Shown here piece by piece: positions 1 through 64,000 of a stretch of 64,000 nt of DNA. The position numbers and the translations under genes were made by a program. The first letter of the stretch is position 1; each line of letters begins with the position of its first letter. Under the pieces are notes generated by a model that searched no databases, was not told where the DNA came from, and saw only the letters and a program-made list of their open reading frames with translations. This DNA comes from Candidatus Xenobia bacterium (lineage in GTDB: Bacteria; Vulcanimicrobiota; Xenobia; Xenobiales; QWHO01), in assembly GCA_045863235.1 (NCBI GenBank), contig BTUM01000022.1, positions 35,148 through 99,147 on the forward strand, read 5' to 3'.

Positions 1-155
1 GAACGGCTATCGCAAGTGGTAGCAACGCGCAGACGGGCACCGCTACTTCAAACGCTCCGCTCGAAGGTATCATCGCATTGCACGGTTGTCGAAATCACGC
101 CTCCCTTGTGGCTGGGGCGTTCCGCGCCCTTGTTGCTGAGGCGTTCCGCGCCGCC

Positions 156-1664
156 TTAGCGACGACCCGCGGTTTGGCCAGAGGTCTCTTGAGCCGTGGC
201 CAGGTCCTGGAGCAGTTGGGTCAGTGCCCGCCGCGCATAGCCCCTCATGGCTTCGGGGGGCGCCACCACGCGCACTCGGAGCCGTTTCTTGCCGAGATAG
301 GAGAGCAGAACGCGGACCGCGCGGTCTGCCCGAAAGGCGCGCAAGAAGGCCTTGGATTCCTCGCTCCACAAAGCTCCGAAGCACTCCCAGTAGTCCGGGT
401 CGGGTGGGTTCATCCTGGGCCCACCCTTGAGGCGGGGAGGAAGCGTGCAGGAGGGCCAGTCATTGCGCGCCAGCCCGCGCAGGAGCGGTGGCAAGGCCGA
501 CATCACGGCTCCCTGCTCGAGCCAACTGGCGGCTTCGTTGTAGTGTCGTCTCCAGTCCCTGTCCGGAAGCTTGCGAAACTGCTCCCGGGCCTCCGAATAC
601 CTGCCGGCTCGATGGAGCGCCGAGCCGAGCGCTTCCCGCGCGTGAGTCTCGCTGCAACGTCTGACCCTTTCAGTAAGCCAGATGCTGGCATCCTCCCAGC
701 GCCCCTGCTCGGCCAACGCTCGGGCCAGTCCGTCCAGAGCGCGCAGGTATCCTTCGGCGTCCGGATCGCCTGGATGGAAAACCCGCCGACCCATTGGCAG
801 TCGGTGAGAGTCCAGCATACAGGCTTGTCGATAGGCCTTCTCGGCTCCCTTCCAGCGCGAGTGCCTCGACAACAGGTCGCCTTCCAGTCTCCAGAGGCCT
901 CCATCCCATGGTCTGAGCCGTTGCGCCCGCCGCAAGTGGCTGCGAGCCGACTTCCAGCTCTGTTCCTCCAATTCCATCGCCAGAGTAAGCTCGCGCTCAA
1001 CTCCCGCGGATTCTGACGGAGCAATTTCGCCCAGACTCGTCATCAACTCGTTCAGGTCATTGCCGGCCAGCCGGAGCACTTCCGGGTTGCTCTCCCGGTT
1101 GATCAAGCGGCGCACCCTTCCCAACGCGCGTCGAAGAACCGCCACACGAGCGCCGACTTCTTCGGCGCCTTCCCCCGAGCCAAGATTCGGCGTCGCCCCC
1201 AGTTGGTGCCCCCGAGTCCTGACTCTGGTCCCTTCCCTGCTGCTCGGGCTCGAGCTCGAAATCGACCGCGCACTCGGCTGCGCGCTCGACTTCGCACTCG
1301 CACTCGAACTCGCACTCGAACTCGAACTCGCACTCGCACTCGCACTCGCACTCGAACTCGAACTCGAACTCGAACTCGAACTCGCACTCGCACTCGAACT
1401 CGAACTCGAACTCGAACTCGGGATTTGCGTTCTGGATTCTCGTTCCAGCGCTGTCAGGAACTTCGCGCGCAGGTCTGCCCAGTTGACCTGTACGTTCGAG
1501 AATCGAGTCTCGACGCTTTGTCGCAGCTCGTCCCACTGGTTGAGACAGGCCTGAAGGCCCCCCACTCCGAGGAATCGTTGGACGGTAACGTGACGGACCC
1601 GAGTCGAGCCCTCGCGATAGCTGTGCAGTAACAAGAACTGCCGACCGATCTTCCTCAAGAACAT
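156..1664 (-). CDS. TPR-containing hypothetical protein with IS1634-like N-terminal motif and Ser/Ala low-complexity linker
   Basis: Within ORF 156..2003; plausible start MFLRKIGRQFLLLHSYREG at 1664, since the upstream extension runs through a DNA tandem repeat. C-terminal half has TPR-like helices (LGSALHRAGRYSEAREQF, LARALAEQGRWEDA). Confidence 0.65.
   Translation of the reverse strand: MFLRKIGRQFLLLHSYREGSTRVRHVTVQRFLGVGGLQACLNQWDELRQSVETRFSNVQVNWADLRAKFLTALERESRTQIPSSSSSSSSSASASSSSSSSSSSSASASASASSSSSASSSASAKSSAQPSARSISSSSPSSREGTRVRTRGHQLGATPNLGSGEGAEEVGARVAVLRRALGRVRRLINRESNPEVLRLAGNDLNELMTSLGEIAPSESAGVERELTLAMELEEQSWKSARSHLRRAQRLRPWDGGLWRLEGDLLSRHSRWKGAEKAYRQACMLDSHRLPMGRRVFHPGDPDAEGYLRALDGLARALAEQGRWEDASIWLTERVRRCSETHAREALGSALHRAGRYSEAREQFRKLPDRDWRRHYNEAASWLEQGAVMSALPPLLRGLARNDWPSCTLPPRLKGGPRMNPPDPDYWECFGALWSEESKAFLRAFRADRAVRVLLSYLGKKRLRVRVVAPPEAMRGYARRALTQLLQDLATAQETSGQTAGRR
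1292..1420. repeat. hexanucleotide microsatellite (CTCGAA/CTCGCA)n inside CDS
   Basis: About 21 consecutive CTCG[AC]A units; encodes poly-Ser/Ser-Ala on the minus strand. Confidence 0.95.
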
Positions 1665-1744
1665 GCGACAGAGTGAGTAGTGATAAGATAGATAATTTTC
1701 ACTACACATTGTTCTGTCCGGGACGATAGTTGACCTCCCGCCGA

Positions 1745-2077
1745 CTGGTAACGGCCAGCGGGCCCAGATAGGAGCACGGAGGGGCCCAGTGGTCGGTGCA
1801 CGTTCAAGTTCGGGCCGCCTGGTAACGGCCCGCGGTTCCAGATAGAGGGCACAGAGAGGCGCAGTGGTCGGTGCAAGTTCAAGATCGGGCCGCCTGGTAG
1901 CGGCCAGCGGGTCCAGATAGAGGGCACGGAGAGGGCGCAGTGGTGGGTGCAAGTTCAAGATCGGGCCGCCTGGTAGCGGCCAGCGGGTCCAGATAGATGA
2001 CACGGGGAGGACGCAGTGGTGGGTGCAAGTTCAAGATCGGGCCTCCTGGTAGCGGCCAGCGGGTCCAGATAGAGGGC
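1745..2077. repeat. intergenic tandem repeat, 74-76 bp unit, about 4.4 copies
   Basis: Unit CTGGTAGCGGCCAGCGGGTCCAGATAGAGGGCACGGAGAGGGCGCAGTGGTGGGTGCAAGTTCAAGATCGGGCCGC starts at 1745, 1819, 1894, 1970 and 2046; left copies are more degenerate. Confidence 0.95.
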
Positions 2078-2181
2078 TCCGTCGTTCCGAGAGCTCGGCT
2101 GGCAAGGTTGTGCTCTGGTGAGAATCCCGTTCGGGACTGGCCTGGAGGTCTTTCCCCGCCCTGCCAGGAAGCGCCCCTCCC

Positions 2182-3384
2182 ATGATCACCGAAGCCATCA
2201 TCCGGGCCCTGCCCAAGACCGACCTTCATCTTCACCTCGACGGCTCGCTGCGCGAGCAAACCCTGATCGAGCTGGCCCGCGAGCGCAAGGTCGCATTGCC
2301 CTCCGAGACCGTGGAAGGCCTCAACGAGCTGGTCTTCCGCTCGAGCTACGCCAATCTGGCCGAGTACCTGCACGGCTTTCAGTACACCTGCGCCGTGCTG
2401 CAGGACAAGGAATCCCTCGAGCGGGTGGCCTGTGAGCTGGCCTGGGACAACATCCACGAGGGCGTACGCTACATCGAGGTCCGTTTCGCACCCCAGCTCC
2501 ACCTCCACGGAGGCCTTTCCTTCCGCGAAGTGCTCGCGGCCGTCGACCGCGGCCTTCGTCGGGCAAAAGACGAGTATGCAGCCTCTCCCGAGGTAAAAGA
2601 CCAGGGCCAGCCCCCCTTTCACTACGGCATCATCGTCTGCGCCCTGCGCTTTTTTACGGCCGGCTTCTCGCGCTGGTACAGCGGACTGTTCGACCTCTTC
2701 CCGGGGGCGCCCGAGGAGCATCTCTTTGGACTGGCCTCGCTCGAGCTGGCCCGCGCCTCGGTGCGGGTGCGAGACGAAGAGGGCCTGCCTATCGTGGCTT
2801 TCGATCTGGCGGGGCGCGAGGACGGCTATCCCGCCAGCGACCACCAGCAGGCCTATGACTACGCCCATCGCCACTTCATGAAGAAGACCGTGCACGCCGG
2901 CGAGGCCTATGGCCCGGAGTCCATCTTCCAGGCCATCACCGACCTTCACGCCGACCGAATCGGCCACGGCTACCACCTGTTCTCGCCCCAGCTGTGCGGC
3001 CCCGCCGTCAGCGACCCGGCTGACTACGTGGCCCGGCTCTCTCGCTACATCGCCGACCAGCGCATCACCATCGAAGTCTGCATCACTTCCAACCTGCAGA
3101 CCATGCCCGCCGTCAAGACTGCGCGCGACCACGTCTTCGGGCGCATGCTCAAGGAGAAGCTGTCGGCCACCCTGTGCACCGACAACCGGCTGGTCAGCCA
3201 CACCAGCGTGACCCGCGAGGTGCTGACCGCGGTGGAGGCCTTCGGCATGAGCCTGGACGAGCTCCGCCAGACCATCATCTACGGCTTCAAGCGCAGCTTC
3301 TTCCCCGGTCCTTACACCGAACGGCGCCGCTACGTGCGCCAGATTATCGACTACTACGACAAGGTGATCGCCCAGGCAAAGTAG
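2182..3384 (+). CDS. add: adenosine deaminase family protein
   Basis: LPKTDLHLHLDGS, VRYIEVRFAP, TVHAGE, RIGHG, IEVCITSN and TDN motifs. Confidence 0.9.
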   Translation: MITEAIIRALPKTDLHLHLDGSLREQTLIELARERKVALPSETVEGLNELVFRSSYANLAEYLHGFQYTCAVLQDKESLERVACELAWDNIHEGVRYIEVRFAPQLHLHGGLSFREVLAAVDRGLRRAKDEYAASPEVKDQGQPPFHYGIIVCALRFFTAGFSRWYSGLFDLFPGAPEEHLFGLASLELARASVRVRDEEGLPIVAFDLAGREDGYPASDHQQAYDYAHRHFMKKTVHAGEAYGPESIFQAITDLHADRIGHGYHLFSPQLCGPAVSDPADYVARLSRYIADQRITIEVCITSNLQTMPAVKTARDHVFGRMLKEKLSATLCTDNRLVSHTSVTREVLTAVEAFGMSLDELRQTIIYGFKRSFFPGPYTERRRYVRQIIDYYDKVIAQAK

Positions 3385-3616
3385 CCCTCCCCGTGGTTCA
3401 GGCCCGTTTCTGACCAGCCTGATCTCCCTGACGCCTGTGCCAGTTCTTCGAGCCATGCCGAGGATGCAAGCCCGCCCTGCCGATCCGCTGCTGCTGCGTG
3501 TCCAACATTTGCCCGCTTCGCTCGGGAATAGGACCCACCACTCCCGGCGCGAAGGCTGGGGTCGAGTTGTGCGCCAGCACACTTTCTGACCGGCCCGCCC
3601 GGGCTATAAAGGGGGC

Positions 3617-4039
3617 ATGAGCATGCGGCGAGGCATCACGCTGATGGAGACCATCCTGGCCTTCTTCATCATGGCCGTGGCCTTCGTGGTGCTCTTTGCG
3701 GTCTTCTCGGGAGGCTATCGAGCGGCCGTCCAGAGCCGCAACCGGACCGTGGCCATCCTGTATGCTCAGAGCTTGCTCGAGGAGATTCGGGCTCACCCTT
3801 ACGGCCAGCCCGCCCCTCAGTCCTGGACGACGCCCGCGGCCCGCCCGGTGGACGTGATCGTGGAGGGCCGAAAGCAGCATTACGAGTTCGCCCAGCAGCT
3901 CAGCTACGCCAACTCGAGCTTCATCGGGCTGTCGGATCACGACGCCGACGAGGTGACCATCACCCTGAAGTGGCGCGAGGGCGTGGGCAACAATCCCACT
4001 CAGAAAGAGCTCGTCATCAAGACGGCGGTGTGGCGATGA
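3617..4039 (+). CDS. type IV pilin/pseudopilin-like protein (PilV-like)
   Basis: Prepilin cleavage motif RRG/ITLME followed by a hydrophobic helix. Confidence 0.8.
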   Translation: MSMRRGITLMETILAFFIMAVAFVVLFAVFSGGYRAAVQSRNRTVAILYAQSLLEEIRAHPYGQPAPQSWTTPAARPVDVIVEGRKQHYEFAQQLSYANSSFIGLSDHDADEVTITLKWREGVGNNPTQKELVIKTAVWR

Positions 4040-4788
4040 AGCGGGGATTCACCCTGTATGAGCTGCTGGTCGGCTCGGGCATCGCTTTCGCCGCCCTGGC
4101 TCTGATCGTCTCGCTCTTCATCATCGGTCGGCGAACCTCAGAGGCTGCCTACTCCAACTACCTGGTCAGCCGCGACACCGAGAATGGCATCGCCTGGCTG
4201 CGCCGCGATCTGCAGAACGCCTCGCTGGCCAGCATCCGGGTCTATCCCGGCCCGGCCGCCCCCGGGGAACGTCCGGGCCTCTCCCTGGCCAGTTGCGCCC
4301 CGCCTGACCAGCCCACCCGGGTGAGTCTCAATCCGCACGGAGTGCCCCGCTGGTCTTCTCAGGTCTACTACACCCTCGACCCGGTGGACGACAAGACGGG
4401 CCGCCTGATGCGCTGGAGCGCCCCCACCCCCGCCGACCAGCTGTTGCCGCTGCCCTCCGGCACGATGCCCTCCGCGGTCAATGACCCGCGGGTGCTGTTG
4501 CACAACGTCCTCTTGCCCAACGTGAGCGTGTTTCAGGGCGGGGATCCGGGCACCACCGACGCCCGTGGCGGCTTCCGCGCCCAGTTCGTGCGCAGGGCCG
4601 GCGGCGAGGCGGGAGCCGAGTCGCTCTCGGACACCAATCCCTCCCAGGTCTCCCTGAGCCCCGCGGGTGGTCTGCAGCCCTCCGGCAACACCCGGCTCGT
4701 GGAAGTGGAGCTGCGCTTGCTGCACCGCTCCACCACCGGCAAGCCCAGCGTCTACGCCATCCGCTTCCGCGTCTGCCCGCGTTACTGA
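4036..4788 (+). CDS. type IV pilin/pseudopilin-like protein (PilW/GspJ-like)
   Basis: MKRG/FTLYELLV prepilin motif; ATGA overlap with the upstream pilin stop. Confidence 0.8.
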   Translation: MKRGFTLYELLVGSGIAFAALALIVSLFIIGRRTSEAAYSNYLVSRDTENGIAWLRRDLQNASLASIRVYPGPAAPGERPGLSLASCAPPDQPTRVSLNPHGVPRWSSQVYYTLDPVDDKTGRLMRWSAPTPADQLLPLPSGTMPSAVNDPRVLLHNVLLPNVSVFQGGDPGTTDARGGFRAQFVRRAGGEAGAESLSDTNPSQVSLSPAGGLQPSGNTRLVEVELRLLHRSTTGKPSVYAIRFRVCPRY

Positions 4789-4954
4789 AAGCGCAGTTCC
4801 CGCCGACCGCCTCATGGCAGAACACTCGCGTGGAAGGCGCGACCCTGCTCTTTTGCGCCGGCATGGGGCGCAGGGTCTAGCCCCCGGTGGGCTTGACCAT
4901 TTCCGCCAGTCAGGCTATGGATCTTCTTGTCTGACTCTCTGCCGGCACTCAACG

Positions 4955-5851
4955 ATGGAACAGTTTCTCTGCGATCTCAAGGGGCCGTCTCCCGCCCACG
5001 CGGCGGGACTTGCCGGCATGATGTCGGGGGCGGCGGGAGCGGCTCTGTTCGTCAAATGCCGATACCGGCCGGCAGAGGATTTCCTGACCGCCCTGAAGGA
5101 GCTGGCCGCCAGCGACGGCCCGCTCTTCGCTGAATACCTCCGGGCCCGCCGGGCCGGGGAGCCCTTCGAGGCGTCGCTCCGAGCGACCGTCGAGAGCCCT
5201 CTGCGGGGGGGTGAGATGTGCCTGGAGCTGGCCTCCCGCTTTGGCGCAGCCCGCCGGGGCTGCCCCAGGTCGATGCTCGGCGACCTCTTCGTCGGTAAAC
5301 GCCTTTTGCAGGCCTGCGCGGACTGCTGCCATCACCTGGCCGGCATCAACCTCGAGCTTTGCTCCGAGCCATGGCAAGCTGGCCGCGAGCGGCTCGAGGC
5401 TCTGGAGATGGGCCTGAAACGACTCCAAGAGCAGGAGGCTTACGACCGCATTTTCCAGACCGCCCGCACCGTGGCCGTCGTGGGTATCAGCGACAAGCCG
5501 GAGCGGGCCGGCTTCTACGTCCCGCGCTACCTGCGCGGGCGTGGATTCCGCGTGCTGGGCGTCAATCCCCGGGGGAGCAGTTCCGTGGCTGAGAAAACCG
5601 CCCCGACGCTCGGTGGGCTGGGGGAGCCCCTCGACCTGGTGATTTTCTTTCGCCGCAGCGAGGCGCTGGGTGAGCACCTGGAGGATATCCTCGGCCTGAC
5701 CCCGTTGCCGCGCACCGCCTGGCTGCAAGAAGGCATCCGCAACGACGATTTCGCCGGCGCTCTGCGGGCGGTCGGCATGCAGGTGGTGAGCGACCGGTGC
5801 GCCATGCTCGAGCACCAGGGCCTTTACCCCGAATCTGACGATATCCCGTGA
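4955..5851 (+). CDS. fusion of cyclodeaminase/cyclohydrolase (FTCD_C-like) domain and YccU-like CoA-binding domain
   Basis: N-terminal MEQFLCDLKGPSPAHAAGLAGMMSGA...ATVESPL...GDLF...INL resembles FTCD_C. C-terminal VAVVGISDKPERAGFYVPRYL...DLVIFFRRSE...WLQEGI...VVSDRC is the CoA-binding family pattern. Confidence 0.7.
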   Translation: MEQFLCDLKGPSPAHAAGLAGMMSGAAGAALFVKCRYRPAEDFLTALKELAASDGPLFAEYLRARRAGEPFEASLRATVESPLRGGEMCLELASRFGAARRGCPRSMLGDLFVGKRLLQACADCCHHLAGINLELCSEPWQAGRERLEALEMGLKRLQEQEAYDRIFQTARTVAVVGISDKPERAGFYVPRYLRGRGFRVLGVNPRGSSSVAEKTAPTLGGLGEPLDLVIFFRRSEALGEHLEDILGLTPLPRTAWLQEGIRNDDFAGALRAVGMQVVSDRCAMLEHQGLYPESDDIP

Positions 5852-5863
5852 ACGGTTGCGGTC

Positions 5864-5964
5864 TGCCCGGAGTTGCCCGCACATGTGCCTGCAGGTCCGT
5901 GCACGTTCCGGGATGTGCCCGGAGTTGCCCGCACATGTGCCTGCATGTCCGTGCACATTCCCGG
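5864..5964. repeat. 52-bp direct tandem repeat, 2 copies
   Basis: TGCCCGGAGTTGCCCGCACATGTGCCTGCA[GT]GTCCGTGCAC at 5864 and 5916. Confidence 0.9.
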
Positions 5965-6039
5965 GGCCGAGCCGATGTCCACGGAGTCCCGGTCCACCGC
6001 GCGCGGGAGCCCCGAGCGCCCGGCGCGAAGCCCTGGACC

Positions 6040-6861
6040 ATGCGTTACGCCGTCGTGGGTCACGTCGAGTGGATCGAGTTCCTGCGCGTCCGGGCAGTGC
6101 CGCGCCCGGGTGAGATCGTGCATGCCAGCGCGAGCTGGCAAGAGCCCGGCGGCGGAGGTGGGGTGGCCGCTGTGCAGATGGCCCGCATGGCCGGGGAGGC
6201 CGTCTTCTTTACCGCTCTGGGCGACGACGAGCTGGGCCGGCGCGCTTGCCGCGAGCTGGAGGCGCTGGGCGTGACCATGCAGGTGGCCTGGCGTCCCGAG
6301 CCCCAGCGGCGCGGGGTGACCTACGTGGACGACCAGGGCGAGCGAACCATCACCGTGATCGGCCCGCGCCTGGGCCCGAAAGGGGAGGACCCGCTCGACT
6401 GGTCCTTGCTGGAAAGCTGTCAGGCCGTCTACTTCACGGCCGGCGACCGGGACGCCCTGCTGCACGCCCGCAAAGCACGGGTGCTGGCCTCCACCCCGCG
6501 CGTTCTCTCGCAGCTGAGCGGGGTCGAGCTCGACGCCTTGATCGGCAGCGCCAACGATGACGGGGAGCGCTTCCAGCCCGAGGCCCTTGACCCCCGCCCG
6601 CGCCTGGCGGTGCTGACCGAGGGCGGCGCGGGCGGAAGCTGGTCCACCTCCGACGGCCGCAGGGGCCGCTTCGCCGCCTGTCCGCTGCCCGGCCCAGTGG
6701 CTGATGCTTACGGCTGCGGAGATACCTTCGCCGCCGCCCTCACCTTTGCTCTGGGCCAGGGCCTCACGCTGGAAAGAGCCCTGGAGCACGCCGCCCGCCA
6801 GGGAGCCATCTGCCTCACCGGCAAGGGCCCCTATTCCGCCCGGGTCACCGGCCTGAACTGA
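6040..6861 (+). CDS. PfkB/ribokinase family carbohydrate kinase
   Basis: MRYAVVGHVEW start; GGGGGVAAVQMAR, LGDDELG and DAYGCGDTFAA PfkB signatures. Confidence 0.9.
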   Translation: MRYAVVGHVEWIEFLRVRAVPRPGEIVHASASWQEPGGGGGVAAVQMARMAGEAVFFTALGDDELGRRACRELEALGVTMQVAWRPEPQRRGVTYVDDQGERTITVIGPRLGPKGEDPLDWSLLESCQAVYFTAGDRDALLHARKARVLASTPRVLSQLSGVELDALIGSANDDGERFQPEALDPRPRLAVLTEGGAGGSWSTSDGRRGRFAACPLPGPVADAYGCGDTFAAALTFALGQGLTLERALEHAARQGAICLTGKGPYSARVTGLN

Positions 6862-6878
6862 CGCCCCTCAAGCAAACC

Positions 6879-7439
6879 TTACCCCTTGAATGGCCGCAGA
6901 TACTCCAGCGGCACGCTGTCCACCAGCCAGACCCCGTTCTCCGAGCAGTACAGCTCCATCCCGGCCCCAACCATCGCGCCAGCATCCACCACCAGCACCA
7001 GCGGCGTCTCCCGGCGGTGGCGTCGTCCCGTCTCCAGGGCCACTTCGAAGCTGGCCGACAGGTGCACGAAGTGCCGGTTCATCCTGGAGAGCCCGCCCGT
7101 TCGCTGGATGCGCGCCCAGCGTTCTTCGGTGGTGCCGTGGAACAACCGCTCGGGGGGCGTGCGAGGCGTGCGCTCCACCGCCTCCACAGCCTCGACCGAG
7201 TGGCCCTGGTTGGCGCGGATGCGCCCCTCGCGCAGGCTGTAGCGCCCCTTGGCGTCGGAGGCCACCAGCTCTTGCAACTGTGCGACCGACAGGCAGACCC
7301 CACGCCGCTCGGACAGCCGCGCCAGCAAGAGGTCCACCTCCACCCAGCCCTCCCGGCTGAGCTCGAGCCCCAGCTCCTGGGGTCGGTGGCGGAGAACGTA
7401 AGCGAGCAATCGACTGACTCTATCCTTGTTGAGTGTCAT
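6879..7439 (-). CDS. kptA: RNA 2'-phosphotransferase (Tpt1/KptA)
   Basis: SRLLAYVLRH, DAKGRY, IRANQGHS, LFHGT, RHFVHLS and ENGVWL motifs. Confidence 0.95.
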   Translation of the reverse strand: MTLNKDRVSRLLAYVLRHRPQELGLELSREGWVEVDLLLARLSERRGVCLSVAQLQELVASDAKGRYSLREGRIRANQGHSVEAVEAVERTPRTPPERLFHGTTEERWARIQRTGGLSRMNRHFVHLSASFEVALETGRRHRRETPLVLVVDAGAMVGAGMELYCSENGVWLVDSVPLEYLRPFKG

Positions 7440-7531
7440 GTATACACTATAGCAGGGAGGTCAACTGTAGCCCCGCCCTGGGAGGATCAGAGGGCAGGGG
7501 GTTCTGTGCTCGAACTCGTTCCCCGATTGGC

Positions 7532-9349
7532 ATGAACAGTGCCCTGCTCAGGTCCCAACTGGCTCCGCGCTTCTTGCGCCTGAAGGCAGCTCGCGAGCTC
7601 GCTTCTCAGGGGACCCTGGCGTCCCTCAAGCTGGTCGAGGAGGTCTTGCCCCAGCTTGACGACGAGCTGGTCGATTGCCTGCTCGAGCACTGGCCGGCCT
7701 CGGGTCGACACGAGCTCTGCGCCCTTTTGCTCGCCACTCGGCGCGGTCGAGCGCGGTTGGGACGCCGCTGGGGGGACCCGGTCTGGGTTCTGGCGGGTGC
7801 TCGCTCGCTGCTGGAGAGGCCGGCGGAGGGGCTGGCCGAGCAGCTGCTCTCCAAATCTCTGGATGATCCAGCGCTGAAGGGGCTGGTCCTTCTCGCTGCC
7901 GGTCGTCTGGAGGCCTATTGTGAGCTCGACTTCGACGGCACCCTTTTGAAAGGTCTTCTCGCTCGCGCCTCCCCGGCCTCGCGCTCCTGGCTGCTGCAGA
8001 TTCTGGCCGGTGCCGGTCGAGGAGAGCTGGTGGCCCGGGCAACCCGCGAAGCTGACACTCCTCTGGCTTTCCTGAGCGACGAGGACTTCGAACAGCGCAT
8101 GGACATCCTGGGGGACGGCGAATTGGGCTCGCTCCTGGCGCGCCTCAAAGACTTGAGGCCGGTGCAGGCCGCCCGGCTGGTCGAGCGCCTCCGTCAGCAA
8201 GGCTTCCAGCCCCCACCGGAGCGCGCTGAAGCCTGGGGCACCCTCAGCGTCGTCCCCATTCCCTCCGTCCGGGTGCTGCGAGGGAGGCTGTCACGACCCA
8301 CATGGCTGGACATCTTTCCGGACGAGCCGGCCCGGCTGTTGGGCTGCTCGCCGGACGGGCGCCACCGAGCCTGGGTCAGGGGGTACACGCTGACTTGTCT
8401 TGCGAGCGACGGCGAGTGGCAGGTCGACGCCGGCCAGGCAAGCCAGTTGGAGGTATCCAGGGATGGGGTGATCTGCCTGTGCGATGGTGTGCGAGCCAGG
8501 GCCTGGTCGAGAGCGACCCTGCTCTGGGAGTGCTGGGCGAACCGTCTGCTGGCAGGCCCGGGAGGCGAGCTTGCCCTCTGGACCGACGACGAGCTGTGGC
8601 TCTCGAAGTCCGGGGAGCCCCCGACTTTCCGTTGCCAGTTGCCCGATTACGCCTTGCCAGGAATCTGGTCCTTCTATGCTGACAGCCCCTGGCTTGGGGT
8701 AGGACTGAGCACCGGTCAGGTTCTGTGCATCCGAGTCGATGGTGAGGAACGGCCCCAGGCCGTGGCAGCTCACACGCGACCGGTGCGCCACCTGGAAGGC
8801 ACTCGGGAGCGGCTGGTGACAGCCTGCGACTTGGAGGTGACCGCCTGGGAATGCCGAGACGGCGTTCCTGGAGGACTGGAGTTCCTTCAGACCCTGCGCT
8901 GCTCGGCTGGTTCGCTGTCCAGCGCTGGGTCCACACTGGCCCTGAGCCAACCGGGCCGCCTGCTGGTCGTTCGGTCGGGTCGTGAATGGCAGTGCGCGGT
9001 CGATGCACGCGCTATCCAGGTCACACGCCTGGGGGTGCTGGGGGCTGACCCATCCGGACACCCATTTCTGTGGGACTATCAGCGGGACCGAATGGGCGAT
9101 CTGGGGGACCCAGGCTTTGCCGTCGAGGCCTGGAGCCCCGGGGGCTGGGCCATGGGTGGGGGCCGGGCGGCGCGCATTTCTCCTGTTCCCCTGGCCGATC
9201 AGCCGCTGTCTCGTATCCCGATGAAAGCGGTGGAGATGGTGGGGCCCGAGTGCCTTCCGTTCATGAGCGCAGTGCTGGGCTGGCTGCATCAGTTCAGCAT
9301 CGAGCTCGGGGAAGCCGAAACGAGCCCCTTCGACATCCTGCTCGACTGA
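7532..9349 (+). CDS. hypothetical protein, helical N-terminus plus degenerate WD40/beta-propeller C-terminus
   Basis: Long ORF with WD-like segments (AHTRPVRHLEG...LVTACDLEVTAWE; CSPDGRH) and an acidic tail. Start uncertain. Confidence 0.55.
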   Translation: MNSALLRSQLAPRFLRLKAARELASQGTLASLKLVEEVLPQLDDELVDCLLEHWPASGRHELCALLLATRRGRARLGRRWGDPVWVLAGARSLLERPAEGLAEQLLSKSLDDPALKGLVLLAAGRLEAYCELDFDGTLLKGLLARASPASRSWLLQILAGAGRGELVARATREADTPLAFLSDEDFEQRMDILGDGELGSLLARLKDLRPVQAARLVERLRQQGFQPPPERAEAWGTLSVVPIPSVRVLRGRLSRPTWLDIFPDEPARLLGCSPDGRHRAWVRGYTLTCLASDGEWQVDAGQASQLEVSRDGVICLCDGVRARAWSRATLLWECWANRLLAGPGGELALWTDDELWLSKSGEPPTFRCQLPDYALPGIWSFYADSPWLGVGLSTGQVLCIRVDGEERPQAVAAHTRPVRHLEGTRERLVTACDLEVTAWECRDGVPGGLEFLQTLRCSAGSLSSAGSTLALSQPGRLLVVRSGREWQCAVDARAIQVTRLGVLGADPSGHPFLWDYQRDRMGDLGDPGFAVEAWSPGGWAMGGGRAARISPVPLADQPLSRIPMKAVEMVGPECLPFMSAVLGWLHQFSIELGEAETSPFDILLD

Positions 9350-9550
9350 TCAGGTCGCGCTTACGGCTTGCGTTGGGGCTCTCGTGACACAAACGTTTCG
9401 CAGCCATTGGCGGCGAAGGAGCCTTCCTGGCCTGCTGCTGCAAGCTACGCTGGAAGTCCGGCCGCAAATCCCCTGTGGTGAGTTAGAGCTACAGCAACCG
9501 GAAACCGTGTCAAGTCCCGGCCGTCTACAGGGCTTTCAGCCGAGTCCAGG

Positions 9551-10030
9551 TCAATAACAGGTGCCCGGGCTCCAGTACGTCATCGGCGTGCAGATGGGAG
9601 CCCGCGGGTAAACCGGGTAGTTGTAGTTGGGGTAGTGCTGGTTCCCGTAGTAAACCCCGCCGGGACCGATGACGGTGGTCTCCGACTGCGTGCCCCACGG
9701 CGTGGTGCGGGTCCCGTGGCTGTAAACCGAGCCGTCGATGCCCACTCCGGTGGTCTGGGTGCGGTAACCGCCCCAGGCGTCATAACCGCCGGTCGTGACG
9801 GCGCAGCCGGTGGTGCCCAGCAGGGCTCCGCACATCGCCAGCACCGCGGCCGCTTTGCCGATCCGGCCCAGGCCCTTCTTGGAGGGCTTCTCGTCCGAGC
9901 CCGCGCTGATGGAAACCTCATCGCCCGCGGCCACCGGGGCGTTCTCGCCAGTCGCCTCGGCCGGCTTCTTGCCAGCGGCGCTGGAAACGTAGGCGTTGCT
10001 GCTCAGGGCTACGGGGGTCAGGGTATTCAT
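9551..10030 (-). CDS. hypothetical membrane/secreted protein
   Basis: ATG at 10030 preceded by a GGAGG RBS; low-complexity N-terminus, one hydrophobic segment, Gly/Tyr/Thr-rich C-terminus. Confidence 0.7.
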   Translation of the reverse strand: MNTLTPVALSSNAYVSSAAGKKPAEATGENAPVAAGDEVSISAGSDEKPSKKGLGRIGKAAAVLAMCGALLGTTGCAVTTGGYDAWGGYRTQTTGVGIDGSVYSHGTRTTPWGTQSETTVIGPGGVYYGNQHYPNYNYPVYPRAPICTPMTYWSPGTCY

Positions 10031-10129
10031 CGGATATTCCTCCACCAGAACCAGGATGTCTTCTCTTTGCCCGCAGTGTAGATCCAGATCCTGAAGGGAA
10101 GCTGAAAGGCGCGGTCCAATGAGCAGATT

Positions 10130-11956
10130 ATGCAGGAAGCCGACCCCGGGCAGTACATCGAACGCGTCAGTCTGGCCACGGGCGAGGTGCTCGAAGGCCC
10201 TATCGAGCCAGACGAGCTGTTGGTGCGCAAGCACCGCGACTACCATATCGTGGACGTCTACGCCCGCTCTTTGATGAGCTGGCTGGTCAAGACGGGAGAC
10301 GAGGAGCACGCTCGCTCTACCATGAAGCGCGTGCGCAGCTTCGGCAAGAAGACTGCCGAGATGCTGGCCAGGGCGGTGGGGGCCAAGGACCCCAAGAAGA
10401 TTGGGGAGGCCCTCTTTGGCCTCAAGCGGCGCGAGTTCTACTTCCGCTACAAGCGCCAGCGCCTCAAGAAGCAGGAGATCGAAGCGCGACTCGAGCGTCT
10501 GCGCCAGGAGGCCCGTGAGCAGCTTGAGAAATCGAGCGGGCTGAGGGTCTTGCTCACGGGCGGCACCGGATTCGTCGGCAAGGAAGTCATGTGCCAGGCC
10601 GCTCGCGACGACCAGGTCAGTGAGATGGTGGTGCTGATCCGTCCCAAGGTCATCAAGAATCGCCGCACCGGCGAGGTGGAGCAGGTGCTGACCCCCACAG
10701 ACCGGGGACGAGAGCTCCTGCGCGAGCTGTGGCTCGACGACCCGAAGCTGGCCCGCAAGTTCCGCTTCATCGACGGCGACATCGAGAAGCCCGGCCTGGG
10801 GATCAGCCCCGAGGACCTGAAGGTGCTCGAGCGCACCCTCACCCACGTCATTCACTGTGCCGCCAGCGTGGCCTTCGACGATCCTTACCTCGAGTCGTAT
10901 CGGGCCAACGTGCTGGGCAGCCTGAACGCCCTCAACTTCTCGCTGGGCCTTCAGTACGCCCAGGACAGCCCCTTCGTGGCTCACCTTTCCATCGAGACCG
11001 CCTACATCCACGGGCGCCAGGTGCGCCAGGAGGCGCGCGAGGAGGACGTGGTCTTCCCGCGCAACTTCTACAACAACTTCTACGAGCTCACCAAGGCCTT
11101 CGGCTCGATTGAGACCGAGCGCTTCATGCTCGATGAGGGCCTGCGGGTGGTGCAGCTTTGTCCCGCCATCGTGATCGGAGACAGCCGCACGGGCAACAAC
11201 CGGGGGGACCAGAAGGTGGTCAACGCTCCCGTCAATGCCTTCGGTCGCGCCAAGGAGGCGCTGCGTGAGAGCCAGGGCGACTTCCTCAAGTTCGGCAAGA
11301 CCTGGGTTCTCTACAAGATGGCCAGCATTTTCCCGGGCGACCCTTCCGCCCAGCTCAACCTGATCCCGGTCGACTGGGTGGCCCGCGGCATCGTGGCCGC
11401 CCTCAAGCGCCCCGAGGCGGTGGGCGAGCGCATTCACCTGGCCACCGACAACCGCATCACCGCTCAGGACATGCAAGACATCCTGCGCGACGAGCTGCGC
11501 GTGGACGTCAAGTTGACCGAGCCCACCATGCACCGGGCCGTGCAACTGCCAATGTTCACCAAGTTCCTGGAGACCATCCGTCAGCGCAACCTGGCTCGCG
11601 CCTTGAGAAAGCTGGGAACCATCTTCGGGGGCTACTCCGAGTGGGGCCAGCCCATCCACGCCGTGGGCCATGACGTCAGGGTGCTGGGGTTGCCCGAGCA
11701 ACGCCCCAACACCGAGGCCGCCTTCCGTATGCTGTGCCGGCACAACAAGTACGTCCAGCAGTTCGGCAAGCTGCGCGACCCCCTCGAGCTTGCCCGCCGC
11801 GAGAAGCTTTGGAGCGAGTTCATCCAGTCCCTGGAAGAGCGCACCGGCCAGCCGGCCAGCTCGCTCTCCTCCACCGAGTTCCGCAAAGCCCTCAAAGCCG
11901 AGCTCGATCTTGAGCTGTTTCAGCCCCTGACCAGGGAGAGCCCTGCAGGGTGTTGA
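10130..11956 (+). CDS. extended SDR, fatty acyl-CoA reductase-like (NAD_binding_4/male-sterility family)
   Basis: LLTGGTGFVG, IDGDIEKPGLGIS, VIHCAASVAF, NFYELTK (YxxxK) and NLIPVDWVA. Confidence 0.8.
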   Translation: MQEADPGQYIERVSLATGEVLEGPIEPDELLVRKHRDYHIVDVYARSLMSWLVKTGDEEHARSTMKRVRSFGKKTAEMLARAVGAKDPKKIGEALFGLKRREFYFRYKRQRLKKQEIEARLERLRQEAREQLEKSSGLRVLLTGGTGFVGKEVMCQAARDDQVSEMVVLIRPKVIKNRRTGEVEQVLTPTDRGRELLRELWLDDPKLARKFRFIDGDIEKPGLGISPEDLKVLERTLTHVIHCAASVAFDDPYLESYRANVLGSLNALNFSLGLQYAQDSPFVAHLSIETAYIHGRQVRQEAREEDVVFPRNFYNNFYELTKAFGSIETERFMLDEGLRVVQLCPAIVIGDSRTGNNRGDQKVVNAPVNAFGRAKEALRESQGDFLKFGKTWVLYKMASIFPGDPSAQLNLIPVDWVARGIVAALKRPEAVGERIHLATDNRITAQDMQDILRDELRVDVKLTEPTMHRAVQLPMFTKFLETIRQRNLARALRKLGTIFGGYSEWGQPIHAVGHDVRVLGLPEQRPNTEAAFRMLCRHNKYVQQFGKLRDPLELARREKLWSEFIQSLEERTGQPASSLSSTEFRKALKAELDLELFQPLTRESPAGC

Positions 11957-11969
11957 ATTTTCAAGGAGC

Positions 11970-12881
11970 ATGTTGACGCGCCGGGTGAGCCCCCAGTGCA
12001 CCATGATGAGCTTTGTCATCCGCCGGCTGGTGAAGGCCCGCTCGCGCGGCCACATTGACGTTCCCTACGTGCGCCGCTGGATCCGCTTCCTCATGGGGGT
12101 GCACAACCTCAGCCTGTTCAACGTCAGCTTCGCGCCCGTTCACGAGCAGGGTATCCGAGCCGAATGGGCCCTGCCACCCAAAGGCTCCTCCTGCCGGGCG
12201 ATCCTCTACTTTCACGGCGGGGGCTACTTCTTCTGCTCGCCCGAGACCCATCGCCCCATCACCGCCGGTCTGGCCCACTTCAGCGGGGCGCAGACGCTGG
12301 CCGTGCGCTACCGGCTGGCGCCCGAGCACCCCTATCCGGCCGCCCTGGAAGACGGGCTGAACGCCTATCGCTGGTTGCGCGACAGGGGCTTTCGGCCCGA
12401 TCAGATCGCCCTGGCCGGCGACTCGGCCGGGGGCGGCCTGGCCCTGGCGATCCTGATCGCCTTGCGCGACCAGGGCGAGCCCCTGCCGGCCGCGGCCACC
12501 GTCTTCTCGCCCTGGACCGACCTGGCTTGCACCGGTCATTCCCTCGACCACAACGACCGCCACTGCATCATGTTCAGTGGCGAAGGCATCCGCCGCGCCG
12601 TCAACCTCTACGTCGGTCAGGAAGACCCCCGCCATCCTACCCTCTCGCCCCTCTACGCCGATCTTTCCGGGCTTCCCCCGCTCTTGCTGCACGTGAGCGA
12701 CAACGAGGTGCTGCTCGACGACTCCACCCGCTTTGCCCGCAAGGCCCAGCAGCACGGGGTGACCACCCGGCTCAAGGTGTGGCAGGGCCAGCCCCACGTC
12801 TGGCAGCTCTTTGCCCCCGTCATGCCCGAGGGGCGCCAGTCGCTGGCCGAGGCCGGCGAGTTCATCCGGCGCTTCGTGTAG
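11970..12881 (+). CDS. alpha/beta hydrolase (HSL/family IV esterase)
   Basis: FHGGGY, YRLAPEHPYPAALED, GDSAGG and HVWQ. Confidence 0.92.
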   Translation: MLTRRVSPQCTMMSFVIRRLVKARSRGHIDVPYVRRWIRFLMGVHNLSLFNVSFAPVHEQGIRAEWALPPKGSSCRAILYFHGGGYFFCSPETHRPITAGLAHFSGAQTLAVRYRLAPEHPYPAALEDGLNAYRWLRDRGFRPDQIALAGDSAGGGLALAILIALRDQGEPLPAAATVFSPWTDLACTGHSLDHNDRHCIMFSGEGIRRAVNLYVGQEDPRHPTLSPLYADLSGLPPLLLHVSDNEVLLDDSTRFARKAQQHGVTTRLKVWQGQPHVWQLFAPVMPEGRQSLAEAGEFIRRFV

Positions 12882-12888
12882 GCGCAAG

Positions 12889-14229
12889 GTGGCCAGCAAG
12901 CCCCGCACCATTCCGCTGACCAACGCCGACGCCGCCTGGCTGCACATGGAGGAGCCCAACAACCCCATGATGGTCACCGGCATGTTCTTGTTCGACCGGC
13001 CGGTCGACCACGAGTGGTTGCGCTTCACGCTGGAGAGGCGTTTGCTGCGCTATGAGCGATTTCGCATGAAGGTCGAGTTTCCCGTGCTCGGCCGTCCCCG
13101 CTGGACGCTGGACAAACAGTTCGACATCGACCGGCACCTGGTATCCTGGCGTTTGCCCCCTCAGTCCGGCGAGAGCGACCTGCTCGAGTTCGTCAGCGAC
13201 CTGATGAGCAGCCCGTTGGACCAGAGCGTTCCCCTGTGGCAGCTCCACCTGGTGCAAGACTTCCAGGGCGGCTCGGCTCTCATCGCCCGCCTGCATCATT
13301 GCATTGCCGACGGCATCGCCCTCATGCGGGTGCTGCTCGATCTTACCGACCCCGAGCCCTCCCCTCCGGTCGAGCGCGACGAGCAGCCCGAGGTGCGCGA
13401 GTCGCCCCGCCGCCGCAAGGGCCCCAAGATGCACGCCAGCCGCGAGATCACGGTGCGCCCCATGGAGATGATCGACGTGGCCCGAAAGCACCTGGCCGCG
13501 GCCGGCAACCTGGGCAAGATGCTGCTGCTCGAGGGTGAGCCCGTGACGCCCCTGCGAGGTCCGCTCGGGCCCCGCAAGCGGGCCGCCGTCTCGCGGGCCA
13601 TACCGCTGGAAGAGGTCAAGGCGGCCCGGCGCCGCATCGGCGGCACCGTCAACGACATCCTGGTGGCCGCCCTGACGGGAGGGCTCAAGCGCTACCTGGG
13701 CCGGCGAGGCTTCGAGCCCGGTCCCGAGGTTTCGGTGCGGGCCGTGGTTCCGGTCGACCTGCGCCAGCCCCATCACGCCGACCTGGGCAACCGCTTCGGC
13801 ATGGTCTTCCTGGCCCTGCCGGTGGGCCTGGAGACCCCCGCCGAGCAGTTCGCCGAGGTCAAGCGCCGCATGGACGCCCTCAAGAGCGGTCCCCAGGCGG
13901 TGGTAGTCTTCGGCCTGCTCAGCGCCGTGGGCACCATTCCGGCCGAGCTTCAGACCCGGGTGGTGGAGTTCTTCGGCTCCAAGTCGACCCTGGTGGTGAC
14001 CAACGTGCCCGGTCCCGACAAGCAGCTCTACCTGGCCGGCCAGGCCATTACCGGCTTGATGTTCTGGGTGCCCCAGTCGGGCCGCCTGGGGCTGGGGGTG
14101 AGCATCTTGAGCTACGGAGGCCAGGTGCGGGTGGGGGTGGCCTGCGACGACCGCCTGGTGACCGACCCGGAGACACTGGTGGAGGATTTCCACGCCGCCT
14201 TCGACCAGCTTGTTGATCGGGATCACTGA
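12889..14229 (+). CDS. wax ester synthase/diacylglycerol acyltransferase (WS/DGAT)
   Basis: HHCIADG catalytic motif, PLWQLHLV, GTVNDI and TNVPGP; GTG start 7 nt after the esterase stop. Confidence 0.92.
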   Translation: MASKPRTIPLTNADAAWLHMEEPNNPMMVTGMFLFDRPVDHEWLRFTLERRLLRYERFRMKVEFPVLGRPRWTLDKQFDIDRHLVSWRLPPQSGESDLLEFVSDLMSSPLDQSVPLWQLHLVQDFQGGSALIARLHHCIADGIALMRVLLDLTDPEPSPPVERDEQPEVRESPRRRKGPKMHASREITVRPMEMIDVARKHLAAAGNLGKMLLLEGEPVTPLRGPLGPRKRAAVSRAIPLEEVKAARRRIGGTVNDILVAALTGGLKRYLGRRGFEPGPEVSVRAVVPVDLRQPHHADLGNRFGMVFLALPVGLETPAEQFAEVKRRMDALKSGPQAVVVFGLLSAVGTIPAELQTRVVEFFGSKSTLVVTNVPGPDKQLYLAGQAITGLMFWVPQSGRLGLGVSILSYGGQVRVGVACDDRLVTDPETLVEDFHAAFDQLVDRDH

Positions 14230-14284
14230 ACAGACTGGTCAGATGGGTCTAAGCTGAGGTATCATCAGCTGAGGAGGTCGTCCC

Positions 14285-14707
14285 GTGAGCATGGCATTCT
14301 TGAACCGCAGGCTGGACGAGCTGGCCGAAGTGCAATCGCACGAGTTTCGCCTGATCATGGGCGCTCTGGCCCAGCATAAACGCCAGTTTGGGACGATGCA
14401 GCAGTCCATGGGAGAGATGCAGCAGACTGTCGGCCAACTCCAGCAGACCGTCGGCCAACTCCAGCAGACTGTCGGCCAACTCCAGCAGACTGTCGGCCAG
14501 CTCCAGCAGACTGTCGGCCAACTCCAGCAGACCGTCGGCAATGTGCAAGATTCCATCGGCGAGATCAACGAAACCCTCGAGCAGCTCAGCTCGTCCTCCG
14601 ATCTGCAGGCCCAGGCCATGGAACGCTACAATGCCGTCGCCGAAGAGCGCTTTGCCCTTCTGCGCCGGGTCCTGGCCGAGCACGAGCACGACGACCCGGC
14701 CGCCTGA
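14285..14707 (+). CDS. small coiled-coil protein with heptad repeats
   Basis: GAGGAGG RBS upstream; (QQTVGQL)x5 plus QQTVG. Start could be the ATG at 14291. Confidence 0.75.
   Translation: MSMAFLNRRLDELAEVQSHEFRLIMGALAQHKRQFGTMQQSMGEMQQTVGQLQQTVGQLQQTVGQLQQTVGQLQQTVGQLQQTVGNVQDSIGEINETLEQLSSSSDLQAQAMERYNAVAEERFALLRRVLAEHEHDDPAA
14420..14539. repeat. 21-bp coding tandem repeat, about 6 copies
   Basis: CAGCAGAC[TC]GTCGGCCA[AG]CTC at 14420, 14441, 14462, 14483, 14504 and 14525. Confidence 0.95.
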
Positions 14708-14747
14708 TTTCAGCTTTTTTTCAGCCCCCCGGTCTACCAAGACGGGT

Positions 14748-15140
14748 ATGAACGTCTGCTGCCGCCCCGCCCCGAGCTACGGGCCCTACTATCCCCCGCC
14801 CTACTATCCACCGCCCTGTCCCCCCCCGTGGCAGGAGCCTCCCCGGGAGCACTCCGCGCTCTCGCGAGCCGGTGGCGCCCTGTGGGGCGGCGCGGTGGGC
14901 TGGGAGGCTGGCTGCACCGCCGGCCAGATCGTCTTCGGACCTCCCGGCGCGCTGGTCTTCGGCGTGACCGGCGCGGCCTACGGGGCCATTCGCGGCTGCC
15001 AGGAGGGCTTCGCCACCACCTTCTGCACCACCGTGGGAGCTGGCCTGGGAGCCCAGGTGGGCATGCAATGCGCCGGCCTGTTTGGCGGCGTAGCCGGCCT
15101 CATCGTGGGCGGCTACGTGGGCTACAAGCTCGCCAACTGA
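14748..15140 (+). CDS. Pro-rich, glycine-zipper membrane protein
   Basis: MNVCC start; PYYPPP repeats followed by GxxxG-rich hydrophobic segments. Confidence 0.65.
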   Translation: MNVCCRPAPSYGPYYPPPYYPPPCPPPWQEPPREHSALSRAGGALWGGAVGWEAGCTAGQIVFGPPGALVFGVTGAAYGAIRGCQEGFATTFCTTVGAGLGAQVGMQCAGLFGGVAGLIVGGYVGYKLAN

Positions 15141-15219
15141 CCGTCAGCGGGCACGAGATCTGCACTCATTCCCGGACGAGCTGCGCCCGCTCTGCGCGCA
15201 ACCCGCCGGTTCTGCTACC

Positions 15220-17910
15220 CTAAGAACGAGTGCGCAAACGCACCCCGCCCACTGTGACCCCACCCCGGCTGACCTGAACCCCGCCCGCGACCTGACCCTC
15301 GTCGGCCGGGCCCCGCGTCAGCGCCTTCAAAGCGTCGCTCAGGCTGCTGCTGGATAGATAGCTCTTGAGGAAGCTGTCGGTGGCCTGACCCAGCTCGCGG
15401 CCGGTCCAGGCTCCATCTCGCACGCTGCCCACCAGGGCCTGGTAAGCCTGACGGCTGGCCTCGACCCCCTCGCTCGGCTCCAGGGCGTGCCGCAGCCGTG
15501 ACAGAGCCTCCAGGCGCTCATCCAGGCTCGAGCCGGGCAGACTTTCCCCGGTGAGCAGCTGGTAGTCGGGAGCCACCGGGCCATCCCCCAGCGCGGCGTG
15601 CAGGCGAGCGGCCATCAGCTGACGTTGTTCGAACGGCTCGGGAGGCTGGCGCAGGCTCTCGAGGGCCCGCTTTGGATCGCCCTGCAGGTCAAGCTCCACC
15701 TGCAACCGCTGCACCAGCTCCGAGCCTCCAATCTTGCCGAGCTGGCCGCTCTTCAGCTCGGTCAGAAGGGCCCGGGCATCCTTGCTGCTCAGCTTGCGAT
15801 TGAGGTCGGCCAGAGTTTGGGCGTCCTCCAGCAGCTTGCGGTCGCTCAGCCCGAGCAGGAAGCGATAGTCGCTCAGCGAGGACTCCACGCCGGTCCCGAA
15901 GTTGACGGTGCCCTGCTGGGGATCGAAGAAGGCGTTCAGGTTGATCCCGCTGACCGGCTCGTGCTCCGGCCGCCACAACATCTGCTCGGCCTTCTCGCGA
16001 AGCTCGAGCGGCTCGGGCAGCTCGGGGCATCCGCCCGGCTGCAGGCACTTGAGAGCCGTTTCGGTATCCCCCGCCAGGCGCTCCTCGCGCAGGAACCGGT
16101 CGGTCACCGTGGCGGGATCACCGGGGTGGGCCAGCAGCCTGGGGAAGAGCTCCAGGGCCGTCTTGTCGTCCAGGCGCTTGATCAGAGCGCCCAGAGCTTC
16201 CCCCGCCCGGGCCAGGTCCCTCTCGGGAGGATGCAGCTCGAGCAGGCGAGCGAAGATCTGAGTCGGGCGCTGGGGCCTGGGGACCCACTTCTGCCGGTCC
16301 TCAAAGAGGCGGCCCATGGGGCCGGCCATGCTCGTCCCCGACATGCTCGCCACCCGATCCTGGGCCGTCACCGCCCCGGCCACGGCCTGGTAGGCCTTCA
16401 GCGCCTCGGGATAGGGTGCCCCGCAGCCTCTCAGAAGCTGGTCGGCCTCCAGGGAGTCCTGAAAGCGCCCTCCCAGACGGCCCAGCACAAGCAGCCGCTC
16501 GCGATCTTCCGAGCCGTGCCCGTGGAAGTGGGCCACTGCGGGGGCCAGCCACTCGGGTTTCAAACCCTGCTCGGCTCGCAGCTCGAGGAAAGGCTCCACC
16601 AGGGCCTCCATCGGGCAGGTGGGAGAAGCGGCTGCGGCCAGTCGCCGCATGTCGGCCAGGGCCTCGGTCTCCTCCGGCTCGCCCATACCCCACAGCCTCA
16701 GGCCCAACCTCGCGGTCTCGTCCGGGTGATCCTTATGAAAAGCCTTGAGGCGCTCGTAAAGAGCCAGCTTGCCCTCCACGCTCTGGCCACTGGGGACGGC
16801 CAGGATGTCCAGCGTGGTCTTGCGCTCGGCCACCGGAAGCTCGAGCAGGTGCTCGCGGCGGTACTCCCTGGCCTGCTCGAAATCGGGTCCCAGCTGGAGC
16901 AGTCCGTCCGGTCCCAGCGGGGCCGGGGTCCAGGCCACACCGTCCAGAGCCACCTGGAAGACCGCTTTCGGATTCGAGCGCAGGCCGGCGTGGACGGCCA
17001 TCGCGTCCTCGGACTGGGCCACCGTCCCGATGAGGCTGAAGGTCGGGTCGGAGGGCAGGAACTGCACCCCCGAGCGAGCCAGCTCGCGCAACTGGCAGGC
17101 CAGCGGGTCGCGGTCCAGCTCCGGATGAGGCTCGCCCAGGTAGAAGAAGCAGGCTGCCTCCAGCGATTTCAGCTGACACGGGCGAGTGGCGTGGGGGCCC
17201 TGCACCCACACGTTGGTCAGCGTTCCCCGGGCAGCCTCGCGGTGAGCCCCGTAGACTCCGGCCGGGCGGGGGGGGTCGTGGGGCTTGATCCGCCCATCAT
17301 CGAGGGGCCAGATGTCCTTGAGCGAATCCGGGTCCGCCGTGTCGATGACCACGATCTTGGCGTGCAGCAGGCCCTTCTGGGCTTCGGGTACCCGGTAGTT
17401 GGACCCGGCCAGCAGCAGCTTGACGCCCCCTTCCTTCTCCAGCCGGGCGAACGTCGCGGCCGCCCGCGGGTCGGTCATGGCCGAGAACTCCTCGCGGGCC
17501 GCGTGCGAGAGGTCCTTGAGGTCCTGGAAGCTGGAGACGGGAATGCGCTCGACGTTCATGGCCGGCAGGAGGGAGAACGGCTTCTCCGTGGGCTCGGAGC
17601 TGCGCTGGCTCACCTGCAGCTCGCCCTCCGGCCATGAGCTGAGCGCTTCGAGGCTGACCTCTTTCTTGCCATCACTGAGGACGTAGCCGCCTGCCTTGAG
17701 GTCGGTTGCCAGGGCGCAGAGCTCGGCCCCCAGTGGAGGGGGACAGAGAGCCCAGGCGACCGCCGCCTCGATCCCGGTGCGCGGCGCCGGCGAGAAGTTC
17801 AGGTTGCCGCCCAGGATGACCTGGTCCGGGGAGGCGCTCTCGGGAGTGCTGGCAGCCCGCGCGGGAGCCGTCCAGGGAGTGAGCGGGGAGCCAAGGGAGG
17901 GAACCTGCAT
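15220..17910 (-). CDS. large hypothetical helical protein with C-terminal VTVGGVRLRTR motif
   Basis: Long ORF with GC-rich codon third positions; likely start MQVPSL; no recognised catalytic motif. Confidence 0.75.
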   Translation of the reverse strand: MQVPSLGSPLTPWTAPARAASTPESASPDQVILGGNLNFSPAPRTGIEAAVAWALCPPPLGAELCALATDLKAGGYVLSDGKKEVSLEALSSWPEGELQVSQRSSEPTEKPFSLLPAMNVERIPVSSFQDLKDLSHAAREEFSAMTDPRAAATFARLEKEGGVKLLLAGSNYRVPEAQKGLLHAKIVVIDTADPDSLKDIWPLDDGRIKPHDPPRPAGVYGAHREAARGTLTNVWVQGPHATRPCQLKSLEAACFFYLGEPHPELDRDPLACQLRELARSGVQFLPSDPTFSLIGTVAQSEDAMAVHAGLRSNPKAVFQVALDGVAWTPAPLGPDGLLQLGPDFEQAREYRREHLLELPVAERKTTLDILAVPSGQSVEGKLALYERLKAFHKDHPDETARLGLRLWGMGEPEETEALADMRRLAAAASPTCPMEALVEPFLELRAEQGLKPEWLAPAVAHFHGHGSEDRERLLVLGRLGGRFQDSLEADQLLRGCGAPYPEALKAYQAVAGAVTAQDRVASMSGTSMAGPMGRLFEDRQKWVPRPQRPTQIFARLLELHPPERDLARAGEALGALIKRLDDKTALELFPRLLAHPGDPATVTDRFLREERLAGDTETALKCLQPGGCPELPEPLELREKAEQMLWRPEHEPVSGINLNAFFDPQQGTVNFGTGVESSLSDYRFLLGLSDRKLLEDAQTLADLNRKLSSKDARALLTELKSGQLGKIGGSELVQRLQVELDLQGDPKRALESLRQPPEPFEQRQLMAARLHAALGDGPVAPDYQLLTGESLPGSSLDERLEALSRLRHALEPSEGVEASRQAYQALVGSVRDGAWTGRELGQATDSFLKSYLSSSSLSDALKALTRGPADEGQVAGGVQVSRGGVTVGGVRLRTRS

Positions 17911-18105
17911 CGAGACCCTTATTCGTTTGGAGCCCGCTCGCCCCCTGTCCCGCCTGATTTGGACCCGCACGCCGGCAGGCTCCAACTCGAAGAAGGATCA
18001 TGTCCGCTTCCGAGCCGGATCACGACGAACGTGCGTTCCGGGCTCCAACTCGAGGACGGATCATGATCCATGGACAGACCCGGGCCCGCCGGCTACAATG
18101 CCGCA

Positions 18106-19377
18106 ATGGACCAGCCGCCCTATCGGCAGCGCGAGATCTACCTCCAGGGGGCTGGCGGCCGCAAGCCCCTGGTGCCGCTCGATTTCGAGGCCATGGAGCG
18201 GGCCTGCCAGAAGCGCCTCAGCCCCGAAGCCTTCGGCTACCTGGCCGGGGGGGCCGGGCGCGAGTCCACCATGCAGGTTAACCGTCAGGCCTTCGAGCGC
18301 TGGTGCATCCTGCCCACCATGCTCAAAGACGTCTCCCAGCGCGATCTCTCCGTGGAGTTGCTGGGCCGCAAGCTGCCGGCTCCCGTGCTGCTCTGCCCGG
18401 TCGGAGCGCTCGAGCTGGCTCACCCCCACGCCGACGCGGCCGTGGCCCGAGCCGCCCGCGGGTTGGGCCTGCCGATGATCTTCTCCAACCAGGCCTCGGT
18501 GCCCATGGAGGTGTGCGCCGCCGCCATGGGCGACAGCCCGCGCTGGTTCCAGCTTTACTGGAGCAAGTCCAACGAGCTGGTCGAGAGCCTGGTGCGCCGG
18601 GCCGAGCGCTGCGGCTGCGAGGCCATCGTGGTCTCGGTGGATACCCCTCTACTGGGCTGGCGCACCCGCGACCTGGAGAACGGCTACCTCCCCTTCCTGC
18701 GCGGCCGGGGGTTGTCGCAGTACTTCACCGATCCCGTTTTCCAGCGCCTGCTCGACGAGCCCGGGGCAGGTGCCCCCGACCCCGATTCACCCCGCCCGAA
18801 GGGCCTGGGCGTGCTCGAGCTGCTCTACCAGATCAACCGCAGCTACCCCGGCAGCTTCCTGCAGAACCTGCGCACGGACCGCCCGCTGCGGGCCGTACGC
18901 CAGTTCATCCGCATCTACTCGCGCACCACCTTGACCTGGAAAGACCTCGACTTCTTGCGGGGCATCACCAGGCTGCCCGTGCTGCTCAAGGGCATCCTGA
19001 CGGTGGAGGACGCCCGGCGCGCCCTGGATCAGGGCCTGGATGGCATCATCGTATCCAACCACGGAGGCCGTCAGGTAGACGGCTCCATCACCGCCCTGGA
19101 CGCCCTCGACTCCATCTCGCAGGCCGTGGGCGACAAGCTCTTGCTGCTTTTCGACAGCGGCATCCGCCACGGCGCCGACGTCTTCAAGGCCCTCTGCCTG
19201 GGGGCCCGGGCCGTCTGCCTGGGCCGTCCCTTCGTCTACGGGCTGGCCCTGGCGGGGGAGGAGGGGGTGCGCGAGGTGCTGGCCAACCTGCTGGCCGACT
19301 TCGAGCTGACCATGGCTTTATCGGGTTGCTGCAGCCCGGCCGAGCTGGGCCGTCAGCACCTGGTGGCCGCGCCCTGA
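18106..19377 (+). CDS. FMN-dependent alpha-hydroxy acid oxidase (lactate 2-monooxygenase-like)
   Basis: YLAGGAGRE, WFQLYW, LLKGI, SNHGGRQ and DSGIRHGADVFKA. Confidence 0.92.
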   Translation: MDQPPYRQREIYLQGAGGRKPLVPLDFEAMERACQKRLSPEAFGYLAGGAGRESTMQVNRQAFERWCILPTMLKDVSQRDLSVELLGRKLPAPVLLCPVGALELAHPHADAAVARAARGLGLPMIFSNQASVPMEVCAAAMGDSPRWFQLYWSKSNELVESLVRRAERCGCEAIVVSVDTPLLGWRTRDLENGYLPFLRGRGLSQYFTDPVFQRLLDEPGAGAPDPDSPRPKGLGVLELLYQINRSYPGSFLQNLRTDRPLRAVRQFIRIYSRTTLTWKDLDFLRGITRLPVLLKGILTVEDARRALDQGLDGIIVSNHGGRQVDGSITALDALDSISQAVGDKLLLLFDSGIRHGADVFKALCLGARAVCLGRPFVYGLALAGEEGVREVLANLLADFELTMALSGCCSPAELGRQHLVAAP

Positions 19378-20036
19378 ATCCGCTGGTCTGTCAGCCCATC
19401 GGCTTTCTGCGCAGTTGCTACTCGAGCAAGTACCAGGCGCCCAGCCAGCCCGACGGGGGCGAGCAGGGCGTGGTGGAGCTGCGCCAGGACGACCCCCGTC
19501 TGCTGCTCGCGCTGCAAGACCTGGACGGCTTCAGCCGCATCTGGCTGATCTGGTGGTTTCACAAGAACCAGAGCTGGCGCGCCCGGGTGCTGCCCCCGCG
19601 GGGGCGAGGCGGCCGCAAGGGGCTGTTCGCCACCCGCTCGCCCCACCGTCCCTGCCCACTGGGACTGAGTGCCGTCCCCCTGCTCGGCATCGAGGGTCAC
19701 CGCCTCTACCTGGGCGAGCACGACCTGCTCGAAGGCACTCCCATTCTCGACATCAAGCCCTACATCCCGCGCTTTGACGCCTTTCCGGACGAGTCGAGCG
19801 GCTGGTTCGGAAGCTTGGACCTGACTCCCCGCTACCAGGTGCTCGCCTGCCCGGAGCTCGATCCAGAACTCTTCGAGCGGGCTCGGGCCATCCTGGAGGT
19901 GGACCCGATGCCTCACCGCACCCGGCGCATCCTGGCCCTGAAGGATGGTCGCTACCGCCTTAGCTGCGGGGATCACCGGCTCTACTACCGGATCGAGGGG
20001 GAAACCGTGCGCATCCAGGAGGCCCGCCTCCGCTAA
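19374..20036 (+). CDS. tsaA: tRNA (t6A37-N6)-methyltransferase TsaA/TrmO
   Basis: PIGFLRS, APSQP, IWLIWWFH, GLFATRSPHRP, DLLEGTPILDIKPY. Apparent CTG start overlapping the upstream stop. Confidence 0.88.
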   Translation: MNPLVCQPIGFLRSCYSSKYQAPSQPDGGEQGVVELRQDDPRLLLALQDLDGFSRIWLIWWFHKNQSWRARVLPPRGRGGRKGLFATRSPHRPCPLGLSAVPLLGIEGHRLYLGEHDLLEGTPILDIKPYIPRFDAFPDESSGWFGSLDLTPRYQVLACPELDPELFERARAILEVDPMPHRTRRILALKDGRYRLSCGDHRLYYRIEGETVRIQEARLR

Positions 20037-20674
20037 GGCGAAGCCGCCACCGCCACCTCTTTGCCGGCCAGCGGCATGTAGCTGCGCGAGCTGGCGTCGA
20101 AGGCCAGCACCGTTCCGTCCTTGATGCGGTAGACCCAGGCGTGCAGGCGCAGATCGCCCTTCTCCAGCCGCGAGGCCACCGCCGGGTGGGTGCGCAGATT
20201 GTCGAGCTGGCGCAGCACGTTGAGGCCGATGGTCTTGTCCAGCATCTCCTCTTTGGGCAGATCGCCATGGTTTTCGACGACCACGCGTCGCGTCGACTCG
20301 GCCTGGCTCAGCCAGCTGGCCACCGCCGGCAGGCTGGTCACGCTCTCGGGGGAGAGCAGGGCCTTCATGGCGCCGCAGTCGGAGTGCCCCAGCACCACGA
20401 TGTCCTTCACCTTGAGCACGGCCACGGCGTATTCCAGCGTGGCCGCCTCCCCACCGCCCTGACCGTAGGGGGGGATGATGTTGCCCGCGTTGCGCATCAC
20501 GAAGAGCTCGCCAGGCCGGGCCTGCAAAAGCATGTCCGGGCTGATGCGCGAGTCCGAGCAGGTGATCAGCAGGGTGTCCGGGCTCTGGCCCGTGGCCAGG
20601 CGCGAGAACAGCTCGCGCTCGTTCTCGAAGACGCTGTTCTGGAAAGCAACCAGACCGTTGAGAAGCTTCTGCAT
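20033..20674 (-). CDS. beta-class carbonic anhydrase
   Basis: ITCSDSR, GELFVMRNAGN and GHSDCGAM zinc ligands. Confidence 0.95.
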   Translation of the reverse strand: MQKLLNGLVAFQNSVFENERELFSRLATGQSPDTLLITCSDSRISPDMLLQARPGELFVMRNAGNIIPPYGQGGGEAATLEYAVAVLKVKDIVVLGHSDCGAMKALLSPESVTSLPAVASWLSQAESTRRVVVENHGDLPKEEMLDKTIGLNVLRQLDNLRTHPAVASRLEKGDLRLHAWVYRIKDGTVLAFDASSRSYMPLAGKEVAVAASP

Positions 20675-20735
20675 GGTGTCCTGCCTTTAACTGATTGTAT
20701 TCTGGTTCATCCTGACCGCCCCCGATGGCGGGAGC

Positions 20736-20763
20736 GTGACGAAGGGATGAAGGTTTCGTGAAG
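20736..20763 (-). promoter_or_regulatory. putative OmpR-family binding site (three hexamers, 11-bp period) upstream of carbonic anhydrase
   Basis: Minus strand CTTCAC-N5-CTTCAT-N5-CGTCAC; TACAAT -10-like box downstream at 20694-20699. Confidence 0.5.
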
Positions 20764-20772
20764 AACCTGCCA

Positions 20773-20816
20773 GGCCCGGCCGAAAAGGGAGGTCCCATTC
20801 GCTTTTCGACCGGGCC
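20773..20816 (-). terminator. 15-bp stem hairpin after SulP (terminator/stabiliser)
   Basis: Minus strand GGCCCGGTCGAAAAG...CTTTTCGGCCGGGCC with one G-U pair; no clear U-tract. Confidence 0.5.
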
Positions 20817-20860
20817 GGGAGGTCTGAAGAGGTTTCCCGCGCCCTGACGGTGCTATGAAG

Positions 20861-22384
20861 TCAACTGGCCACCTGCAGGACGGGGCGCTTGAGGCGTGCC
20901 CGCGTTTCCAGCTCGGGCCATTCCACCACCAGGTTGCCGCCCAGCGAGCGCTGGCGGTCGTCCCACGAGCGCATCAGCTGGAGGCAGGCGTGGTCGAGGG
21001 TGGTGAGCTGGTCGAGGTAGACGTGCACGGTGGCCCCGTCGGGAATCTGGTCCAGCGCTTCAGCCAGGCGCGGCAGGGTCACGAAGGTGGCCGAGCCGGT
21101 CAAACGCAGCTCATACAGGTTGTGACTGAGCCGATTGAGCTCGGTCTCGAGGTAGCTCGAGCGGGCCAGCAGCTTGATGAGCGAGCAACCCATGCCGATC
21201 AGCACGCCGTGCAACAGGTCGGTGAACACGATGGAGATCAGGGTGATGAAGTAGATGGCCACCTCGCTCTTGCCGAAGCGGGCCAGGGCTTTGATGTTCT
21301 TGGGATTGACCAGCTTGTAGCCGGTGTAGACCAGGATAGCTGCCAGGGCGGCGGTGGGGATCAGGCGCAGCACGCCGGGAAAGACCGCTACCAGGGCCAG
21401 CATCCACACGCCGTGCAGAATGGCCGACCAGCGGGTGCGAGCTCCGGCCAGCACGTTGGCCGAGCTGCGCACGATCACGCCGGTCATGGGCAGCCCGCCC
21501 ACCAGTCCACACAGGGTGTTGCCCACTCCCTGAGCCATCAGCTCGCGGTCGTAGCGGGTTCGAGGGCCACTGTGCATCTGGTCCACCGCGGCCGCGCACA
21601 GCAGCGTCTCGGCGCTGGCGATGAAGGCCAGAGCCAGCGCTTCCAACCAGATCTCTTGACTGGTCAACAGGGTCCAGTGGGGGAAGACGAAGCTCTGGGT
21701 GAGGTTCGCAGGCACCTCCACGGTGCGCACGTCCAGTCCCAGGAGCGCGGCGGCCAGGGTGGCGACCACCACGGCGGCCAGGGGAGCGGGCACCGACCGG
21801 GAGAGGCCCTGGAATCGGTTCCAGACAACCAGAACCGCCAGCGTCAGCAGGCCGAGCATGGCGGCCAGGTGGTGGCTGGTCCCGTCCATGGGGAAGACCC
21901 CCTTGGAGATGGCTTCGGGGATGGAGGCCAGGTTGGCGAGTCCCGAGCCGCGCGGCTTGTCGTCCACCATGACGTGGAACTGGCTGGCGAAGATCAGCAC
22001 TCCGATTCCCCCCAGCATTCCCCCGATCACCGAGGGTGAGACCGCCTGGAACCAGCGGCCCAGCTTCAGCAAGCCAGCCACCAGCTGGATCAGGCCAGCC
22101 AGCAAGACGATGAGAGCCAGGGCTCCGGTCCCGTGGCGATGGACCAGCTCCCACACGATGACGGCGAGGCCAGCAGCCGGTCCGCTGACCTGCAGGGGGG
22201 AGCCGGCCAGGAATCCGACCACCAGTCCTCCGATGATGCCGGTAATCAGGCCGGCGGCCGGCGGGAGGCCGCTGGCGATGGCGATACCCAGACAGAGAGG
22301 CAGCGCCACCAGGAAGACGACCAGCGAGGCCAGATAGTCCTTGGGGTGCGGCCCTCGGGGGGCAGAAGAGCTCGAAAGTTGCAT
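20861..22384 (-). CDS. SulP family anion (probable bicarbonate) transporter
   Basis: ASLVVFLVALPLCLGIAIASG, QVSGPAAGL, RELMAQGVGN, PMTGVIVRSSAN and a STAS-like tail. Confidence 0.93.
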   Translation of the reverse strand: MQLSSSSAPRGPHPKDYLASLVVFLVALPLCLGIAIASGLPPAAGLITGIIGGLVVGFLAGSPLQVSGPAAGLAVIVWELVHRHGTGALALIVLLAGLIQLVAGLLKLGRWFQAVSPSVIGGMLGGIGVLIFASQFHVMVDDKPRGSGLANLASIPEAISKGVFPMDGTSHHLAAMLGLLTLAVLVVWNRFQGLSRSVPAPLAAVVVATLAAALLGLDVRTVEVPANLTQSFVFPHWTLLTSQEIWLEALALAFIASAETLLCAAAVDQMHSGPRTRYDRELMAQGVGNTLCGLVGGLPMTGVIVRSSANVLAGARTRWSAILHGVWMLALVAVFPGVLRLIPTAALAAILVYTGYKLVNPKNIKALARFGKSEVAIYFITLISIVFTDLLHGVLIGMGCSLIKLLARSSYLETELNRLSHNLYELRLTGSATFVTLPRLAEALDQIPDGATVHVYLDQLTTLDHACLQLMRSWDDRQRSLGGNLVVEWPELETRARLKRPVLQVAS

Positions 22385-22456
22385 TGGTTCCGTCCTATAT
22401 ATCTTAATCTGTGCATACATCCTTACATATCGTCATGAAAATGTTCTTCCGGGGAG

Positions 22457-22484
22457 ATGAGAATCCGATGAAGAGCAAGGGAGA
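22457..22484 (-). promoter_or_regulatory. putative OmpR-family binding site upstream of SulP
   Basis: Minus strand TCTCCC-N5-CTTCAT-N5-TCTCAT, 11-bp period, followed by an AT-rich promoter-like tract. Confidence 0.5.
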
Positions 22485-22670
22485 GGTTTGCCGGGGCGGC
22501 CGGAGCGTTGACGGGACGGCGCCGCTCCAGGTTCTGGCGGCCGGGTCGAGGGCCCGCAAGGCCTGCACCCGGCACGCCGGCGCCCCCCTGAAGCGCGCCG
22601 CGCCTTGACTCGAGCTCGGCCGGGCCGGCTCGACAAGGAACCTCCCGGGGGGAGTCAGAACACCTGAGCC

Positions 22671-23372
22671 GTGCCTGAACGTGACCGTGACCTGATCCTG
22701 CTGATCGAAGACGACCCCGCTGTGCTCTCCTCGGTGCGGCGCCGCCTGGCCTTCGAGGGCTACGGAGTGGAAACGGCCAGCGACGGTCTGGCGGGTTGCG
22801 AGCAGTTCGAGGCTTTGCAACCCGATCTGGTCATTCTCGACGTCGGGTTGCCGGGGATGGACGGCCTGCAAGTGGCCGAGTGGATCCGCGAGCGCTCCCA
22901 GGTCCCGATGCTGATGCTGACGGCCCGCGATCGGGTAGAGGACCGGGTGGCCGGGCTGCAGAGCGGGGCCGACGACTACCTGATCAAGCCCTTCGCCATC
23001 GAGGAGCTGCTGGCCCGGATGCGGGCCCTGTTGCGGCGGGCCTCCTGGGCTCCCTCGCAAGACCCCGAGGCGGTGCTCCGTTTCGAGGATCTGGTGCTCA
23101 ACCAGGGGGCCATGACGGTGACTCGCAACGGCCAGCCCATCGCGCTCACGCCCCGAGAGTATCAGCTGCTCGAGCACTTCATGCGCCACCCGCGCCAGGT
23201 GCTCAGCCGCGAGGCTCTTTTCGAAGCGGTGTGGGGATTCGACCACATGGGCGAATCCAACATCGTGGATGTCAATGTCAAGAAGATCCGAGAGAAGACC
23301 GAGGCCGGGGGGGCCAGCCGTCTGATCCAGACAGTGCGAGGCTTCGGTTACGCCCTGCGCGAGCACCCGTGA
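22671..23372 (+). CDS. OmpR/MprA-family response regulator
   Basis: IEDD, DLVILDVGLPGMDG, GADDYLIKPF, LTPREY and IQTVRGFGY. Confidence 0.95.
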   Translation: MPERDRDLILLIEDDPAVLSSVRRRLAFEGYGVETASDGLAGCEQFEALQPDLVILDVGLPGMDGLQVAEWIRERSQVPMLMLTARDRVEDRVAGLQSGADDYLIKPFAIEELLARMRALLRRASWAPSQDPEAVLRFEDLVLNQGAMTVTRNGQPIALTPREYQLLEHFMRHPRQVLSREALFEAVWGFDHMGESNIVDVNVKKIREKTEAGGASRLIQTVRGFGYALREHP

Positions 23373-24712
23373 CCCTGAGGCAGCGCCTCACCCTGGTGCT
23401 GGGACTGGTCTTGACGCTGGCCTTCGCGCTGGTCACCCTGGCCCACTACCGGGCTTTGCGCCAGGCTGTCGAGGCCGAGGTGGACGAGACGCTCGACCTG
23501 CGCGCTCAAGCGCTGGCCCGTGAAATTGGCTCTTTTGAGACGCCCCCGGGAAGTTACGACCCGGAGGTGTTCTTCCAGCTTGTGGACGCTCAGGGTCGGG
23601 TGCGGCTGGCCTCCTCCGGGCTCGAGCTCGAGCCCTTGCCTGCCGAGCCGGTCGGCACACCCTTCACCAGCCAGTTTCGAGGCACCCCGGTGCGGATGCT
23701 GGTGCGTCCCATCACCGTGCACGAAGGGCCAGGCTTCCTGAAGGTCGGCGAGTCGCTGCACCTGGCTCACGAAGGCTTGAAACGCTCGGTCACCGGGCTG
23801 CTCCTGGCCAGTCTGGTCGGGCTGATGCTGGCCCTGGCCTCCACCTGGGCGGTGCTGCGGCAGGGTCTGCGTCCTTTGAAGCGACTGGCCCAGGTGGCCC
23901 GGGAGATCCTGGACACGGGCGACTTCTCGCGCCGCGTGCCGGAGTCGAGCCCCCAGCAAGACGCGGTCGGTTCGGTGGCCCGCCTGCTCAATCGCCTTCT
24001 GGCCCGAGTTCAGGGCCTGCTCGAGAGCCAGCAGCGCCTGCTGGCCGACACCTCGCACGAGCTGCGAAATCCCCTCACGGTGATCCGCACCGACATCGAC
24101 CTTCTGGCCCGAGAGCTCCCGAGCGACGTGCGCCAGGAGGTGGCCGAGGAGATGGCCCGGGAGGTGGAGCGCATGACCCGCCTGGTGGAGGACCTGCTGG
24201 CTCTCAGCTGGGCCGACCAGAAGCTGCCCATGCGATCCGAGCCCGTACGGCTGGACGTGCTGGCTCAGGAGCTGGTGGAGCGCAGCCGGCGAAGCCATCC
24301 CGAGCGCAAGCTGGAGTTTCACAGCACGAGCGCGGTCTGTCTTCAGGGCGACCGTGAGCGCTTGCTGCAAGCTGCCTCCAACCTGGTCGAGAACGCCCTG
24401 CGCTATTCCCGGGGCGCAGTGCGCGTGCGCGTCTACGAGAAGCCTGGCTGGGCAGTCCTGGAGGTGGAGGACGAGGGTCCCGGCATTCCGCCCGAGCAGC
24501 AGGAGGCCATCTTCGAGCGCTTCGTGCGGCTCGACTCGAGTCGCAGTCGGGCCACGGGCGGCACAGGGCTGGGCCTACCCATCGTGAAGGCACTGGTGGA
24601 GGCGCATGGGGGCAAAGTGCAACTCCACAGCAGCCCGGGCAAGGGCTCGCGCTTCAGCTTCCGGGTGCCGCTGGACGGAGTCTCCCCTCCGCGGAAGGAA
24701 AGTCATGCATAA
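23369..24712 (+). CDS. HAMP-domain sensor histidine kinase
   Basis: Two TM helices, SHELRNPL H-box, NLVENALRY, DEGPGI and GGTGLGL; GTGA overlap with the regulator. Confidence 0.93.
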   Translation: MTLRQRLTLVLGLVLTLAFALVTLAHYRALRQAVEAEVDETLDLRAQALAREIGSFETPPGSYDPEVFFQLVDAQGRVRLASSGLELEPLPAEPVGTPFTSQFRGTPVRMLVRPITVHEGPGFLKVGESLHLAHEGLKRSVTGLLLASLVGLMLALASTWAVLRQGLRPLKRLAQVAREILDTGDFSRRVPESSPQQDAVGSVARLLNRLLARVQGLLESQQRLLADTSHELRNPLTVIRTDIDLLARELPSDVRQEVAEEMAREVERMTRLVEDLLALSWADQKLPMRSEPVRLDVLAQELVERSRRSHPERKLEFHSTSAVCLQGDRERLLQAASNLVENALRYSRGAVRVRVYEKPGWAVLEVEDEGPGIPPEQQEAIFERFVRLDSSRSRATGGTGLGLPIVKALVEAHGGKVQLHSSPGKGSRFSFRVPLDGVSPPRKESHA

Positions 24713-24734
24713 GTGCGAAATTAACTACTTATGC
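24707..24734. promoter_or_regulatory. putative ArsR operator (8-12-8 inverted repeat)
   Basis: GCATAAGT-N12-ACTTATGC overlapping the ArsR start codon. Confidence 0.6.
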
Positions 24735-25096
24735 CAGCCAGGAGGGTCGCGGCTCGCGAGCTTGCCAACCTGTTCGGGGTGCTCTCCAACCCCGACCGAA
24801 TCCGTATCGTGGAAGAGCTGCGCCACGGCGAGAAGGATGTGGGCACCCTGCAGGCGCTGGTCGGCATCAGCCGCCCCCGCGTCTCCCAGCACCTGAGCCT
24901 GATGCGTGCCCACCGCCTGGTGGAGGAGCGACGCGACGGGCGCCACGTCTACTACCATCTGTGCGTCGGGCGACTGGCCACGTGGGTGCTGGACGGGCTC
25001 GGTTTCGTGGAGAGCGAGCTGAAGGGCGGGCTGCGCGAGACTCTGGTCGAGGCGGCCCGTCAGTGGCGCGAGGAGGGTTCCGAGCGCCTCACTTGA
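24731..25096 (+). CDS. ArsR/SmtB family transcriptional regulator
   Basis: FGVLSNPDRIRIV, VSQHLSLMR and RRDGRHVYY. Confidence 0.92.
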   Translation: MPARRVAARELANLFGVLSNPDRIRIVEELRHGEKDVGTLQALVGISRPRVSQHLSLMRAHRLVEERRDGRHVYYHLCVGRLATWVLDGLGFVESELKGGLRETLVEAARQWREEGSERLT

Positions 25097-26078
25097 GGAC
25101 CACGATCTCGACCCGCCGGTTCAGCTGCCGTCCGGCCGGATCATCGCGTCCGTCCGCTCGCTGATTCTGAGCCACCGGATGGGTTTCTCCCAGGCCCACC
25201 ACCTGGGCCTGCTCGGAGTCCCATCCCCCTTCGCTCTCCAGCCACTCGCGCACCGCCTCGGCGCGGCGCTTGGACAGCTTCAGGTTGTAGGAGTCGCTGC
25301 CCTTGTCATCGGTGTGGCCTTCGATGCGGATTCTCTTGCCCGGATAGCGCTCGCTCAGTGACTCGGCGATCTGCGCCAGAGCCTGCTCGGCGCTGGGACG
25401 GATCTCTGCGCTGTCGAAGTCGAACAACACGTCCCCCGACACCGCGTAGACCACCTTCTTGGGGCCCTCTTTCACCACCACGCCGGGGACATCGATCTCG
25501 GGCAACTCGATGGCGATCAGATCGGTATCCACCAGCACGGCCGCTCCCTGGACGTCCACATCGACTCCCGGAACGTCGACGTCCACCCCGAGGTTTCCCT
25601 GCCCCAGGTCGACCCGGGCCCCGGGGACGTTCACCCCGATCCCGCCCTCGCCCAGGTTGACGCTGGTGCCGCCGGCATTGATGGACACGCCGCCCGGACC
25701 CGTTCGTACCCGGGCCGAGCCGCCCTGCACCTGCACCCCGTCCTGGTTGACCTGCACCCGGGCGCTATCGGCCCCGTCCCGGGCCCGGACCGAAACTCCG
25801 TCGGAGCCGGTGCGGACGTCGACCCGGTCGCCATCGGCGCCATCCTGGGCCCGGACGGAGACCCCGTCGGAGCCGGTTCGGACGTCGACCCGGTCGCCAT
25901 CGGCGCCATCCCGAGCCTGGACGGAGACCCCGTCGGAGCCGGTTCGGACGTCGACCCGGTCGCCATCGGCGCCATCCTGAGCCTGGACGGAGACCCCGTC
26001 AGAGCCGGTGGAGGCGGGCTGGGAGGCGCATCCTGTCGTCAGCAAGATGAGAGCCAGGAGGGCAGAGAGTGTCTTCAT
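25089..26078 (-). CDS. OmpA-family lipoprotein with N-terminal 22-aa repeats
   Basis: Lipobox-like LTTGC; DVLFDFDSA, IEGHTD, NLKLSKRRAEAV and NRRVEI. Confidence 0.9.
   Translation of the reverse strand: MKTLSALLALILLTTGCASQPASTGSDGVSVQAQDGADGDRVDVRTGSDGVSVQARDGADGDRVDVRTGSDGVSVRAQDGADGDRVDVRTGSDGVSVRARDGADSARVQVNQDGVQVQGGSARVRTGPGGVSINAGGTSVNLGEGGIGVNVPGARVDLGQGNLGVDVDVPGVDVDVQGAAVLVDTDLIAIELPEIDVPGVVVKEGPKKVVYAVSGDVLFDFDSAEIRPSAEQALAQIAESLSERYPGKRIRIEGHTDDKGSDSYNLKLSKRRAEAVREWLESEGGWDSEQAQVVGLGETHPVAQNQRADGRDDPAGRQLNRRVEIVVLK
25770..26010. repeat. 66-bp coding tandem repeat, about 3.6 copies
   Basis: TCGGAGCCGG anchors at 25801, 25867 and 25933, variant at 25999; encodes TGSDGVSV[QR]A[QR]DGADGDRVDVR. 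Confidence 0.92.
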
Positions 26079-26134
26079 CCCGGAGAGTTACTCGCAGAAC
26101 GGGCCCTGTCCTCTTGGGAAAGCTCCCCGCCCCT

Positions 26135-27289
26135 TCACCGGGCGGGAGGGCCGCAAAGCCCCGCCAGGCACTCCTCGAAGTCGCGCTGGAAGCGCTCCAC
26201 CCCCAGCTCGCGCCCGGCCAGCTGAGCCTGTAGCTCTCGCTGCAGCTCCTGGCTGCGCAGCACCCGATCGATCTTCTCCACCGCCTCCCCCTCGTGGGCG
26301 TAGAGCAGGCGCTCATCGCGCAGAATCTCCACCTGGCCCCCGTCAGCCGGAGCAAAGGTGAGGCAGCCGGCCGAGACCAGCTCGGCCACCGCCATCCCGT
26401 AGTGCTCCTCGGTCATGCCGTGCAGGCCGTAGCGATGCTCGGTGGCCAGGGCCACCAGCTCATCGCGGCTCAAGTCCTCAGCCAGCCGCACCCAGGGACC
26501 CTCCTGGCCGATTCTCTCCAGGATGCGCTCGCGGTAGGGGGCGTTGTCACGCGAGCCGGCCAGGGTCAGCTCCACCTCGTGGCCGCGCGCGCGCAGCCCG
26601 GCCACGATGGTGATCAGCTTCTCCCACTCTTTGGTGGGGCACTGGCGACCGATGCTGAGAAAGGCGTTGCGGCGAGGTTGCCAGGGCACCTGCGGGAACT
26701 GGCCCAGGGCCGGGGGGTGCAGCACCCGGTAAGGATGAGGACCGTAGGTGCGCTGGAATAGCCTTCCGGTCCACTGCGAATTGACCAGGGTCAGGTTGCT
26801 CAGCATGCCCTCGCGACGATAGCCCGACATGCGCGTGCAAAGGAAATAATACACGCGCAGCACGGCCCTCAGGGTTCGGCGGCTGTACCAGTCGGGATGA
26901 CAGTCGGGGCGCGGGTGCGAGTTCCAGGGATAGTGCACGTACTGCACCGCCCGACTGCCCAGATCCAGCTCGTTGTTGGCCGAGCAGACCAGGTCGTAGC
27001 CTGGTCCCAGGCGCCGGGCCAGAGCCATCAGGTAGTGCAACTTGAACAGCTCGTGGGGTACGCCCAGCCGCTCCATCCAGTAGGAGACCAGCGGCCGCCG
27101 GCACAGGCTCTTCAGCCCCGCCCCGGCCAGGCTGGTGCCGTAATAGGCGTCCACCGCCCCCAGCTCGAGCGGCACCCAGCTCAGCACCGTGACTTCGGCC
27201 CGCTTGACCAGGCTCTGGATCATCCAGACCGCTACCCCGTTGCCACCCCCCGGTGGTTGCAGGGAGGGCTGCACGAACAGAACCCTCAC
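26135..27289 (-). CDS. GT4-family glycosyltransferase (Alg11-like motif)
   Basis: PPGGGNGV, NSQWT and EEHYGMAVAE (EX7E). Confidence 0.85.
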   Translation of the reverse strand: MRVLFVQPSLQPPGGGNGVAVWMIQSLVKRAEVTVLSWVPLELGAVDAYYGTSLAGAGLKSLCRRPLVSYWMERLGVPHELFKLHYLMALARRLGPGYDLVCSANNELDLGSRAVQYVHYPWNSHPRPDCHPDWYSRRTLRAVLRVYYFLCTRMSGYRREGMLSNLTLVNSQWTGRLFQRTYGPHPYRVLHPPALGQFPQVPWQPRRNAFLSIGRQCPTKEWEKLITIVAGLRARGHEVELTLAGSRDNAPYRERILERIGQEGPWVRLAEDLSRDELVALATEHRYGLHGMTEEHYGMAVAELVSAGCLTFAPADGGQVEILRDERLLYAHEGEAVEKIDRVLRSQELQRELQAQLAGRELGVERFQRDFEECLAGLCGPPAR

Positions 27290-27411
27290 AGTTCCCCGAC
27301 CAGCTTCCCTCTTGACACGGGCGCCGAGCAGAGCCTCACCAGCAGCACGCTTTTGCGCATGGCGAGGAGTTCTGATTCGCGCTGCAGGTTCCTACGCCAG
27401 GAGCGCTTGCA

Positions 27412-28371
27412 TCACTCTGCTGGAGAATCCAGCCTCGAGCTGGCCGCCCGCACCAGGATGCCCGCCCCGTAGCAGAGCGGGATCAGCGCCGAGGTGATGG
27501 GCGCTACCAGCAGCGCGCGAAGATCCCGCAGCCGCCAGGCGGCCATCACTCCGTCCGCCAGGAGTGCCGGCGCCCCCAGCAGCAAGAACCGGGGCGCGCT
27601 CACGGCCATCAGGCCGAGCCCCGCGCACAGCGCGGCCGGGGCCAGGTGGGGCCACTCGAACGAATCCGGCCAGCAACGCCAGATGTCCACCCGTCGCACC
27701 CCGTAGGCAAAGATCTTGCGCGCGTGGGTCAGTACCGAGGTGGCCCGGTGGTGCCACACCGGCGCTTCGGGAAGATACAGCATGCGGGCCCCCGCCCGGG
27801 CCACCCGAAACAGCCACTCCTTGTCCTCGCCGGCGTCGTGGAAGCGCTCGTCGAACCCGCCCACCCGCTGGTAGAAGGTCCGCGCCAGGGCCATGTTGCC
27901 CGTGCCCGGCAGGTAGCGCACCAGTCGAGTCGAGCCCCAGCGCAGGCCTCCGGTGGCCAGGGGCGAGTCCACCGACCAGCCCACGCAACGGCTGACCAGC
28001 GGGTCGTCGGCCGGCACCAGGTCGGGCCCGCCCACGCAGTCGGCTTGCCCGGCCTCCAGCGGGGCAAGCAAGCGCTCCAGCCAGTCCGGCTCGGCCCAGG
28101 AGTCGGCATCGATGAAGGCCAGCCATTCCCCCCGGGAATGGGCCAGGGCCGTGTTGCGGGCGGCTGCCGCCCCGCCCCGGCGCGGCCGCGAAAGCACCGC
28201 GAAGCGCGGGTCCCCCGCCACCGCGTGGCGGGCCGCCTCCAGCGTGCCGTCGGGCGAGCCGTCGTCCACCACGATCACCTCGAAGTCGCTTCGGCTCTGG
28301 GCCGCCAGCGACCTGAGGCAGCGGCCGACCAGTTGCTGGCTGCGGTAAGCGGGTACGATGATCGAGATCAC
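27412..28371 (-). CDS. GT2-family glycosyltransferase
   Basis: ISIIVPAY, VVDDGSPD, AAARN, FIDAD and GGFDERF...ED. Confidence 0.92.
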   Translation of the reverse strand: MISIIVPAYRSQQLVGRCLRSLAAQSRSDFEVIVVDDGSPDGTLEAARHAVAGDPRFAVLSRPRRGGAAAARNTALAHSRGEWLAFIDADSWAEPDWLERLLAPLEAGQADCVGGPDLVPADDPLVSRCVGWSVDSPLATGGLRWGSTRLVRYLPGTGNMALARTFYQRVGGFDERFHDAGEDKEWLFRVARAGARMLYLPEAPVWHHRATSVLTHARKIFAYGVRRVDIWRCWPDSFEWPHLAPAALCAGLGLMAVSAPRFLLLGAPALLADGVMAAWRLRDLRALLVAPITSALIPLCYGAGILVRAASSRLDSPAE

Positions 28372-29408
28372 AGCGCCTCCACGATGCGTTCCCAGCGGTA
28401 GCGCTCGGGCAGCTCCGGCGGCGAAGCCCCCGGAGCCGTTCGCACGGCCTCAGCAAAGGCATCCCAATCGTCTTCCACGCGCACTCCTGAGACTTCCAGC
28501 CCGGCCACGCCCAGCGAGGTCGAGACCACCGGCCTCCCGGCCGCCAGGGCCTCCAGTACCTTCAGGCGGGTACCGCTGCCGGTCCGCAGGGGCACGATCA
28601 CCACGTCGCACGCCGCCAGGAGGACCGAGAGGTCGTCCACGAAGCCCAGCAGCCGCACGTTGGCACGCTCCTGAAACTGCTCGCAGCCCACCCCGGCCAC
28701 CAGGAACTCAAAGTCAGGCAGGCGCGGAGCCAGTTCGCTCAATACCAGCTCCACCGCTTCGCGGTTGGCGGCGTAACGCAGTACGCCGAAGAAGAGAGCC
28801 ACCGGTCGCTCCCTGGGCAGCCCCAGCCGCTGGCGAGCTCGAGAGCGGTCACCCTGTGAGCCTGGCTCGGCTCCGTTGGGAACCAGCCGCAGCCGCTTGA
28901 GCCCGAAACTGGCCGAAAGGTCGGCCAGATCGTCGGCTGAGACCCCCCACACCTCGTCCGCCTGGCGGCAGAGGAAGCCCTCCCAGCCCCGCAGCCAGGG
29001 GGTGAGACGAAACTCGACATTGTGCTCGTCGAGCACCAGGGGCCGACCGGACAGGTGCTTGAGCAGCACCCCGTGCAGCCCGGCGATCCAGGTCGAGGCC
29101 AGGATCAGCTCGATCCGGTGGCGACGGATGGCCCGAGCCAGTCGCAGCACCAGCAGCGGGTCAAAGAGCTGCCGCCAGCGGGTGGGCGAGGCCGCCAGGT
29201 GGCCGGCCAGGCCCTCGGGCGGCGGGCCCTGCAAAGGGCCGCGGGTGACCCACCACACCTGGTTGCGTCGACAGAGCTCGCGCACCAGGTGGTGGATGCG
29301 CACCACGGCGCCTCCGTAGAGGGGCCGGTCGGCGTAAGGCGAGAGAAACAGGAGGCGACGCCCGCGCAGGGGTGCTACAGTCCGGCGCATTGACTGTGCG
29401 TCCTGCAA
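28368..29408 (-). CDS. GT4-family glycosyltransferase
   Basis: DEHNVE, VPNG and GSGTRLKVLEALAAGRPVVST. Start uncertain. Confidence 0.88.
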   Translation of the reverse strand: MQDAQSMRRTVAPLRGRRLLFLSPYADRPLYGGAVVRIHHLVRELCRRNQVWWVTRGPLQGPPPEGLAGHLAASPTRWRQLFDPLLVLRLARAIRRHRIELILASTWIAGLHGVLLKHLSGRPLVLDEHNVEFRLTPWLRGWEGFLCRQADEVWGVSADDLADLSASFGLKRLRLVPNGAEPGSQGDRSRARQRLGLPRERPVALFFGVLRYAANREAVELVLSELAPRLPDFEFLVAGVGCEQFQERANVRLLGFVDDLSVLLAACDVVIVPLRTGSGTRLKVLEALAAGRPVVSTSLGVAGLEVSGVRVEDDWDAFAEAVRTAPGASPPELPERYRWERIVEAL

Positions 29409-29484
29409 ATTCTTGACCGCTCCTGTCGTGGTTGAATTCGGCCGCCTCGGCTGCGCTCCTCGTTCACGGAGATAGCCTCCGGAA

Positions 29485-30195
29485 CTACGATCCCTGCAAT
29501 GCCCCCCGGCGCACGAACGAGCGCAGCCCCCACAGGAAGATCTCGGCCCCGTCGCGCCAGGAGGGATTGGAGCGAGGATGCGCCGGCACCACCGGGTAGT
29601 TGTTGGCCACCTTCCAGCCCAGCCGCGGGAGGCCCACGCACATCTGCTGCTCGCAGGTATAGCCCGGCCCCGTCAACAGGTGGGCCACCTCGGCCGCCCG
29701 CCCGGCGCGCATCACCCGCAGGCCGCACAGGGAGTCCTTGTAGGCCACGCCGGTCAGCCAGCGGGCCTGCCAGGAGAGCAGCCGGTTGCCCCAAACCTTG
29801 TGCATCGGGTAGCGCGAGAAATCGCGGAAGGCGATCAGCATGTCCAGTTTCTGGCTGGCCAGGCTCTCGCACAGAGGGGGGATCTCCTCCAGCGGGTGCT
29901 GGCCGTCCCCGTCGCACAGCACCAGGGGAGCATCGGGATCGACTTCTCCGGCCAGTACCAGGGCGTGCACCGCCCAGAGGCCCTGGGCCAGGGCCCGCGA
30001 CTTGCCCCGGTTGACCGGCTGCAAGATCAGGTGGCACTTTGGCTGGTGGGCCGCCCACTCGACGAGCAGGCGCGGGGTCTCGTCGCTGGAGCCGTCGTCC
30101 ACGACCACCAGGCGCGAAGCGACCGAGGCCACTTTCTCGAGCACTCCGGGCAGGTGCTGCTGCTCGTTGTGCACCGGGATCAACAGGATGGCCAT
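29485..30195 (-). CDS. GT2-family glycosyltransferase (DPM1-like polyprenol-phosphate sugar synthase)
   Basis: IPVHNE, VVDDGSSDET, NRGK, DGDGQH and DSLCG. Confidence 0.85.
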   Translation of the reverse strand: MAILLIPVHNEQQHLPGVLEKVASVASRLVVVDDGSSDETPRLLVEWAAHQPKCHLILQPVNRGKSRALAQGLWAVHALVLAGEVDPDAPLVLCDGDGQHPLEEIPPLCESLASQKLDMLIAFRDFSRYPMHKVWGNRLLSWQARWLTGVAYKDSLCGLRVMRAGRAAEVAHLLTGPGYTCEQQMCVGLPRLGWKVANNYPVVPAHPRSNPSWRDGAEIFLWGLRSFVRRGALQGS

Positions 30196-30199
30196 GGCG

Positions 30200-32188
30200 T
30201 CAGTGAGTCATCCGCTGGCTGCAGGGAGCGGGGTCGATAAGGATCCCGTTAAAAGGAACGAGCGTCGAGTTCGTGTTGAAGCCGCTCAGCCTGACCCCCG
30301 ACACGGTGGAGCCGATGGTGAAGAAGTTCGTCCCGTTGGCGGCGTAGTCGAAGATGAACTCCGAACTGAGTGGCACCTCGAAGAGCGAGATAAGACCTCC
30401 GTTCTGGAAGCTCAGGATCACCATGAACTCGAGCGGGATGCGGAAGACCGTGGTGGGGATCACCAGGCCGGACGGGCCGGAAATGAAGCCGGTGGGGAAG
30501 CTCGTGTTGGTCAGGGCCAGCGGAGCGCCCGCCTGGTTGAGCAGACCGCCCTGCAGCACGTTGAAGGCAAAGAACTGGCCGTTTTGCTGGGCGGCAAAGA
30601 CGTTGTTGTCCGAGCACGCCACCTGGGACAGATTGGTGAAGTTGATGGGGGCCGCGTTGCAACGGAAGATGACGTCGTCGGTATCATCCGTGGCCACGAA
30701 GGTGGGCGTGATGTTGCTCAGGTCATACAGAGGCTTGTCGAGGTTGTCGACGGGTACCTGGCAGATGCTGTTGAACGTGTTGTCCTTGAAGTGGACGAAG
30801 GTCTCGTCGCCGACCTTGAGGCCCGAGAGGCGATTGCCGAACGAGTTGGTGGTGTTCAAGCTGATGATCGACTCGACGGTCATGGCCTGGGTCTGGCTGT
30901 TGAACAGGATGCTGATGAACCGCCTGTTCAGGTTGTCCCAGCAGTAGACGTGATGGCCGCCGGGGTGCACGAAGATGCTGTTGATCGAGGACAGGTTTGC
31001 GTTGGAGAGAAGGCTTCCGGTCTGATACAGTCCCGTGGTGGGGTCGAGCAGACAGTGCTGAATGCCCGTCTGGTTCAGGGCCACGAAGATGTCGCGATTG
31101 TTTCGGCTCAAGTCGTGGGTGCGGGGCAGCCCGGGCAGGGTCAGGTTGCCGAGATGGGCCAGGTTGTTGTTGTTGAACGCGAAACTGGCCAGACTCTGGC
31201 TCTGTTGCTGGGCCACGGTGAGGAGAGTGGGGCCCACGAACAGCTGGCAGTTGCCGTTCACGCCGTTGGTGCTGGCCGTGACGGTCCCTGACCCCGGGGT
31301 GGTCAGGGTCGTCAGAAAACCGGTGGTGTTGATGTTGCCCAGCGCGTTGTCGCTCAGCGACCAGGTCACCAGGTTGTTCCCGCGCGTCTTGGTGCCATCG
31401 AGATGGGTCAGGATGGCATCGAATTGACGACCCGTATTGAACGGGGCGTAGACCGAGTTGGGAAACACCTCGATGCTGACCACGTTCCCGGAAGGCGTCG
31501 CGGTGACGGTCAGGTCAGCACTGGCGGTCAGACTGTCGAGGGTCGCGATGACCTGCGTCTGGCCGGGGGCCAGGCCGGTCGCGGTGCCGGCCGCGTCCAC
31601 CGAGGCGATGCCCGGGTCGACGACCTGGAAAAGCGACTGGTCGACGGCATTGAAGCTCGAGCCGTCGGGCAAAAAGGCGGTCACGATGAAGACCTGGCTC
31701 TGGCCTACCTGAACCGAAGCCGAGGTCGGGGAGATCTCGATGCGGGTCGGCTCGATCACCGAGACGAACGGGGGGTCGATGATGGTGACGGTTCCTCCGG
31801 CGGGAACGACCACCTCCACCGAGCCCGTGCCGACCAGGACTCCGTTCGAAAAATAGCGGAACTCGAAGCGGACCACCCGGGTGGAGACGTTCTCGAGCAG
31901 CTTCTCCGGCACTTTGGGGAAGCTGAAGCCCCTGGCAGAGACCTCCTCCCGGGCGGCTTCACCGGTCTCGACCGGGAACGCCTGGACGCCGTTGGCGTCG
32001 AAGCCGGTGACCTCGATCGTGTCCACGAAGCTGGGCACTCTGGGGTCAAGCTCGAAGCGCAACAGGACGTTGCCGAACTGCTCACCGACCGGACCCAGGG
32101 GGGATCCGATCAAGGGACCGCTCCCGTCCGAGCAGGCGGCTGAAAACAGCCCCAGCAGCAAGATCAGGACGAGTTTGAGGTGGCGCAT
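30200..32188 (-). CDS. surface lipoprotein with two Ig-like (Big_2) domains and an Asn-rich beta-propeller-like region
   Basis: Lipobox-like FSAAC; IEISPTSASVQVGQ...IASVDAAGTATGLAPGQTQVIAT and VTWSLSD Big_2 patterns. Confidence 0.8.
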   Translation of the reverse strand: MRHLKLVLILLLGLFSAACSDGSGPLIGSPLGPVGEQFGNVLLRFELDPRVPSFVDTIEVTGFDANGVQAFPVETGEAAREEVSARGFSFPKVPEKLLENVSTRVVRFEFRYFSNGVLVGTGSVEVVVPAGGTVTIIDPPFVSVIEPTRIEISPTSASVQVGQSQVFIVTAFLPDGSSFNAVDQSLFQVVDPGIASVDAAGTATGLAPGQTQVIATLDSLTASADLTVTATPSGNVVSIEVFPNSVYAPFNTGRQFDAILTHLDGTKTRGNNLVTWSLSDNALGNINTTGFLTTLTTPGSGTVTASTNGVNGNCQLFVGPTLLTVAQQQSQSLASFAFNNNNLAHLGNLTLPGLPRTHDLSRNNRDIFVALNQTGIQHCLLDPTTGLYQTGSLLSNANLSSINSIFVHPGGHHVYCWDNLNRRFISILFNSQTQAMTVESIISLNTTNSFGNRLSGLKVGDETFVHFKDNTFNSICQVPVDNLDKPLYDLSNITPTFVATDDTDDVIFRCNAAPINFTNLSQVACSDNNVFAAQQNGQFFAFNVLQGGLLNQAGAPLALTNTSFPTGFISGPSGLVIPTTVFRIPLEFMVILSFQNGGLISLFEVPLSSEFIFDYAANGTNFFTIGSTVSGVRLSGFNTNSTLVPFNGILIDPAPCSQRMTH

Positions 32189-32289
32189 CGGGTATCCCCC
32201 TGGTAGAAATGGCATGCCTGCAGTTCGCAATTTGTACTATCGGTTCCTGTCCGGGGGAAACCTGCACCCGGAGCGAGTAACCAGTGCCG

Positions 32290-34512
32290 ATGTCCCGACT
32301 CTCATGGCTGGTTCTGGCGCTGCTGACGGTCACCTGGGTGGCGGCACGAACTGTCTCGTGTTGGCCGCTGGTCTTCCCCGAGCCGGGCCAGGTGCGCTTG
32401 CTCGAGATGGACAGCTACTTTCACGCTCGTCATGCCCGCTCGCTGGTCAAGAATTTTCCCCTCATCCAGCGCTGGGACCCGTCCAGTCATTATCCCCACG
32501 GCCAGCGGGGCGAGAATCAGGGCGGTTACGACCTGCTCCTGGCCAGCCTGGCTCTGGTGGCAGGGATGGGACGTCCCGACCAGGCCACGCTGCTCACGAC
32601 GTGTGCCTGGACACCGGTCGCACTGGGAGCTCTGGCTTTCGTGCTGGTGGGCCTGCTGGGTCGCCGCCTGGCGGGTCCCCGGGCGGGGCTGCTGGCGCCA
32701 TGGCTGCTTCTTGTCTATCCGGCCACGCTGGCCACCTACGCCGTGCTGGGGTTTGCCGACCACCACGCCTTCGAGGTCTGCCTGGCTCTGGCCACCTGCC
32801 TGGCGCTGGTGCTGACGCTCGAGAAGCACAGCCCCCTCTGGCTCGCTCTCCCGGTCGTCGTCCTGCTCTACAGCTGGGCCGGGTCCGCCCTCTACCTGCT
32901 GGTTCTGGCGCTCTGTCTTTCGGCCGCCGCCCTGGCGGGGGCCGAGAGGGTGGCTCGCCTCAGCCTGAGCACGGCCGGATGGGTGGTGCTGCTGTGGCTC
33001 CTGCCCACCCTGATCTGGCCCGATTTGAGCCTGGGAGATCGCTACCAGGGGGCGGCCCTGGCCGCCCTGCTCGGCTTCGGGCTCGGGGTGCCGGCCCTGG
33101 CCCAGGGATGGACCTGGCGTGCCCGGCCGGCAGGCAAGCTGCTGCTGGCAGGACTGGGGCTCGTCTGTCTGGCCCTGCTGGCCTGGCCGCCCGTCCCGGG
33201 ACTGCTGCACGCCCTGCTCGACCCGCGGCCTTCGACGATCCTGGAGCATCGCGAGGTGACCGTCTCTCTCTACACCGGCTATTTCGGCCTGGCTGGCTGG
33301 CTGGCCCCGCTGGGCCTGCTGGCCGCCTGGCGCCGTCGTCAGCCTGCTCAGCTGGCAGCCGCCCTCTACGCGTCCCTGCTGGTGGCTCTCTGGGTGCAGA
33401 CGCGGGACTTCTCCTACCTGCCGCCTCCCTTCGTGGCCCTGCTGGCCACTCTGGCCCTGGCGATGCTACCAGCCCGGGCTCTGGCGACGGCAGCGGTGGT
33501 GCTGACCCTGCCAGCCGTGCTCGGATGGACGACCCCGGCCTGGCCCCCGACCGACCTGCTGCGCCAGGCTCTGCTGGTCACTCCCGGCTGGACCCAGGCC
33601 GCCGAGTGGCTGAGCCAGAACAGTCCACCGCCCAGCCTCGACCTGGACAGCCCGTTGCGCCCGTTTCGAGGGAACCTGCACTACCCTCCGGGCACCTACG
33701 GGGTCTACACCCCCTGGGACCGCGGTCACCTGGTCTCGTTCCTGGCCCGCAGGCCGGTGGTGCTCAGCTCCACCGAGTCCCGCGAGGGGGCCCTCTGGCT
33801 GGCCATGGATCAGGAGGAGCAAGCCCTGCAAGCCCTCAAGGCCGACTGTGAGCCAGGGGAGCGGGTCGAATACGTCATGCTCGCCAGCGAGGTGATTTCG
33901 GACGGCTTTCTCACCCACATGCAGGTGGCCGGCATCCGCCCCGAGCAGATCCTCGAGCCGGCTGAAGAGGTGACCGTGGCCAACCAGAAGTTCCCGCTCC
34001 CCGTTTACGGCGAGCTCTACCGTCGCTCCATCTCGGCCCGGCTGTTCGAAGACGTTGGATTGAGGCATTTTCGCCTGATCTACGAGACTCCGACCAAAAG
34101 CTTCGTGACCTACGTGGCTCGCTACAACCAGGCACTCAACAAGATGGACGTCCGTCGGCGAAGCCTCCCCCTGCGGGAAGTCGAGGGTCTGGCCCGGCTC
34201 GACGGGGCTCCGGGCGTGTTTCCGGTGGGCGAAGGCTACCTCTATGGGGGGCGCGTTCTCTCCGAGGTCAAGGTCTTCCAGATCGTGGCGGGCGCTCGGG
34301 TGACGGGCCAGGAAGCCTCCCTGGTGTTGGGCTGCAAGTCCAGCGGCCGGACCTGGACTTACCGCCAGACCGGTCCCGACCTGGTGCTGCCTTATCCGAC
34401 CACCAGCGCGGTCGGTGAGGTGAGCGCTCAGGGACCGTATCTGATCGACGGACGAACGCTGCACGTGACCGAGGATCAGGTGCAGCGCGGTCTGGAAGTG
34501 CGCCTTCCGTGA
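32290..34512 (+). CDS. STT3/AglB-family oligosaccharyltransferase, archaeal-type C-terminus
   Basis: EMDSYFHAR, HYPHG, ADHH, STILE, many TM helices, YGVYTPWDRGH (WWDYG position), LRHFRLIYE, VKVFQIVAGA and LPYPT. Confidence 0.85.
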   Translation: MSRLSWLVLALLTVTWVAARTVSCWPLVFPEPGQVRLLEMDSYFHARHARSLVKNFPLIQRWDPSSHYPHGQRGENQGGYDLLLASLALVAGMGRPDQATLLTTCAWTPVALGALAFVLVGLLGRRLAGPRAGLLAPWLLLVYPATLATYAVLGFADHHAFEVCLALATCLALVLTLEKHSPLWLALPVVVLLYSWAGSALYLLVLALCLSAAALAGAERVARLSLSTAGWVVLLWLLPTLIWPDLSLGDRYQGAALAALLGFGLGVPALAQGWTWRARPAGKLLLAGLGLVCLALLAWPPVPGLLHALLDPRPSTILEHREVTVSLYTGYFGLAGWLAPLGLLAAWRRRQPAQLAAALYASLLVALWVQTRDFSYLPPPFVALLATLALAMLPARALATAAVVLTLPAVLGWTTPAWPPTDLLRQALLVTPGWTQAAEWLSQNSPPPSLDLDSPLRPFRGNLHYPPGTYGVYTPWDRGHLVSFLARRPVVLSSTESREGALWLAMDQEEQALQALKADCEPGERVEYVMLASEVISDGFLTHMQVAGIRPEQILEPAEEVTVANQKFPLPVYGELYRRSISARLFEDVGLRHFRLIYETPTKSFVTYVARYNQALNKMDVRRRSLPLREVEGLARLDGAPGVFPVGEGYLYGGRVLSEVKVFQIVAGARVTGQEASLVLGCKSSGRTWTYRQTGPDLVLPYPTTSAVGEVSAQGPYLIDGRTLHVTEDQVQRGLEVRLP

Positions 34513-34597
34513 AGATCCCGCCGGGAGCCGGGCCGGCTGCTCGATGCGCCCTTCTCGCGGAGCGCCGGCCCATGAGAGCCCCGGTGGACGCCGCCCG

Positions 34598-36220
34598 ATG
34601 AAACCAGCTCTCACCAACGCCCTCGCCTGGCTCGCTCGCCCGGTGGACGCCGCCAGCCTGGGACTGTTCCGCATCCTGTTCGGTCTGTGCATGCTCTACA
34701 GCTACCTCGACTACATCCGCAACGGCGGCCTGCACGGAGAGATGATCGCCCCGCGCTTCCACTTTCGCTACCCCGGCCTGGAATGGGTGAGCGATCCTTC
34801 CCCCGGCCTGGTGGTCGGCGCCATCGTGGGTTTCAGCCTGTTGCTGGCCCTGGGCTTGCTGACCCGCCTGGCCTCGCTCGGCTTTCTGGTCAGCTATGTC
34901 TGGTGGTTCTTATCCGACGCGGCCTACTACAACAACCACTACTACCTGATCTGTCTGCTGGGCGGCCTGTTCCTGGTCACCAATCCCGAGCGCTGGGGCT
35001 CCGTGGACAGTCGGATCTGGCCCCGGCCGGCGGCTATCCCGGCCTGGCAACTGTACATCTTTCGTTTCCAGCTGATCGTGGTCTACTTCTACGGCGGCCT
35101 GGCCAAGCTCAACGCCGACTGGCTGCGCGGCATTCCGGTGAAGTACTGGCTGGCCGAGCGGGCCGCCTCGCGAGGGCTCGACTTCCTGGCCTGGCCGGCC
35201 ACGACCACGCTGGTCACCACGGCCGGCATCCTGATCGACCTGACGGCGCCCTTCCTGCTGCTGTGGCGCCGGACGCGCTGGCTGGGACTGGCTCTCATGG
35301 TCGGCTTCCACCTGGCCAACTCCTACCTCTTCAGCATCGGCATCTTCCCCTGGCTGATGCTGGCTGCCCTGGTCTTGTTCCTCGAGCCGGACGCCCCCCG
35401 CCGCTGGTTGCGCAGGCCCCCCCTGAGGTTGCCCGAGCCACGCCCCCTGCCAGCGCTCGTCGTGGCCTGCCTGCTCGTCTACGCCGTGGTCCAGCTGCTC
35501 CTGCCTCTGCGCCACCTGGTCCGGGGCCAGGACGTGGCCTGGGACGAGGACGGCCACCTCTGGTCCTGGCGCATGAAGCTGCGCGACAAGAACGGTGCGG
35601 TCGGTTTCGTTCTGCTCGATCGGGGCCAGCTGAGCGTGCCGCATGTGCACGCGGACCTGACCGCCTACCAGGTGCGCCGCATCCAGGGGCGTCCCGACCT
35701 GATTCGCCAGTATGCCCGGCATCTGGCTGAAAAGACCGGTTGCCAGGTGCTGATCTGGACCTGGACATCCCTCAACCGCCGACCCTGCCAGACCCTGCTC
35801 GACCAGGAGGGGCGCCTGTTCCCCTTCCTGGACCTTCAGTTCCCGCCCCCCGGCCCGGCCAACCTGGTGCTGGCCATCGACCAGCGTCAGGAGCGGGGGG
35901 TGGAAGGCTTCTACCACGTCGACCTGCTCGACGCGCAGAATCACCCGGTGGGCTCGCGCCGCGTCCAGCGCGACTCCAGCGCCACCAGGCAGTTCATCGA
36001 GCTCTCGGGCCTGCCGGCCGGCCGCTTCCGCCTGCTGGTGCTGGCCCTCTCCCCCGGGGGGCTGGTGCTGACCCACTCGGTGGCCGACTGCGAGCTCCAA
36101 AGCGGTGACAATCGCTTCAAGATCTCGCAGGCCCGCTTCATCCCTGGCCCCCCGCTGGGCCTGATCAGCGGCGCAGGATCGTCCTCGAGCGGGCCGAATC
36201 GCCCGCAAGCCGCGCCGTGA
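34598..36220 (+). CDS. HTTM-domain / vitamin K-dependent gamma-carboxylase-like membrane protein
   Basis: ASLGLFRILFG, YNNHYYL, YFYGGLAKLNADWL, FHLANSYLFSIGIFPW and WSWRMKLRDK. Confidence 0.9.
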   Translation: MKPALTNALAWLARPVDAASLGLFRILFGLCMLYSYLDYIRNGGLHGEMIAPRFHFRYPGLEWVSDPSPGLVVGAIVGFSLLLALGLLTRLASLGFLVSYVWWFLSDAAYYNNHYYLICLLGGLFLVTNPERWGSVDSRIWPRPAAIPAWQLYIFRFQLIVVYFYGGLAKLNADWLRGIPVKYWLAERAASRGLDFLAWPATTTLVTTAGILIDLTAPFLLLWRRTRWLGLALMVGFHLANSYLFSIGIFPWLMLAALVLFLEPDAPRRWLRRPPLRLPEPRPLPALVVACLLVYAVVQLLLPLRHLVRGQDVAWDEDGHLWSWRMKLRDKNGAVGFVLLDRGQLSVPHVHADLTAYQVRRIQGRPDLIRQYARHLAEKTGCQVLIWTWTSLNRRPCQTLLDQEGRLFPFLDLQFPPPGPANLVLAIDQRQERGVEGFYHVDLLDAQNHPVGSRRVQRDSSATRQFIELSGLPAGRFRLLVLALSPGGLVLTHSVADCELQSGDNRFKISQARFIPGPPLGLISGAGSSSSGPNRPQAAP

Positions 36221-37620
36221 CCTTCATCTCTTTCTCCTTCGTCATCCTCTTCTCGGTCGCGCTCCTGGCCCGGCTCACCATCGGACGCAGGAAGACCGAG
36301 CCCACCTACCTGGGCCTGATCCTGTTCCTGAGCGTCATCTTCTACAGCTGGGAGGTGCCGGCTTACCTGCTGGTGCTGCTGGCCAGCGTGCTGATGGACT
36401 ATGTCTCGGGCCTGCTCATCGCCGCCCAGGCGGTCTACGAGCGTCGCCGCCTCTACCTGATCATCTCCCTGACCCTCAACCTCGGTCTTCTCTTCTTGTT
36501 CAAATACCTCGACTTTGCCCTGGCCAGCCTGGGCTGGCTGCTGGGAGTCCCCGAGCAGGACGTGCCCCGGTTCAACCTGATCCTGCCCCTGGGCATCTCG
36601 TTTTACACCTTCCACTCCATGAGCTACGTCATCGACGTGTACCGCGGCTACATCACCCGCATCAAGCGCTTCGACGACTACCTGATGTTCGTGATCTTCT
36701 TCCCCCAGCTGGTGGCCGGCCCCATCGCCACGGCCCGCGACTTCGTCTACCAGATCCACCGCGTGCGCCGACTGCACTGGGTCACCTTCTGGCACGGCGT
36801 CTACCTGATGATCTCGGGCTTCTTCCTCAAGATGGTGGTGGCCGACAACCTGGCTCCGGCCGTGGACGTGCACTGGCCCGTGGCGGCCGGCCCCAACGGG
36901 GACGCGGCCATGGCTTTCTGCTCGGCGGCCCTGTTCGGGGGCCAGATCTTCGCCGACTTTGCCGGCTACACCAACATCGCCCGGGGGGCTGCCTACCTGC
37001 TGGGCTTTCGCCTGATCATCAACTTTCGCGAGCCCTACATCTCCCAGAGCCTGCAAGAATTCTGGACCCGCTGGCACATCTCGCTCTCGCGCTGGCTGCG
37101 CAATTACCTCTACATCCCTCTGGGCGGCAATCGGCACGGCAGCTGGCAGACCTACCGCAACCTGATGCTCACCATGCTCCTGGGCGGCCTGTGGCACGGC
37201 GCCGCCTGGACCTTCGTGGTGTGGGGTCTTCTGCACGGGGTGGGCCTGGCGGTGGAGCGGGCCCTGGGCCTGAACCGTCCCGGCCGTTCTCGCCTGGTCC
37301 GCCTGGGTTACTACCTGGTGGTGCAGGCCTACATCCTGGTGACCTGGGTCTTCTTCCGCGCCACCAGCGTGGGCGAGGCCCTGCAACTGCTGGGCAACCT
37401 GGCCGTCTTCAAGACCCCCTGGGCCGGCTGGGGAGAGCTGATCATCGCCATGTCCTTCCTGCTGCCCATCGTGCTCATGCACCTGCGGGCGGCCCTCATC
37501 CAGGCCGGCCTGAGCCACCCCGCCGGCAAGTACGAGAAAGCCTTCCTGTGCGGTATCATGCTGTACGCCATCCTGACCTTGAGAGGCCAATCGGATGCCT
37601 TCCTCTACTTCCAGTTCTAA
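36217..37620 (+). CDS. MBOAT O-acyltransferase (AlgI/PatA/DltB family)
   Basis: LPLGISFYTF, FFPQLVAGPI, EFWTRWHISLSRWLRNYLYIPLGGNR and GLWHGA; GTGA overlap with the HTTM gene. Confidence 0.95.
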   Translation: MTFISFSFVILFSVALLARLTIGRRKTEPTYLGLILFLSVIFYSWEVPAYLLVLLASVLMDYVSGLLIAAQAVYERRRLYLIISLTLNLGLLFLFKYLDFALASLGWLLGVPEQDVPRFNLILPLGISFYTFHSMSYVIDVYRGYITRIKRFDDYLMFVIFFPQLVAGPIATARDFVYQIHRVRRLHWVTFWHGVYLMISGFFLKMVVADNLAPAVDVHWPVAAGPNGDAAMAFCSAALFGGQIFADFAGYTNIARGAAYLLGFRLIINFREPYISQSLQEFWTRWHISLSRWLRNYLYIPLGGNRHGSWQTYRNLMLTMLLGGLWHGAAWTFVVWGLLHGVGLAVERALGLNRPGRSRLVRLGYYLVVQAYILVTWVFFRATSVGEALQLLGNLAVFKTPWAGWGELIIAMSFLLPIVLMHLRAALIQAGLSHPAGKYEKAFLCGIMLYAILTLRGQSDAFLYFQF

Positions 37621-38551
37621 GCTCACCTGGAAGACCAACCTGCTCATCGTGCTGATGGGCCTGGTCGGCTTTGGCCTGGCCGCGGGAGTCGGCCAGGCCT
37701 GCTACGAGACGCTGCCGGGCCTGAAGGGCTGGCTCTTCACCCGGGCCGACGAGCTGCCTCGCCAGAGCCACACCGGCCACGCGATCAGCGACTTCCTGGT
37801 TTACCTGCACGGCCTGGAGGGGGTCGTGGAGCCCATGCGCCAGGCCCAGGTGATCTTCGTGGGTAGCAGCCGGGCAGGATTCTCCTTCCGAGACGACTTC
37901 GTGGCCCGCTTCGAGCAGGCCACCGGGCTCAAGACTTACGCCCTGGGCTTCCCTCGCTCGGGCATGGCCCTGGCCGAGAAGCTGATCGAGCGCTACGATC
38001 TGCGCCCCCGGGTGCTGGTGGTGGCGGTGGACAACGTCTTTTTCACCGACTTCGTCAGCCAGGAGATCCTTCAGGCCGAGGGCCTGTCGCAGTGGGAGGC
38101 CTGGCGCCAGCTGCGTGAGGACCGCCTCTCGTGGTGGAGCCGCCACCACCTGCACCGCTACATCCCCGAGTTCGAGATTTTCGGCCACCAGACCATCTCG
38201 GTCATCTACCGCAACTACCGAAATGGCGGCTGGATCGTGGTGCAGCACCCGGAGGAGCGCCTGCCGGTGGTCGAGCCCACCGCCCCCATGCCGGCCCCTC
38301 AGCGGATCAAAGCCCGGGAGTTCGTGGCCCGCATGCGTGAGCGCGGGGTGACGGTCGTCTTCACCGCCGTGGCCGGAGGAGACTACGCCCTGGAGGACCT
38401 GCGCGAGCTCGCCCGCGAGCTCGACGTCCCCTTGCTCGCCCCCCGCCTGGAGGGCCTGACCACCGGCGATCCGGTCCACCTCGACGGCCCCAGCGCCCGG
38501 CGCTTCTCGGACGCCTTCCTGGAGGAGTTTCGCCGCTGGTGGAAGGGTTGA
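37595..38551 (+). CDS. membrane-anchored SGNH/AlgJ/DltD-like protein
   Basis: N-terminal TM, FVGSSR block and C-terminal DPVHL (DxxH); overlaps the MBOAT end. Confidence 0.6.
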   Translation: MPSSTSSSKLTWKTNLLIVLMGLVGFGLAAGVGQACYETLPGLKGWLFTRADELPRQSHTGHAISDFLVYLHGLEGVVEPMRQAQVIFVGSSRAGFSFRDDFVARFEQATGLKTYALGFPRSGMALAEKLIERYDLRPRVLVVAVDNVFFTDFVSQEILQAEGLSQWEAWRQLREDRLSWWSRHHLHRYIPEFEIFGHQTISVIYRNYRNGGWIVVQHPEERLPVVEPTAPMPAPQRIKAREFVARMRERGVTVVFTAVAGGDYALEDLRELARELDVPLLAPRLEGLTTGDPVHLDGPSARRFSDAFLEEFRRWWKG

Positions 38552-38554
38552 GCC

Positions 38555-38941
38555 GTGGAACTGGTTGGATGCACCGCCCAGGGTGATTGGTATCGAGTCT
38601 ACTACGCGGACTTGAGCGCCGACTCGGACCCGCTCGCCCGAGCCTGCGGGACGGCGATGCTCGAGTTGCTTTCAGCTCTGGCAAGAGCTCCCTGGCCCGG
38701 CCGGGTCTACCTGCTTACCTCGATGAGCACCCTCTGCCTCCTCAGCCAGGACAGCTACGAGCCGGAGGGCTGGCATGTGCGCATCGAGCCGCCCTGGGAG
38801 GGAGTCTTCATCATCGAGTTCGACCCGCCCGGGTCGAAGACTCCGGTCGCTGTGACCGCAGTCACGCCCGATGAGGCGGTGGAGAAGGTGCTTGCGGGTA
38901 TGCGCGCCTCGGGTGGGTGGGCAGGGCATCCAGGCAGCTGA
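38555..38941 (+). CDS. hypothetical protein
   Basis: 128-aa ORF starting 3 nt after the upstream stop; globular-looking composition. Confidence 0.5.
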   Translation: MELVGCTAQGDWYRVYYADLSADSDPLARACGTAMLELLSALARAPWPGRVYLLTSMSTLCLLSQDSYEPEGWHVRIEPPWEGVFIIEFDPPGSKTPVAVTAVTPDEAVEKVLAGMRASGGWAGHPGS

Positions 38942-39244
38942 GGGGAGCAAGCGGATCGTCTGCGCCGAGTCGGTTCAATAGCCCGGGAAGATTGAACTCG
39001 GAGCGAGCTGGAATCGTCATGCTGGGGGAGGATTGAGCCATGCGAGATTTGTCGACCGCACGGCATTCGGGGGACTGCATCGTCCGAGCCATTCAGAGCT
39101 GGCTCGCGTAGCGCTCCGGCGTGCGTAGTCGAAGCAGCAGCCCTTCCTGGCAAGGGCAGCATCCCTGGAGCCATTCGGGCACGGAGCTGCTGGTCGGGTG
39201 GCCAGGTCAGTCCAGGTTGGGGTCCGGGATCGCCTCGGTGAGCG

Positions 39245-40210
39245 CTATGGACCTGCAGAAATCAACCCCAGGGCCCGCTGCGTGCGCGCGTCCGGCTGGC
39301 ACGTGATCGGCAGGCCGTGGTCTTGCTGAAACCGCCCCAGCCACTCCGAGTCGCAGCGGGCCGAGGGTCCCAGCGCCACCTGTAGGGCGCGCGCCACGGC
39401 GCGGCGGTCGGCCTGGTCGATGGCCACGAGGTCCTCGCGGGTCAGCTCCCGGCCGACGATCGTAACGGGCGTCCCCTTGCCGAGGCCGGGTTGGGCCAGG
39501 AACTCGTCCAGATCTCGGTCACGCATCGCCACGCAGCCCCAGGTCCAGTTGCTGCTCAGGTTCCAGTTCCACTCGTACCAGTCGCCCTGGCCGTGGATCT
39601 GGATGGAGCCCCCGATCGGCCGGTTCGGCTCGGGCAAAAGGCCGTGCTTGCGGAAGAACTGGTAGCGCGCCCTGTCCACCGCCGTGGGATAGTTCAGATC
39701 GTAGGCTACATAATAGTTCGATTCGTACTGCAGGCCGGTGATCCGGTATCGCCCTTCCGGAGTCGAACTGCGGTCCAGGCACACTTTGCGCCCGGCCTTA
39801 GGGCCCATCGAGATGGGATAGCGCTTGACAGGCACTCCCGCGTCCCGCACTTCGAGGTAGTAGTTGACCTTGTCGATCAGGATGTCGGGCCTGACCAGCG
39901 GCGGCAGAGGGCGATCCGGAGTGTCAACGCGCACGGTCTCCGAAACCTGGTCCCCTTCGCGTAAGCGATAGAAATAGGTGGTGTTGTCGGCTCGTCGGGT
40001 GTCGATGAGCTCGCCTTGCTTGCCCGGCAGATGCAAGCGCACGACCGGCCACCGGTCGTCCACCACACGGAAGCGGGATAGATCGGCCGTCGAGCGCTCG
40101 AGCACGGCCGGGGTCGAGGTCTGATAGCGCAACGCCTGTTCCTGCACGACCAGGGACGGGACCGGGATCGCAGCCAGGCAGAGGACGCAGGCAAACAACC
40201 AGAATCGCAC
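39245..40210 (-). CDS. L,D-transpeptidase (YkuD family), secreted
   Basis: Signal peptide, TPEGRY, LNYP and IQIHG...WTWGCVAM. Confidence 0.88.
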   Translation of the reverse strand: MRFWLFACVLCLAAIPVPSLVVQEQALRYQTSTPAVLERSTADLSRFRVVDDRWPVVRLHLPGKQGELIDTRRADNTTYFYRLREGDQVSETVRVDTPDRPLPPLVRPDILIDKVNYYLEVRDAGVPVKRYPISMGPKAGRKVCLDRSSTPEGRYRITGLQYESNYYVAYDLNYPTAVDRARYQFFRKHGLLPEPNRPIGGSIQIHGQGDWYEWNWNLSSNWTWGCVAMRDRDLDEFLAQPGLGKGTPVTIVGRELTREDLVAIDQADRRAVARALQVALGPSARCDSEWLGRFQQDHGLPITCQPDARTQRALGLISAGP

Positions 40211-40254
40211 CCCGTGGGTTTAGACGAATCGAAGGCCGGTTCCTTGGCAGCGCA

Positions 40255-41403
40255 CTACCCGATTTGACGCCGGATCGCCAGACAGGTCACGTCGTCGTCC
40301 TGCGCCTGCCCCTGGCTGAAGCGCTCGGCCTCCTGGTAAATCCCCTCGAGCAGCTCGGGCAAGGGGAGGTGGCGAAGCTGCACCAGGGCCTCACCCAGGC
40401 GCTCCTCGCCCAAAAGCTCGCGCGCCTGGTTGCGCCACTCCGGCAGCCCGTCGGTGAAGAAGAAGGCCAGGTCGCCGGGAGCCACCTCGATTTTCTGCGC
40501 CTCCAGCTCGATGTTCTCGAACACTCCCAGCGGAGGGCACGTCGTGGGCACCAGGCTCACCTGGCCGGACGCCAGCAACAGGCAGGTGGCCTGCCCCGCT
40601 CCGATCACCTCCAACTGCCCGCTGGCGTTGCTCAGGCGCCCCAGGCTGGCGGCCACGAAGCGCTCCCCCTGGCGCGAGTCGTTGACCAGCAGCGCGTTCA
40701 TCCGCCGGGCCATGGTCTCGAGGCTTTCCAGGGGGCTGGCCAGGGCTCGAAAGTAGGAGCGACAGCGCGAGACCAGCAGGGCGCTGTCCAGCCCGTGGCC
40801 GCTGCCGTCGGCCACCAGGAAGGCCAGGCTCCCCGGCCCCAGGGTCACGAAGTCGTAGCAGTCTCCGCCCACGGTGCGGGCCGGGTGGAAGGCGCCGGCC
40901 AGCTCGAACCCTGGGATGGAGAGGGTAGGGGGCGGCTCTACCAGTTCGCGGGCCAACTCCAGCTCGCGCTCCAGACGGCGCTTCTCGGCCAGGGCGTCCA
41001 GCAGGCCCTGGCGCTTGAGGGCGATGGCCGCCAGCGAGCCCAGCACCAGCGCGAGATCCCCTTCCTCCTGGCTGAACCGCGCCGCTCCCTGGATGTGCAG
41101 CACGCCCATCAACTGCCCCTCCGGAGCGATCAGCGGCACCACCAGGGTCTCCCCTCCCGACTGCTGGTCCACCCGAATCACCCGCTGGGTGACCGCGGCG
41201 CGCGCCGAGGCGCCGATGCGTGCGCTGATGCGAACCTCTTTCTGGAAGAACTCCTCCGACCCCGCATCATACTGCAGGATCTGAGCCCGCTGGCAGGCCA
41301 GCAGGCTGTGGGCCGCCTTCTCGATGGATAACAGCAGCGGCTGCAGTTCTTGCGACTCGGCCAGCAGCCGCACCACCTCGACTAACCTTGACAGAGAGTT
41401 CAC
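40255..41403 (-). CDS. GAF plus SpoIIE/PP2C phosphatase (RsbU-like)
   Basis: VGGDCYD, VADGSGHG, FTDGLPE and QDDDVT. Confidence 0.9.
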   Translation of the reverse strand: MNSLSRLVEVVRLLAESQELQPLLLSIEKAAHSLLACQRAQILQYDAGSEEFFQKEVRISARIGASARAAVTQRVIRVDQQSGGETLVVPLIAPEGQLMGVLHIQGAARFSQEEGDLALVLGSLAAIALKRQGLLDALAEKRRLERELELARELVEPPPTLSIPGFELAGAFHPARTVGGDCYDFVTLGPGSLAFLVADGSGHGLDSALLVSRCRSYFRALASPLESLETMARRMNALLVNDSRQGERFVAASLGRLSNASGQLEVIGAGQATCLLLASGQVSLVPTTCPPLGVFENIELEAQKIEVAPGDLAFFFTDGLPEWRNQARELLGEERLGEALVQLRHLPLPELLEGIYQEAERFSQGQAQDDDVTCLAIRRQIG

Positions 41404-41446
41404 GTTTTCTGTCTACCTGCTGCCCGGTGGTCCATCCTGCTACAGT

Positions 41447-41620
41447 AGCGCGCACTGATCATGTAAGGATATCAGTGCGCGCTCCTTTAGAAACTACTTG
41501 AACGTTACGCGCCCAGTTCCTGATCGAAACTGTGCGCTTCACTGTAAAGTGCAAGGCCTTTGGTCTTACACCTTGCGGCTGGAACGCAGTTCCGGCGCGT
41601 TCGTCAGGCGCTACAGGAGC
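41447..41620 (+). ncRNA. candidate structured RNA / long structured 5' leader
   Basis: Extended -10 (TGCTACAGT, 41438-41446), 13-bp hairpin, then a long closing stem enclosing four short hairpins (manual pairing only). Confidence 0.4.
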
Positions 41621-41717
41621 CCGAAGCCAAATTGCCAGCACATGAAAGCCGCTGGTGGATCAAAACGGCTGTCGCAGATCATCGCGGGCGGGCTCGGGTC
41701 GGCCTATCCTGGAGCCT

Positions 41718-42182
41718 GTGAGAAAGCTCCTCCTTCCCCTCGACCGAACCCGGCGCTCGCGTGAGGCCTTGCCTTTCGCTCTATCGGCTGCCTCTCCCGG
41801 CAGCCTGCTCGTCCTGCTGCAGGTAATCGAGCCCCTGCCCGACCTTCCCCCCGACCCCCCCAACGACCATCCCGACCTCGCCCCCCGGCTCGAGAAGGCC
41901 CGCTCGTTGCTCGGGCAACTGGCCGCCGACCTGACGGGGAAGGGTTACCGGGTCGAGTTCGAGGTGGCCTACGGACACCCGGCCGACCACATCGTGGAGG
42001 CCGTTCAGCGGCACCAGATCGAGCAGGTCTTCATGACCACCCACTCCGGCCCCGGACCCGACGCGGGACTGCTCGGGGGCGTGGCCGAGGAAGTGTGGCG
42101 GCGCAGCCCCTGCCAGGTGGTGCTGGTTCGTTCGGGCTGGCCGGTGCCGGTGGGCTCTCGGGTGGCTGTAGCGGCTGCCTGA
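41718..42182 (+). CDS. universal stress protein (USP)
   Basis: LLLPLD, GHPADHIV, MTTH and LLGGVAEEVWRRSPCQVVLVR. Confidence 0.88.
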   Translation: MRKLLLPLDRTRRSREALPFALSAASPGSLLVLLQVIEPLPDLPPDPPNDHPDLAPRLEKARSLLGQLAADLTGKGYRVEFEVAYGHPADHIVEAVQRHQIEQVFMTTHSGPGPDAGLLGGVAEEVWRRSPCQVVLVRSGWPVPVGSRVAVAAA

Positions 42183-42668
42183 TCAGGGCTGGCAGGTCCG
42201 ACAGGCTGTCAGTCCGCGCTCCAGTGCCCGGGAAGCCTTCATCGTCTCGACTCCCGACTCGGGTAGCAGGCGACAACCCGGGCGATGGTAGCGCTTGCCT
42301 TTCCCGGCCACCGCGACCTGAGGCTCGTGCTTCTCCTCGTAGCTCTCCTTGAGGATCTCCTGCAGCTCGTGGCTGTCGAGCCAGACCCCGAAACAAGCCG
42401 GGCAGCGGTCGACCTTGACGCGTTTCTGGGGCGAGAACCAGCGAGCCACCATGCGCGTGCCGCAGCCCGGACATGATACCTCACCGCGGGGGTCGTCCTC
42501 CTGGAGCCCGTGCCGCGGGTCGAGGTCGTAGCGCGTTCCCAGAATCTGGGCCAGCTCGCCCCGGTCGAGCCAGGTGCCGTCGCACTGGGGACAGGCATCC
42601 ATCAGCAGGTTCAGGAAGCGGGTTGGAGTGAGCGGGAAGTTGTCCCGCGGGCAGCGTCGGTGGTCCAT
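42183..42668 (-). CDS. tandem zf-TFIIB zinc-ribbon protein with C-terminal Ada-like metal-binding domain
   Basis: CPRD...DACPQCDGTWLDRGEL, CPGC...DRCPACFGVWLDSHEL and KRYHRPGC...ACRTCQP. Confidence 0.8.
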   Translation of the reverse strand: MDHRRCPRDNFPLTPTRFLNLLMDACPQCDGTWLDRGELAQILGTRYDLDPRHGLQEDDPRGEVSCPGCGTRMVARWFSPQKRVKVDRCPACFGVWLDSHELQEILKESYEEKHEPQVAVAGKGKRYHRPGCRLLPESGVETMKASRALERGLTACRTCQP

Positions 42669-42781
42669 GGCCGGCCTGATTCTCGCGAGCGGGCGGGCGG
42701 CCCTGCCGCCCATTCCCAGTTCGTCCCGCAAGACGTGAAGCCTCAAGAGGGGAGGGGTCAGGCGATGGCAAAAGTGGACCT

Positions 42782-43633
42782 GTGGGAAACGATGTGCGGT
42801 CCCTGGGCAGGGTCCTGGTCGAGAAGACGCAGGCGGGCATGCTGGCCGCGGCTGAGCGTCACGGCCTCCTGGTCGAGGGGAAAATCGACCTGCGGGGCCG
42901 GAGGGTGAAGTTCGAGCACACCGATCTCGACCTGAGCGCTTTCTTGCTCGAGGGCGCCGATCTGACCGGCTCGCTCCTGACCAACTGCAGCGGCGAGAAG
43001 GTCAGCCTGCGAGCCTGCAAGCTGAAGAACGTCCGAATCGAATGCGTAAAAGCGAGAAAAACATCCTTTCTGGGCGCCTCCTTTGACGAAGCGCTTCTCG
43101 AGAGCGTGTATCTTGGCCCGCGCACCCTCGACCTTTCAAAGACGAGCTACCGGGGTGCCCGGCTCGAGGATGTCACGTTCATGCTGGCCCGGCTTCCCGA
43201 GGCAGACTTCACCGGCGCCCGCTTGACCGACTGCTCCTTTCGGCGAGGTATCCTGGACGGCGCGAGTTTTCGCGGCGCCACGCTAACGCGCGTCTCACTC
43301 GAGGAGGCCACTCTGGTGGGGGCCGACTTCACCGATGCAGACCTGCACCGGATGGACCAGTGGGAAGAGCCGAACTACCAGGGGGCAATCATCAGCGACG
43401 AGCTGCGCTACCAGTTCGGGGTGGTCCGAGACCCGGCCCGTCGGGTGGACGCGCTGATCGAGAGCCGAGCGCTTGGAGCGGAGGCCACGGAGGGGTTGCA
43501 GCGCCTGAAGGCCCGATTCTCCGACCTGTTATCCTATCCAGAGTGCCTGCTGATCGGGCGCGAGCTCGAAGAGGCCATCCCCCCTCACCTTTTTCCAACG
43601 ATTCTCAAAGCTCTGAAGGACGATAGCTCCTGA
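42782..43633 (+). CDS. pentapeptide repeat protein
   Basis: Repeated ADLTG/ADFTG/ASFRG pentapeptides. Confidence 0.85.
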   Translation: MGNDVRSLGRVLVEKTQAGMLAAAERHGLLVEGKIDLRGRRVKFEHTDLDLSAFLLEGADLTGSLLTNCSGEKVSLRACKLKNVRIECVKARKTSFLGASFDEALLESVYLGPRTLDLSKTSYRGARLEDVTFMLARLPEADFTGARLTDCSFRRGILDGASFRGATLTRVSLEEATLVGADFTDADLHRMDQWEEPNYQGAIISDELRYQFGVVRDPARRVDALIESRALGAEATEGLQRLKARFSDLLSYPECLLIGRELEEAIPPHLFPTILKALKDDSS

Positions 43634-43717
43634 AGTCCGGCGGCTGCGGCGCCTGGCCTCGGCAGGAGCCCGGCGACGAGCGTGGTAACCCTCGACAGCT
43701 TTGTTGGGAGGACATCC

Positions 43718-45127
43718 ATGACCGTGCAAACCCCGGGCAAGACGCGCACCGAGACCGACAGCATGGGCGCCATGGAGGTGCCCCACGACCGTTACTGGGG
43801 AGCGCAGACCCAGCGCTCGCTGCACTATTTCGACATCGGCTTCGACCGGCTGCCGCGCGAGATGGTGCGCGCCCTGGGCATCCTCAAGCGGGCCGCAGCC
43901 GAAGTGAATCGCGACCTGGGTCTGTTGAGCTCGGAGCTGGCCGAGGCCGTCAGCAAGGCCGCCAGCGAAGTGATCGAAGGCAACCACGACGACCACTTCC
44001 CTCTGCGCGTCTGGCAGACCGGCAGCGGCACTCAGAGCAACATGAACGCCAACGAGGTGATCGCCAACCGGGCCATCGAGCTGATGGGCGGGCAGATCGG
44101 CTCCAAGAAGCCGGTCCACCCCAACGACCACGTGAACATGTCCCAGTCCAGCAACGACACGTATCCCACCGCCATGCACATCGCCGCGGTGGAGGAGCTG
44201 CATCGGCACCTGATCCCGCGCCTCACCCAGTTGCGCGACTCGCTGCAAAGGAAGGCCGACGAGTTCGGCCAGGTCATCAAGATTGGACGCACCCACCTGA
44301 TGGACGCGGTGCCGCTGACGATGGCCCAGGAGTTCGGGGGCTACGTGGCCATGCTCGACCAGGATCTCGAGCGCCTCCACATGGTCCTCCCCCACCTCTA
44401 CCAGCTGGCCCTGGGAGGCACCGCTGTCGGGACGGGCCTGAACACCCACCCCGAGTTCGCCCAGAGGGCGGCAGCCCGGATCGCCGAGCTGACCGGGCTC
44501 CCGTTCGTCTCGGCCCCCAACAAGTTCGCCGCCCTGGCCGGCCACGACGCCCTGGTGATGGCCAGCGGGGCCCTCAAGACACTGGCCTGCTCGCTCATGA
44601 AGATTGCCAACGACGTGCGCTGGATGGGCTCGGGCCCCCGCTGCGGCCTGGCCGAGCTGTCCCTGCCCGAGAACGAGCCGGGCTCCTCCATCATGCCCGG
44701 GAAGGTCAACCCTACCCAGAGCGAGTCGCTCACCATGGTGTGCGTGCAGGTGATGGGCAACGATACCGCCATCGGCATCGCAGGCAGCCAGGGCAACTTT
44801 GAGCTGAACGTGTTCAAGCCGCTCATCATCCACAACTTCCTGCACTCGGTGCGCCTGCTCGCTTCTGGCTGCCGCAGCTTCGCCGAGCACTGCGTGGACG
44901 GCCTGGTGCTGAACAAGCGCCAGGTGGAGGATTACGTGGAGCGCTCGCTCATGCTGGTCACCGCCCTTTCGCCCCGCATCGGCTACGACAACGCCGCCAA
45001 GGTGGCCCACAAAGCCCACGTCGAGCACAAGACGCTGCGCGAGGTGGCCGTGGAGATGGGCCTGCTCACAGCCGAGGAGTTCGACCAGATCGTCCGCCCC
45101 GAGAAGATGCTCGGACCCTCGAAATAG
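43718..45127 (+). CDS. fumC: fumarate hydratase class II
   Basis: [34 protein letters not shown] and [19 protein letters not shown]. Confidence 0.97.
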
Positions 45128-45142
45128 CTCATTCAGCGGGCG

Positions 45143-45281
45143 TATCGGACGTTGTTCGGGCGGCCCATCAATCGGCGCTATCGGACGCTTGTTCGGGCCG
45201 CGGCCCTGCTCGCCACCCGCATGCTTTGCCATCAAGCTTGTGTTCGATTTTTATACCGGCGGTATCGGACGCTTGTTCGGG
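45143..45281. repeat. three irregularly spaced 18-19 bp direct repeats
   Basis: TATCGGACG(C)TTGTTCGGG at 45143, 45179 and 45263. Confidence 0.85.
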
Positions 45282-45404
45282 TATGCCTGCCGGTCATCGA
45301 TCGCGCGTCGCGATGAGCGCGCTTGGGCGGGCGGGGTGATCAGCCAAGGCAGCGCGTCAGCCAGGAACTGATATCCCGGACAGGGGCGGCCGTCGACCTC
45401 GAGG

Positions 45405-46136
45405 TCAAAGCAGAGCCGGCAGGATCTCGCACAGGTCGCCCTCCAGCCGGATGTGGGCCAGGTGGTCGTGGGCCGTGGGGCCCTGGTTGATGATGGCGTA
45501 AGTGGCTCCGTTGCGGTGGCCATCCCGGGGCACCGAGGCGGCCGGCTCCACCTGCAAGCTCGAGCCCAGCGCCAGCACCAGGTCCGCCTGGCGGGCCGCC
45601 TCGAGCGCTTGCTCCATCAGGTCCCTCGGCATGGCCTGTCCAAATGAGATCGTGGCCGTCTTGAGCAGCCCCCCGCAGGCCCTGCACAGAGGGCAGCTGC
45701 GAGTCTGACGAAAATGCTCGAAGGCCGGGGTCGGGTCGCTGCGCTGGCCGCAGGAGAGGCACTCGACCAGCCGGTTGGTCCCGTGGAGCTCGATCACCCT
45801 GGTGTTGCCCGCCTTGTGGTGCAATCCGTCGATGTTCTGGGTCACCAACAAGAGCAGCCGGCCATCTTCCTCCAGCTTCACCAGGGCCCGGTGGGCGGCG
45901 TTGGGCTCGGCCAGGCGGAACTCGTCCCAGCCTTCGAGCTTGTACTCCCAGTGCTCGTTCCGTTTGGCCTCGCTGGCCAGGAACTCGTCGAAGTAGACCG
46001 GCTGGCGCCGCTTCCACACTCCCTGGGGGCCGCGGAAGTCCGGGATGCCCGAGCCGGTGGAGATGCCCGCGCCGGTGAAGACCAGCACGCGTTTGGCCGC
46101 GGCCAGGGCTTCTTTCAGCTGCTCTTCCCCGCTCAT
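45405..46136 (-). CDS. cobB: NAD-dependent protein deacylase (Sir2/CobB family)
   Basis: TGAGISTGSGIPDFRG, TQNIDGLH, ELHG, two CxxC and GSSLQV. Confidence 0.9.
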   Translation of the reverse strand: MSGEEQLKEALAAAKRVLVFTGAGISTGSGIPDFRGPQGVWKRRQPVYFDEFLASEAKRNEHWEYKLEGWDEFRLAEPNAAHRALVKLEEDGRLLLLVTQNIDGLHHKAGNTRVIELHGTNRLVECLSCGQRSDPTPAFEHFRQTRSCPLCRACGGLLKTATISFGQAMPRDLMEQALEAARQADLVLALGSSLQVEPAASVPRDGHRNGATYAIINQGPTAHDHLAHIRLEGDLCEILPALL

Positions 46137-46235
46137 CCAAGACGCGTTCGCGCTGGCCGGTCGCTCAGCCCTTCACAACCTGTCCGACCTGGGATACCGG
46201 CAGCCGTGGCAGCCTGGCCCGGCCCGCTCCGCAGG

Positions 46236-48602
46236 TCAATCCCACCAGAAGAAGAGCTGGTCGCTCTTCTTGAGCTGGCGGGCCAACTCTTGGACCGTGC
46301 CGCAGCCCTGGTCCACGATGTCGGGGCAGAACGCATACATCCGCTCGGCCAGGCCCTTCGGGTCGCGCACCGGCTCGAGGAAGCGCCCACCCAGCGAGTC
46401 GGGGGCGATCATGGTCAACACGAAAGGCTGCTCGGCCTGGAGCTCGCGCAGCCATTCCAGGATGTCGTCGGTGCCCAGCGAGCAGTTGCTTCCATCGGTC
46501 TGCACCGCCGCGATCACCTCAAAGGGGTCCTTCGTGGCCGCAGCCAGGAGGGCGCTCTTGCGGTTCGAGTCCCAGCACACGAAGCAACCCCGGGGGGAGA
46601 GCTCGCCTTGCAGCTCTTCCAGCTTCAGCTCCGGCAGGCATTTGGTCTGGACGTGGACCCGATAGAGGCCGGGGGCCTCCTCGCTGGGCTGGCTCCCGCA
46701 GCGCGCAGCCAGGTCGCCCAGGGCGGCTCGGAACCCCCTGGAGGGCTTGAAGCGGGGCACAGGCACCGAGCGCGGAACGCGCCTGGGCGCTGCAGGCTCG
46801 AGCGGGGGGGCCTCGGACGCACCCAGCGACTCCAGCCAGCGCACCATCTCCAGCCTTTCGTAGAGTCGGGCTACCGCCAGGGCCGTGGCGTCCCCGTGAG
46901 CTTGAGCCGGGTCAGCTCCGGCGGCAACCAGCTTTCGGGCGGCCTCCAACTGGCCGTAGCGGGCCGCCTCCATCAGGGGAGGCCCCATCAGCCCTGGCCG
47001 ACCCGTGTCAGCCCCGGCCCGCAGCAACGCCTCCACGATCGGCACGACCGTTTCGCCAGGCAGTGGGAGCAGAGCCTCGGCGCCCCGCTCGGAATAGCGG
47101 GCGATGGCTCCGGCCGGGACCGTTCCCTCCAGGGGATGCCAGAGACAGGCGCTCACCGCCGCCACCAACGGCGTCTGCTTGGAGCGGCTGGTCTGGTTGG
47201 GATCGGCTCCAGCGGCCAAGAGCCGCTCGACCAGTTGGCCGTCCCCCGCCTCGCAGGCGGCCACCAGGGCGCTCCCGGCGGGCCGGCCCTTGCTTCGTTG
47301 CAGCAGGTAGTCCACCACTTCCCGGTGCCCCCCCTGCGTGGCCAGCTCCAGAGCCGTGGCACCGCCGGGCCCCTTCTTCTTCAGGTCGGCTCCCTTCTCG
47401 GCCAGCACTCGCACCAGCTCCAAGTGGCCCGCTTGGCAGGCCAGCAGGAATGGGGTCCAGCCAAGCGCGTCCTTGACCTCTACCGGCGCGCCGGCCTCGA
47501 GCAGGGCGCGCGCCACCTCGAGGTGAGCGCCCTCCACGGCTCGGGTCAGGGCCGGGCGGCCCAGGCACACCCCGGCCAGGGCTTCCTCGCCCGCCTCCGC
47601 GCCGATCCAGCGGGCGGCTTTGTCGGGTGGACCGTCCAGCAGCCCAGGGTCAGCGCCTGCGTGCAGCAGCGTCTGCACCGCTTCGCGGTGACCGCCCCGG
47701 GCGGCCAGCATCAGGGGCGTCCAGCCCTGCGTGGCCCGGCGCTGATCGCGCGTCTCGATCGGGGCTCCGTCATCCAGCAGACTGCGCAGCATCGCGGTTT
47801 CCCCCTCCTGAGCGGCCAGAAGGAGCTGCTCGGCAGGGGTGCGTCGCTCGCTGGTCACCCCGAACTCGGCCAGCACCGCGCGGAGCTCGGGGTTGGCCAG
47901 CTCGAAGGCGGAGCGGCCCTGGCTGTCGCGTTTGTCGGCCAGGGCCCCGGCAGCCAGGAGCAGCCGGGCCGCCCGCGCGTGGCCGCCCAGAATGGCCGCC
48001 AGGAGCGGCGGCGCCTTGACCTGGTTGGTCTTCAGCAGGCCCGGCTCGTCGGGATCAGCCCCGGCCTCGAGCAGTGCCTTCATCACCTCGTCGCGCCCCT
48101 GCTCGGCCGCCAGCACCAGGGGCGGCAGCCTGCCAAACCGGGGAGTGTGCCGCGGGTTGGCCCCGGCCCCGAGCAGGGCCAGCGCCAGCCCGTCGTGGCC
48201 GCCCGCGAGCGCCGACAAGAGGGGAGTGGAGATGCTGCTGCCGGCGTCGGGATCGGCTCCTGCCCGCAGCAACCGCTCGGCCACCTCAAGGTGGCCCAGA
48301 GCGCAGGCGACCTGAAGCGGAGTGCCCGAGGGCGCCACCATGTTGACGTCCGCCCCCTGAGCGATGAGGGCCTCGACCGTGGCCAGCCGCCCCGTTCGGG
48401 CCGCCCACACCAGCCCCTGATCGCGCCCGTCCGCGCCGGCCTCGATGAGGGCGCAGCGCAGGTCATCGCGGCGGTGGTGGACCAGCTCGAGCGCGCTCCG
48501 TTTCCCCTTGCGCGCGTTGGGGTTAGCCCCGGCCGCCAGGAGCTCCTGGACTCTTACGAGCGAGTTGGACTCGATGGCCTCGATCAGCTCCTGCTCCAGC
48601 AC
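46236..48602 (-). CDS. ankyrin repeat protein with C-terminal DUF4253-like domain
   Basis: Many TPL..A..G..LL.AGAD repeats; C-terminal LAERMYAFCPDIVDQG...FFWWD. Start uncertain (ORF open to 48695). Confidence 0.88.
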   Translation of the reverse strand: MLEQELIEAIESNSLVRVQELLAAGANPNARKGKRSALELVHHRRDDLRCALIEAGADGRDQGLVWAARTGRLATVEALIAQGADVNMVAPSGTPLQVACALGHLEVAERLLRAGADPDAGSSISTPLLSALAGGHDGLALALLGAGANPRHTPRFGRLPPLVLAAEQGRDEVMKALLEAGADPDEPGLLKTNQVKAPPLLAAILGGHARAARLLLAAGALADKRDSQGRSAFELANPELRAVLAEFGVTSERRTPAEQLLLAAQEGETAMLRSLLDDGAPIETRDQRRATQGWTPLMLAARGGHREAVQTLLHAGADPGLLDGPPDKAARWIGAEAGEEALAGVCLGRPALTRAVEGAHLEVARALLEAGAPVEVKDALGWTPFLLACQAGHLELVRVLAEKGADLKKKGPGGATALELATQGGHREVVDYLLQRSKGRPAGSALVAACEAGDGQLVERLLAAGADPNQTSRSKQTPLVAAVSACLWHPLEGTVPAGAIARYSERGAEALLPLPGETVVPIVEALLRAGADTGRPGLMGPPLMEAARYGQLEAARKLVAAGADPAQAHGDATALAVARLYERLEMVRWLESLGASEAPPLEPAAPRRVPRSVPVPRFKPSRGFRAALGDLAARCGSQPSEEAPGLYRVHVQTKCLPELKLEELQGELSPRGCFVCWDSNRKSALLAAATKDPFEVIAAVQTDGSNCSLGTDDILEWLRELQAEQPFVLTMIAPDSLGGRFLEPVRDPKGLAERMYAFCPDIVDQGCGTVQELARQLKKSDQLFFWWD

Positions 48603-48868
48603 GGCGCTCGTTTCGTGTTCTCCCGGAGGAGCCCCTCCGGCCTCCAAGGCCGGTGCAGGGCTTCCGGGGACGGTACCCCGCCCCGCTCGATGCAACTCGT
48701 TCCGGGCCCTTCCAGCCAGCGTGATCTCCCGTCATCGCGGACCCCGAGGCAGCTCCGGGCACCGGCAGCCTTCGGGCCAGAGCAGATCCGACAGCTGGGC
48801 GGACCTTCCGATGCGTTAGCCCGAGTTGACGAAGGGACCACCCCGCCCACCCCGAAGCCCAGCGCCCC

Positions 48869-50974
48869 ATGCGCCGATTGCTCTTCGTACTCTTCTTCCT
48901 CACCCTGCCCGCCTGGCCCCAGGAGCTGGTGGGCGAAGGGATCGTCCGCTACACCTTCCCCGAGGGCGCCGCCTTGCCCCGCTCGCTGGCCCTGGAGAAA
49001 GAGCCCGAATCCAGGGGCCCCGTTCCTCGGGCCTTCCCCCTGAAACCCGCCTTCACCACGGGCAAGGTCCAGATCCCGATCCCGCCCAGTGACCTCTACG
49101 CCACCGGCGAGGTCACCGGCCCGCTGCGCCGCAACGGCACCGCCATCGAGCTCTGGAACCACGACAACTACGGCTACACCGACTACGAGGGACGCAGGCT
49201 GTACCAGTCGCATCCCTGGGTGCTGGGCGTGCGGCCCGACGGCACCGCCTTTGGAGTGCTCTTCGACACCACCTGGCGCTCCGAGCTCAAGCTCACCGAT
49301 GACGCCATCGACTTCACCACCAGAGCCCCCCAACTGGCCGTCTACCTGATCGATCGCAAGAGCCCGCAGGCCGTGCTGCGCGGCCTGGCGGAGCTGACCG
49401 GCACCATCTCGCTCCCCCCGCGCTGGGCCCTGGGATTTCAGCAGTGCCGCTACTCCTATGCTCCCGCCCAGCAGGTCAAGGACATCGCCCTGGAGCTTCG
49501 CCAGCGCGACATCCCCTGCGACGTGATCTGGATGGACATCGACTACATGGATGGCTACCGGGTCTTCACCTTCGATCCCAAAGGCTTCCCCGACCCCCGG
49601 GGCCTGAGCGACTTTCTCCACCAGCACGCCTTCAAGGGCATCTGGATGATCGACCCGGGCGTCAAGAAGGAAGTGGGCTACTTTGTCTACGACTCGGGCG
49701 ACGACCACTATGTCTGGGTGCGCGACGCCCAGGGCTCTCCCTACGTGGGCAAGGTGTGGCCGGGCGAGTGCCAGTTCCCGGACTTCACCCGTCCCGACGT
49801 GCGCCGCTGGTGGGCCGGGCTCTACAAGGACTTCCTGGCCCAGGGAGTGGACGGCGTGTGGAACGACATGAACGAGCCGGCCGTCTTTCCCCCCGAGGCG
49901 GTGGACAAGAGCATGCCCCCGGACGCCCGCCACGGCGGCGGCGACGGCCTGCCCCCCGGCCCCCACCTCCAGTACCACAATGTCTACGGGATGCTGATGG
50001 CTCGCGCCACCCGCGAGGGGCTGCTGGCCGCCAGGCCGGAACGGCGCCCCTTCGTGCTGACCCGGGCCAACTATCTGGGCGGCCACCGCTATGCCGCCAC
50101 CTGGACCGGGGACAACGTCTCCAAGTGGGACCACCTCAAGCTCTCGATTCCGATGAGCCTGAGCCTGAGCCTCTCGGGTCAGCCCTTCAACGGCCCCGAC
50201 CTGGGGGGCTTCGGCGGCACCGCCACCCCCGAGCTGTGGGGCAACTGGGTGGGCTTCGGGGCCTTCTTTCCCTTCTGTCGAGCCCACTCGAGCAAGGACA
50301 CGCCCCCCAAGGAGCCCTGGGCCTTCGGACCCGAGGTCGAGCAGGCCGCCCGTATCGCGCTCAGCCGCCGCTACCGCCTGATGCCCTACCTCTACACGCT
50401 ATTCGAGCGCTCCTCGCGGCTGGGCGATCCGGTCATGCAGCCGGTCTTCTTCGCCGACCCGAAGAACGAGCGGCTGCGCACCGAGCAGCAGGCCTTCCTG
50501 CTCGGCCCCGACCTGATGGTGGTGCCCCGCTGGGCCTCCGAGCCCGCCCTCCCGGACGGCTGGCGCGAGATCACTCTGGTGGAGGGCGACCACGGACCTT
50601 ACCAGGCCCGCCTGTTGCAGCGTCCCGGCAGCATCATCGCGCTCGGGCGCGTGGTGGAGAGCACCGAGGAGCCCATGCTGGAGCCCCTCACCCTGAGCGT
50701 CTGCCTGGATGGCAACGGCCAGGCCGAGGGCGAGCTCTACTGGGACGCCGGCGACGGCTTCGCCCACCAGAAGGGAGACTTCCGCCGCACCCTCTTCCGC
50801 GCTCGGCGAACGAACGGCACGGTCCAGGTCGAGGAGCAGGTGCTCGGCGGCCAGCGCCCCCGCGACTTCTCCCGCGTCACCGGGGTGGTGTGGACCCGCT
50901 CCGGCCCGCGCGCCGGCTCGGCCGAGGCCGGCCAGCCGCTGGCCATCCCGCTCGAGGGCCCCTCGCGTCCCTGA
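48869..50974 (+). CDS. secreted GH31 alpha-glucosidase
   Basis: Signal peptide; IWMDIDYM, WNDMNEP, HNVYG and WTGDN. Confidence 0.95.
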   Translation: MRRLLFVLFFLTLPAWPQELVGEGIVRYTFPEGAALPRSLALEKEPESRGPVPRAFPLKPAFTTGKVQIPIPPSDLYATGEVTGPLRRNGTAIELWNHDNYGYTDYEGRRLYQSHPWVLGVRPDGTAFGVLFDTTWRSELKLTDDAIDFTTRAPQLAVYLIDRKSPQAVLRGLAELTGTISLPPRWALGFQQCRYSYAPAQQVKDIALELRQRDIPCDVIWMDIDYMDGYRVFTFDPKGFPDPRGLSDFLHQHAFKGIWMIDPGVKKEVGYFVYDSGDDHYVWVRDAQGSPYVGKVWPGECQFPDFTRPDVRRWWAGLYKDFLAQGVDGVWNDMNEPAVFPPEAVDKSMPPDARHGGGDGLPPGPHLQYHNVYGMLMARATREGLLAARPERRPFVLTRANYLGGHRYAATWTGDNVSKWDHLKLSIPMSLSLSLSGQPFNGPDLGGFGGTATPELWGNWVGFGAFFPFCRAHSSKDTPPKEPWAFGPEVEQAARIALSRRYRLMPYLYTLFERSSRLGDPVMQPVFFADPKNERLRTEQQAFLLGPDLMVVPRWASEPALPDGWREITLVEGDHGPYQARLLQRPGSIIALGRVVESTEEPMLEPLTLSVCLDGNGQAEGELYWDAGDGFAHQKGDFRRTLFRARRTNGTVQVEEQVLGGQRPRDFSRVTGVVWTRSGPRAGSAEAGQPLAIPLEGPSRP

Positions 50975-51387
50975 GGTGGATCACCCTCGGCGCAGGCGCG
51001 CACCTCGGCCAACCAGGCCTGCGCGAGGATCCCTGGAGGTCGGCTCGATCCTGGAGACGTCTCATGCCTGCTCGAAGGGCCTCACCCCGGCCGCCTCGGG
51101 CTGGGGCCGGAAATCACCTGGCGTCGGTTTGGTCCCGCCTTGATGACCTCTTCCCACGACTCGGGCTCGTGTTCGATGCATTGCTCTGAATGAGCTTCGT
51201 TGCGCTCTTGCGTGTTTCGATTTTTGAACCGGCGGTTCAGAAAGTTTGTTCGCTTCTGACTGCTCCAGCTTGCGGGTTCTCGCTGGCAGCAACTCGATGA
51301 ACAGCGTGCCCCGGTCGGGTCTCGTGGACCGCATCCTCGACGCCTTCGACAATCCAACCCTCTTCGGTCGAGAAGGGTCGGGTCGAG

Positions 51388-51698
51388 TTGCGCGGTCTGG
51401 GCACCTACTATCAGGAGCTTCAGAGTTTCCTGATGGCCGCACCGGAGACCAGGACGGCGATCCGTGTGGCGGTTTGCGCAAGATTCGGTGGCGCGATCCG
51501 AGGCGCGGGAAGGGGAAACGAGGTGGTCTGCGTGTCATCTATCTCCACATCCCGGAGGCCGCCCAGTTCCTGATGCTTGATGTCTACGACAAGGATGAAG
51601 CGGAGGATCTCAGTCCGCAAGAGCGCCGCTTCTTGTCGCAGCTGGCCGAGGAATACCGCGCCAAGGTGCTCGAGCGTCGGAGGAGGTCAGAGGAATGA
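51388..51698 (+). pseudogene. frameshifted RelE/HigB-2-type toxin
   Basis: YQELQSFLMAAPETRTAI in one frame continues as CGGLRKIRWRDPRRGKGKRGGLRVIY...YDKDEAEDL in another; shift at about 51463. No normal N-terminus. Confidence 0.7.
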
Positions 51699-52027
51699 AG
51701 AAGCGAGCAAGACTCTTTGAGAGGATTAGCAGGGGACTCAAGCAGGGCATCGCCCATGAGCGAGGCGAGATGGAGCTTCGCGCAACGAGGCACCAGGTGC
51801 CCCTCCCGCCCCTGTCCCACGAGTATGGCCCGGAAGAGGTCCGCTCTCTTCGAGAGCGTCTCGGCATGGGCCAGAGCCAATTTGCTGCGATCTTTCTCGT
51901 ATCTGTAAAGACGGTCCAAAGTTGGGAGCAGGGAACTCGCTCTCCGTCTCCGACCGCTTCGCGCCTGCTTCAGTTGATCGAGGATCCAGGCGCAAGATTG
52001 GGTCTCCTAGAGCTGGCTGTCCGATAG
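51695..52027 (+). CDS. HigA-type HTH (Xre) antitoxin
   Basis: VRSLRERLGMGQSQFA...TVQSWEQGTRSP; ATGA overlap with the toxin stop. Confidence 0.85.
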   Translation: MKKRARLFERISRGLKQGIAHERGEMELRATRHQVPLPPLSHEYGPEEVRSLRERLGMGQSQFAAIFLVSVKTVQSWEQGTRSPSPTASRLLQLIEDPGARLGLLELAVR

Positions 52028-52275
52028 CCGGGACGGCGTTTTGGCGGTTCGTTGTCCCGTTCCCACCCCCCGGCTCATACCGCTCCCGGCCGCCGGGAAC
52101 GCCCTCGTGGCGCACGCTTCTTGGCAGCGCTGAGCCCCACCGTTTGGCTGAGCCAGGTGCTGGGCGATCGTCCGTGACCGACGCGCGGGGCAAGTTCGCC
52201 ACTTTCCTCTACGAGAACAGCCATCTTTTGATTGGGCAGCAGGAATGTGGAATCATATATGGTATCATTTTACGT

Positions 52276-52701
52276 GTGATCGCCACACTTGATACCTCCA
52301 TCCTGGTCGCCGGGCTACGCTCAGCAAACGGTGCGTCCCACCAGATTTTGAGATCTGGATTCGAGAAGGGCTTCCGGATGGCGGTCAGTGTTGCGCTCTT
52401 TCTGGAGTATGAGGAGGTCTTAGCGCGACCAGAGCACTTACAGCCTGGCGGCCTAACAAGGCAGGACCTGGACGCCTTCTTGGATGCGCTTGCCGCCCTC
52501 TGCCTTCAGGTCTCGTCCATCCGCTATCGCTGGAGACCCGTACTCAACGATCCGGACGACGATCTGGTGGTCGAGTGCGCGGCAGCCAGTCAGAGTCATT
52601 ATCTGGTGACGCTAAACTACCGCGACTTCAGGCCTGTTCAGGGGAAGTTCTCGTTTCAAGTTCTACGTCCAGTCGATTTTCTCAAAATTCTCCGGAGGTG
52701 A
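52276..52701 (+). CDS. PIN-domain toxin (PIN_3-like)
   Basis: LDTSILVAGLRS, LEYEEVL, DPDDDLVVECA and LVTLNYRDF. Confidence 0.88.
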   Translation: MIATLDTSILVAGLRSANGASHQILRSGFEKGFRMAVSVALFLEYEEVLARPEHLQPGGLTRQDLDAFLDALAALCLQVSSIRYRWRPVLNDPDDDLVVECAAASQSHYLVTLNYRDFRPVQGKFSFQVLRPVDFLKILRR

Positions 52702-52706
52702 TGTTC

Positions 52707-53009
52707 ATGCCGCAGTATCCGCTTCGACTTCCAGAGGATCTCTACCAGAGGTCCCAGCACCTGGCCGACCAACAGGGAGTCTCGTTGAATCAGTTCTTTC
52801 TCTACGCCGTGGCCAACATGGCAGCGGAGATCGAGACGAGATCTTTCTTCCGTCAGCGTTCATCCCTGGCATCCGAGGAAGCCACCGCCATCGGACTCAG
52901 CGTTCTGGACAAGGTCCCCAAGGTTGCTCCAGTGGCGGGGGACGAACTGCCAGAGCATGCAAAACCGAAGCGGGCCCCTTCACGCAAACCGACCCGCGCT
53001 AAGGGCTGA
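52707..53009 (+). CDS. RHH (HicB-like) antitoxin
   Basis: YPLRLPEDL...ADQQGVSLNQF; GGAGGT RBS; directly follows the PIN gene. Confidence 0.82.
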   Translation: MPQYPLRLPEDLYQRSQHLADQQGVSLNQFFLYAVANMAAEIETRSFFRQRSSLASEEATAIGLSVLDKVPKVAPVAGDELPEHAKPKRAPSRKPTRAKG

Positions 53010-53031
53010 TAGAACCGGTAGCGGGGCTGGC

Positions 53032-53066
53032 GCGCGGGAAGGGAAACGAGGTGGTCTGCGTGTCAT
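53032..53066. repeat. second copy of a 35-36 bp segment from the toxin gene (51503-51538)
   Basis: GCGCGGGAAGGG(G)AAACGAGGTGGTCTGCGTGTCAT occurs at both sites, differing by one G. Confidence 0.92.
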
Positions 53067-53163
53067 GATTTTTTGAAGAATCATCATCAGGGGTGGCGGG
53101 CGGGCAACAGACGGCGACGGGAGCTCCAGAGGGAGTTCACTCCTCTCAAACGTAGACCCCCCC

Positions 53164-53802
53164 ATGATCGACCTGAGCCACATCATCGAGGACGGCCTCG
53201 TGACCTACCCCGGCCTGCCCGCCCCGCATATCTGCGACTTCCTTTCGCGCGAGGCGTCGCGCCAGCACTACGCGGACGGCACCGAGTTCCAGATCGCTCG
53301 CATCGAGCTGGTGGCCAACACCGGAACGTATGTGGATGCGCCCTTTCATCGCTATGCCGACGGGGTGGACATCGCGGACCTGGCCCTGGAGCGGCTGGCC
53401 GACCTCCCGGGCATCGTCATCCGGACCGACCGTCCCGCCATCGATGCCAGCCTCTTTCAACACCTGAGCGTTCGAGGTAAAGCGGTCCTTGTCCAGACCG
53501 GCTGGGACCGGCACTGGGCCACGCCGACCTACCTGAGCGGCCACCCGTTCCTCACGCGCGACGCCGCCGCCTACCTCGTGGAGCAGGGAGCCGCCCTGGT
53601 GGGGATCGACTCGCTCAACATCGACGACATCACCGACCAGGCGCGCCCGGTCCACTCCTTGCTCCTGGGCGCCGGCATCCCGATCGCCGAGCACCTGTGC
53701 AACCTGAGAGCGCTCCCCGAGGAAGGCTTCCGCTTCTTCGCGGTGCCCCCGCGCTTCCGTGGCGTCGGCACCTTCCCGGTGCGCGCCTTCGCCATGCAAT
53801 GA
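53164..53802 (+). CDS. cyclase / kynurenine formamidase family protein
   Basis: MIDLSH, NTGTYVDAPFH, LVGIDSLNID, HSLLL and FPVRAFA. Confidence 0.9.
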   Translation: MIDLSHIIEDGLVTYPGLPAPHICDFLSREASRQHYADGTEFQIARIELVANTGTYVDAPFHRYADGVDIADLALERLADLPGIVIRTDRPAIDASLFQHLSVRGKAVLVQTGWDRHWATPTYLSGHPFLTRDAAAYLVEQGAALVGIDSLNIDDITDQARPVHSLLLGAGIPIAEHLCNLRALPEEGFRFFAVPPRFRGVGTFPVRAFAMQ

Positions 53803-53809
53803 GAGACGT

Positions 53810-54805
53810 TTACTCCAGCACGATGCGCTTGACGTTCCCCTGCTTGGTGGTCAGCACCAGGTTGCCGTCGGGAGCCTGGTTGACCTCGCCTTCGGGCAAC
53901 GAGAGCTCTTGCACCACCTGGCCCGACTCGCCGTCCAGCGCCTTGAGGCCGTCGCGGTGGTGCACGAACACGGTGCCGTCCTGGTGCACAAAGGTCTTGT
54001 CCACCGGCCTGCCCAGGTCGTGGCTCCACTGCACCTTGCCGCTGGCCACGTCCAGCGAGGTGACCTGCCCCTTGAACGTGCTGGCCACAACCTCTCCGTG
54101 CGCACCGGGAGCGGGGTTGTTCACGTAGGGCTGGCCGGCCTTGAACTGCCAGCGGGTCACTCCGGAAGGATCCAGAGCCGTCAGGGTGCCCCCGAAACCG
54201 ACCGAGTAGACCATGCCGTCCGGTCCGAGAACTGGCTGGTGCTGGGACCCGCCCGCCTCGACCCGGGTGGACCAGGTCAGCGTCCCGACGGGAGAGATGT
54301 TGTAGAGCTTGCCTTCCTGGGTCTGAGCCAGCACGCCCCCCTCGGGCGTGATCGTCAGGCCGGTGGCGTTCTTGACCGGCAGGTTGTGGGCCAGGTCGAT
54401 GGTCTCGTCCTCGGGCTTGATCCAGGTGAGCGAGTTGCGCCCGCCCACGATCATCGTCTCCTCGGAGATGGCCAGCGCTCCCGGGTAGCCGTTGGGGGTG
54501 TAGATCCAGCGCCGCTCTCCGGTGGCCGGGTCGGTGCCCGCCAGAGAGCCGTCCACGGTTCGCACGATGGGCGATCCGTCCAGCTGGCCCTCCAGCGTAC
54601 CCTGGTGGTGCACGTTGACCGTGCTCAGGGTCGAGCCCGTTTTCTGGTCGATCCGGTGAACCTGGCAGCGCGCGTCGTCGAAGCTGCCCAGCACCACCTC
54701 GTCCTCGGTCAGTGCGGGCTTGCCATACAGCGTCTTGCCCAGGTCCACGCTCCAGTCCACGCGCGCGCGAGCGGCGGCCTGGGGAGCGTTGAAGACGTTG
54801 AGCAT
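53810..54805 (-). CDS. PQQ-like beta-propeller repeat protein
   Basis: Repeated ALD..G..RW blades. Confidence 0.82.
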   Translation of the reverse strand: MLNVFNAPQAAARARVDWSVDLGKTLYGKPALTEDEVVLGSFDDARCQVHRIDQKTGSTLSTVNVHHQGTLEGQLDGSPIVRTVDGSLAGTDPATGERRWIYTPNGYPGALAISEETMIVGGRNSLTWIKPEDETIDLAHNLPVKNATGLTITPEGGVLAQTQEGKLYNISPVGTLTWSTRVEAGGSQHQPVLGPDGMVYSVGFGGTLTALDPSGVTRWQFKAGQPYVNNPAPGAHGEVVASTFKGQVTSLDVASGKVQWSHDLGRPVDKTFVHQDGTVFVHHRDGLKALDGESGQVVQELSLPEGEVNQAPDGNLVLTTKQGNVKRIVLE

Positions 54806-54901
54806 GCATCCTCCAAAAACAGGTTCTTGTCACCACTCTACCCATGCTTTCTGAAAAACTATCGAAAAGGGGCGGCGCGGCGGGGGTCGTAACCTCCGCC
54901 C

Positions 54902-57541
54902 ATGCGGCGTTACCTGGTGGGCATCGATCTGGGCACCTCCAACTCGGCCGTGTGCCGCGTGGACGCCGCCAGCGGCAAGCTCGAGACCGTGCCCATCCTG
55001 CAGCGCGTATCCGAGACCGAAGTGGCCGCGCGCAACCTGTTGCCCTCCTTCACCTACCTGCCCGGAGCCCACGAGCTGCCCCCGGGGGCGCTCAGCTTGC
55101 CCTGGGCCAGCGAGCAGGACTACGTGGTGGGCGAGTTTGCCCGCACCCAGGGCGCGCGCGTGCCCGCCCGCCAGGTGGTCAGCGCCAAGTCGTGGCTGGC
55201 CTACCGCCAGGCCGACCCCACCGAGCCCCTGCTGCCCTGGGGCTCTCCTCCCGAGGTGCCGCGCCTCTCCCCGGTACAGGCCTCGGCCCGCTACCTCGAG
55301 CACCTGCGCCGCTCCTGGGACCACCAGTTCCCCGACTCGCCGCTGGGCCTGCAGTCCATCGTGCTCACCGTGCCCGCCAGCTTCGATGAGCTGGCCCGCG
55401 AGCTGACCCTGGAGGCGGCCCGCCAGGCGGGGCTGGAGCACCTGCTGCTGCTGGAAGAGCCCCAGGCCGCCTTCTACGCCTGGCTCTCGCGCGGGCAAAA
55501 GCCCCCCGAGGACGAGCTGATCCTGGTCTGCGACATCGGCGGCGGCACCACCGACTTCACTCTCATCAAGAGCGGCCCGGGGGGTCTCGAGCGGGTGGCG
55601 GTGGGGGATCACCTGCTGCTTGGCGGCGACAACCTGGACATCGCGCTTTCCTACGCCGTCGAGCCCCTGCTGGCCGCCAAGCTGGACCTGTTGCAGTGGG
55701 GCGTGCTGAGAAACGAGTGCCGCCGGGTCAAGGAGCTCTTGTTAGGGGAGGATCCCCCCACCCAGGCCCGGATCACCGTCCCCGGCAGCGGCGCAAAGCT
55801 GCTCCAGAGCGTCCTGACCGCCGAGCTGGAGCGCTCGGACGTGGAGGAGCTGGTGCTGGACGGCTTCTTCCCGGTGGTGGACTACGACGAGTCCCTGGTG
55901 GAGGATACCCGCACGGGCCTGCGCGAGTGGGGCCTGCCCTACGCCGCCGACCCCGCCCTGCCGCGCCACCTGAGCGCCTTCTTGAAGGCCAACCAGGCCG
56001 AGATCCCCGGGAGGGTGCTGTTCAACGGCGGCGCCTGCCGCCCTCCGGCCCTGCGAAAGCGCATGCTGGACATCCTCAGCGCCTGGAAAGGCTCCCCGGT
56101 CACCGAGCTCGACAACCCCGAGTCCGATCTGGCCGTGGCCCGCGGGGCGGCCCACTACGCCTGGCTTCGCAAGAAGGGCCGGGCTCGCATCCAGGGCGGC
56201 GTGGCCCGCTCGTTCTACGTGGGCGTGGGCCAGGAGATGGCCCTCTGCGTCATCCCGCGCAACGCCAGCGAAGGCAGCGAGGTGCGCCTCAAGGAGCCGG
56301 TGCTGCAACTGACCGTGGACGCCCCGGCGCGCTTTCCGGTTTTCACCTCCTCGGTGCGCCCGCTGGACGCCCCCGGCAAGCTGGTCGGGAGCAACGCCGA
56401 GGACCTGACCGCCCTCCCCCCGATGGAGACGGTCATCCACACCGGGGGAGCGGCCCGCGAGGTCCCCGTCACACTGTCCGCGATGGTGACCGAGGTGGGC
56501 ACGCTCGAGCTCTACCTCAAGAGCGAGCAGGATCGCCACCGCCTGGCCTTCAGCCTGCGGGGCGGGCGGTTGGAGTCCACCGGCCTGGGCGTGCCGGCCG
56601 AGGCGGTGGAGTCGGCCCGCGAGCTGGTGCGCGAGGCCTTCGAGGCCCGTCCGGGAGCCCTGCGCCACGACACCCCCCGCCCCAAGAACCTGCCCAACCG
56701 CCTGGAGACCCACTTCCGCCAGGCCCGCAGCGAGTGGACCTCGGCCCTGCTGCGGGCGGTCTGGGATCCCGTCTTCGAGCAGCGCCGCCGCCGCCGCGCC
56801 GACGCCGAGCACGAGACCTACTGGCTCTACCTGGTCGGCTGGTGCCTGCGCCCCGGCCTGGGCCTGCCCCTGGACGACTGGCGCGTGGAGCAGACAGCCG
56901 AGCTCTACAGCGCCTGGATCCAGTTCCCCAAATCCTCCAAGGTGCGCCTGCAGTGGTGGATCTGCTGGCGCCGCCTGGCGGCCGGGCTCAACAAGGCCCG
57001 TCAGGAGGAGATCTGGCGCTCGATCGCTCCGGCCCTGGTGAGCGGCCGCAAGCACTTCAAGAGCAAGGTGAGCGGTACGTTCACAGGCCAGGAGGCGCTC
57101 GAGGTCATGCGCCTGGCCGTCTGCCTGGAGAAGCTCCCCGTGGGTGAGAAGGAGCTGCTCGGCCGCACCCTGATGAGCCGCTTCCACGGTCAGAAGGAAG
57201 ACTTCTGGCGCCTGGGCCGTCTGTGCGCCCGCCAGCCCCTCGGTGGCGGCGCCTCTTGCGCCCTCCCCCCCGAGGTGGTGGAGCCCTGGGTCCGCCAGCT
57301 GCTGCGCGAGAAGTGGCTCGATGTCCCCATGGCGGGCGTGGCCCTGGCCGAGATCGCCCTCTTCACGGGCGATCGCGTGCGCGATCTGGACGAGGAGCTG
57401 CGCACCGAGCTGGCCGCTCGCATGCGCTCCGAGGGCGTCGACCCTGCCCGCATCGAGTCCGTCACCCTCGGCCGCGCCGTAGACGAGGAGGGCACCGCCG
57501 CCTTCCTGGGCGAGGCCCTGCCCGTCGGCTTGCGGCTCTGA
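54902..57541 (+). CDS. Hsp70-like protein with DUF3731-type C-terminus
   Basis: GIDLGTSNS, LTVPASFD, EEPQAAFY, DIGGGTTD and LGGDNLD; C-terminal GWCLRPG...DDWRV...WRRLAAGL. Confidence 0.88.
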   Translation: MRRYLVGIDLGTSNSAVCRVDAASGKLETVPILQRVSETEVAARNLLPSFTYLPGAHELPPGALSLPWASEQDYVVGEFARTQGARVPARQVVSAKSWLAYRQADPTEPLLPWGSPPEVPRLSPVQASARYLEHLRRSWDHQFPDSPLGLQSIVLTVPASFDELARELTLEAARQAGLEHLLLLEEPQAAFYAWLSRGQKPPEDELILVCDIGGGTTDFTLIKSGPGGLERVAVGDHLLLGGDNLDIALSYAVEPLLAAKLDLLQWGVLRNECRRVKELLLGEDPPTQARITVPGSGAKLLQSVLTAELERSDVEELVLDGFFPVVDYDESLVEDTRTGLREWGLPYAADPALPRHLSAFLKANQAEIPGRVLFNGGACRPPALRKRMLDILSAWKGSPVTELDNPESDLAVARGAAHYAWLRKKGRARIQGGVARSFYVGVGQEMALCVIPRNASEGSEVRLKEPVLQLTVDAPARFPVFTSSVRPLDAPGKLVGSNAEDLTALPPMETVIHTGGAAREVPVTLSAMVTEVGTLELYLKSEQDRHRLAFSLRGGRLESTGLGVPAEAVESARELVREAFEARPGALRHDTPRPKNLPNRLETHFRQARSEWTSALLRAVWDPVFEQRRRRRADAEHETYWLYLVGWCLRPGLGLPLDDWRVEQTAELYSAWIQFPKSSKVRLQWWICWRRLAAGLNKARQEEIWRSIAPALVSGRKHFKSKVSGTFTGQEALEVMRLAVCLEKLPVGEKELLGRTLMSRFHGQKEDFWRLGRLCARQPLGGGASCALPPEVVEPWVRQLLREKWLDVPMAGVALAEIALFTGDRVRDLDEELRTELAARMRSEGVDPARIESVTLGRAVDEEGTAAFLGEALPVGLRL

Positions 57542-57607
57542 GCGACGCCGTCGTCAATCCGCCACGCGCCCTGAACCGGTCACGCGGCAGACCGCGCACC
57601 CCGGACC

Positions 57608-57685
57608 TTACCGCCCTGAGCCCGTTACCGCTCCCACCAGGCGGTATACCGCCCGCTCAGAACGGTAACGCTCTGGCGCCGGTAA
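57608..57685. repeat. 78-bp nested imperfect palindrome
   Basis: TTACCG/CGGTAA, CGTTACCG/CGGTAACG and GGCGGTA/TACCGCC are all symmetric about 57646.5. Confidence 0.8.
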
Positions 57686-57740
57686 AAACCCGAAGGGCAC
57701 GAAAGGCGCCCCGGCCAGCGCACCGAAAGCCCGCGCACCG

Positions 57741-58457
57741 ATGTGCCTCATCCTCTTTGCCCTGGGCCGCTCCGAGCGCTATCCCCTCATCCTGGCCGCC
57801 AACCGCGACGAGTTCTACGCCCGCCCCACCGCCCCGGCGCAGTGGTGGGACGAGCCCATCCGCTGGCTGGGGGGGCGCGACCTGGTCAGCGGCGGCACGT
57901 GGCTCGGGATCACCCCCGAGGGCCGCTTTGCGGCCGTGACCAACTACCGTGACCCGAACGGCCACGTGGGCTCGATCTCTCGCGGCCAACTGGTGCTCGA
58001 CGCTCTGCGCGGTGAGCCCGACTTCGGCCAGGACTACAGCGATTGCAGCCTGATCTGGGGCACGCCCAACGAGCTGTGGTACTGGTCCAACCGAGACCCT
58101 GACGGCCCGAGCCGCATCCCAAGAGGGCTGCACGGGCTCTCCAACCACCTGCTCGACACGCCCTGGCCCAAGGTCAGCCGGGGCTGCTCGCGTCTGTCCC
58201 ACCTGCTCTCCCAACAGCCCACCACCCGGACGCTGCTCAACCTGCTCGACGACCGCGCGCAGGCTCCCGACGAAGCCCTGCCGGACACGGGCGTGGGCCT
58301 CACTCGAGAGCGCGTCCTCTCCCCCCTGTTCGTGGAAACCGAGCAGTACGGCACGCGCAGTTCCACCGTCATCCTGTTCGGCGCCGATGGCAGCATCGAG
58401 TTCGCCGAGCGCACACCGGAGGGCACCTTCAGCTGGTCGTCGTCGCCGTCAATCTGA
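57741..58457 (+). CDS. NRDE/TANGO2 family protein
   Basis: MCLI, AANRDEFYARP, GGTWLG, LSNHLLDTPWPK and YGTRSST. Confidence 0.93.
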   Translation: MCLILFALGRSERYPLILAANRDEFYARPTAPAQWWDEPIRWLGGRDLVSGGTWLGITPEGRFAAVTNYRDPNGHVGSISRGQLVLDALRGEPDFGQDYSDCSLIWGTPNELWYWSNRDPDGPSRIPRGLHGLSNHLLDTPWPKVSRGCSRLSHLLSQQPTTRTLLNLLDDRAQAPDEALPDTGVGLTRERVLSPLFVETEQYGTRSSTVILFGADGSIEFAERTPEGTFSWSSSPSI

Positions 58458-58945
58458 GCCCGCGCCATCGGCTGGGCAAAGCCAGCCAGCTCTCCATCCG
58501 CCTGCTCGAAGGGCTGGGGGTGGAGGGCGATGCCCATGCTGGCGCCACCGTGCAGCATCGCTCCCGCGACCCCGAGGCGCCCAACCTGCGCCAGGTGCAC
58601 CTGCTGCACCACGAGCTGCTCGACGAGCTCGCTCTGGCTCCCGGCCAGGTGGGCGAGAACATCACCACGCGCGGGGTGGATCTGCTCAGCCTGCCGCGCG
58701 GCACTCTGCTCCACCTCGGTCAGGAGGCCGTGGTCGAGCTGACGGGCCTGCGCAACCCCTGCCGCCAGCTCGACGGACTGCGCCCCGGCCTGATGCAGGC
58801 CATGCTCGACCGCGACGCCGCGGGCAACCTGGTTCGAAAGTGCGGCGTCATGGCGGTGGTGCGGGCCGGGGGCGTGCTCTATCCGGGAGACGGCATCCGC
58901 ATCCTGCTCCCTGAGCCGCCCTATCAGAGACTCCAGCCCGTTTGA
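58433..58945 (+). CDS. MOSC domain protein
   Basis: GVEGDAHAG, RQVHL, GENITT and TGLRNPC. Family-like sequence extends upstream of 58520 to a CTG at 58433; start uncertain. Confidence 0.85.
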   Translation: MVVVAVNLSPRHRLGKASQLSIRLLEGLGVEGDAHAGATVQHRSRDPEAPNLRQVHLLHHELLDELALAPGQVGENITTRGVDLLSLPRGTLLHLGQEAVVELTGLRNPCRQLDGLRPGLMQAMLDRDAAGNLVRKCGVMAVVRAGGVLYPGDGIRILLPEPPYQRLQPV

Positions 58946-59081
58946 CCCCACCGAGCCCCCTGCCCTGAGGCACCGGAATCGCGCCTCATGAGGCGCACCT
59001 GTTCTGCCTCACCGAGCCCTCCCACCCGCCTCAAGCATGTCCTTCAGCCCTCTTTCAGGGCCCTCGCCTATGCTCAGGACG

Positions 59082-62000
59082 ATGCAGATCGACTTCTCCT
59101 ACCGAAGGCGGTTCCGCTGGCCGTGGCAAGATGCCCAGAAAAGCATCGACCAGAGCCAGGCCGAGCGCCATCTCGACAAAGGCCGGGGGGACCGGCTCAG
59201 CGTGCGCCTGGCCGAGAACGGCCCCCTCGTACCCCTGCCCACCAGAGCCGACCTGCAAGAGTTGCAGGCTTTCCAGGAAGGCCGTCCCCCGGACGGCAAG
59301 CCCGAGCTGGGGCAGGCTCTGCTCGACCTGGCCAGGGGTGGCTGGAGCTTCCATGGCGCGGCCGGCCAGATCGGCCTCTACGGAGCCTACAACGCCCTCA
59401 CCGACCCGGCCTTTGCCGAGCTGGGCTCGGCTGTGGCCCGCAAGGACCGCTCCGAGGTGCCGCTCGACCCCGAGCGCACCGTGCGCATGGCCAATTTCTA
59501 CAATGGCAACAGCCTGAACGCCCGCCTGGAGTCGGAGGGCTACCAGTTCTTCAGCCAGGGCGAGCAGGTGGCCGGCTTCGTGGCCGGTCCCCAGGTCTCG
59601 CTGGGCAAGAACGGTCAGCTCTGGTTGGAGGGACCCCTGCCCCCCGAGCCGCAGCTGCGCGACAAGCTGCAGCTCTTCCAGCAGCTGGTCAGCGAGGCCG
59701 GGGCGGTGAGCGAGGCCAGGGATGCTCTGGCGGTGGTCGAGAGCCAGGCCTCCCCCGAGCAGAAGGCGCGAGAGATGATGCAGCTACAGAGCCCCGGGCT
59801 GAATGAGCGAGCCCTGGGCTACCTGGCCGAGTCGCATCCGCTGGCGGCCGAGGTTACCCGCGTCGCCATGCAGGCGGCCGGTGACGGCTTCGAGTTGCTC
59901 GAGCAGGCCTGCCAGGATCCCAACTCGGTCGGCCTGGGCCAGAAGCTGGCCCGCCATGCGGAGGACCCGGAGGTGGCCCGGGCCCTGCTCGAGGCCCAGA
60001 AACAGAAAGCTCCCGAGCTGGTCAAGCTGGGGGGCAAGCTGCTCGAGCAAGAGAACACCGAGCCCGTGGCCACGGCCGTGGCCCTGCTCGACGAACTCGA
60101 GCGGGGCAAGTCCAGCACGCGCGTCGAACTGGCCCGCAAGCAGCTGGCGGCCGGCGCCGATCCGCAGGTGGTGATGAGCACCCAGCGCAAGACGCCCGGC
60201 TGGGAGGCCCCGCTGACCTTCTACGAGCGAGCCCACGACAAGCTTTCTTACACCGAGAGCGCCAGCGCCCTGGCGGCCGCCCTGGTCAGCGGTCCGGCGC
60301 CCGACAAGACCACCATGCTGCAGCGCGTGCAGACCAGCCTGGCCAGCATGGACGACCAGGACCGCGAGACCCTGGTGGAGACCGCCCTGCGCCACCTCGA
60401 CCCCGAGTCCAAGCCGGCCGTCAAGCTGGCCCGCGATCTGGAGCAGCCCGAGCTGGCCCTGACCACCTCCTGTCTCAAGACCGGCCAGGACGTGCTGGCC
60501 ATGGGCCGCCAGGCGCTGCAAGACCAGGAGACCCTGAGCGAGGAGGCGGGAGCCGCCCTGCTGCAGGCCCTCGAGCAGTACAGGGACACCCGCGAGCTGG
60601 GCAAGCAAGCCAGCGCGCTGACCGCCGAGCTGAGCCTGGAGGCCACCCACTACGTGCTCGACCAGCTCCTCAATCAGCCCGGCGACCTGTTGACCCGGGG
60701 CAGCGCCATCCTCAACGAGCTGCGCACCGACGAGTCCCCCGGCAACTGGGATGACCCGGGAGCCTTCGCCCATGCGCTGCTGGGCCAGCTTGCTCGCAAC
60801 CCGGCTCACAAAGCCCTGGCCGAGCGCGCTTCCAAGCTGTCCAAAGCCCAGGACTCGGAGGACTTCGAGATTGCCTACGAGGGCCTGGCTGCCCTGACGG
60901 AGAGTCGCAGCCTGGAATCGTTCCTGGCCGCCTGCGTGGGCCGCGGGGTGGATGAGACCCTCGAGCGCACGTTGCACGGCAAGCCCGTTTTCGCACTCTA
61001 TCGCAAGCTGAGCGATGAGTGTCCCGAGCTGAAAGAGCCTTTGCTGGAGGGCGCCCTGCTGCGTCCCGAGGCCGACTCCAAGGAGCTGGTGGGGCTGGCC
61101 CTGAAGGCGGTGCCCCACTTCGAGGCCAGCGATGAGCAGGCCCGCCAGGCCGACCTGGAGCGCCTGGCCGAGCAAGCCCTGGACATGCTCAAGGGACCCG
61201 AGCGCAAGTTGGCCCAGCAGCTGACCGAAGGGGTGGAGCCGGGCCAGCACTGGGCCGCTCTCCAGCCGCTGTTGCTCGGCCCTGCTCCCACCAACCTGGA
61301 TGAGCTGGCCCGCCTGGGCGGCGAGGTCACCTCGCTGAGCAAGGATCCCGAGCTGGCCGCCAACCTGCTGCTGGCCCTCTCGAGCTACCCCGAGTCCGCC
61401 AGCGGGCGACAGCTCGTTGCTGAGCTGTGCGACGCCACCGAAGGGGATGTGCGCTCGGAGCTGACCCGGGCGCTGTGCGCCAATCCTCGTGCCTCCAGCC
61501 CGCACGAGCTGGCCCGGATAGGTGCGCAGGCACTGGAGCACTTGAGCGAGTTTCCCGACGAGGCCGGCCAGCTGGCCGAGTCCCTCTTGCAGCACTTCGA
61601 GACCGAGCCGACCCTGGCCGTGGGGCTGGCCCGCGAGCTGACCGACCTTGACCCGGCCCAGGTGGCTGGCGTGGTGCTCAGCCATCCCCTGTCTGACTCG
61701 AGCGGCCTGGCTCTGGGGCGAGTGGCCCTGGAGCTGTCGCGGCGCACCGAAAGCCTGGAGCCCGTGGGGGCCGCCCTGGTCCGCATGGCCGAGCAGGAGG
61801 ACACCCGTCTGGCCGCCCCCACTGCCCTGCAGGCCTTCGAGGGCATGAGCGAGGAGTCGGCTAAACTGCTGGCCGATTCCCTGCTGGGCCTGGCTCACGA
61901 CCCGGGAGCACTGGCGGTAACCCTGCGAGCCGCCGCCGACCGGGGCGAGACGGCCGGGGATGAGGAGCCCGAGCAGGCCTATGCTTACGATACGGACGTG

Positions 62001-62123
62001 CTGCGCGAGAGCGCCACCCGGCTCGAGGCCATTGCCCTGACGAGCCAGACCAGCTCCACGCAGATCGAGCAGAGGGGAGCCCAGGTCGTGGTGGGTGGAG
62101 TACCCGTGGCGGTGCGGCGATGA
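59082..62123 (+). CDS. large hypothetical helical protein with C-terminal VVVGGVPVAVRR motif
   Basis: About 1000-aa ORF; likely start MQIDF 7 nt after TATGCT; no recognised catalytic motif. Confidence 0.78.
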   Translation: MQIDFSYRRRFRWPWQDAQKSIDQSQAERHLDKGRGDRLSVRLAENGPLVPLPTRADLQELQAFQEGRPPDGKPELGQALLDLARGGWSFHGAAGQIGLYGAYNALTDPAFAELGSAVARKDRSEVPLDPERTVRMANFYNGNSLNARLESEGYQFFSQGEQVAGFVAGPQVSLGKNGQLWLEGPLPPEPQLRDKLQLFQQLVSEAGAVSEARDALAVVESQASPEQKAREMMQLQSPGLNERALGYLAESHPLAAEVTRVAMQAAGDGFELLEQACQDPNSVGLGQKLARHAEDPEVARALLEAQKQKAPELVKLGGKLLEQENTEPVATAVALLDELERGKSSTRVELARKQLAAGADPQVVMSTQRKTPGWEAPLTFYERAHDKLSYTESASALAAALVSGPAPDKTTMLQRVQTSLASMDDQDRETLVETALRHLDPESKPAVKLARDLEQPELALTTSCLKTGQDVLAMGRQALQDQETLSEEAGAALLQALEQYRDTRELGKQASALTAELSLEATHYVLDQLLNQPGDLLTRGSAILNELRTDESPGNWDDPGAFAHALLGQLARNPAHKALAERASKLSKAQDSEDFEIAYEGLAALTESRSLESFLAACVGRGVDETLERTLHGKPVFALYRKLSDECPELKEPLLEGALLRPEADSKELVGLALKAVPHFEASDEQARQADLERLAEQALDMLKGPERKLAQQLTEGVEPGQHWAALQPLLLGPAPTNLDELARLGGEVTSLSKDPELAANLLLALSSYPESASGRQLVAELCDATEGDVRSELTRALCANPRASSPHELARIGAQALEHLSEFPDEAGQLAESLLQHFETEPTLAVGLARELTDLDPAQVAGVVLSHPLSDSSGLALGRVALELSRRTESLEPVGAALVRMAEQEDTRLAAPTALQAFEGMSEESAKLLADSLLGLAHDPGALAVTLRAAADRGETAGDEEPEQAYAYDTDVLRESATRLEAIALTSQTSSTQIEQRGAQVVVGGVPVAVRR

Positions 62124-62677
62124 TCCGCCTGCTGCTGCTCTTGTTGCTGGCCATGCCGGCGCTGGGCGAGCAAGAGATCCTGATCTTCGAGGTGGGCACG
62201 AAGCCCCCGGCCGGCCTGGTCGAGCGTCTCAAGGCCTATGCCGTGGCCGCCGGACGCACTGCCCGGGTGGGCCTGCCGGCCAAAGTGGGCTTCGAGGGCC
62301 GCAACGGCAAGAGCGGCCCCGACGGCTGCCTGATCGACACCCGCGTCATGCCTTTGCTGGAGAAGCAGGCCCGCGAGGCGGGAGCCTTCAAGATCGCGGT
62401 CACGGACATGCCGCTCTACAACGCCGAGGACCTGAAGAAGACCTTCGGACAAAGCGACCCCCCACCCGACGTGGAGCCTCGGCGCATCGCCTTCTGGGGC
62501 CAGAACTCCGCCCTGTTGAGCACCTACGCCATGCCCACCGAGGAGCTCTTCTTCATGCTGTTCGACCACACCCTGGCCCGGGCCGGCTCGGAGCCGCGCA
62601 ACTGGGGCTGGTTCTTTACCAACCCGCGCAAGCTGGTCGTGCCCGTGCCCGAGCTTTCCGCCCCCCCCACCCGCTGA
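62120..62677 (+). CDS. secreted hypothetical protein
   Basis: Signal peptide; ATGA overlap with the upstream gene; paralogous to the next gene. Confidence 0.75.
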   Translation: MIRLLLLLLLAMPALGEQEILIFEVGTKPPAGLVERLKAYAVAAGRTARVGLPAKVGFEGRNGKSGPDGCLIDTRVMPLLEKQAREAGAFKIAVTDMPLYNAEDLKKTFGQSDPPPDVEPRRIAFWGQNSALLSTYAMPTEELFFMLFDHTLARAGSEPRNWGWFFTNPRKLVVPVPELSAPPTR

Positions 62678-62714
62678 GCAGGCAGGCCTGGAGGTCAGGC
62701 CGAATTCTCCATGC

Positions 62715-63296
62715 ATGGGACGCCGATTTCGCCTCGATCTCCTGGTGCTTCTCTGTCTGGTGGCCGTGCTGGCCTACTTCCTGCGCCCCGAGGCGCCCTC
62801 GCCTCACGAGCCCGCCGCCGACCCCGACTGCGACCTGATGCTGATGGCCGTGGGCGAGCTGCCCGATGGCCTGCTACAGCGACTCAAGCAGCACGTCAAG
62901 CTGCGCCACAAGCTGCGGGTGCGGGTAGGCCTGCCCTACATGACCGGGCTCGAGCATCATCTCGGCGAGCAGCTCGGCAGCCTGACCGACATGCAGATCA
63001 TGCCCGCCCTGGCGGTGCAGGCGCGCAACTTCGGGGCTCCCAAGATCGCCATCACCACCCTCGAGCTCAACGACTGGGATGCCCTGCGCAACAGCCTCTA
63101 CAACTGGGATTCAAGGGCGGAGACCCCGAATTACGATCGCATCGCCTTCTGGCGTGGTGACGCGGCCCTGCTTTCCACCCACGAAATGCCCTCCGAGGAG
63201 GTCTTTCTCAAGCTCCTCGACGACTCGGTCGTGCGCCTCTGCTCCGACAACCCGCCGGCCCACCCCGGGCCCGAAGCCTGGAGCCAGGTCCGCTAA
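62715..63296 (+). CDS. membrane-anchored hypothetical protein (paralog of 62120..62677)
   Basis: N-terminal TM; shares RVGLP, KIA[VI]T, RIAFW and ALLST..MP.EE motifs. Confidence 0.72.
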   Translation: MGRRFRLDLLVLLCLVAVLAYFLRPEAPSPHEPAADPDCDLMLMAVGELPDGLLQRLKQHVKLRHKLRVRVGLPYMTGLEHHLGEQLGSLTDMQIMPALAVQARNFGAPKIAITTLELNDWDALRNSLYNWDSRAETPNYDRIAFWRGDAALLSTHEMPSEEVFLKLLDDSVVRLCSDNPPAHPGPEAWSQVR

Positions 63297-63344
63297 ACCT
63301 GCCGGTCCCGTGCCGCCTCATGAGGCGCGATCCAGGTGGCGACG

Positions 63345-63635
63345 CTACTCTTCGAGCTGGGGATAGGCCGCGATCAGGCGCTTGAGTTCGTCATGCAGGT
63401 CGAGCAGGGGCGTGTTCAGCCCGTCCAGCAACAAGTGCAACCGCACCAGGATGGGCACCACGCTGGTTGCGTCGTTCACGTCCGCCGAGGCGAGAGCCGC
63501 CAGCTCCAGTTGCACTTTTGCCTGCGTCAGCCAGGCGTCCCGCAGCCCCTCCACCACGTCGTTCAACAGCTCCTGATCGGGCTCGTGGGGGAGCTTCTGG
63601 AGCGATTGGGCCAGTTGGCACAGCTGGTCGAGCAT
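63345..63635 (-). CDS. small helical protein, candidate immunity protein
   Basis: 96 aa, starts 13 nt after the toxin-like ORF stop, same strand. Confidence 0.55.
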   Translation of the reverse strand: MLDQLCQLAQSLQKLPHEPDQELLNDVVEGLRDAWLTQAKVQLELAALASADVNDATSVVPILVRLHLLLDGLNTPLLDLHDELKRLIAAYPQLEE

Positions 63636-63648
63636 CGCCCAGCCTTCC

Positions 63649-64000
63649 CTAATCGAGCGTGCGTCCCTCTTTCAAGCCGGCCTGGGTCTTGGCCACGTTC
63701 ACCGAGCCGTCCAGGTTGATGGCCTGGGTGAAGTTGTTGCGCTTGTTGTAGACCTCGAGGTGGTCGCGGTGCAGGGTGTCGAGGTGATACTGGTCGCCCT
63801 TCTTGAGCTGGGCCCCGCCGGGGAGCTCGAGCTTGTCTCGTACCTCATAGACCTGGGCTCCGCCGTTCTGCTTCTTGGTGCGGGTGGAGCCAGCCTCGAG
63901 CGCCTGGCCGACCGGATCGTTCTTGAGGAAGGGCTTGAGATCGTTGGAAGGCAGGGCTTTAGCGGCCTTTTTGGCGCCCGCTTCGCTGGCTGCCTCCACC
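63649..64000 (-). CDS. C-terminus of a putative polymorphic toxin (colicin E3/Ntox21/MafB-like RNase tip), truncated by the window edge
   Basis: LKKGDQYHLDTLHRDHLEVYNKRNNFTQAINLDGS...GR pattern. Confidence 0.65.
   Translation of the reverse strand, partial: VEAASEAGAKKAAKALPSNDLKPFLKNDPVGQALEAGSTRTKKQNGGAQVYEVRDKLELPGGAQLKKGDQYHLDTLHRDHLEVYNKRNNFTQAINLDGSVNVAKTQAGLKEGRTLD

Follow-up and report, generated by a model that had tools for sequence, protein, structure and literature searches.

Organization of the locus

The window, a 64,000-nucleotide stretch of contig BTUM01000022.1 from a Candidatus Xenobia bacterium, harbors nine genes between positions 26135 and 38551, all of which are real and lie at the places and on the strands reported in a preliminary description of this DNA. 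The minus strand encodes an ALG11-like GT4 family glycosyltransferase (GT4a; 26135-27289), a GT2 family glycosyltransferase with a hydrophobic C-terminal part (GT2a; 27412-28371), a second GT4 family glycosyltransferase (GT4b; 28368-29408), a polyprenol-phosphate glycosyltransferase-like GT2 protein of the DPM1/ArnC/AglJ type (29485-30195) and a putative Ig-domain lipoprotein (30200-32188). Divergent from these, the plus strand encodes an AglB-like oligosaccharyltransferase (OST) homologue (32290-34512), an HTTM/VKGC protein (34598-36220), an MBOAT acyltransferase of the PatA/AlgI type (36217-37620) and its SGNH-like partner (37595-38551). The reported overlaps at the ends of the last three genes were confirmed (HTTM/MBOAT: 4 bp; MBOAT/SGNH: 26 bp), and this co-oriented, overlapping arrangement is found in genome G000 and likewise, across a contig break, in G002. 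A scan of the locus returned no promoter-like and three terminator-like sites, in neither case differing from chance. Parts of the locus are represented among the contigs of three RNA-labelled runs, which as contigs say nothing about transcription, strandedness or operon structure.

The oligosaccharyltransferase homologue

The 740 amino acid OST matches the Pfam STT3 family (e-value: 5.7e-19; 69.4 bits against a cut-off of 24.5), as well as the AglB core and AglB_L1 families, and scores 213.8 bits, under the curated cut-off of 450, against the archaeosortase A-associated OST family TIGR04154, for which four of its relatives score 142-238 bits. A profile search retrieved Archaeoglobus fulgidus AglB-L (AfAglB-L; 3e-97) and STT3A (1e-24), with no chain named PglB among the 11 matches at E≤0.01. 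When the predicted model (pLDDT 96.4) was searched with Foldseek, the best match was A. fulgidus AglB (E 1e-28; TM 0.77), while PglB matched much more weakly (E 8e-12; TM 0.48) and DPY19, ArnT and PMT ranked far lower still (E 1e-8 or worse). The gene has a dN/dS of 0.21 against its G002 counterpart. On the basis of the profile and fold scores the protein is, as had been proposed for the product of the gene at 32290, an archaeal-type STT3/AglB homologue (GT66), and not one of the PglB type. With at least 149 protein clusters (E≤1e-30), the clade to which it belongs is distinct and apparently bacterial, and no description of it was found in the literature searched. The FastTree phylogeny of the OSTs, which drew long-branch warnings and holds neither PglB nor eukaryotic sequences, was not used to infer a root or a donor.

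Residue conservation was counted over 117 clade members and 53 archaeal-type controls. The acids that bind the metal and the Asn amide (the first DXD Asp, D-x-H/D and the TIXE Glu) are retained in the clade: Asp41 (32410-32412, plus strand, as are all following residues), the equivalent of the metal and Asn-amide ligand Asp47 of AfAglB, occurs in 117/117 members; Asp157-His-His159 (32758-32766), corresponding to D161-H-H163, is invariant, with D157 and H159 in 117/117; and Glu319 of TILE, the local form of the TIXE motif (33244-33246), occurs in 114/117. The AfAglB equivalents of D41, D157/H159 and E319 are metal and amide ligands (PMC8342417).

Other motifs are rewritten, and two of these changes, both overlooked in the preliminary description, affect the acceptor pocket and the donor site. 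In the alignment WWDYG is replaced by PWDRG (33712-33726). Its first Trp (Trp475) is found in none of the 117 clade members as opposed to 51/53 controls, and the Asp at 477 is variable, being present in 75 members and missing in 42; the window OST itself retains W476, D477 and TILE. The second change concerns the phosphate-binding Arg (AfAglB Arg426), a donor-phosphate ligand common to AglB and PglB (PMC8342417), which is present in 53/53 controls and replaced by Asp in 115/117 clade members, here by Asp373 (33406-33408). At the DK motif, which like MI completes the Ser/Thr pocket formed by WWDYG, the window OST has Gly539 where 49/53 controls have Lys, the position being variable across the clade, and the NPFQ/NNFQ Asn is lost, with Ser in 97/117 members. 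A clade-specific Arg, Arg61 (32470-32472), is conserved in 110/117 members, where the archaeal controls mostly have Trp. The placement of Asp373 and Arg61 is predicted from alignment: Asp373 aligns with the corresponding STT3A Arg, while the AfAglB alignment by itself is ambiguous by one residue. Arg61 may possibly serve as the replacement phosphate ligand.

As the OST departs from both the WWDYG and the DK motif, glycosylation at canonical Asn-X-Ser/Thr sites cannot be taken for granted. Strict conservation of the WWD pocket has been reported for STT3 proteins (PMC10859629), and Campylobacter jejuni PglB is inactivated by the substitutions W457S and Y460N/C (PMC3527161, Table 2). With Pro and Arg at these positions, the window OST may lack activity on peptides altogether.

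Glycosyltransferases and the conserved core

Sixty genomes of relatives were surveyed, ten OST-positive and 50 OST-negative, with seven of the ten belonging to one genus and thus not independent, and with E-value cut-offs for the glycosyltransferase searches of our own choice. GT4a was found in 9/60, GT4b in 8/60 and GT2a in 8/60 genomes, in every case within the ten OST-positive ones and in none of the other 50. The DPM1-like GT2 was likewise matched in ten of the 60, nine of these being OST-negative. GT4b lies head-to-head with the OST gene in several relatives. The conserved core is a compact four-gene unit of OST, GT4a, GT4b and GT2a. The preliminary description had assigned all four glycosyltransferases to the OST pathway; the three core enzymes do track the OST, but the DPM1-like GT2 does not. 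The grouping of the OST with these three glycosyltransferases is conserved and no chance juxtaposition.

Both GT4 proteins carry the Pfam GT4 domain. GT4a matches ALG11_N only at E 0.31, and among its structural neighbours in the Atlas, eukaryotic ALG11 (TM 0.81) ranks behind bacterial and archaeal clusters. GT2a has a Pfam GT2 match of 1.6e-38 and retrieved only generic GT2 proteins from the PDB. For the DPM1-like GT2, the best NCBIfam matches are PpgS (1.5e-13) and AglJ (1.3e-9), both under cut-off, and the best PDB match is ArnC (4.8e-9). Its candidacy as a general priming enzyme was rejected as far as the core is concerned, since nine of its ten matches are OST-negative, while such a role is possible in its own genus.

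Among 26 bacterial OST loci, ALG1-like (5/26), ALG2-like (2/26) and MurG-like (3/26) genes adjoin the OSTs of distant members, an indication of a lipid-linked-oligosaccharide pathway. The tentative ALG1 assignment of the neighbouring protein is based on sequence motifs; PDB sequence searches returned no relative for this protein or for GT4a. Tblastn with the proteins of one such locus (L036) gave no match to ALG1 or ALG2 homologues in the genome at E≤1e-6.

Neither a flippase nor a phosphoglycosyl transferase is encoded among the nine genes and three flanking ORFs scanned, in keeping with the original reading. A PglK/HepA-type ABC exporter adjoins the OST in 8/26 loci, and candidates for both functions are encoded on other contigs of the genome, namely three PglK-like ABC proteins, three PF00953 genes and four PF02397 genes. 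The ABC candidates (C122:2086-3777; C7:82365-84152; C46:25995-27911) fall in the same clade as the OST-linked exporters, grouping with those of the same order (99 SH-aLRT). No close ortholog of the three was found in G002, the best match being 40% (to the C122 protein).

The Ig-domain lipoprotein and sequon statistics

The divergently encoded lipoprotein (662 amino acids) carries a Pfam Big_2 domain and a predicted signal peptide ending at Cys19, and is a candidate acceptor with 52 Asn residues and 12 N-X-S/T sites. It shares a raised dS with the OST (0.60 and 0.71, respectively, against 0.15-0.42 in the other nine comparisons), and a homologue is present in only 1/26 OST loci. Across five orthologs, the sequon Asn is kept in 47/60 cases compared with 131/199 for other Asn residues, and the sequon Ser/Thr in 51/60 compared with 390/536. 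The sequons thus exceed the background slightly in conservation (p 0.02 jointly; p 0.08-0.10 for the single tests, without correction), a pattern also compatible with an enzyme that has kept the canonical specificity.

No excess of sequons over shuffled sequences was observed in any of six lipoprotein orthologs (p 0.09-0.33). Genome-wide, the frequency of Ser/Thr at +2 of Asn in 70 predicted lipoproteins is 0.161, against 0.12-0.18 at other offsets, and 65 predicted lipoproteins contain 247 N-X-S/T sites where 252 are expected, the gene and signal-peptide calls for these counts resting on our own heuristics. Fourteen candidate exported proteins, 13 encoded near OST or glycosyltransferase genes in relatives and one in the C46 cluster of the window genome, were also tested, with one reaching p<0.05, uncorrected. 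Sequon enrichment as proof of N-glycosylation was rejected, as there is none genome-wide.

The HTTM, MBOAT and SGNH genes

The HTTM protein contains the Pfam HTTM and VKGC lumenal domains and matches human gamma-glutamyl carboxylase (GGCX) at E 8.6e-35; its domains and the equivalents of H160 and K218 make it a putative member of the GGCX family. Strong HTTM-VKGC matches (E<1e-60) occur in four of the ten OST-positive and none of the 50 OST-negative relatives. An HTTM gene is present in 1/26 OST loci, from the same genus, and no OST lies near five HTTM loci of other genera.

The MBOAT protein has the catalytic His (GLWHG) and a C-terminal FLYFQF sequence, FXYXXF being the acyl-shuttle motif at the MBOAT C-terminus according to PMC12148441. 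Its partner matches no Pfam or NCBIfam family, shows the motifs G-S-S (residue 90) and D-P-V-H (residue 292), and has DUF1574/SGNH clusters as Atlas neighbours (score 0.93; TM 0.56). The two proteins would form an O-acyltransferase pair, with the SGNH fold predicted from these motifs and neighbours. No MBOAT or SGNH gene occurs in any of the 26 bacterial OST loci, and a second, paralogous MBOAT-SGNH pair is found by itself on contig C73, remote from any OST.

In G001, of the same genus, a deletion corresponding approximately to positions 26330-36145 has removed GT4a through HTTM, leaving decayed 3′ remnants of these two genes at the joint. From these remnants the full gene order is ancestral for G000, G001 and G002. 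The MBOAT and SGNH genes are intact there and under purifying selection, with 32 synonymous and 7 non-synonymous changes in MBOAT on the G001 branch (similarly on the other branches: 21/4 and 41.5/6.5), while the junction remnants are decayed. An OST-HTTM-MBOAT-SGNH unit thus fails on the G001 deletion and on the absence of MBOAT from the OST loci. The acylation genes probably form a system of their own. Neither the HTTM gene nor the DPM1-like GT2 gene nor, least of all, the MBOAT-SGNH pair is a required part; they are neighbours at the level of the genus.

Proposed function

We suggest, with a probability of roughly one half, that this AglB-derived OST, with its catalytic acids intact, its Ser/Thr pocket rewritten and Asp in place of the donor Arg, would transfer a lipid-linked glycan to Asn residues of exported proteins, following an acceptor rule that is either relaxed or different. 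On the cytoplasmic side, GT2a, GT4b and the ALG11-like GT4a would build up a short polyprenyl-linked glycan. The priming step would fall either to a GT2 enzyme, with a monophosphate carrier as known from euryarchaea, or to a phosphoglycosyl transferase whose gene lies elsewhere. A PglK-type ABC exporter, encoded beside the OST in relatives and on another contig here, would flip the glycan, which the OST would then attach to proteins of the periplasm or the cell surface, the divergently encoded Ig lipoprotein being a candidate. More speculatively, with the odds rather against it, the widespread bacterial AglB branch as a whole would be a sequon-free N-OST, glycosylating Asn without the +2 Ser/Thr rule, holding the donor through Asp373 and Arg61, drawing on ALG-like GT4 enzymes together with a flippase of the PglK type, and constituting an N-glycosylation route separate from PglB.

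A less probable reading is that the OST has left N-glycosylation, with Asp373 as a new catalytic or ligand-binding acid, and transfers its glycan to hydroxyl groups of proteins, to a lipid (for example lipid A) or to some other glycan of the envelope. The universal loss of Trp475, the loss of the DK Lys and NPFQ/NNFQ Asn, the variable Asp477, the almost invariant new Asp and the lack of a sequon excess in the lipoproteins would all agree with this. However, both Asn-amide acids (D41 and E319) and the TIXE frame are retained, as is the whole AglB-L architecture, with DPY19, ArnT and PMT being distant in fold.

It is somewhat less likely again that the enzyme works as a conventional N-OST, still recognizing N-X-S/T by means of the Trp476-Asp477 that it retains, with the 12 sequons of the Ig lipoprotein as its sites. 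While the retention of these residues and of TILE in the window enzyme and the somewhat better conservation of the sequons are consistent with this, 42 clade members lack even the Asp, equivalent substitutions inactivate PglB, and no sequon excess was seen in the orthologs or genome-wide.

The preliminary description envisaged a self-contained pathway that builds, transfers and acylates a glycan. A single nine-gene system, with acylation of the OST glycan by the MBOAT-SGNH pair and an additional modification by the HTTM protein, appears improbable: the ancestral, co-oriented arrangement with overlapping ends and the confinement of strong HTTM-VKGC matches to OST-positive relatives are set against the selection maintained on MBOAT in G001, which has no OST, glycosyltransferases or HTTM, the MBOAT-free OST loci, the OST-free HTTM loci of other genera and the solitary C73 pair. 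That the OST transfers to no macromolecule and instead hydrolyses lipid-linked oligosaccharides or recycles the carrier is very improbable, for although OSTs of all three domains have such hydrolase side activity (PMC8342417, Discussion) and the acceptor pocket is degenerate, the 740 amino acid peptide-binding architecture and the TIXE Glu, kept across many phyla, would not readily be accounted for by hydrolysis alone.

If the preferred reading, of Asn glycosylation under an altered acceptor rule, holds, the OST may be a single-subunit enzyme that glycosylates sites ignored by PglB and STT3, which matters for glycoengineering. By keeping the catalytic acids while changing both the WWD pocket and the donor Arg, the clade offers a natural test of residue roles, to which the locus adds a compact four-gene core, an adjacent candidate acceptor and a natural deletion strain for comparison.

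Comparison with known systems

The PatA/PatB and AlgI/AlgJ systems (PMC12148441) share with the window pair the catalytic His, the FXYXXF motif and a neighbouring partner that bears Ser and Asp-x-x-His; the pair differs in that its partner has no Pfam model, and it is not tied to the OST. The HTTM protein has the HTTM and lumenal domains of GGCX and bacterial MloH (PMC12647623) and retains the equivalents of H160, K218, W223, D263 and F299, but has Ala for K217 and His for Y395, and its homologues in other genera do not lie beside an OST.

The Campylobacter pgl system (PglB, PglK, PglC, PglA/H/I/J) likewise combines a bacterial STT3-family protein with GT4 and GT2 enzymes, and relatives of the window genome supply a PglK-like ABC protein. 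The nine genes, however, include no bacillosamine or PglC genes, their order is different and the OST is far from PglB. The dissimilarity to the pgl layout noted in the preliminary description is therefore borne out, PglK and a PglC-type priming gene being absent from the locus.

AfAglB-L (PDB 7E9S, 3WAK, 3WAJ, 5GMY), a euryarchaeal single-subunit N-OST, shares its fold with the window OST, including the C-terminal AglB_L1 part, and its D47, D161-H-H163 and E360 have equivalents there. The window OST differs in having PWDRG for WWDYG, Asp for Arg426 and the new conserved Arg61, in lacking the DK Lys618 and the NPFQ Asn, in its bacterial host and in its pairing with a PglK-type ABC exporter in relatives. 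An archaeal plasmid AglB is reported in 10.64898/2026.10.06.756670.

Bacterial ALG1 and ALG2 mannosyltransferases have recently been reported (Xu et al., bioRxiv 10.1101/2025.10.15.682550), the available text of which contains no mention of STT3, an operon or a gene cluster. OSTs of the present clade in Myxococcota and Opitutaceae adjoin ALG1-like and ALG2-like genes, and locus L036 has GLGGAER and EHLGIVPLE, which closely resemble the ALG2 motifs given in that text. The window genome differs from this setting in having only the ALG11-like GT4a. Through its tie to ALG1-, ALG2- and ALG11-like genes, the OST clade is a candidate end-point for these bacterial ALG enzymes.

Organization of the locus

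All nine ORFs of the preliminary description are present as described, with their families confirmed by Pfam and NCBIfam. The minus strand carries GT4a (GT4 family; 26135-27289), GT2a (GT2; 27412-28371), GT4b (GT4; 28368-29408), a polyprenol-phosphate-type, DPM1-like GT2 (29485-30195) and a Big_2 (Ig-domain) putative lipoprotein (30200-32188). A 101-bp gap separates the lipoprotein end of this run from the OST end of a divergent plus-strand run, which comprises the STT3 homologue (OST; 32290-34512), an HTTM/VKGC protein (34598-36220), an MBOAT protein (36217-37620) and an SGNH-like protein (37595-38551). One STT3 match was found in the genome (8.36 Mb, 97.6% complete).

An OmpA-family lipoprotein (25089-26078) has tandem repeats of ~22 residues in its N-terminal half. 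A 128-aa ORF without a family (38555-38941) and a pentapeptide-repeat-like ORF (42782-43633) lack counterparts at the matching place in the fetched regions of the same-genus genomes G001 and G002 and are likely small insertions. Positions 41440-41645 contain one or possibly two dispersed repeats, each ~100 bp long, with 38 blastn matches in this genome and dozens in G001; the sequence folds into a hairpin.

Family and distribution of the oligosaccharyltransferase

The OST is archaeal-type. Among PDB sequences it is matched best by A. fulgidus AglB-L, and a PDB chain search with a profile of 117 homologues retrieved AfAglB-L (3e-97) and human STT3A (1e-24), with no PglB-named chain among its 11 matches. 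The AlphaFold model (pLDDT 96.4) matches the folds of AfAglB (E 1e-28; TM 0.77), eukaryotic STT3 (~1e-16) and PglB (8e-12). The family comprises 149 clusters at E<=1e-30, and its labelled members, among the best 80 of 291 candidates, are affiliated with the Myxococcota, Verrucomicrobiota, Latescibacterota, Bacteroidota, Pseudomonadota and Vulcanimicrobiota. In a FastTree phylogeny of 79 proteins, constructed without PglB or eukaryotic rows and accompanied by long-branch warnings, a branch with a support of 100 splits 26 bacterial OSTs from 52 euryarchaeal-type AglBs and one Patescibacteria-labelled protein. At least two acquisitions of the AglB gene by bacteria from euryarchaea are reported (PMC4973528), so the occurrence of an OST of archaeal type in a bacterium has precedent. 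A dN/dS of 0.21 against G002 shows that the gene is not undergoing decay.

The AglB encoded on a Patescibacteria-labelled contig (L067) is canonical and Methanomicrobiales-like, with both WWDYG and the Arg unchanged, which would reflect a binning error or else a separate transfer. Two OST copies are found in some genomes, namely a Latescibacterota record (L025 and L026), G029 (L016 and L018) and a Bacteroidetes record (L033, with a partial second copy upstream).

A four-gene core in relatives

The OST is present in 10 of 60 relatives, seven of these belonging to one genus, and a profile search of 251 phylum genomes, scoring at most four candidates per genome, recovered the same 11 genomes (own included). 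At analyst-chosen cut-offs of 1e-30, 1e-35 and 1e-45, respectively, GT4a, GT4b and GT2a occur in 9/60, 8/60 and 8/60 relatives, always in OST-positive genomes, and the OST is divergent to GT4b-GT2a in five of the eleven loci compared. OST, GT4a, GT4b and GT2a thus form a four-gene core. The DPM1-like GT2 is found in 10/60 relatives, nine of them OST-negative.

The gene content of 26 non-redundant bacterial OST loci (2-22 kb) links the OST to PglK-like ABC transporters, which are present in eight, together with GT4b (seven), GT2a (six), GT4a (five), ALG1-like (five), MurG-like (three) and ALG2-like (two) genes. The DPM1-like GT2, Ig lipoprotein and HTTM genes are each observed once, in every case in G002.

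Structural neighbours of GT4a include eukaryotic ALG11 (TM 0.81), while ALG1 and ALG2 homologues are absent from the genome. In loci labelled Myxococcales (L036:8640-17972) and Opitutaceae (L074:4583-14175), a same-clade OST lies among genes for a PglK-like ABC transporter and for ALG1-like, ALG2-like and GT28 (MurG-like) enzymes, an arrangement that resembles a eukaryote-type early N-glycan pathway; the former also contains a GT4a homologue and the latter two PEP-CTERM-type genes. Downstream of its OST cassette, a further locus (G011:C164:14000-23779) harbors a tandem array of five GT4a paralogues (ALG11-like) accompanied by GT25- and GT32-type genes, which suggests that glycan extension varies by copy number.

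Flippase and priming enzymes

As previously observed, the locus contains neither a flippase nor a priming enzyme. This is not a gap in the pathway, because three PglK-like ABC, three PF00953 and four PF02397 genes, none assignable to the locus, are found on other contigs of the genome. Priming by a GT2 on a monophosphate carrier is also possible, as AfAglB uses such a carrier (PMC8342417) and evidence in Haloferax indicates that the GT2 enzyme AglJ attaches the first sugar (PMC2952790). A large polysaccharide cluster of lower GC3 elsewhere in this genome (G000:C46:1-50000) combines three MBOAT genes with a WecA-like gene, a PglK-like ABC gene and sugar biosynthesis genes, and also encodes an Asn-rich lipoprotein with 19 sequons.

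Active site and candidate acceptors

In an alignment of 117 clade members, 116 of which are database proteins presumed to be bacterial, D41, D157 and H159 are invariant and E319 is kept in 114; the AfAglB equivalents are described as metal and Asn-amide ligands (PMC8342417). The first Trp of WWDYG is, however, found in 0/117 members as opposed to 51/53 archaeal-type controls, the OST of the window reading PWDRG, and the Lys of the DK motif is variable (controls: 49/53). The Asn position of NPFQ/NNFQ is occupied by Ser in 97/117 (Asn in 53/53 controls) and that of the donor-phosphate Arg (AfAglB R426) by Asp in 115/117 (Arg in 53/53 controls), while a new Arg appears at position 61 in 110/117. 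The same pattern is observed in 26 labelled or handle-based loci, with Asp/Glu at the Arg position in all 26 and the first Trp in none.

We propose, with a probability of about one half, that GT2a, GT4b and GT4a would build a polyprenyl-linked glycan in the cytoplasm, that a PglK-type ABC transporter would flip it and that the OST would transfer it to Asn residues of exported proteins under a relaxed acceptor rule. The divergent Ig lipoprotein is the obvious acceptor candidate. Synonymous divergence from G002 is 0.60 for the lipoprotein and 0.71 for the OST, as opposed to 0.15-0.42 in the other nine comparisons, which would fit their exchange as a block. The lipoprotein contains 12 sequons (N-X-S/T) where nine are expected (p 0.18), these being slightly better conserved than background in five orthologues (joint p 0.02, uncorrected), and no sequon excess was found among the lipoproteins of this genome. 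This weak evidence cuts both ways: it does not prove N-glycosylation, and a residual Ser/Thr preference is compatible with it. We consider it unlikely that the OST acts on a non-Asn acceptor, and somewhat less likely again that it still reads the canonical sequon.

In four of five Verrucomicrobiales/Akkermansiaceae loci a small secreted protein without a Pfam match is encoded directly upstream of the OST (L030:3895-4578, L035:9275-9904, L038:904-1527 and L043:1053-1760). Each contains more sequons than its shuffles (one with p 0.016), and these proteins are possibly dedicated acceptors or partners of the OST.

The HTTM, MBOAT and SGNH-like proteins

The preliminary description had joined the OST, HTTM, MBOAT and SGNH-like genes in a unit, within a nine-gene pathway that builds, transfers and acylates a glycan. 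Relative to its homologue GGCX, the HTTM protein keeps K218 and H160 but not K217 (for the roles of these residues see PMC12647623). Its strong homologues occur in four OST-positive and no OST-negative relatives, favoring an association with the OST, but none of five HTTM loci fetched from other genera lies near an OST gene.

MBOAT and SGNH genes are found in 0/26 bacterial OST loci, those of G002 lying beyond a contig break. In G001, whose sequence on either side is ~88-92% identical to that of this genome, a stretch corresponding to roughly 26330-36145 is missing. This absence represents a loss in G001, because the junction still carries a degraded 3′ remnant of GT4a that runs into the final ~70 bases of HTTM. 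Both MBOAT and SGNH remain intact in G001 (97% and 95% identity), with 32 synonymous and seven non-synonymous MBOAT changes on the G001 branch, resembling the other two branches. A second MBOAT-SGNH pair, on contig C73, has no OST in its vicinity. The MBOAT-SGNH pair is therefore separable from the OST, and the nine-gene pathway is improbable despite the HTTM distribution. Because the MBOAT carries the His and C-terminal FXYXXF shuttle typical of PatA-type pairs (PMC12148441), the pair is predicted to be a real envelope acyltransferase, independent of the OST.

Comparison with known oligosaccharyltransferases

The kept ligand residues, the changed motifs and the purifying dN/dS therefore describe an enzyme that is OST-like in fold and predicted chemistry, yet departs from the canonical family in three defining motifs; that it is a hydrolase only is highly improbable. 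No description of the clade, the Arg-to-Asp change or this locus was found in the literature searched, which covered few subscription journals, and the supplements of the ALG bioRxiv preprint may list such genomes. WWD is reported to bind the Ser/Thr at +2, and the donor's N-acetyl group is bound by the Tyr next to WWD (PMC10859629), and C. jejuni PglB is reportedly inactivated by W457S and Y460N/C (PMC3527161). Desulfovibrio PglBs with relaxed -2 specificity are described as retaining WWDWG (PMC12229607).
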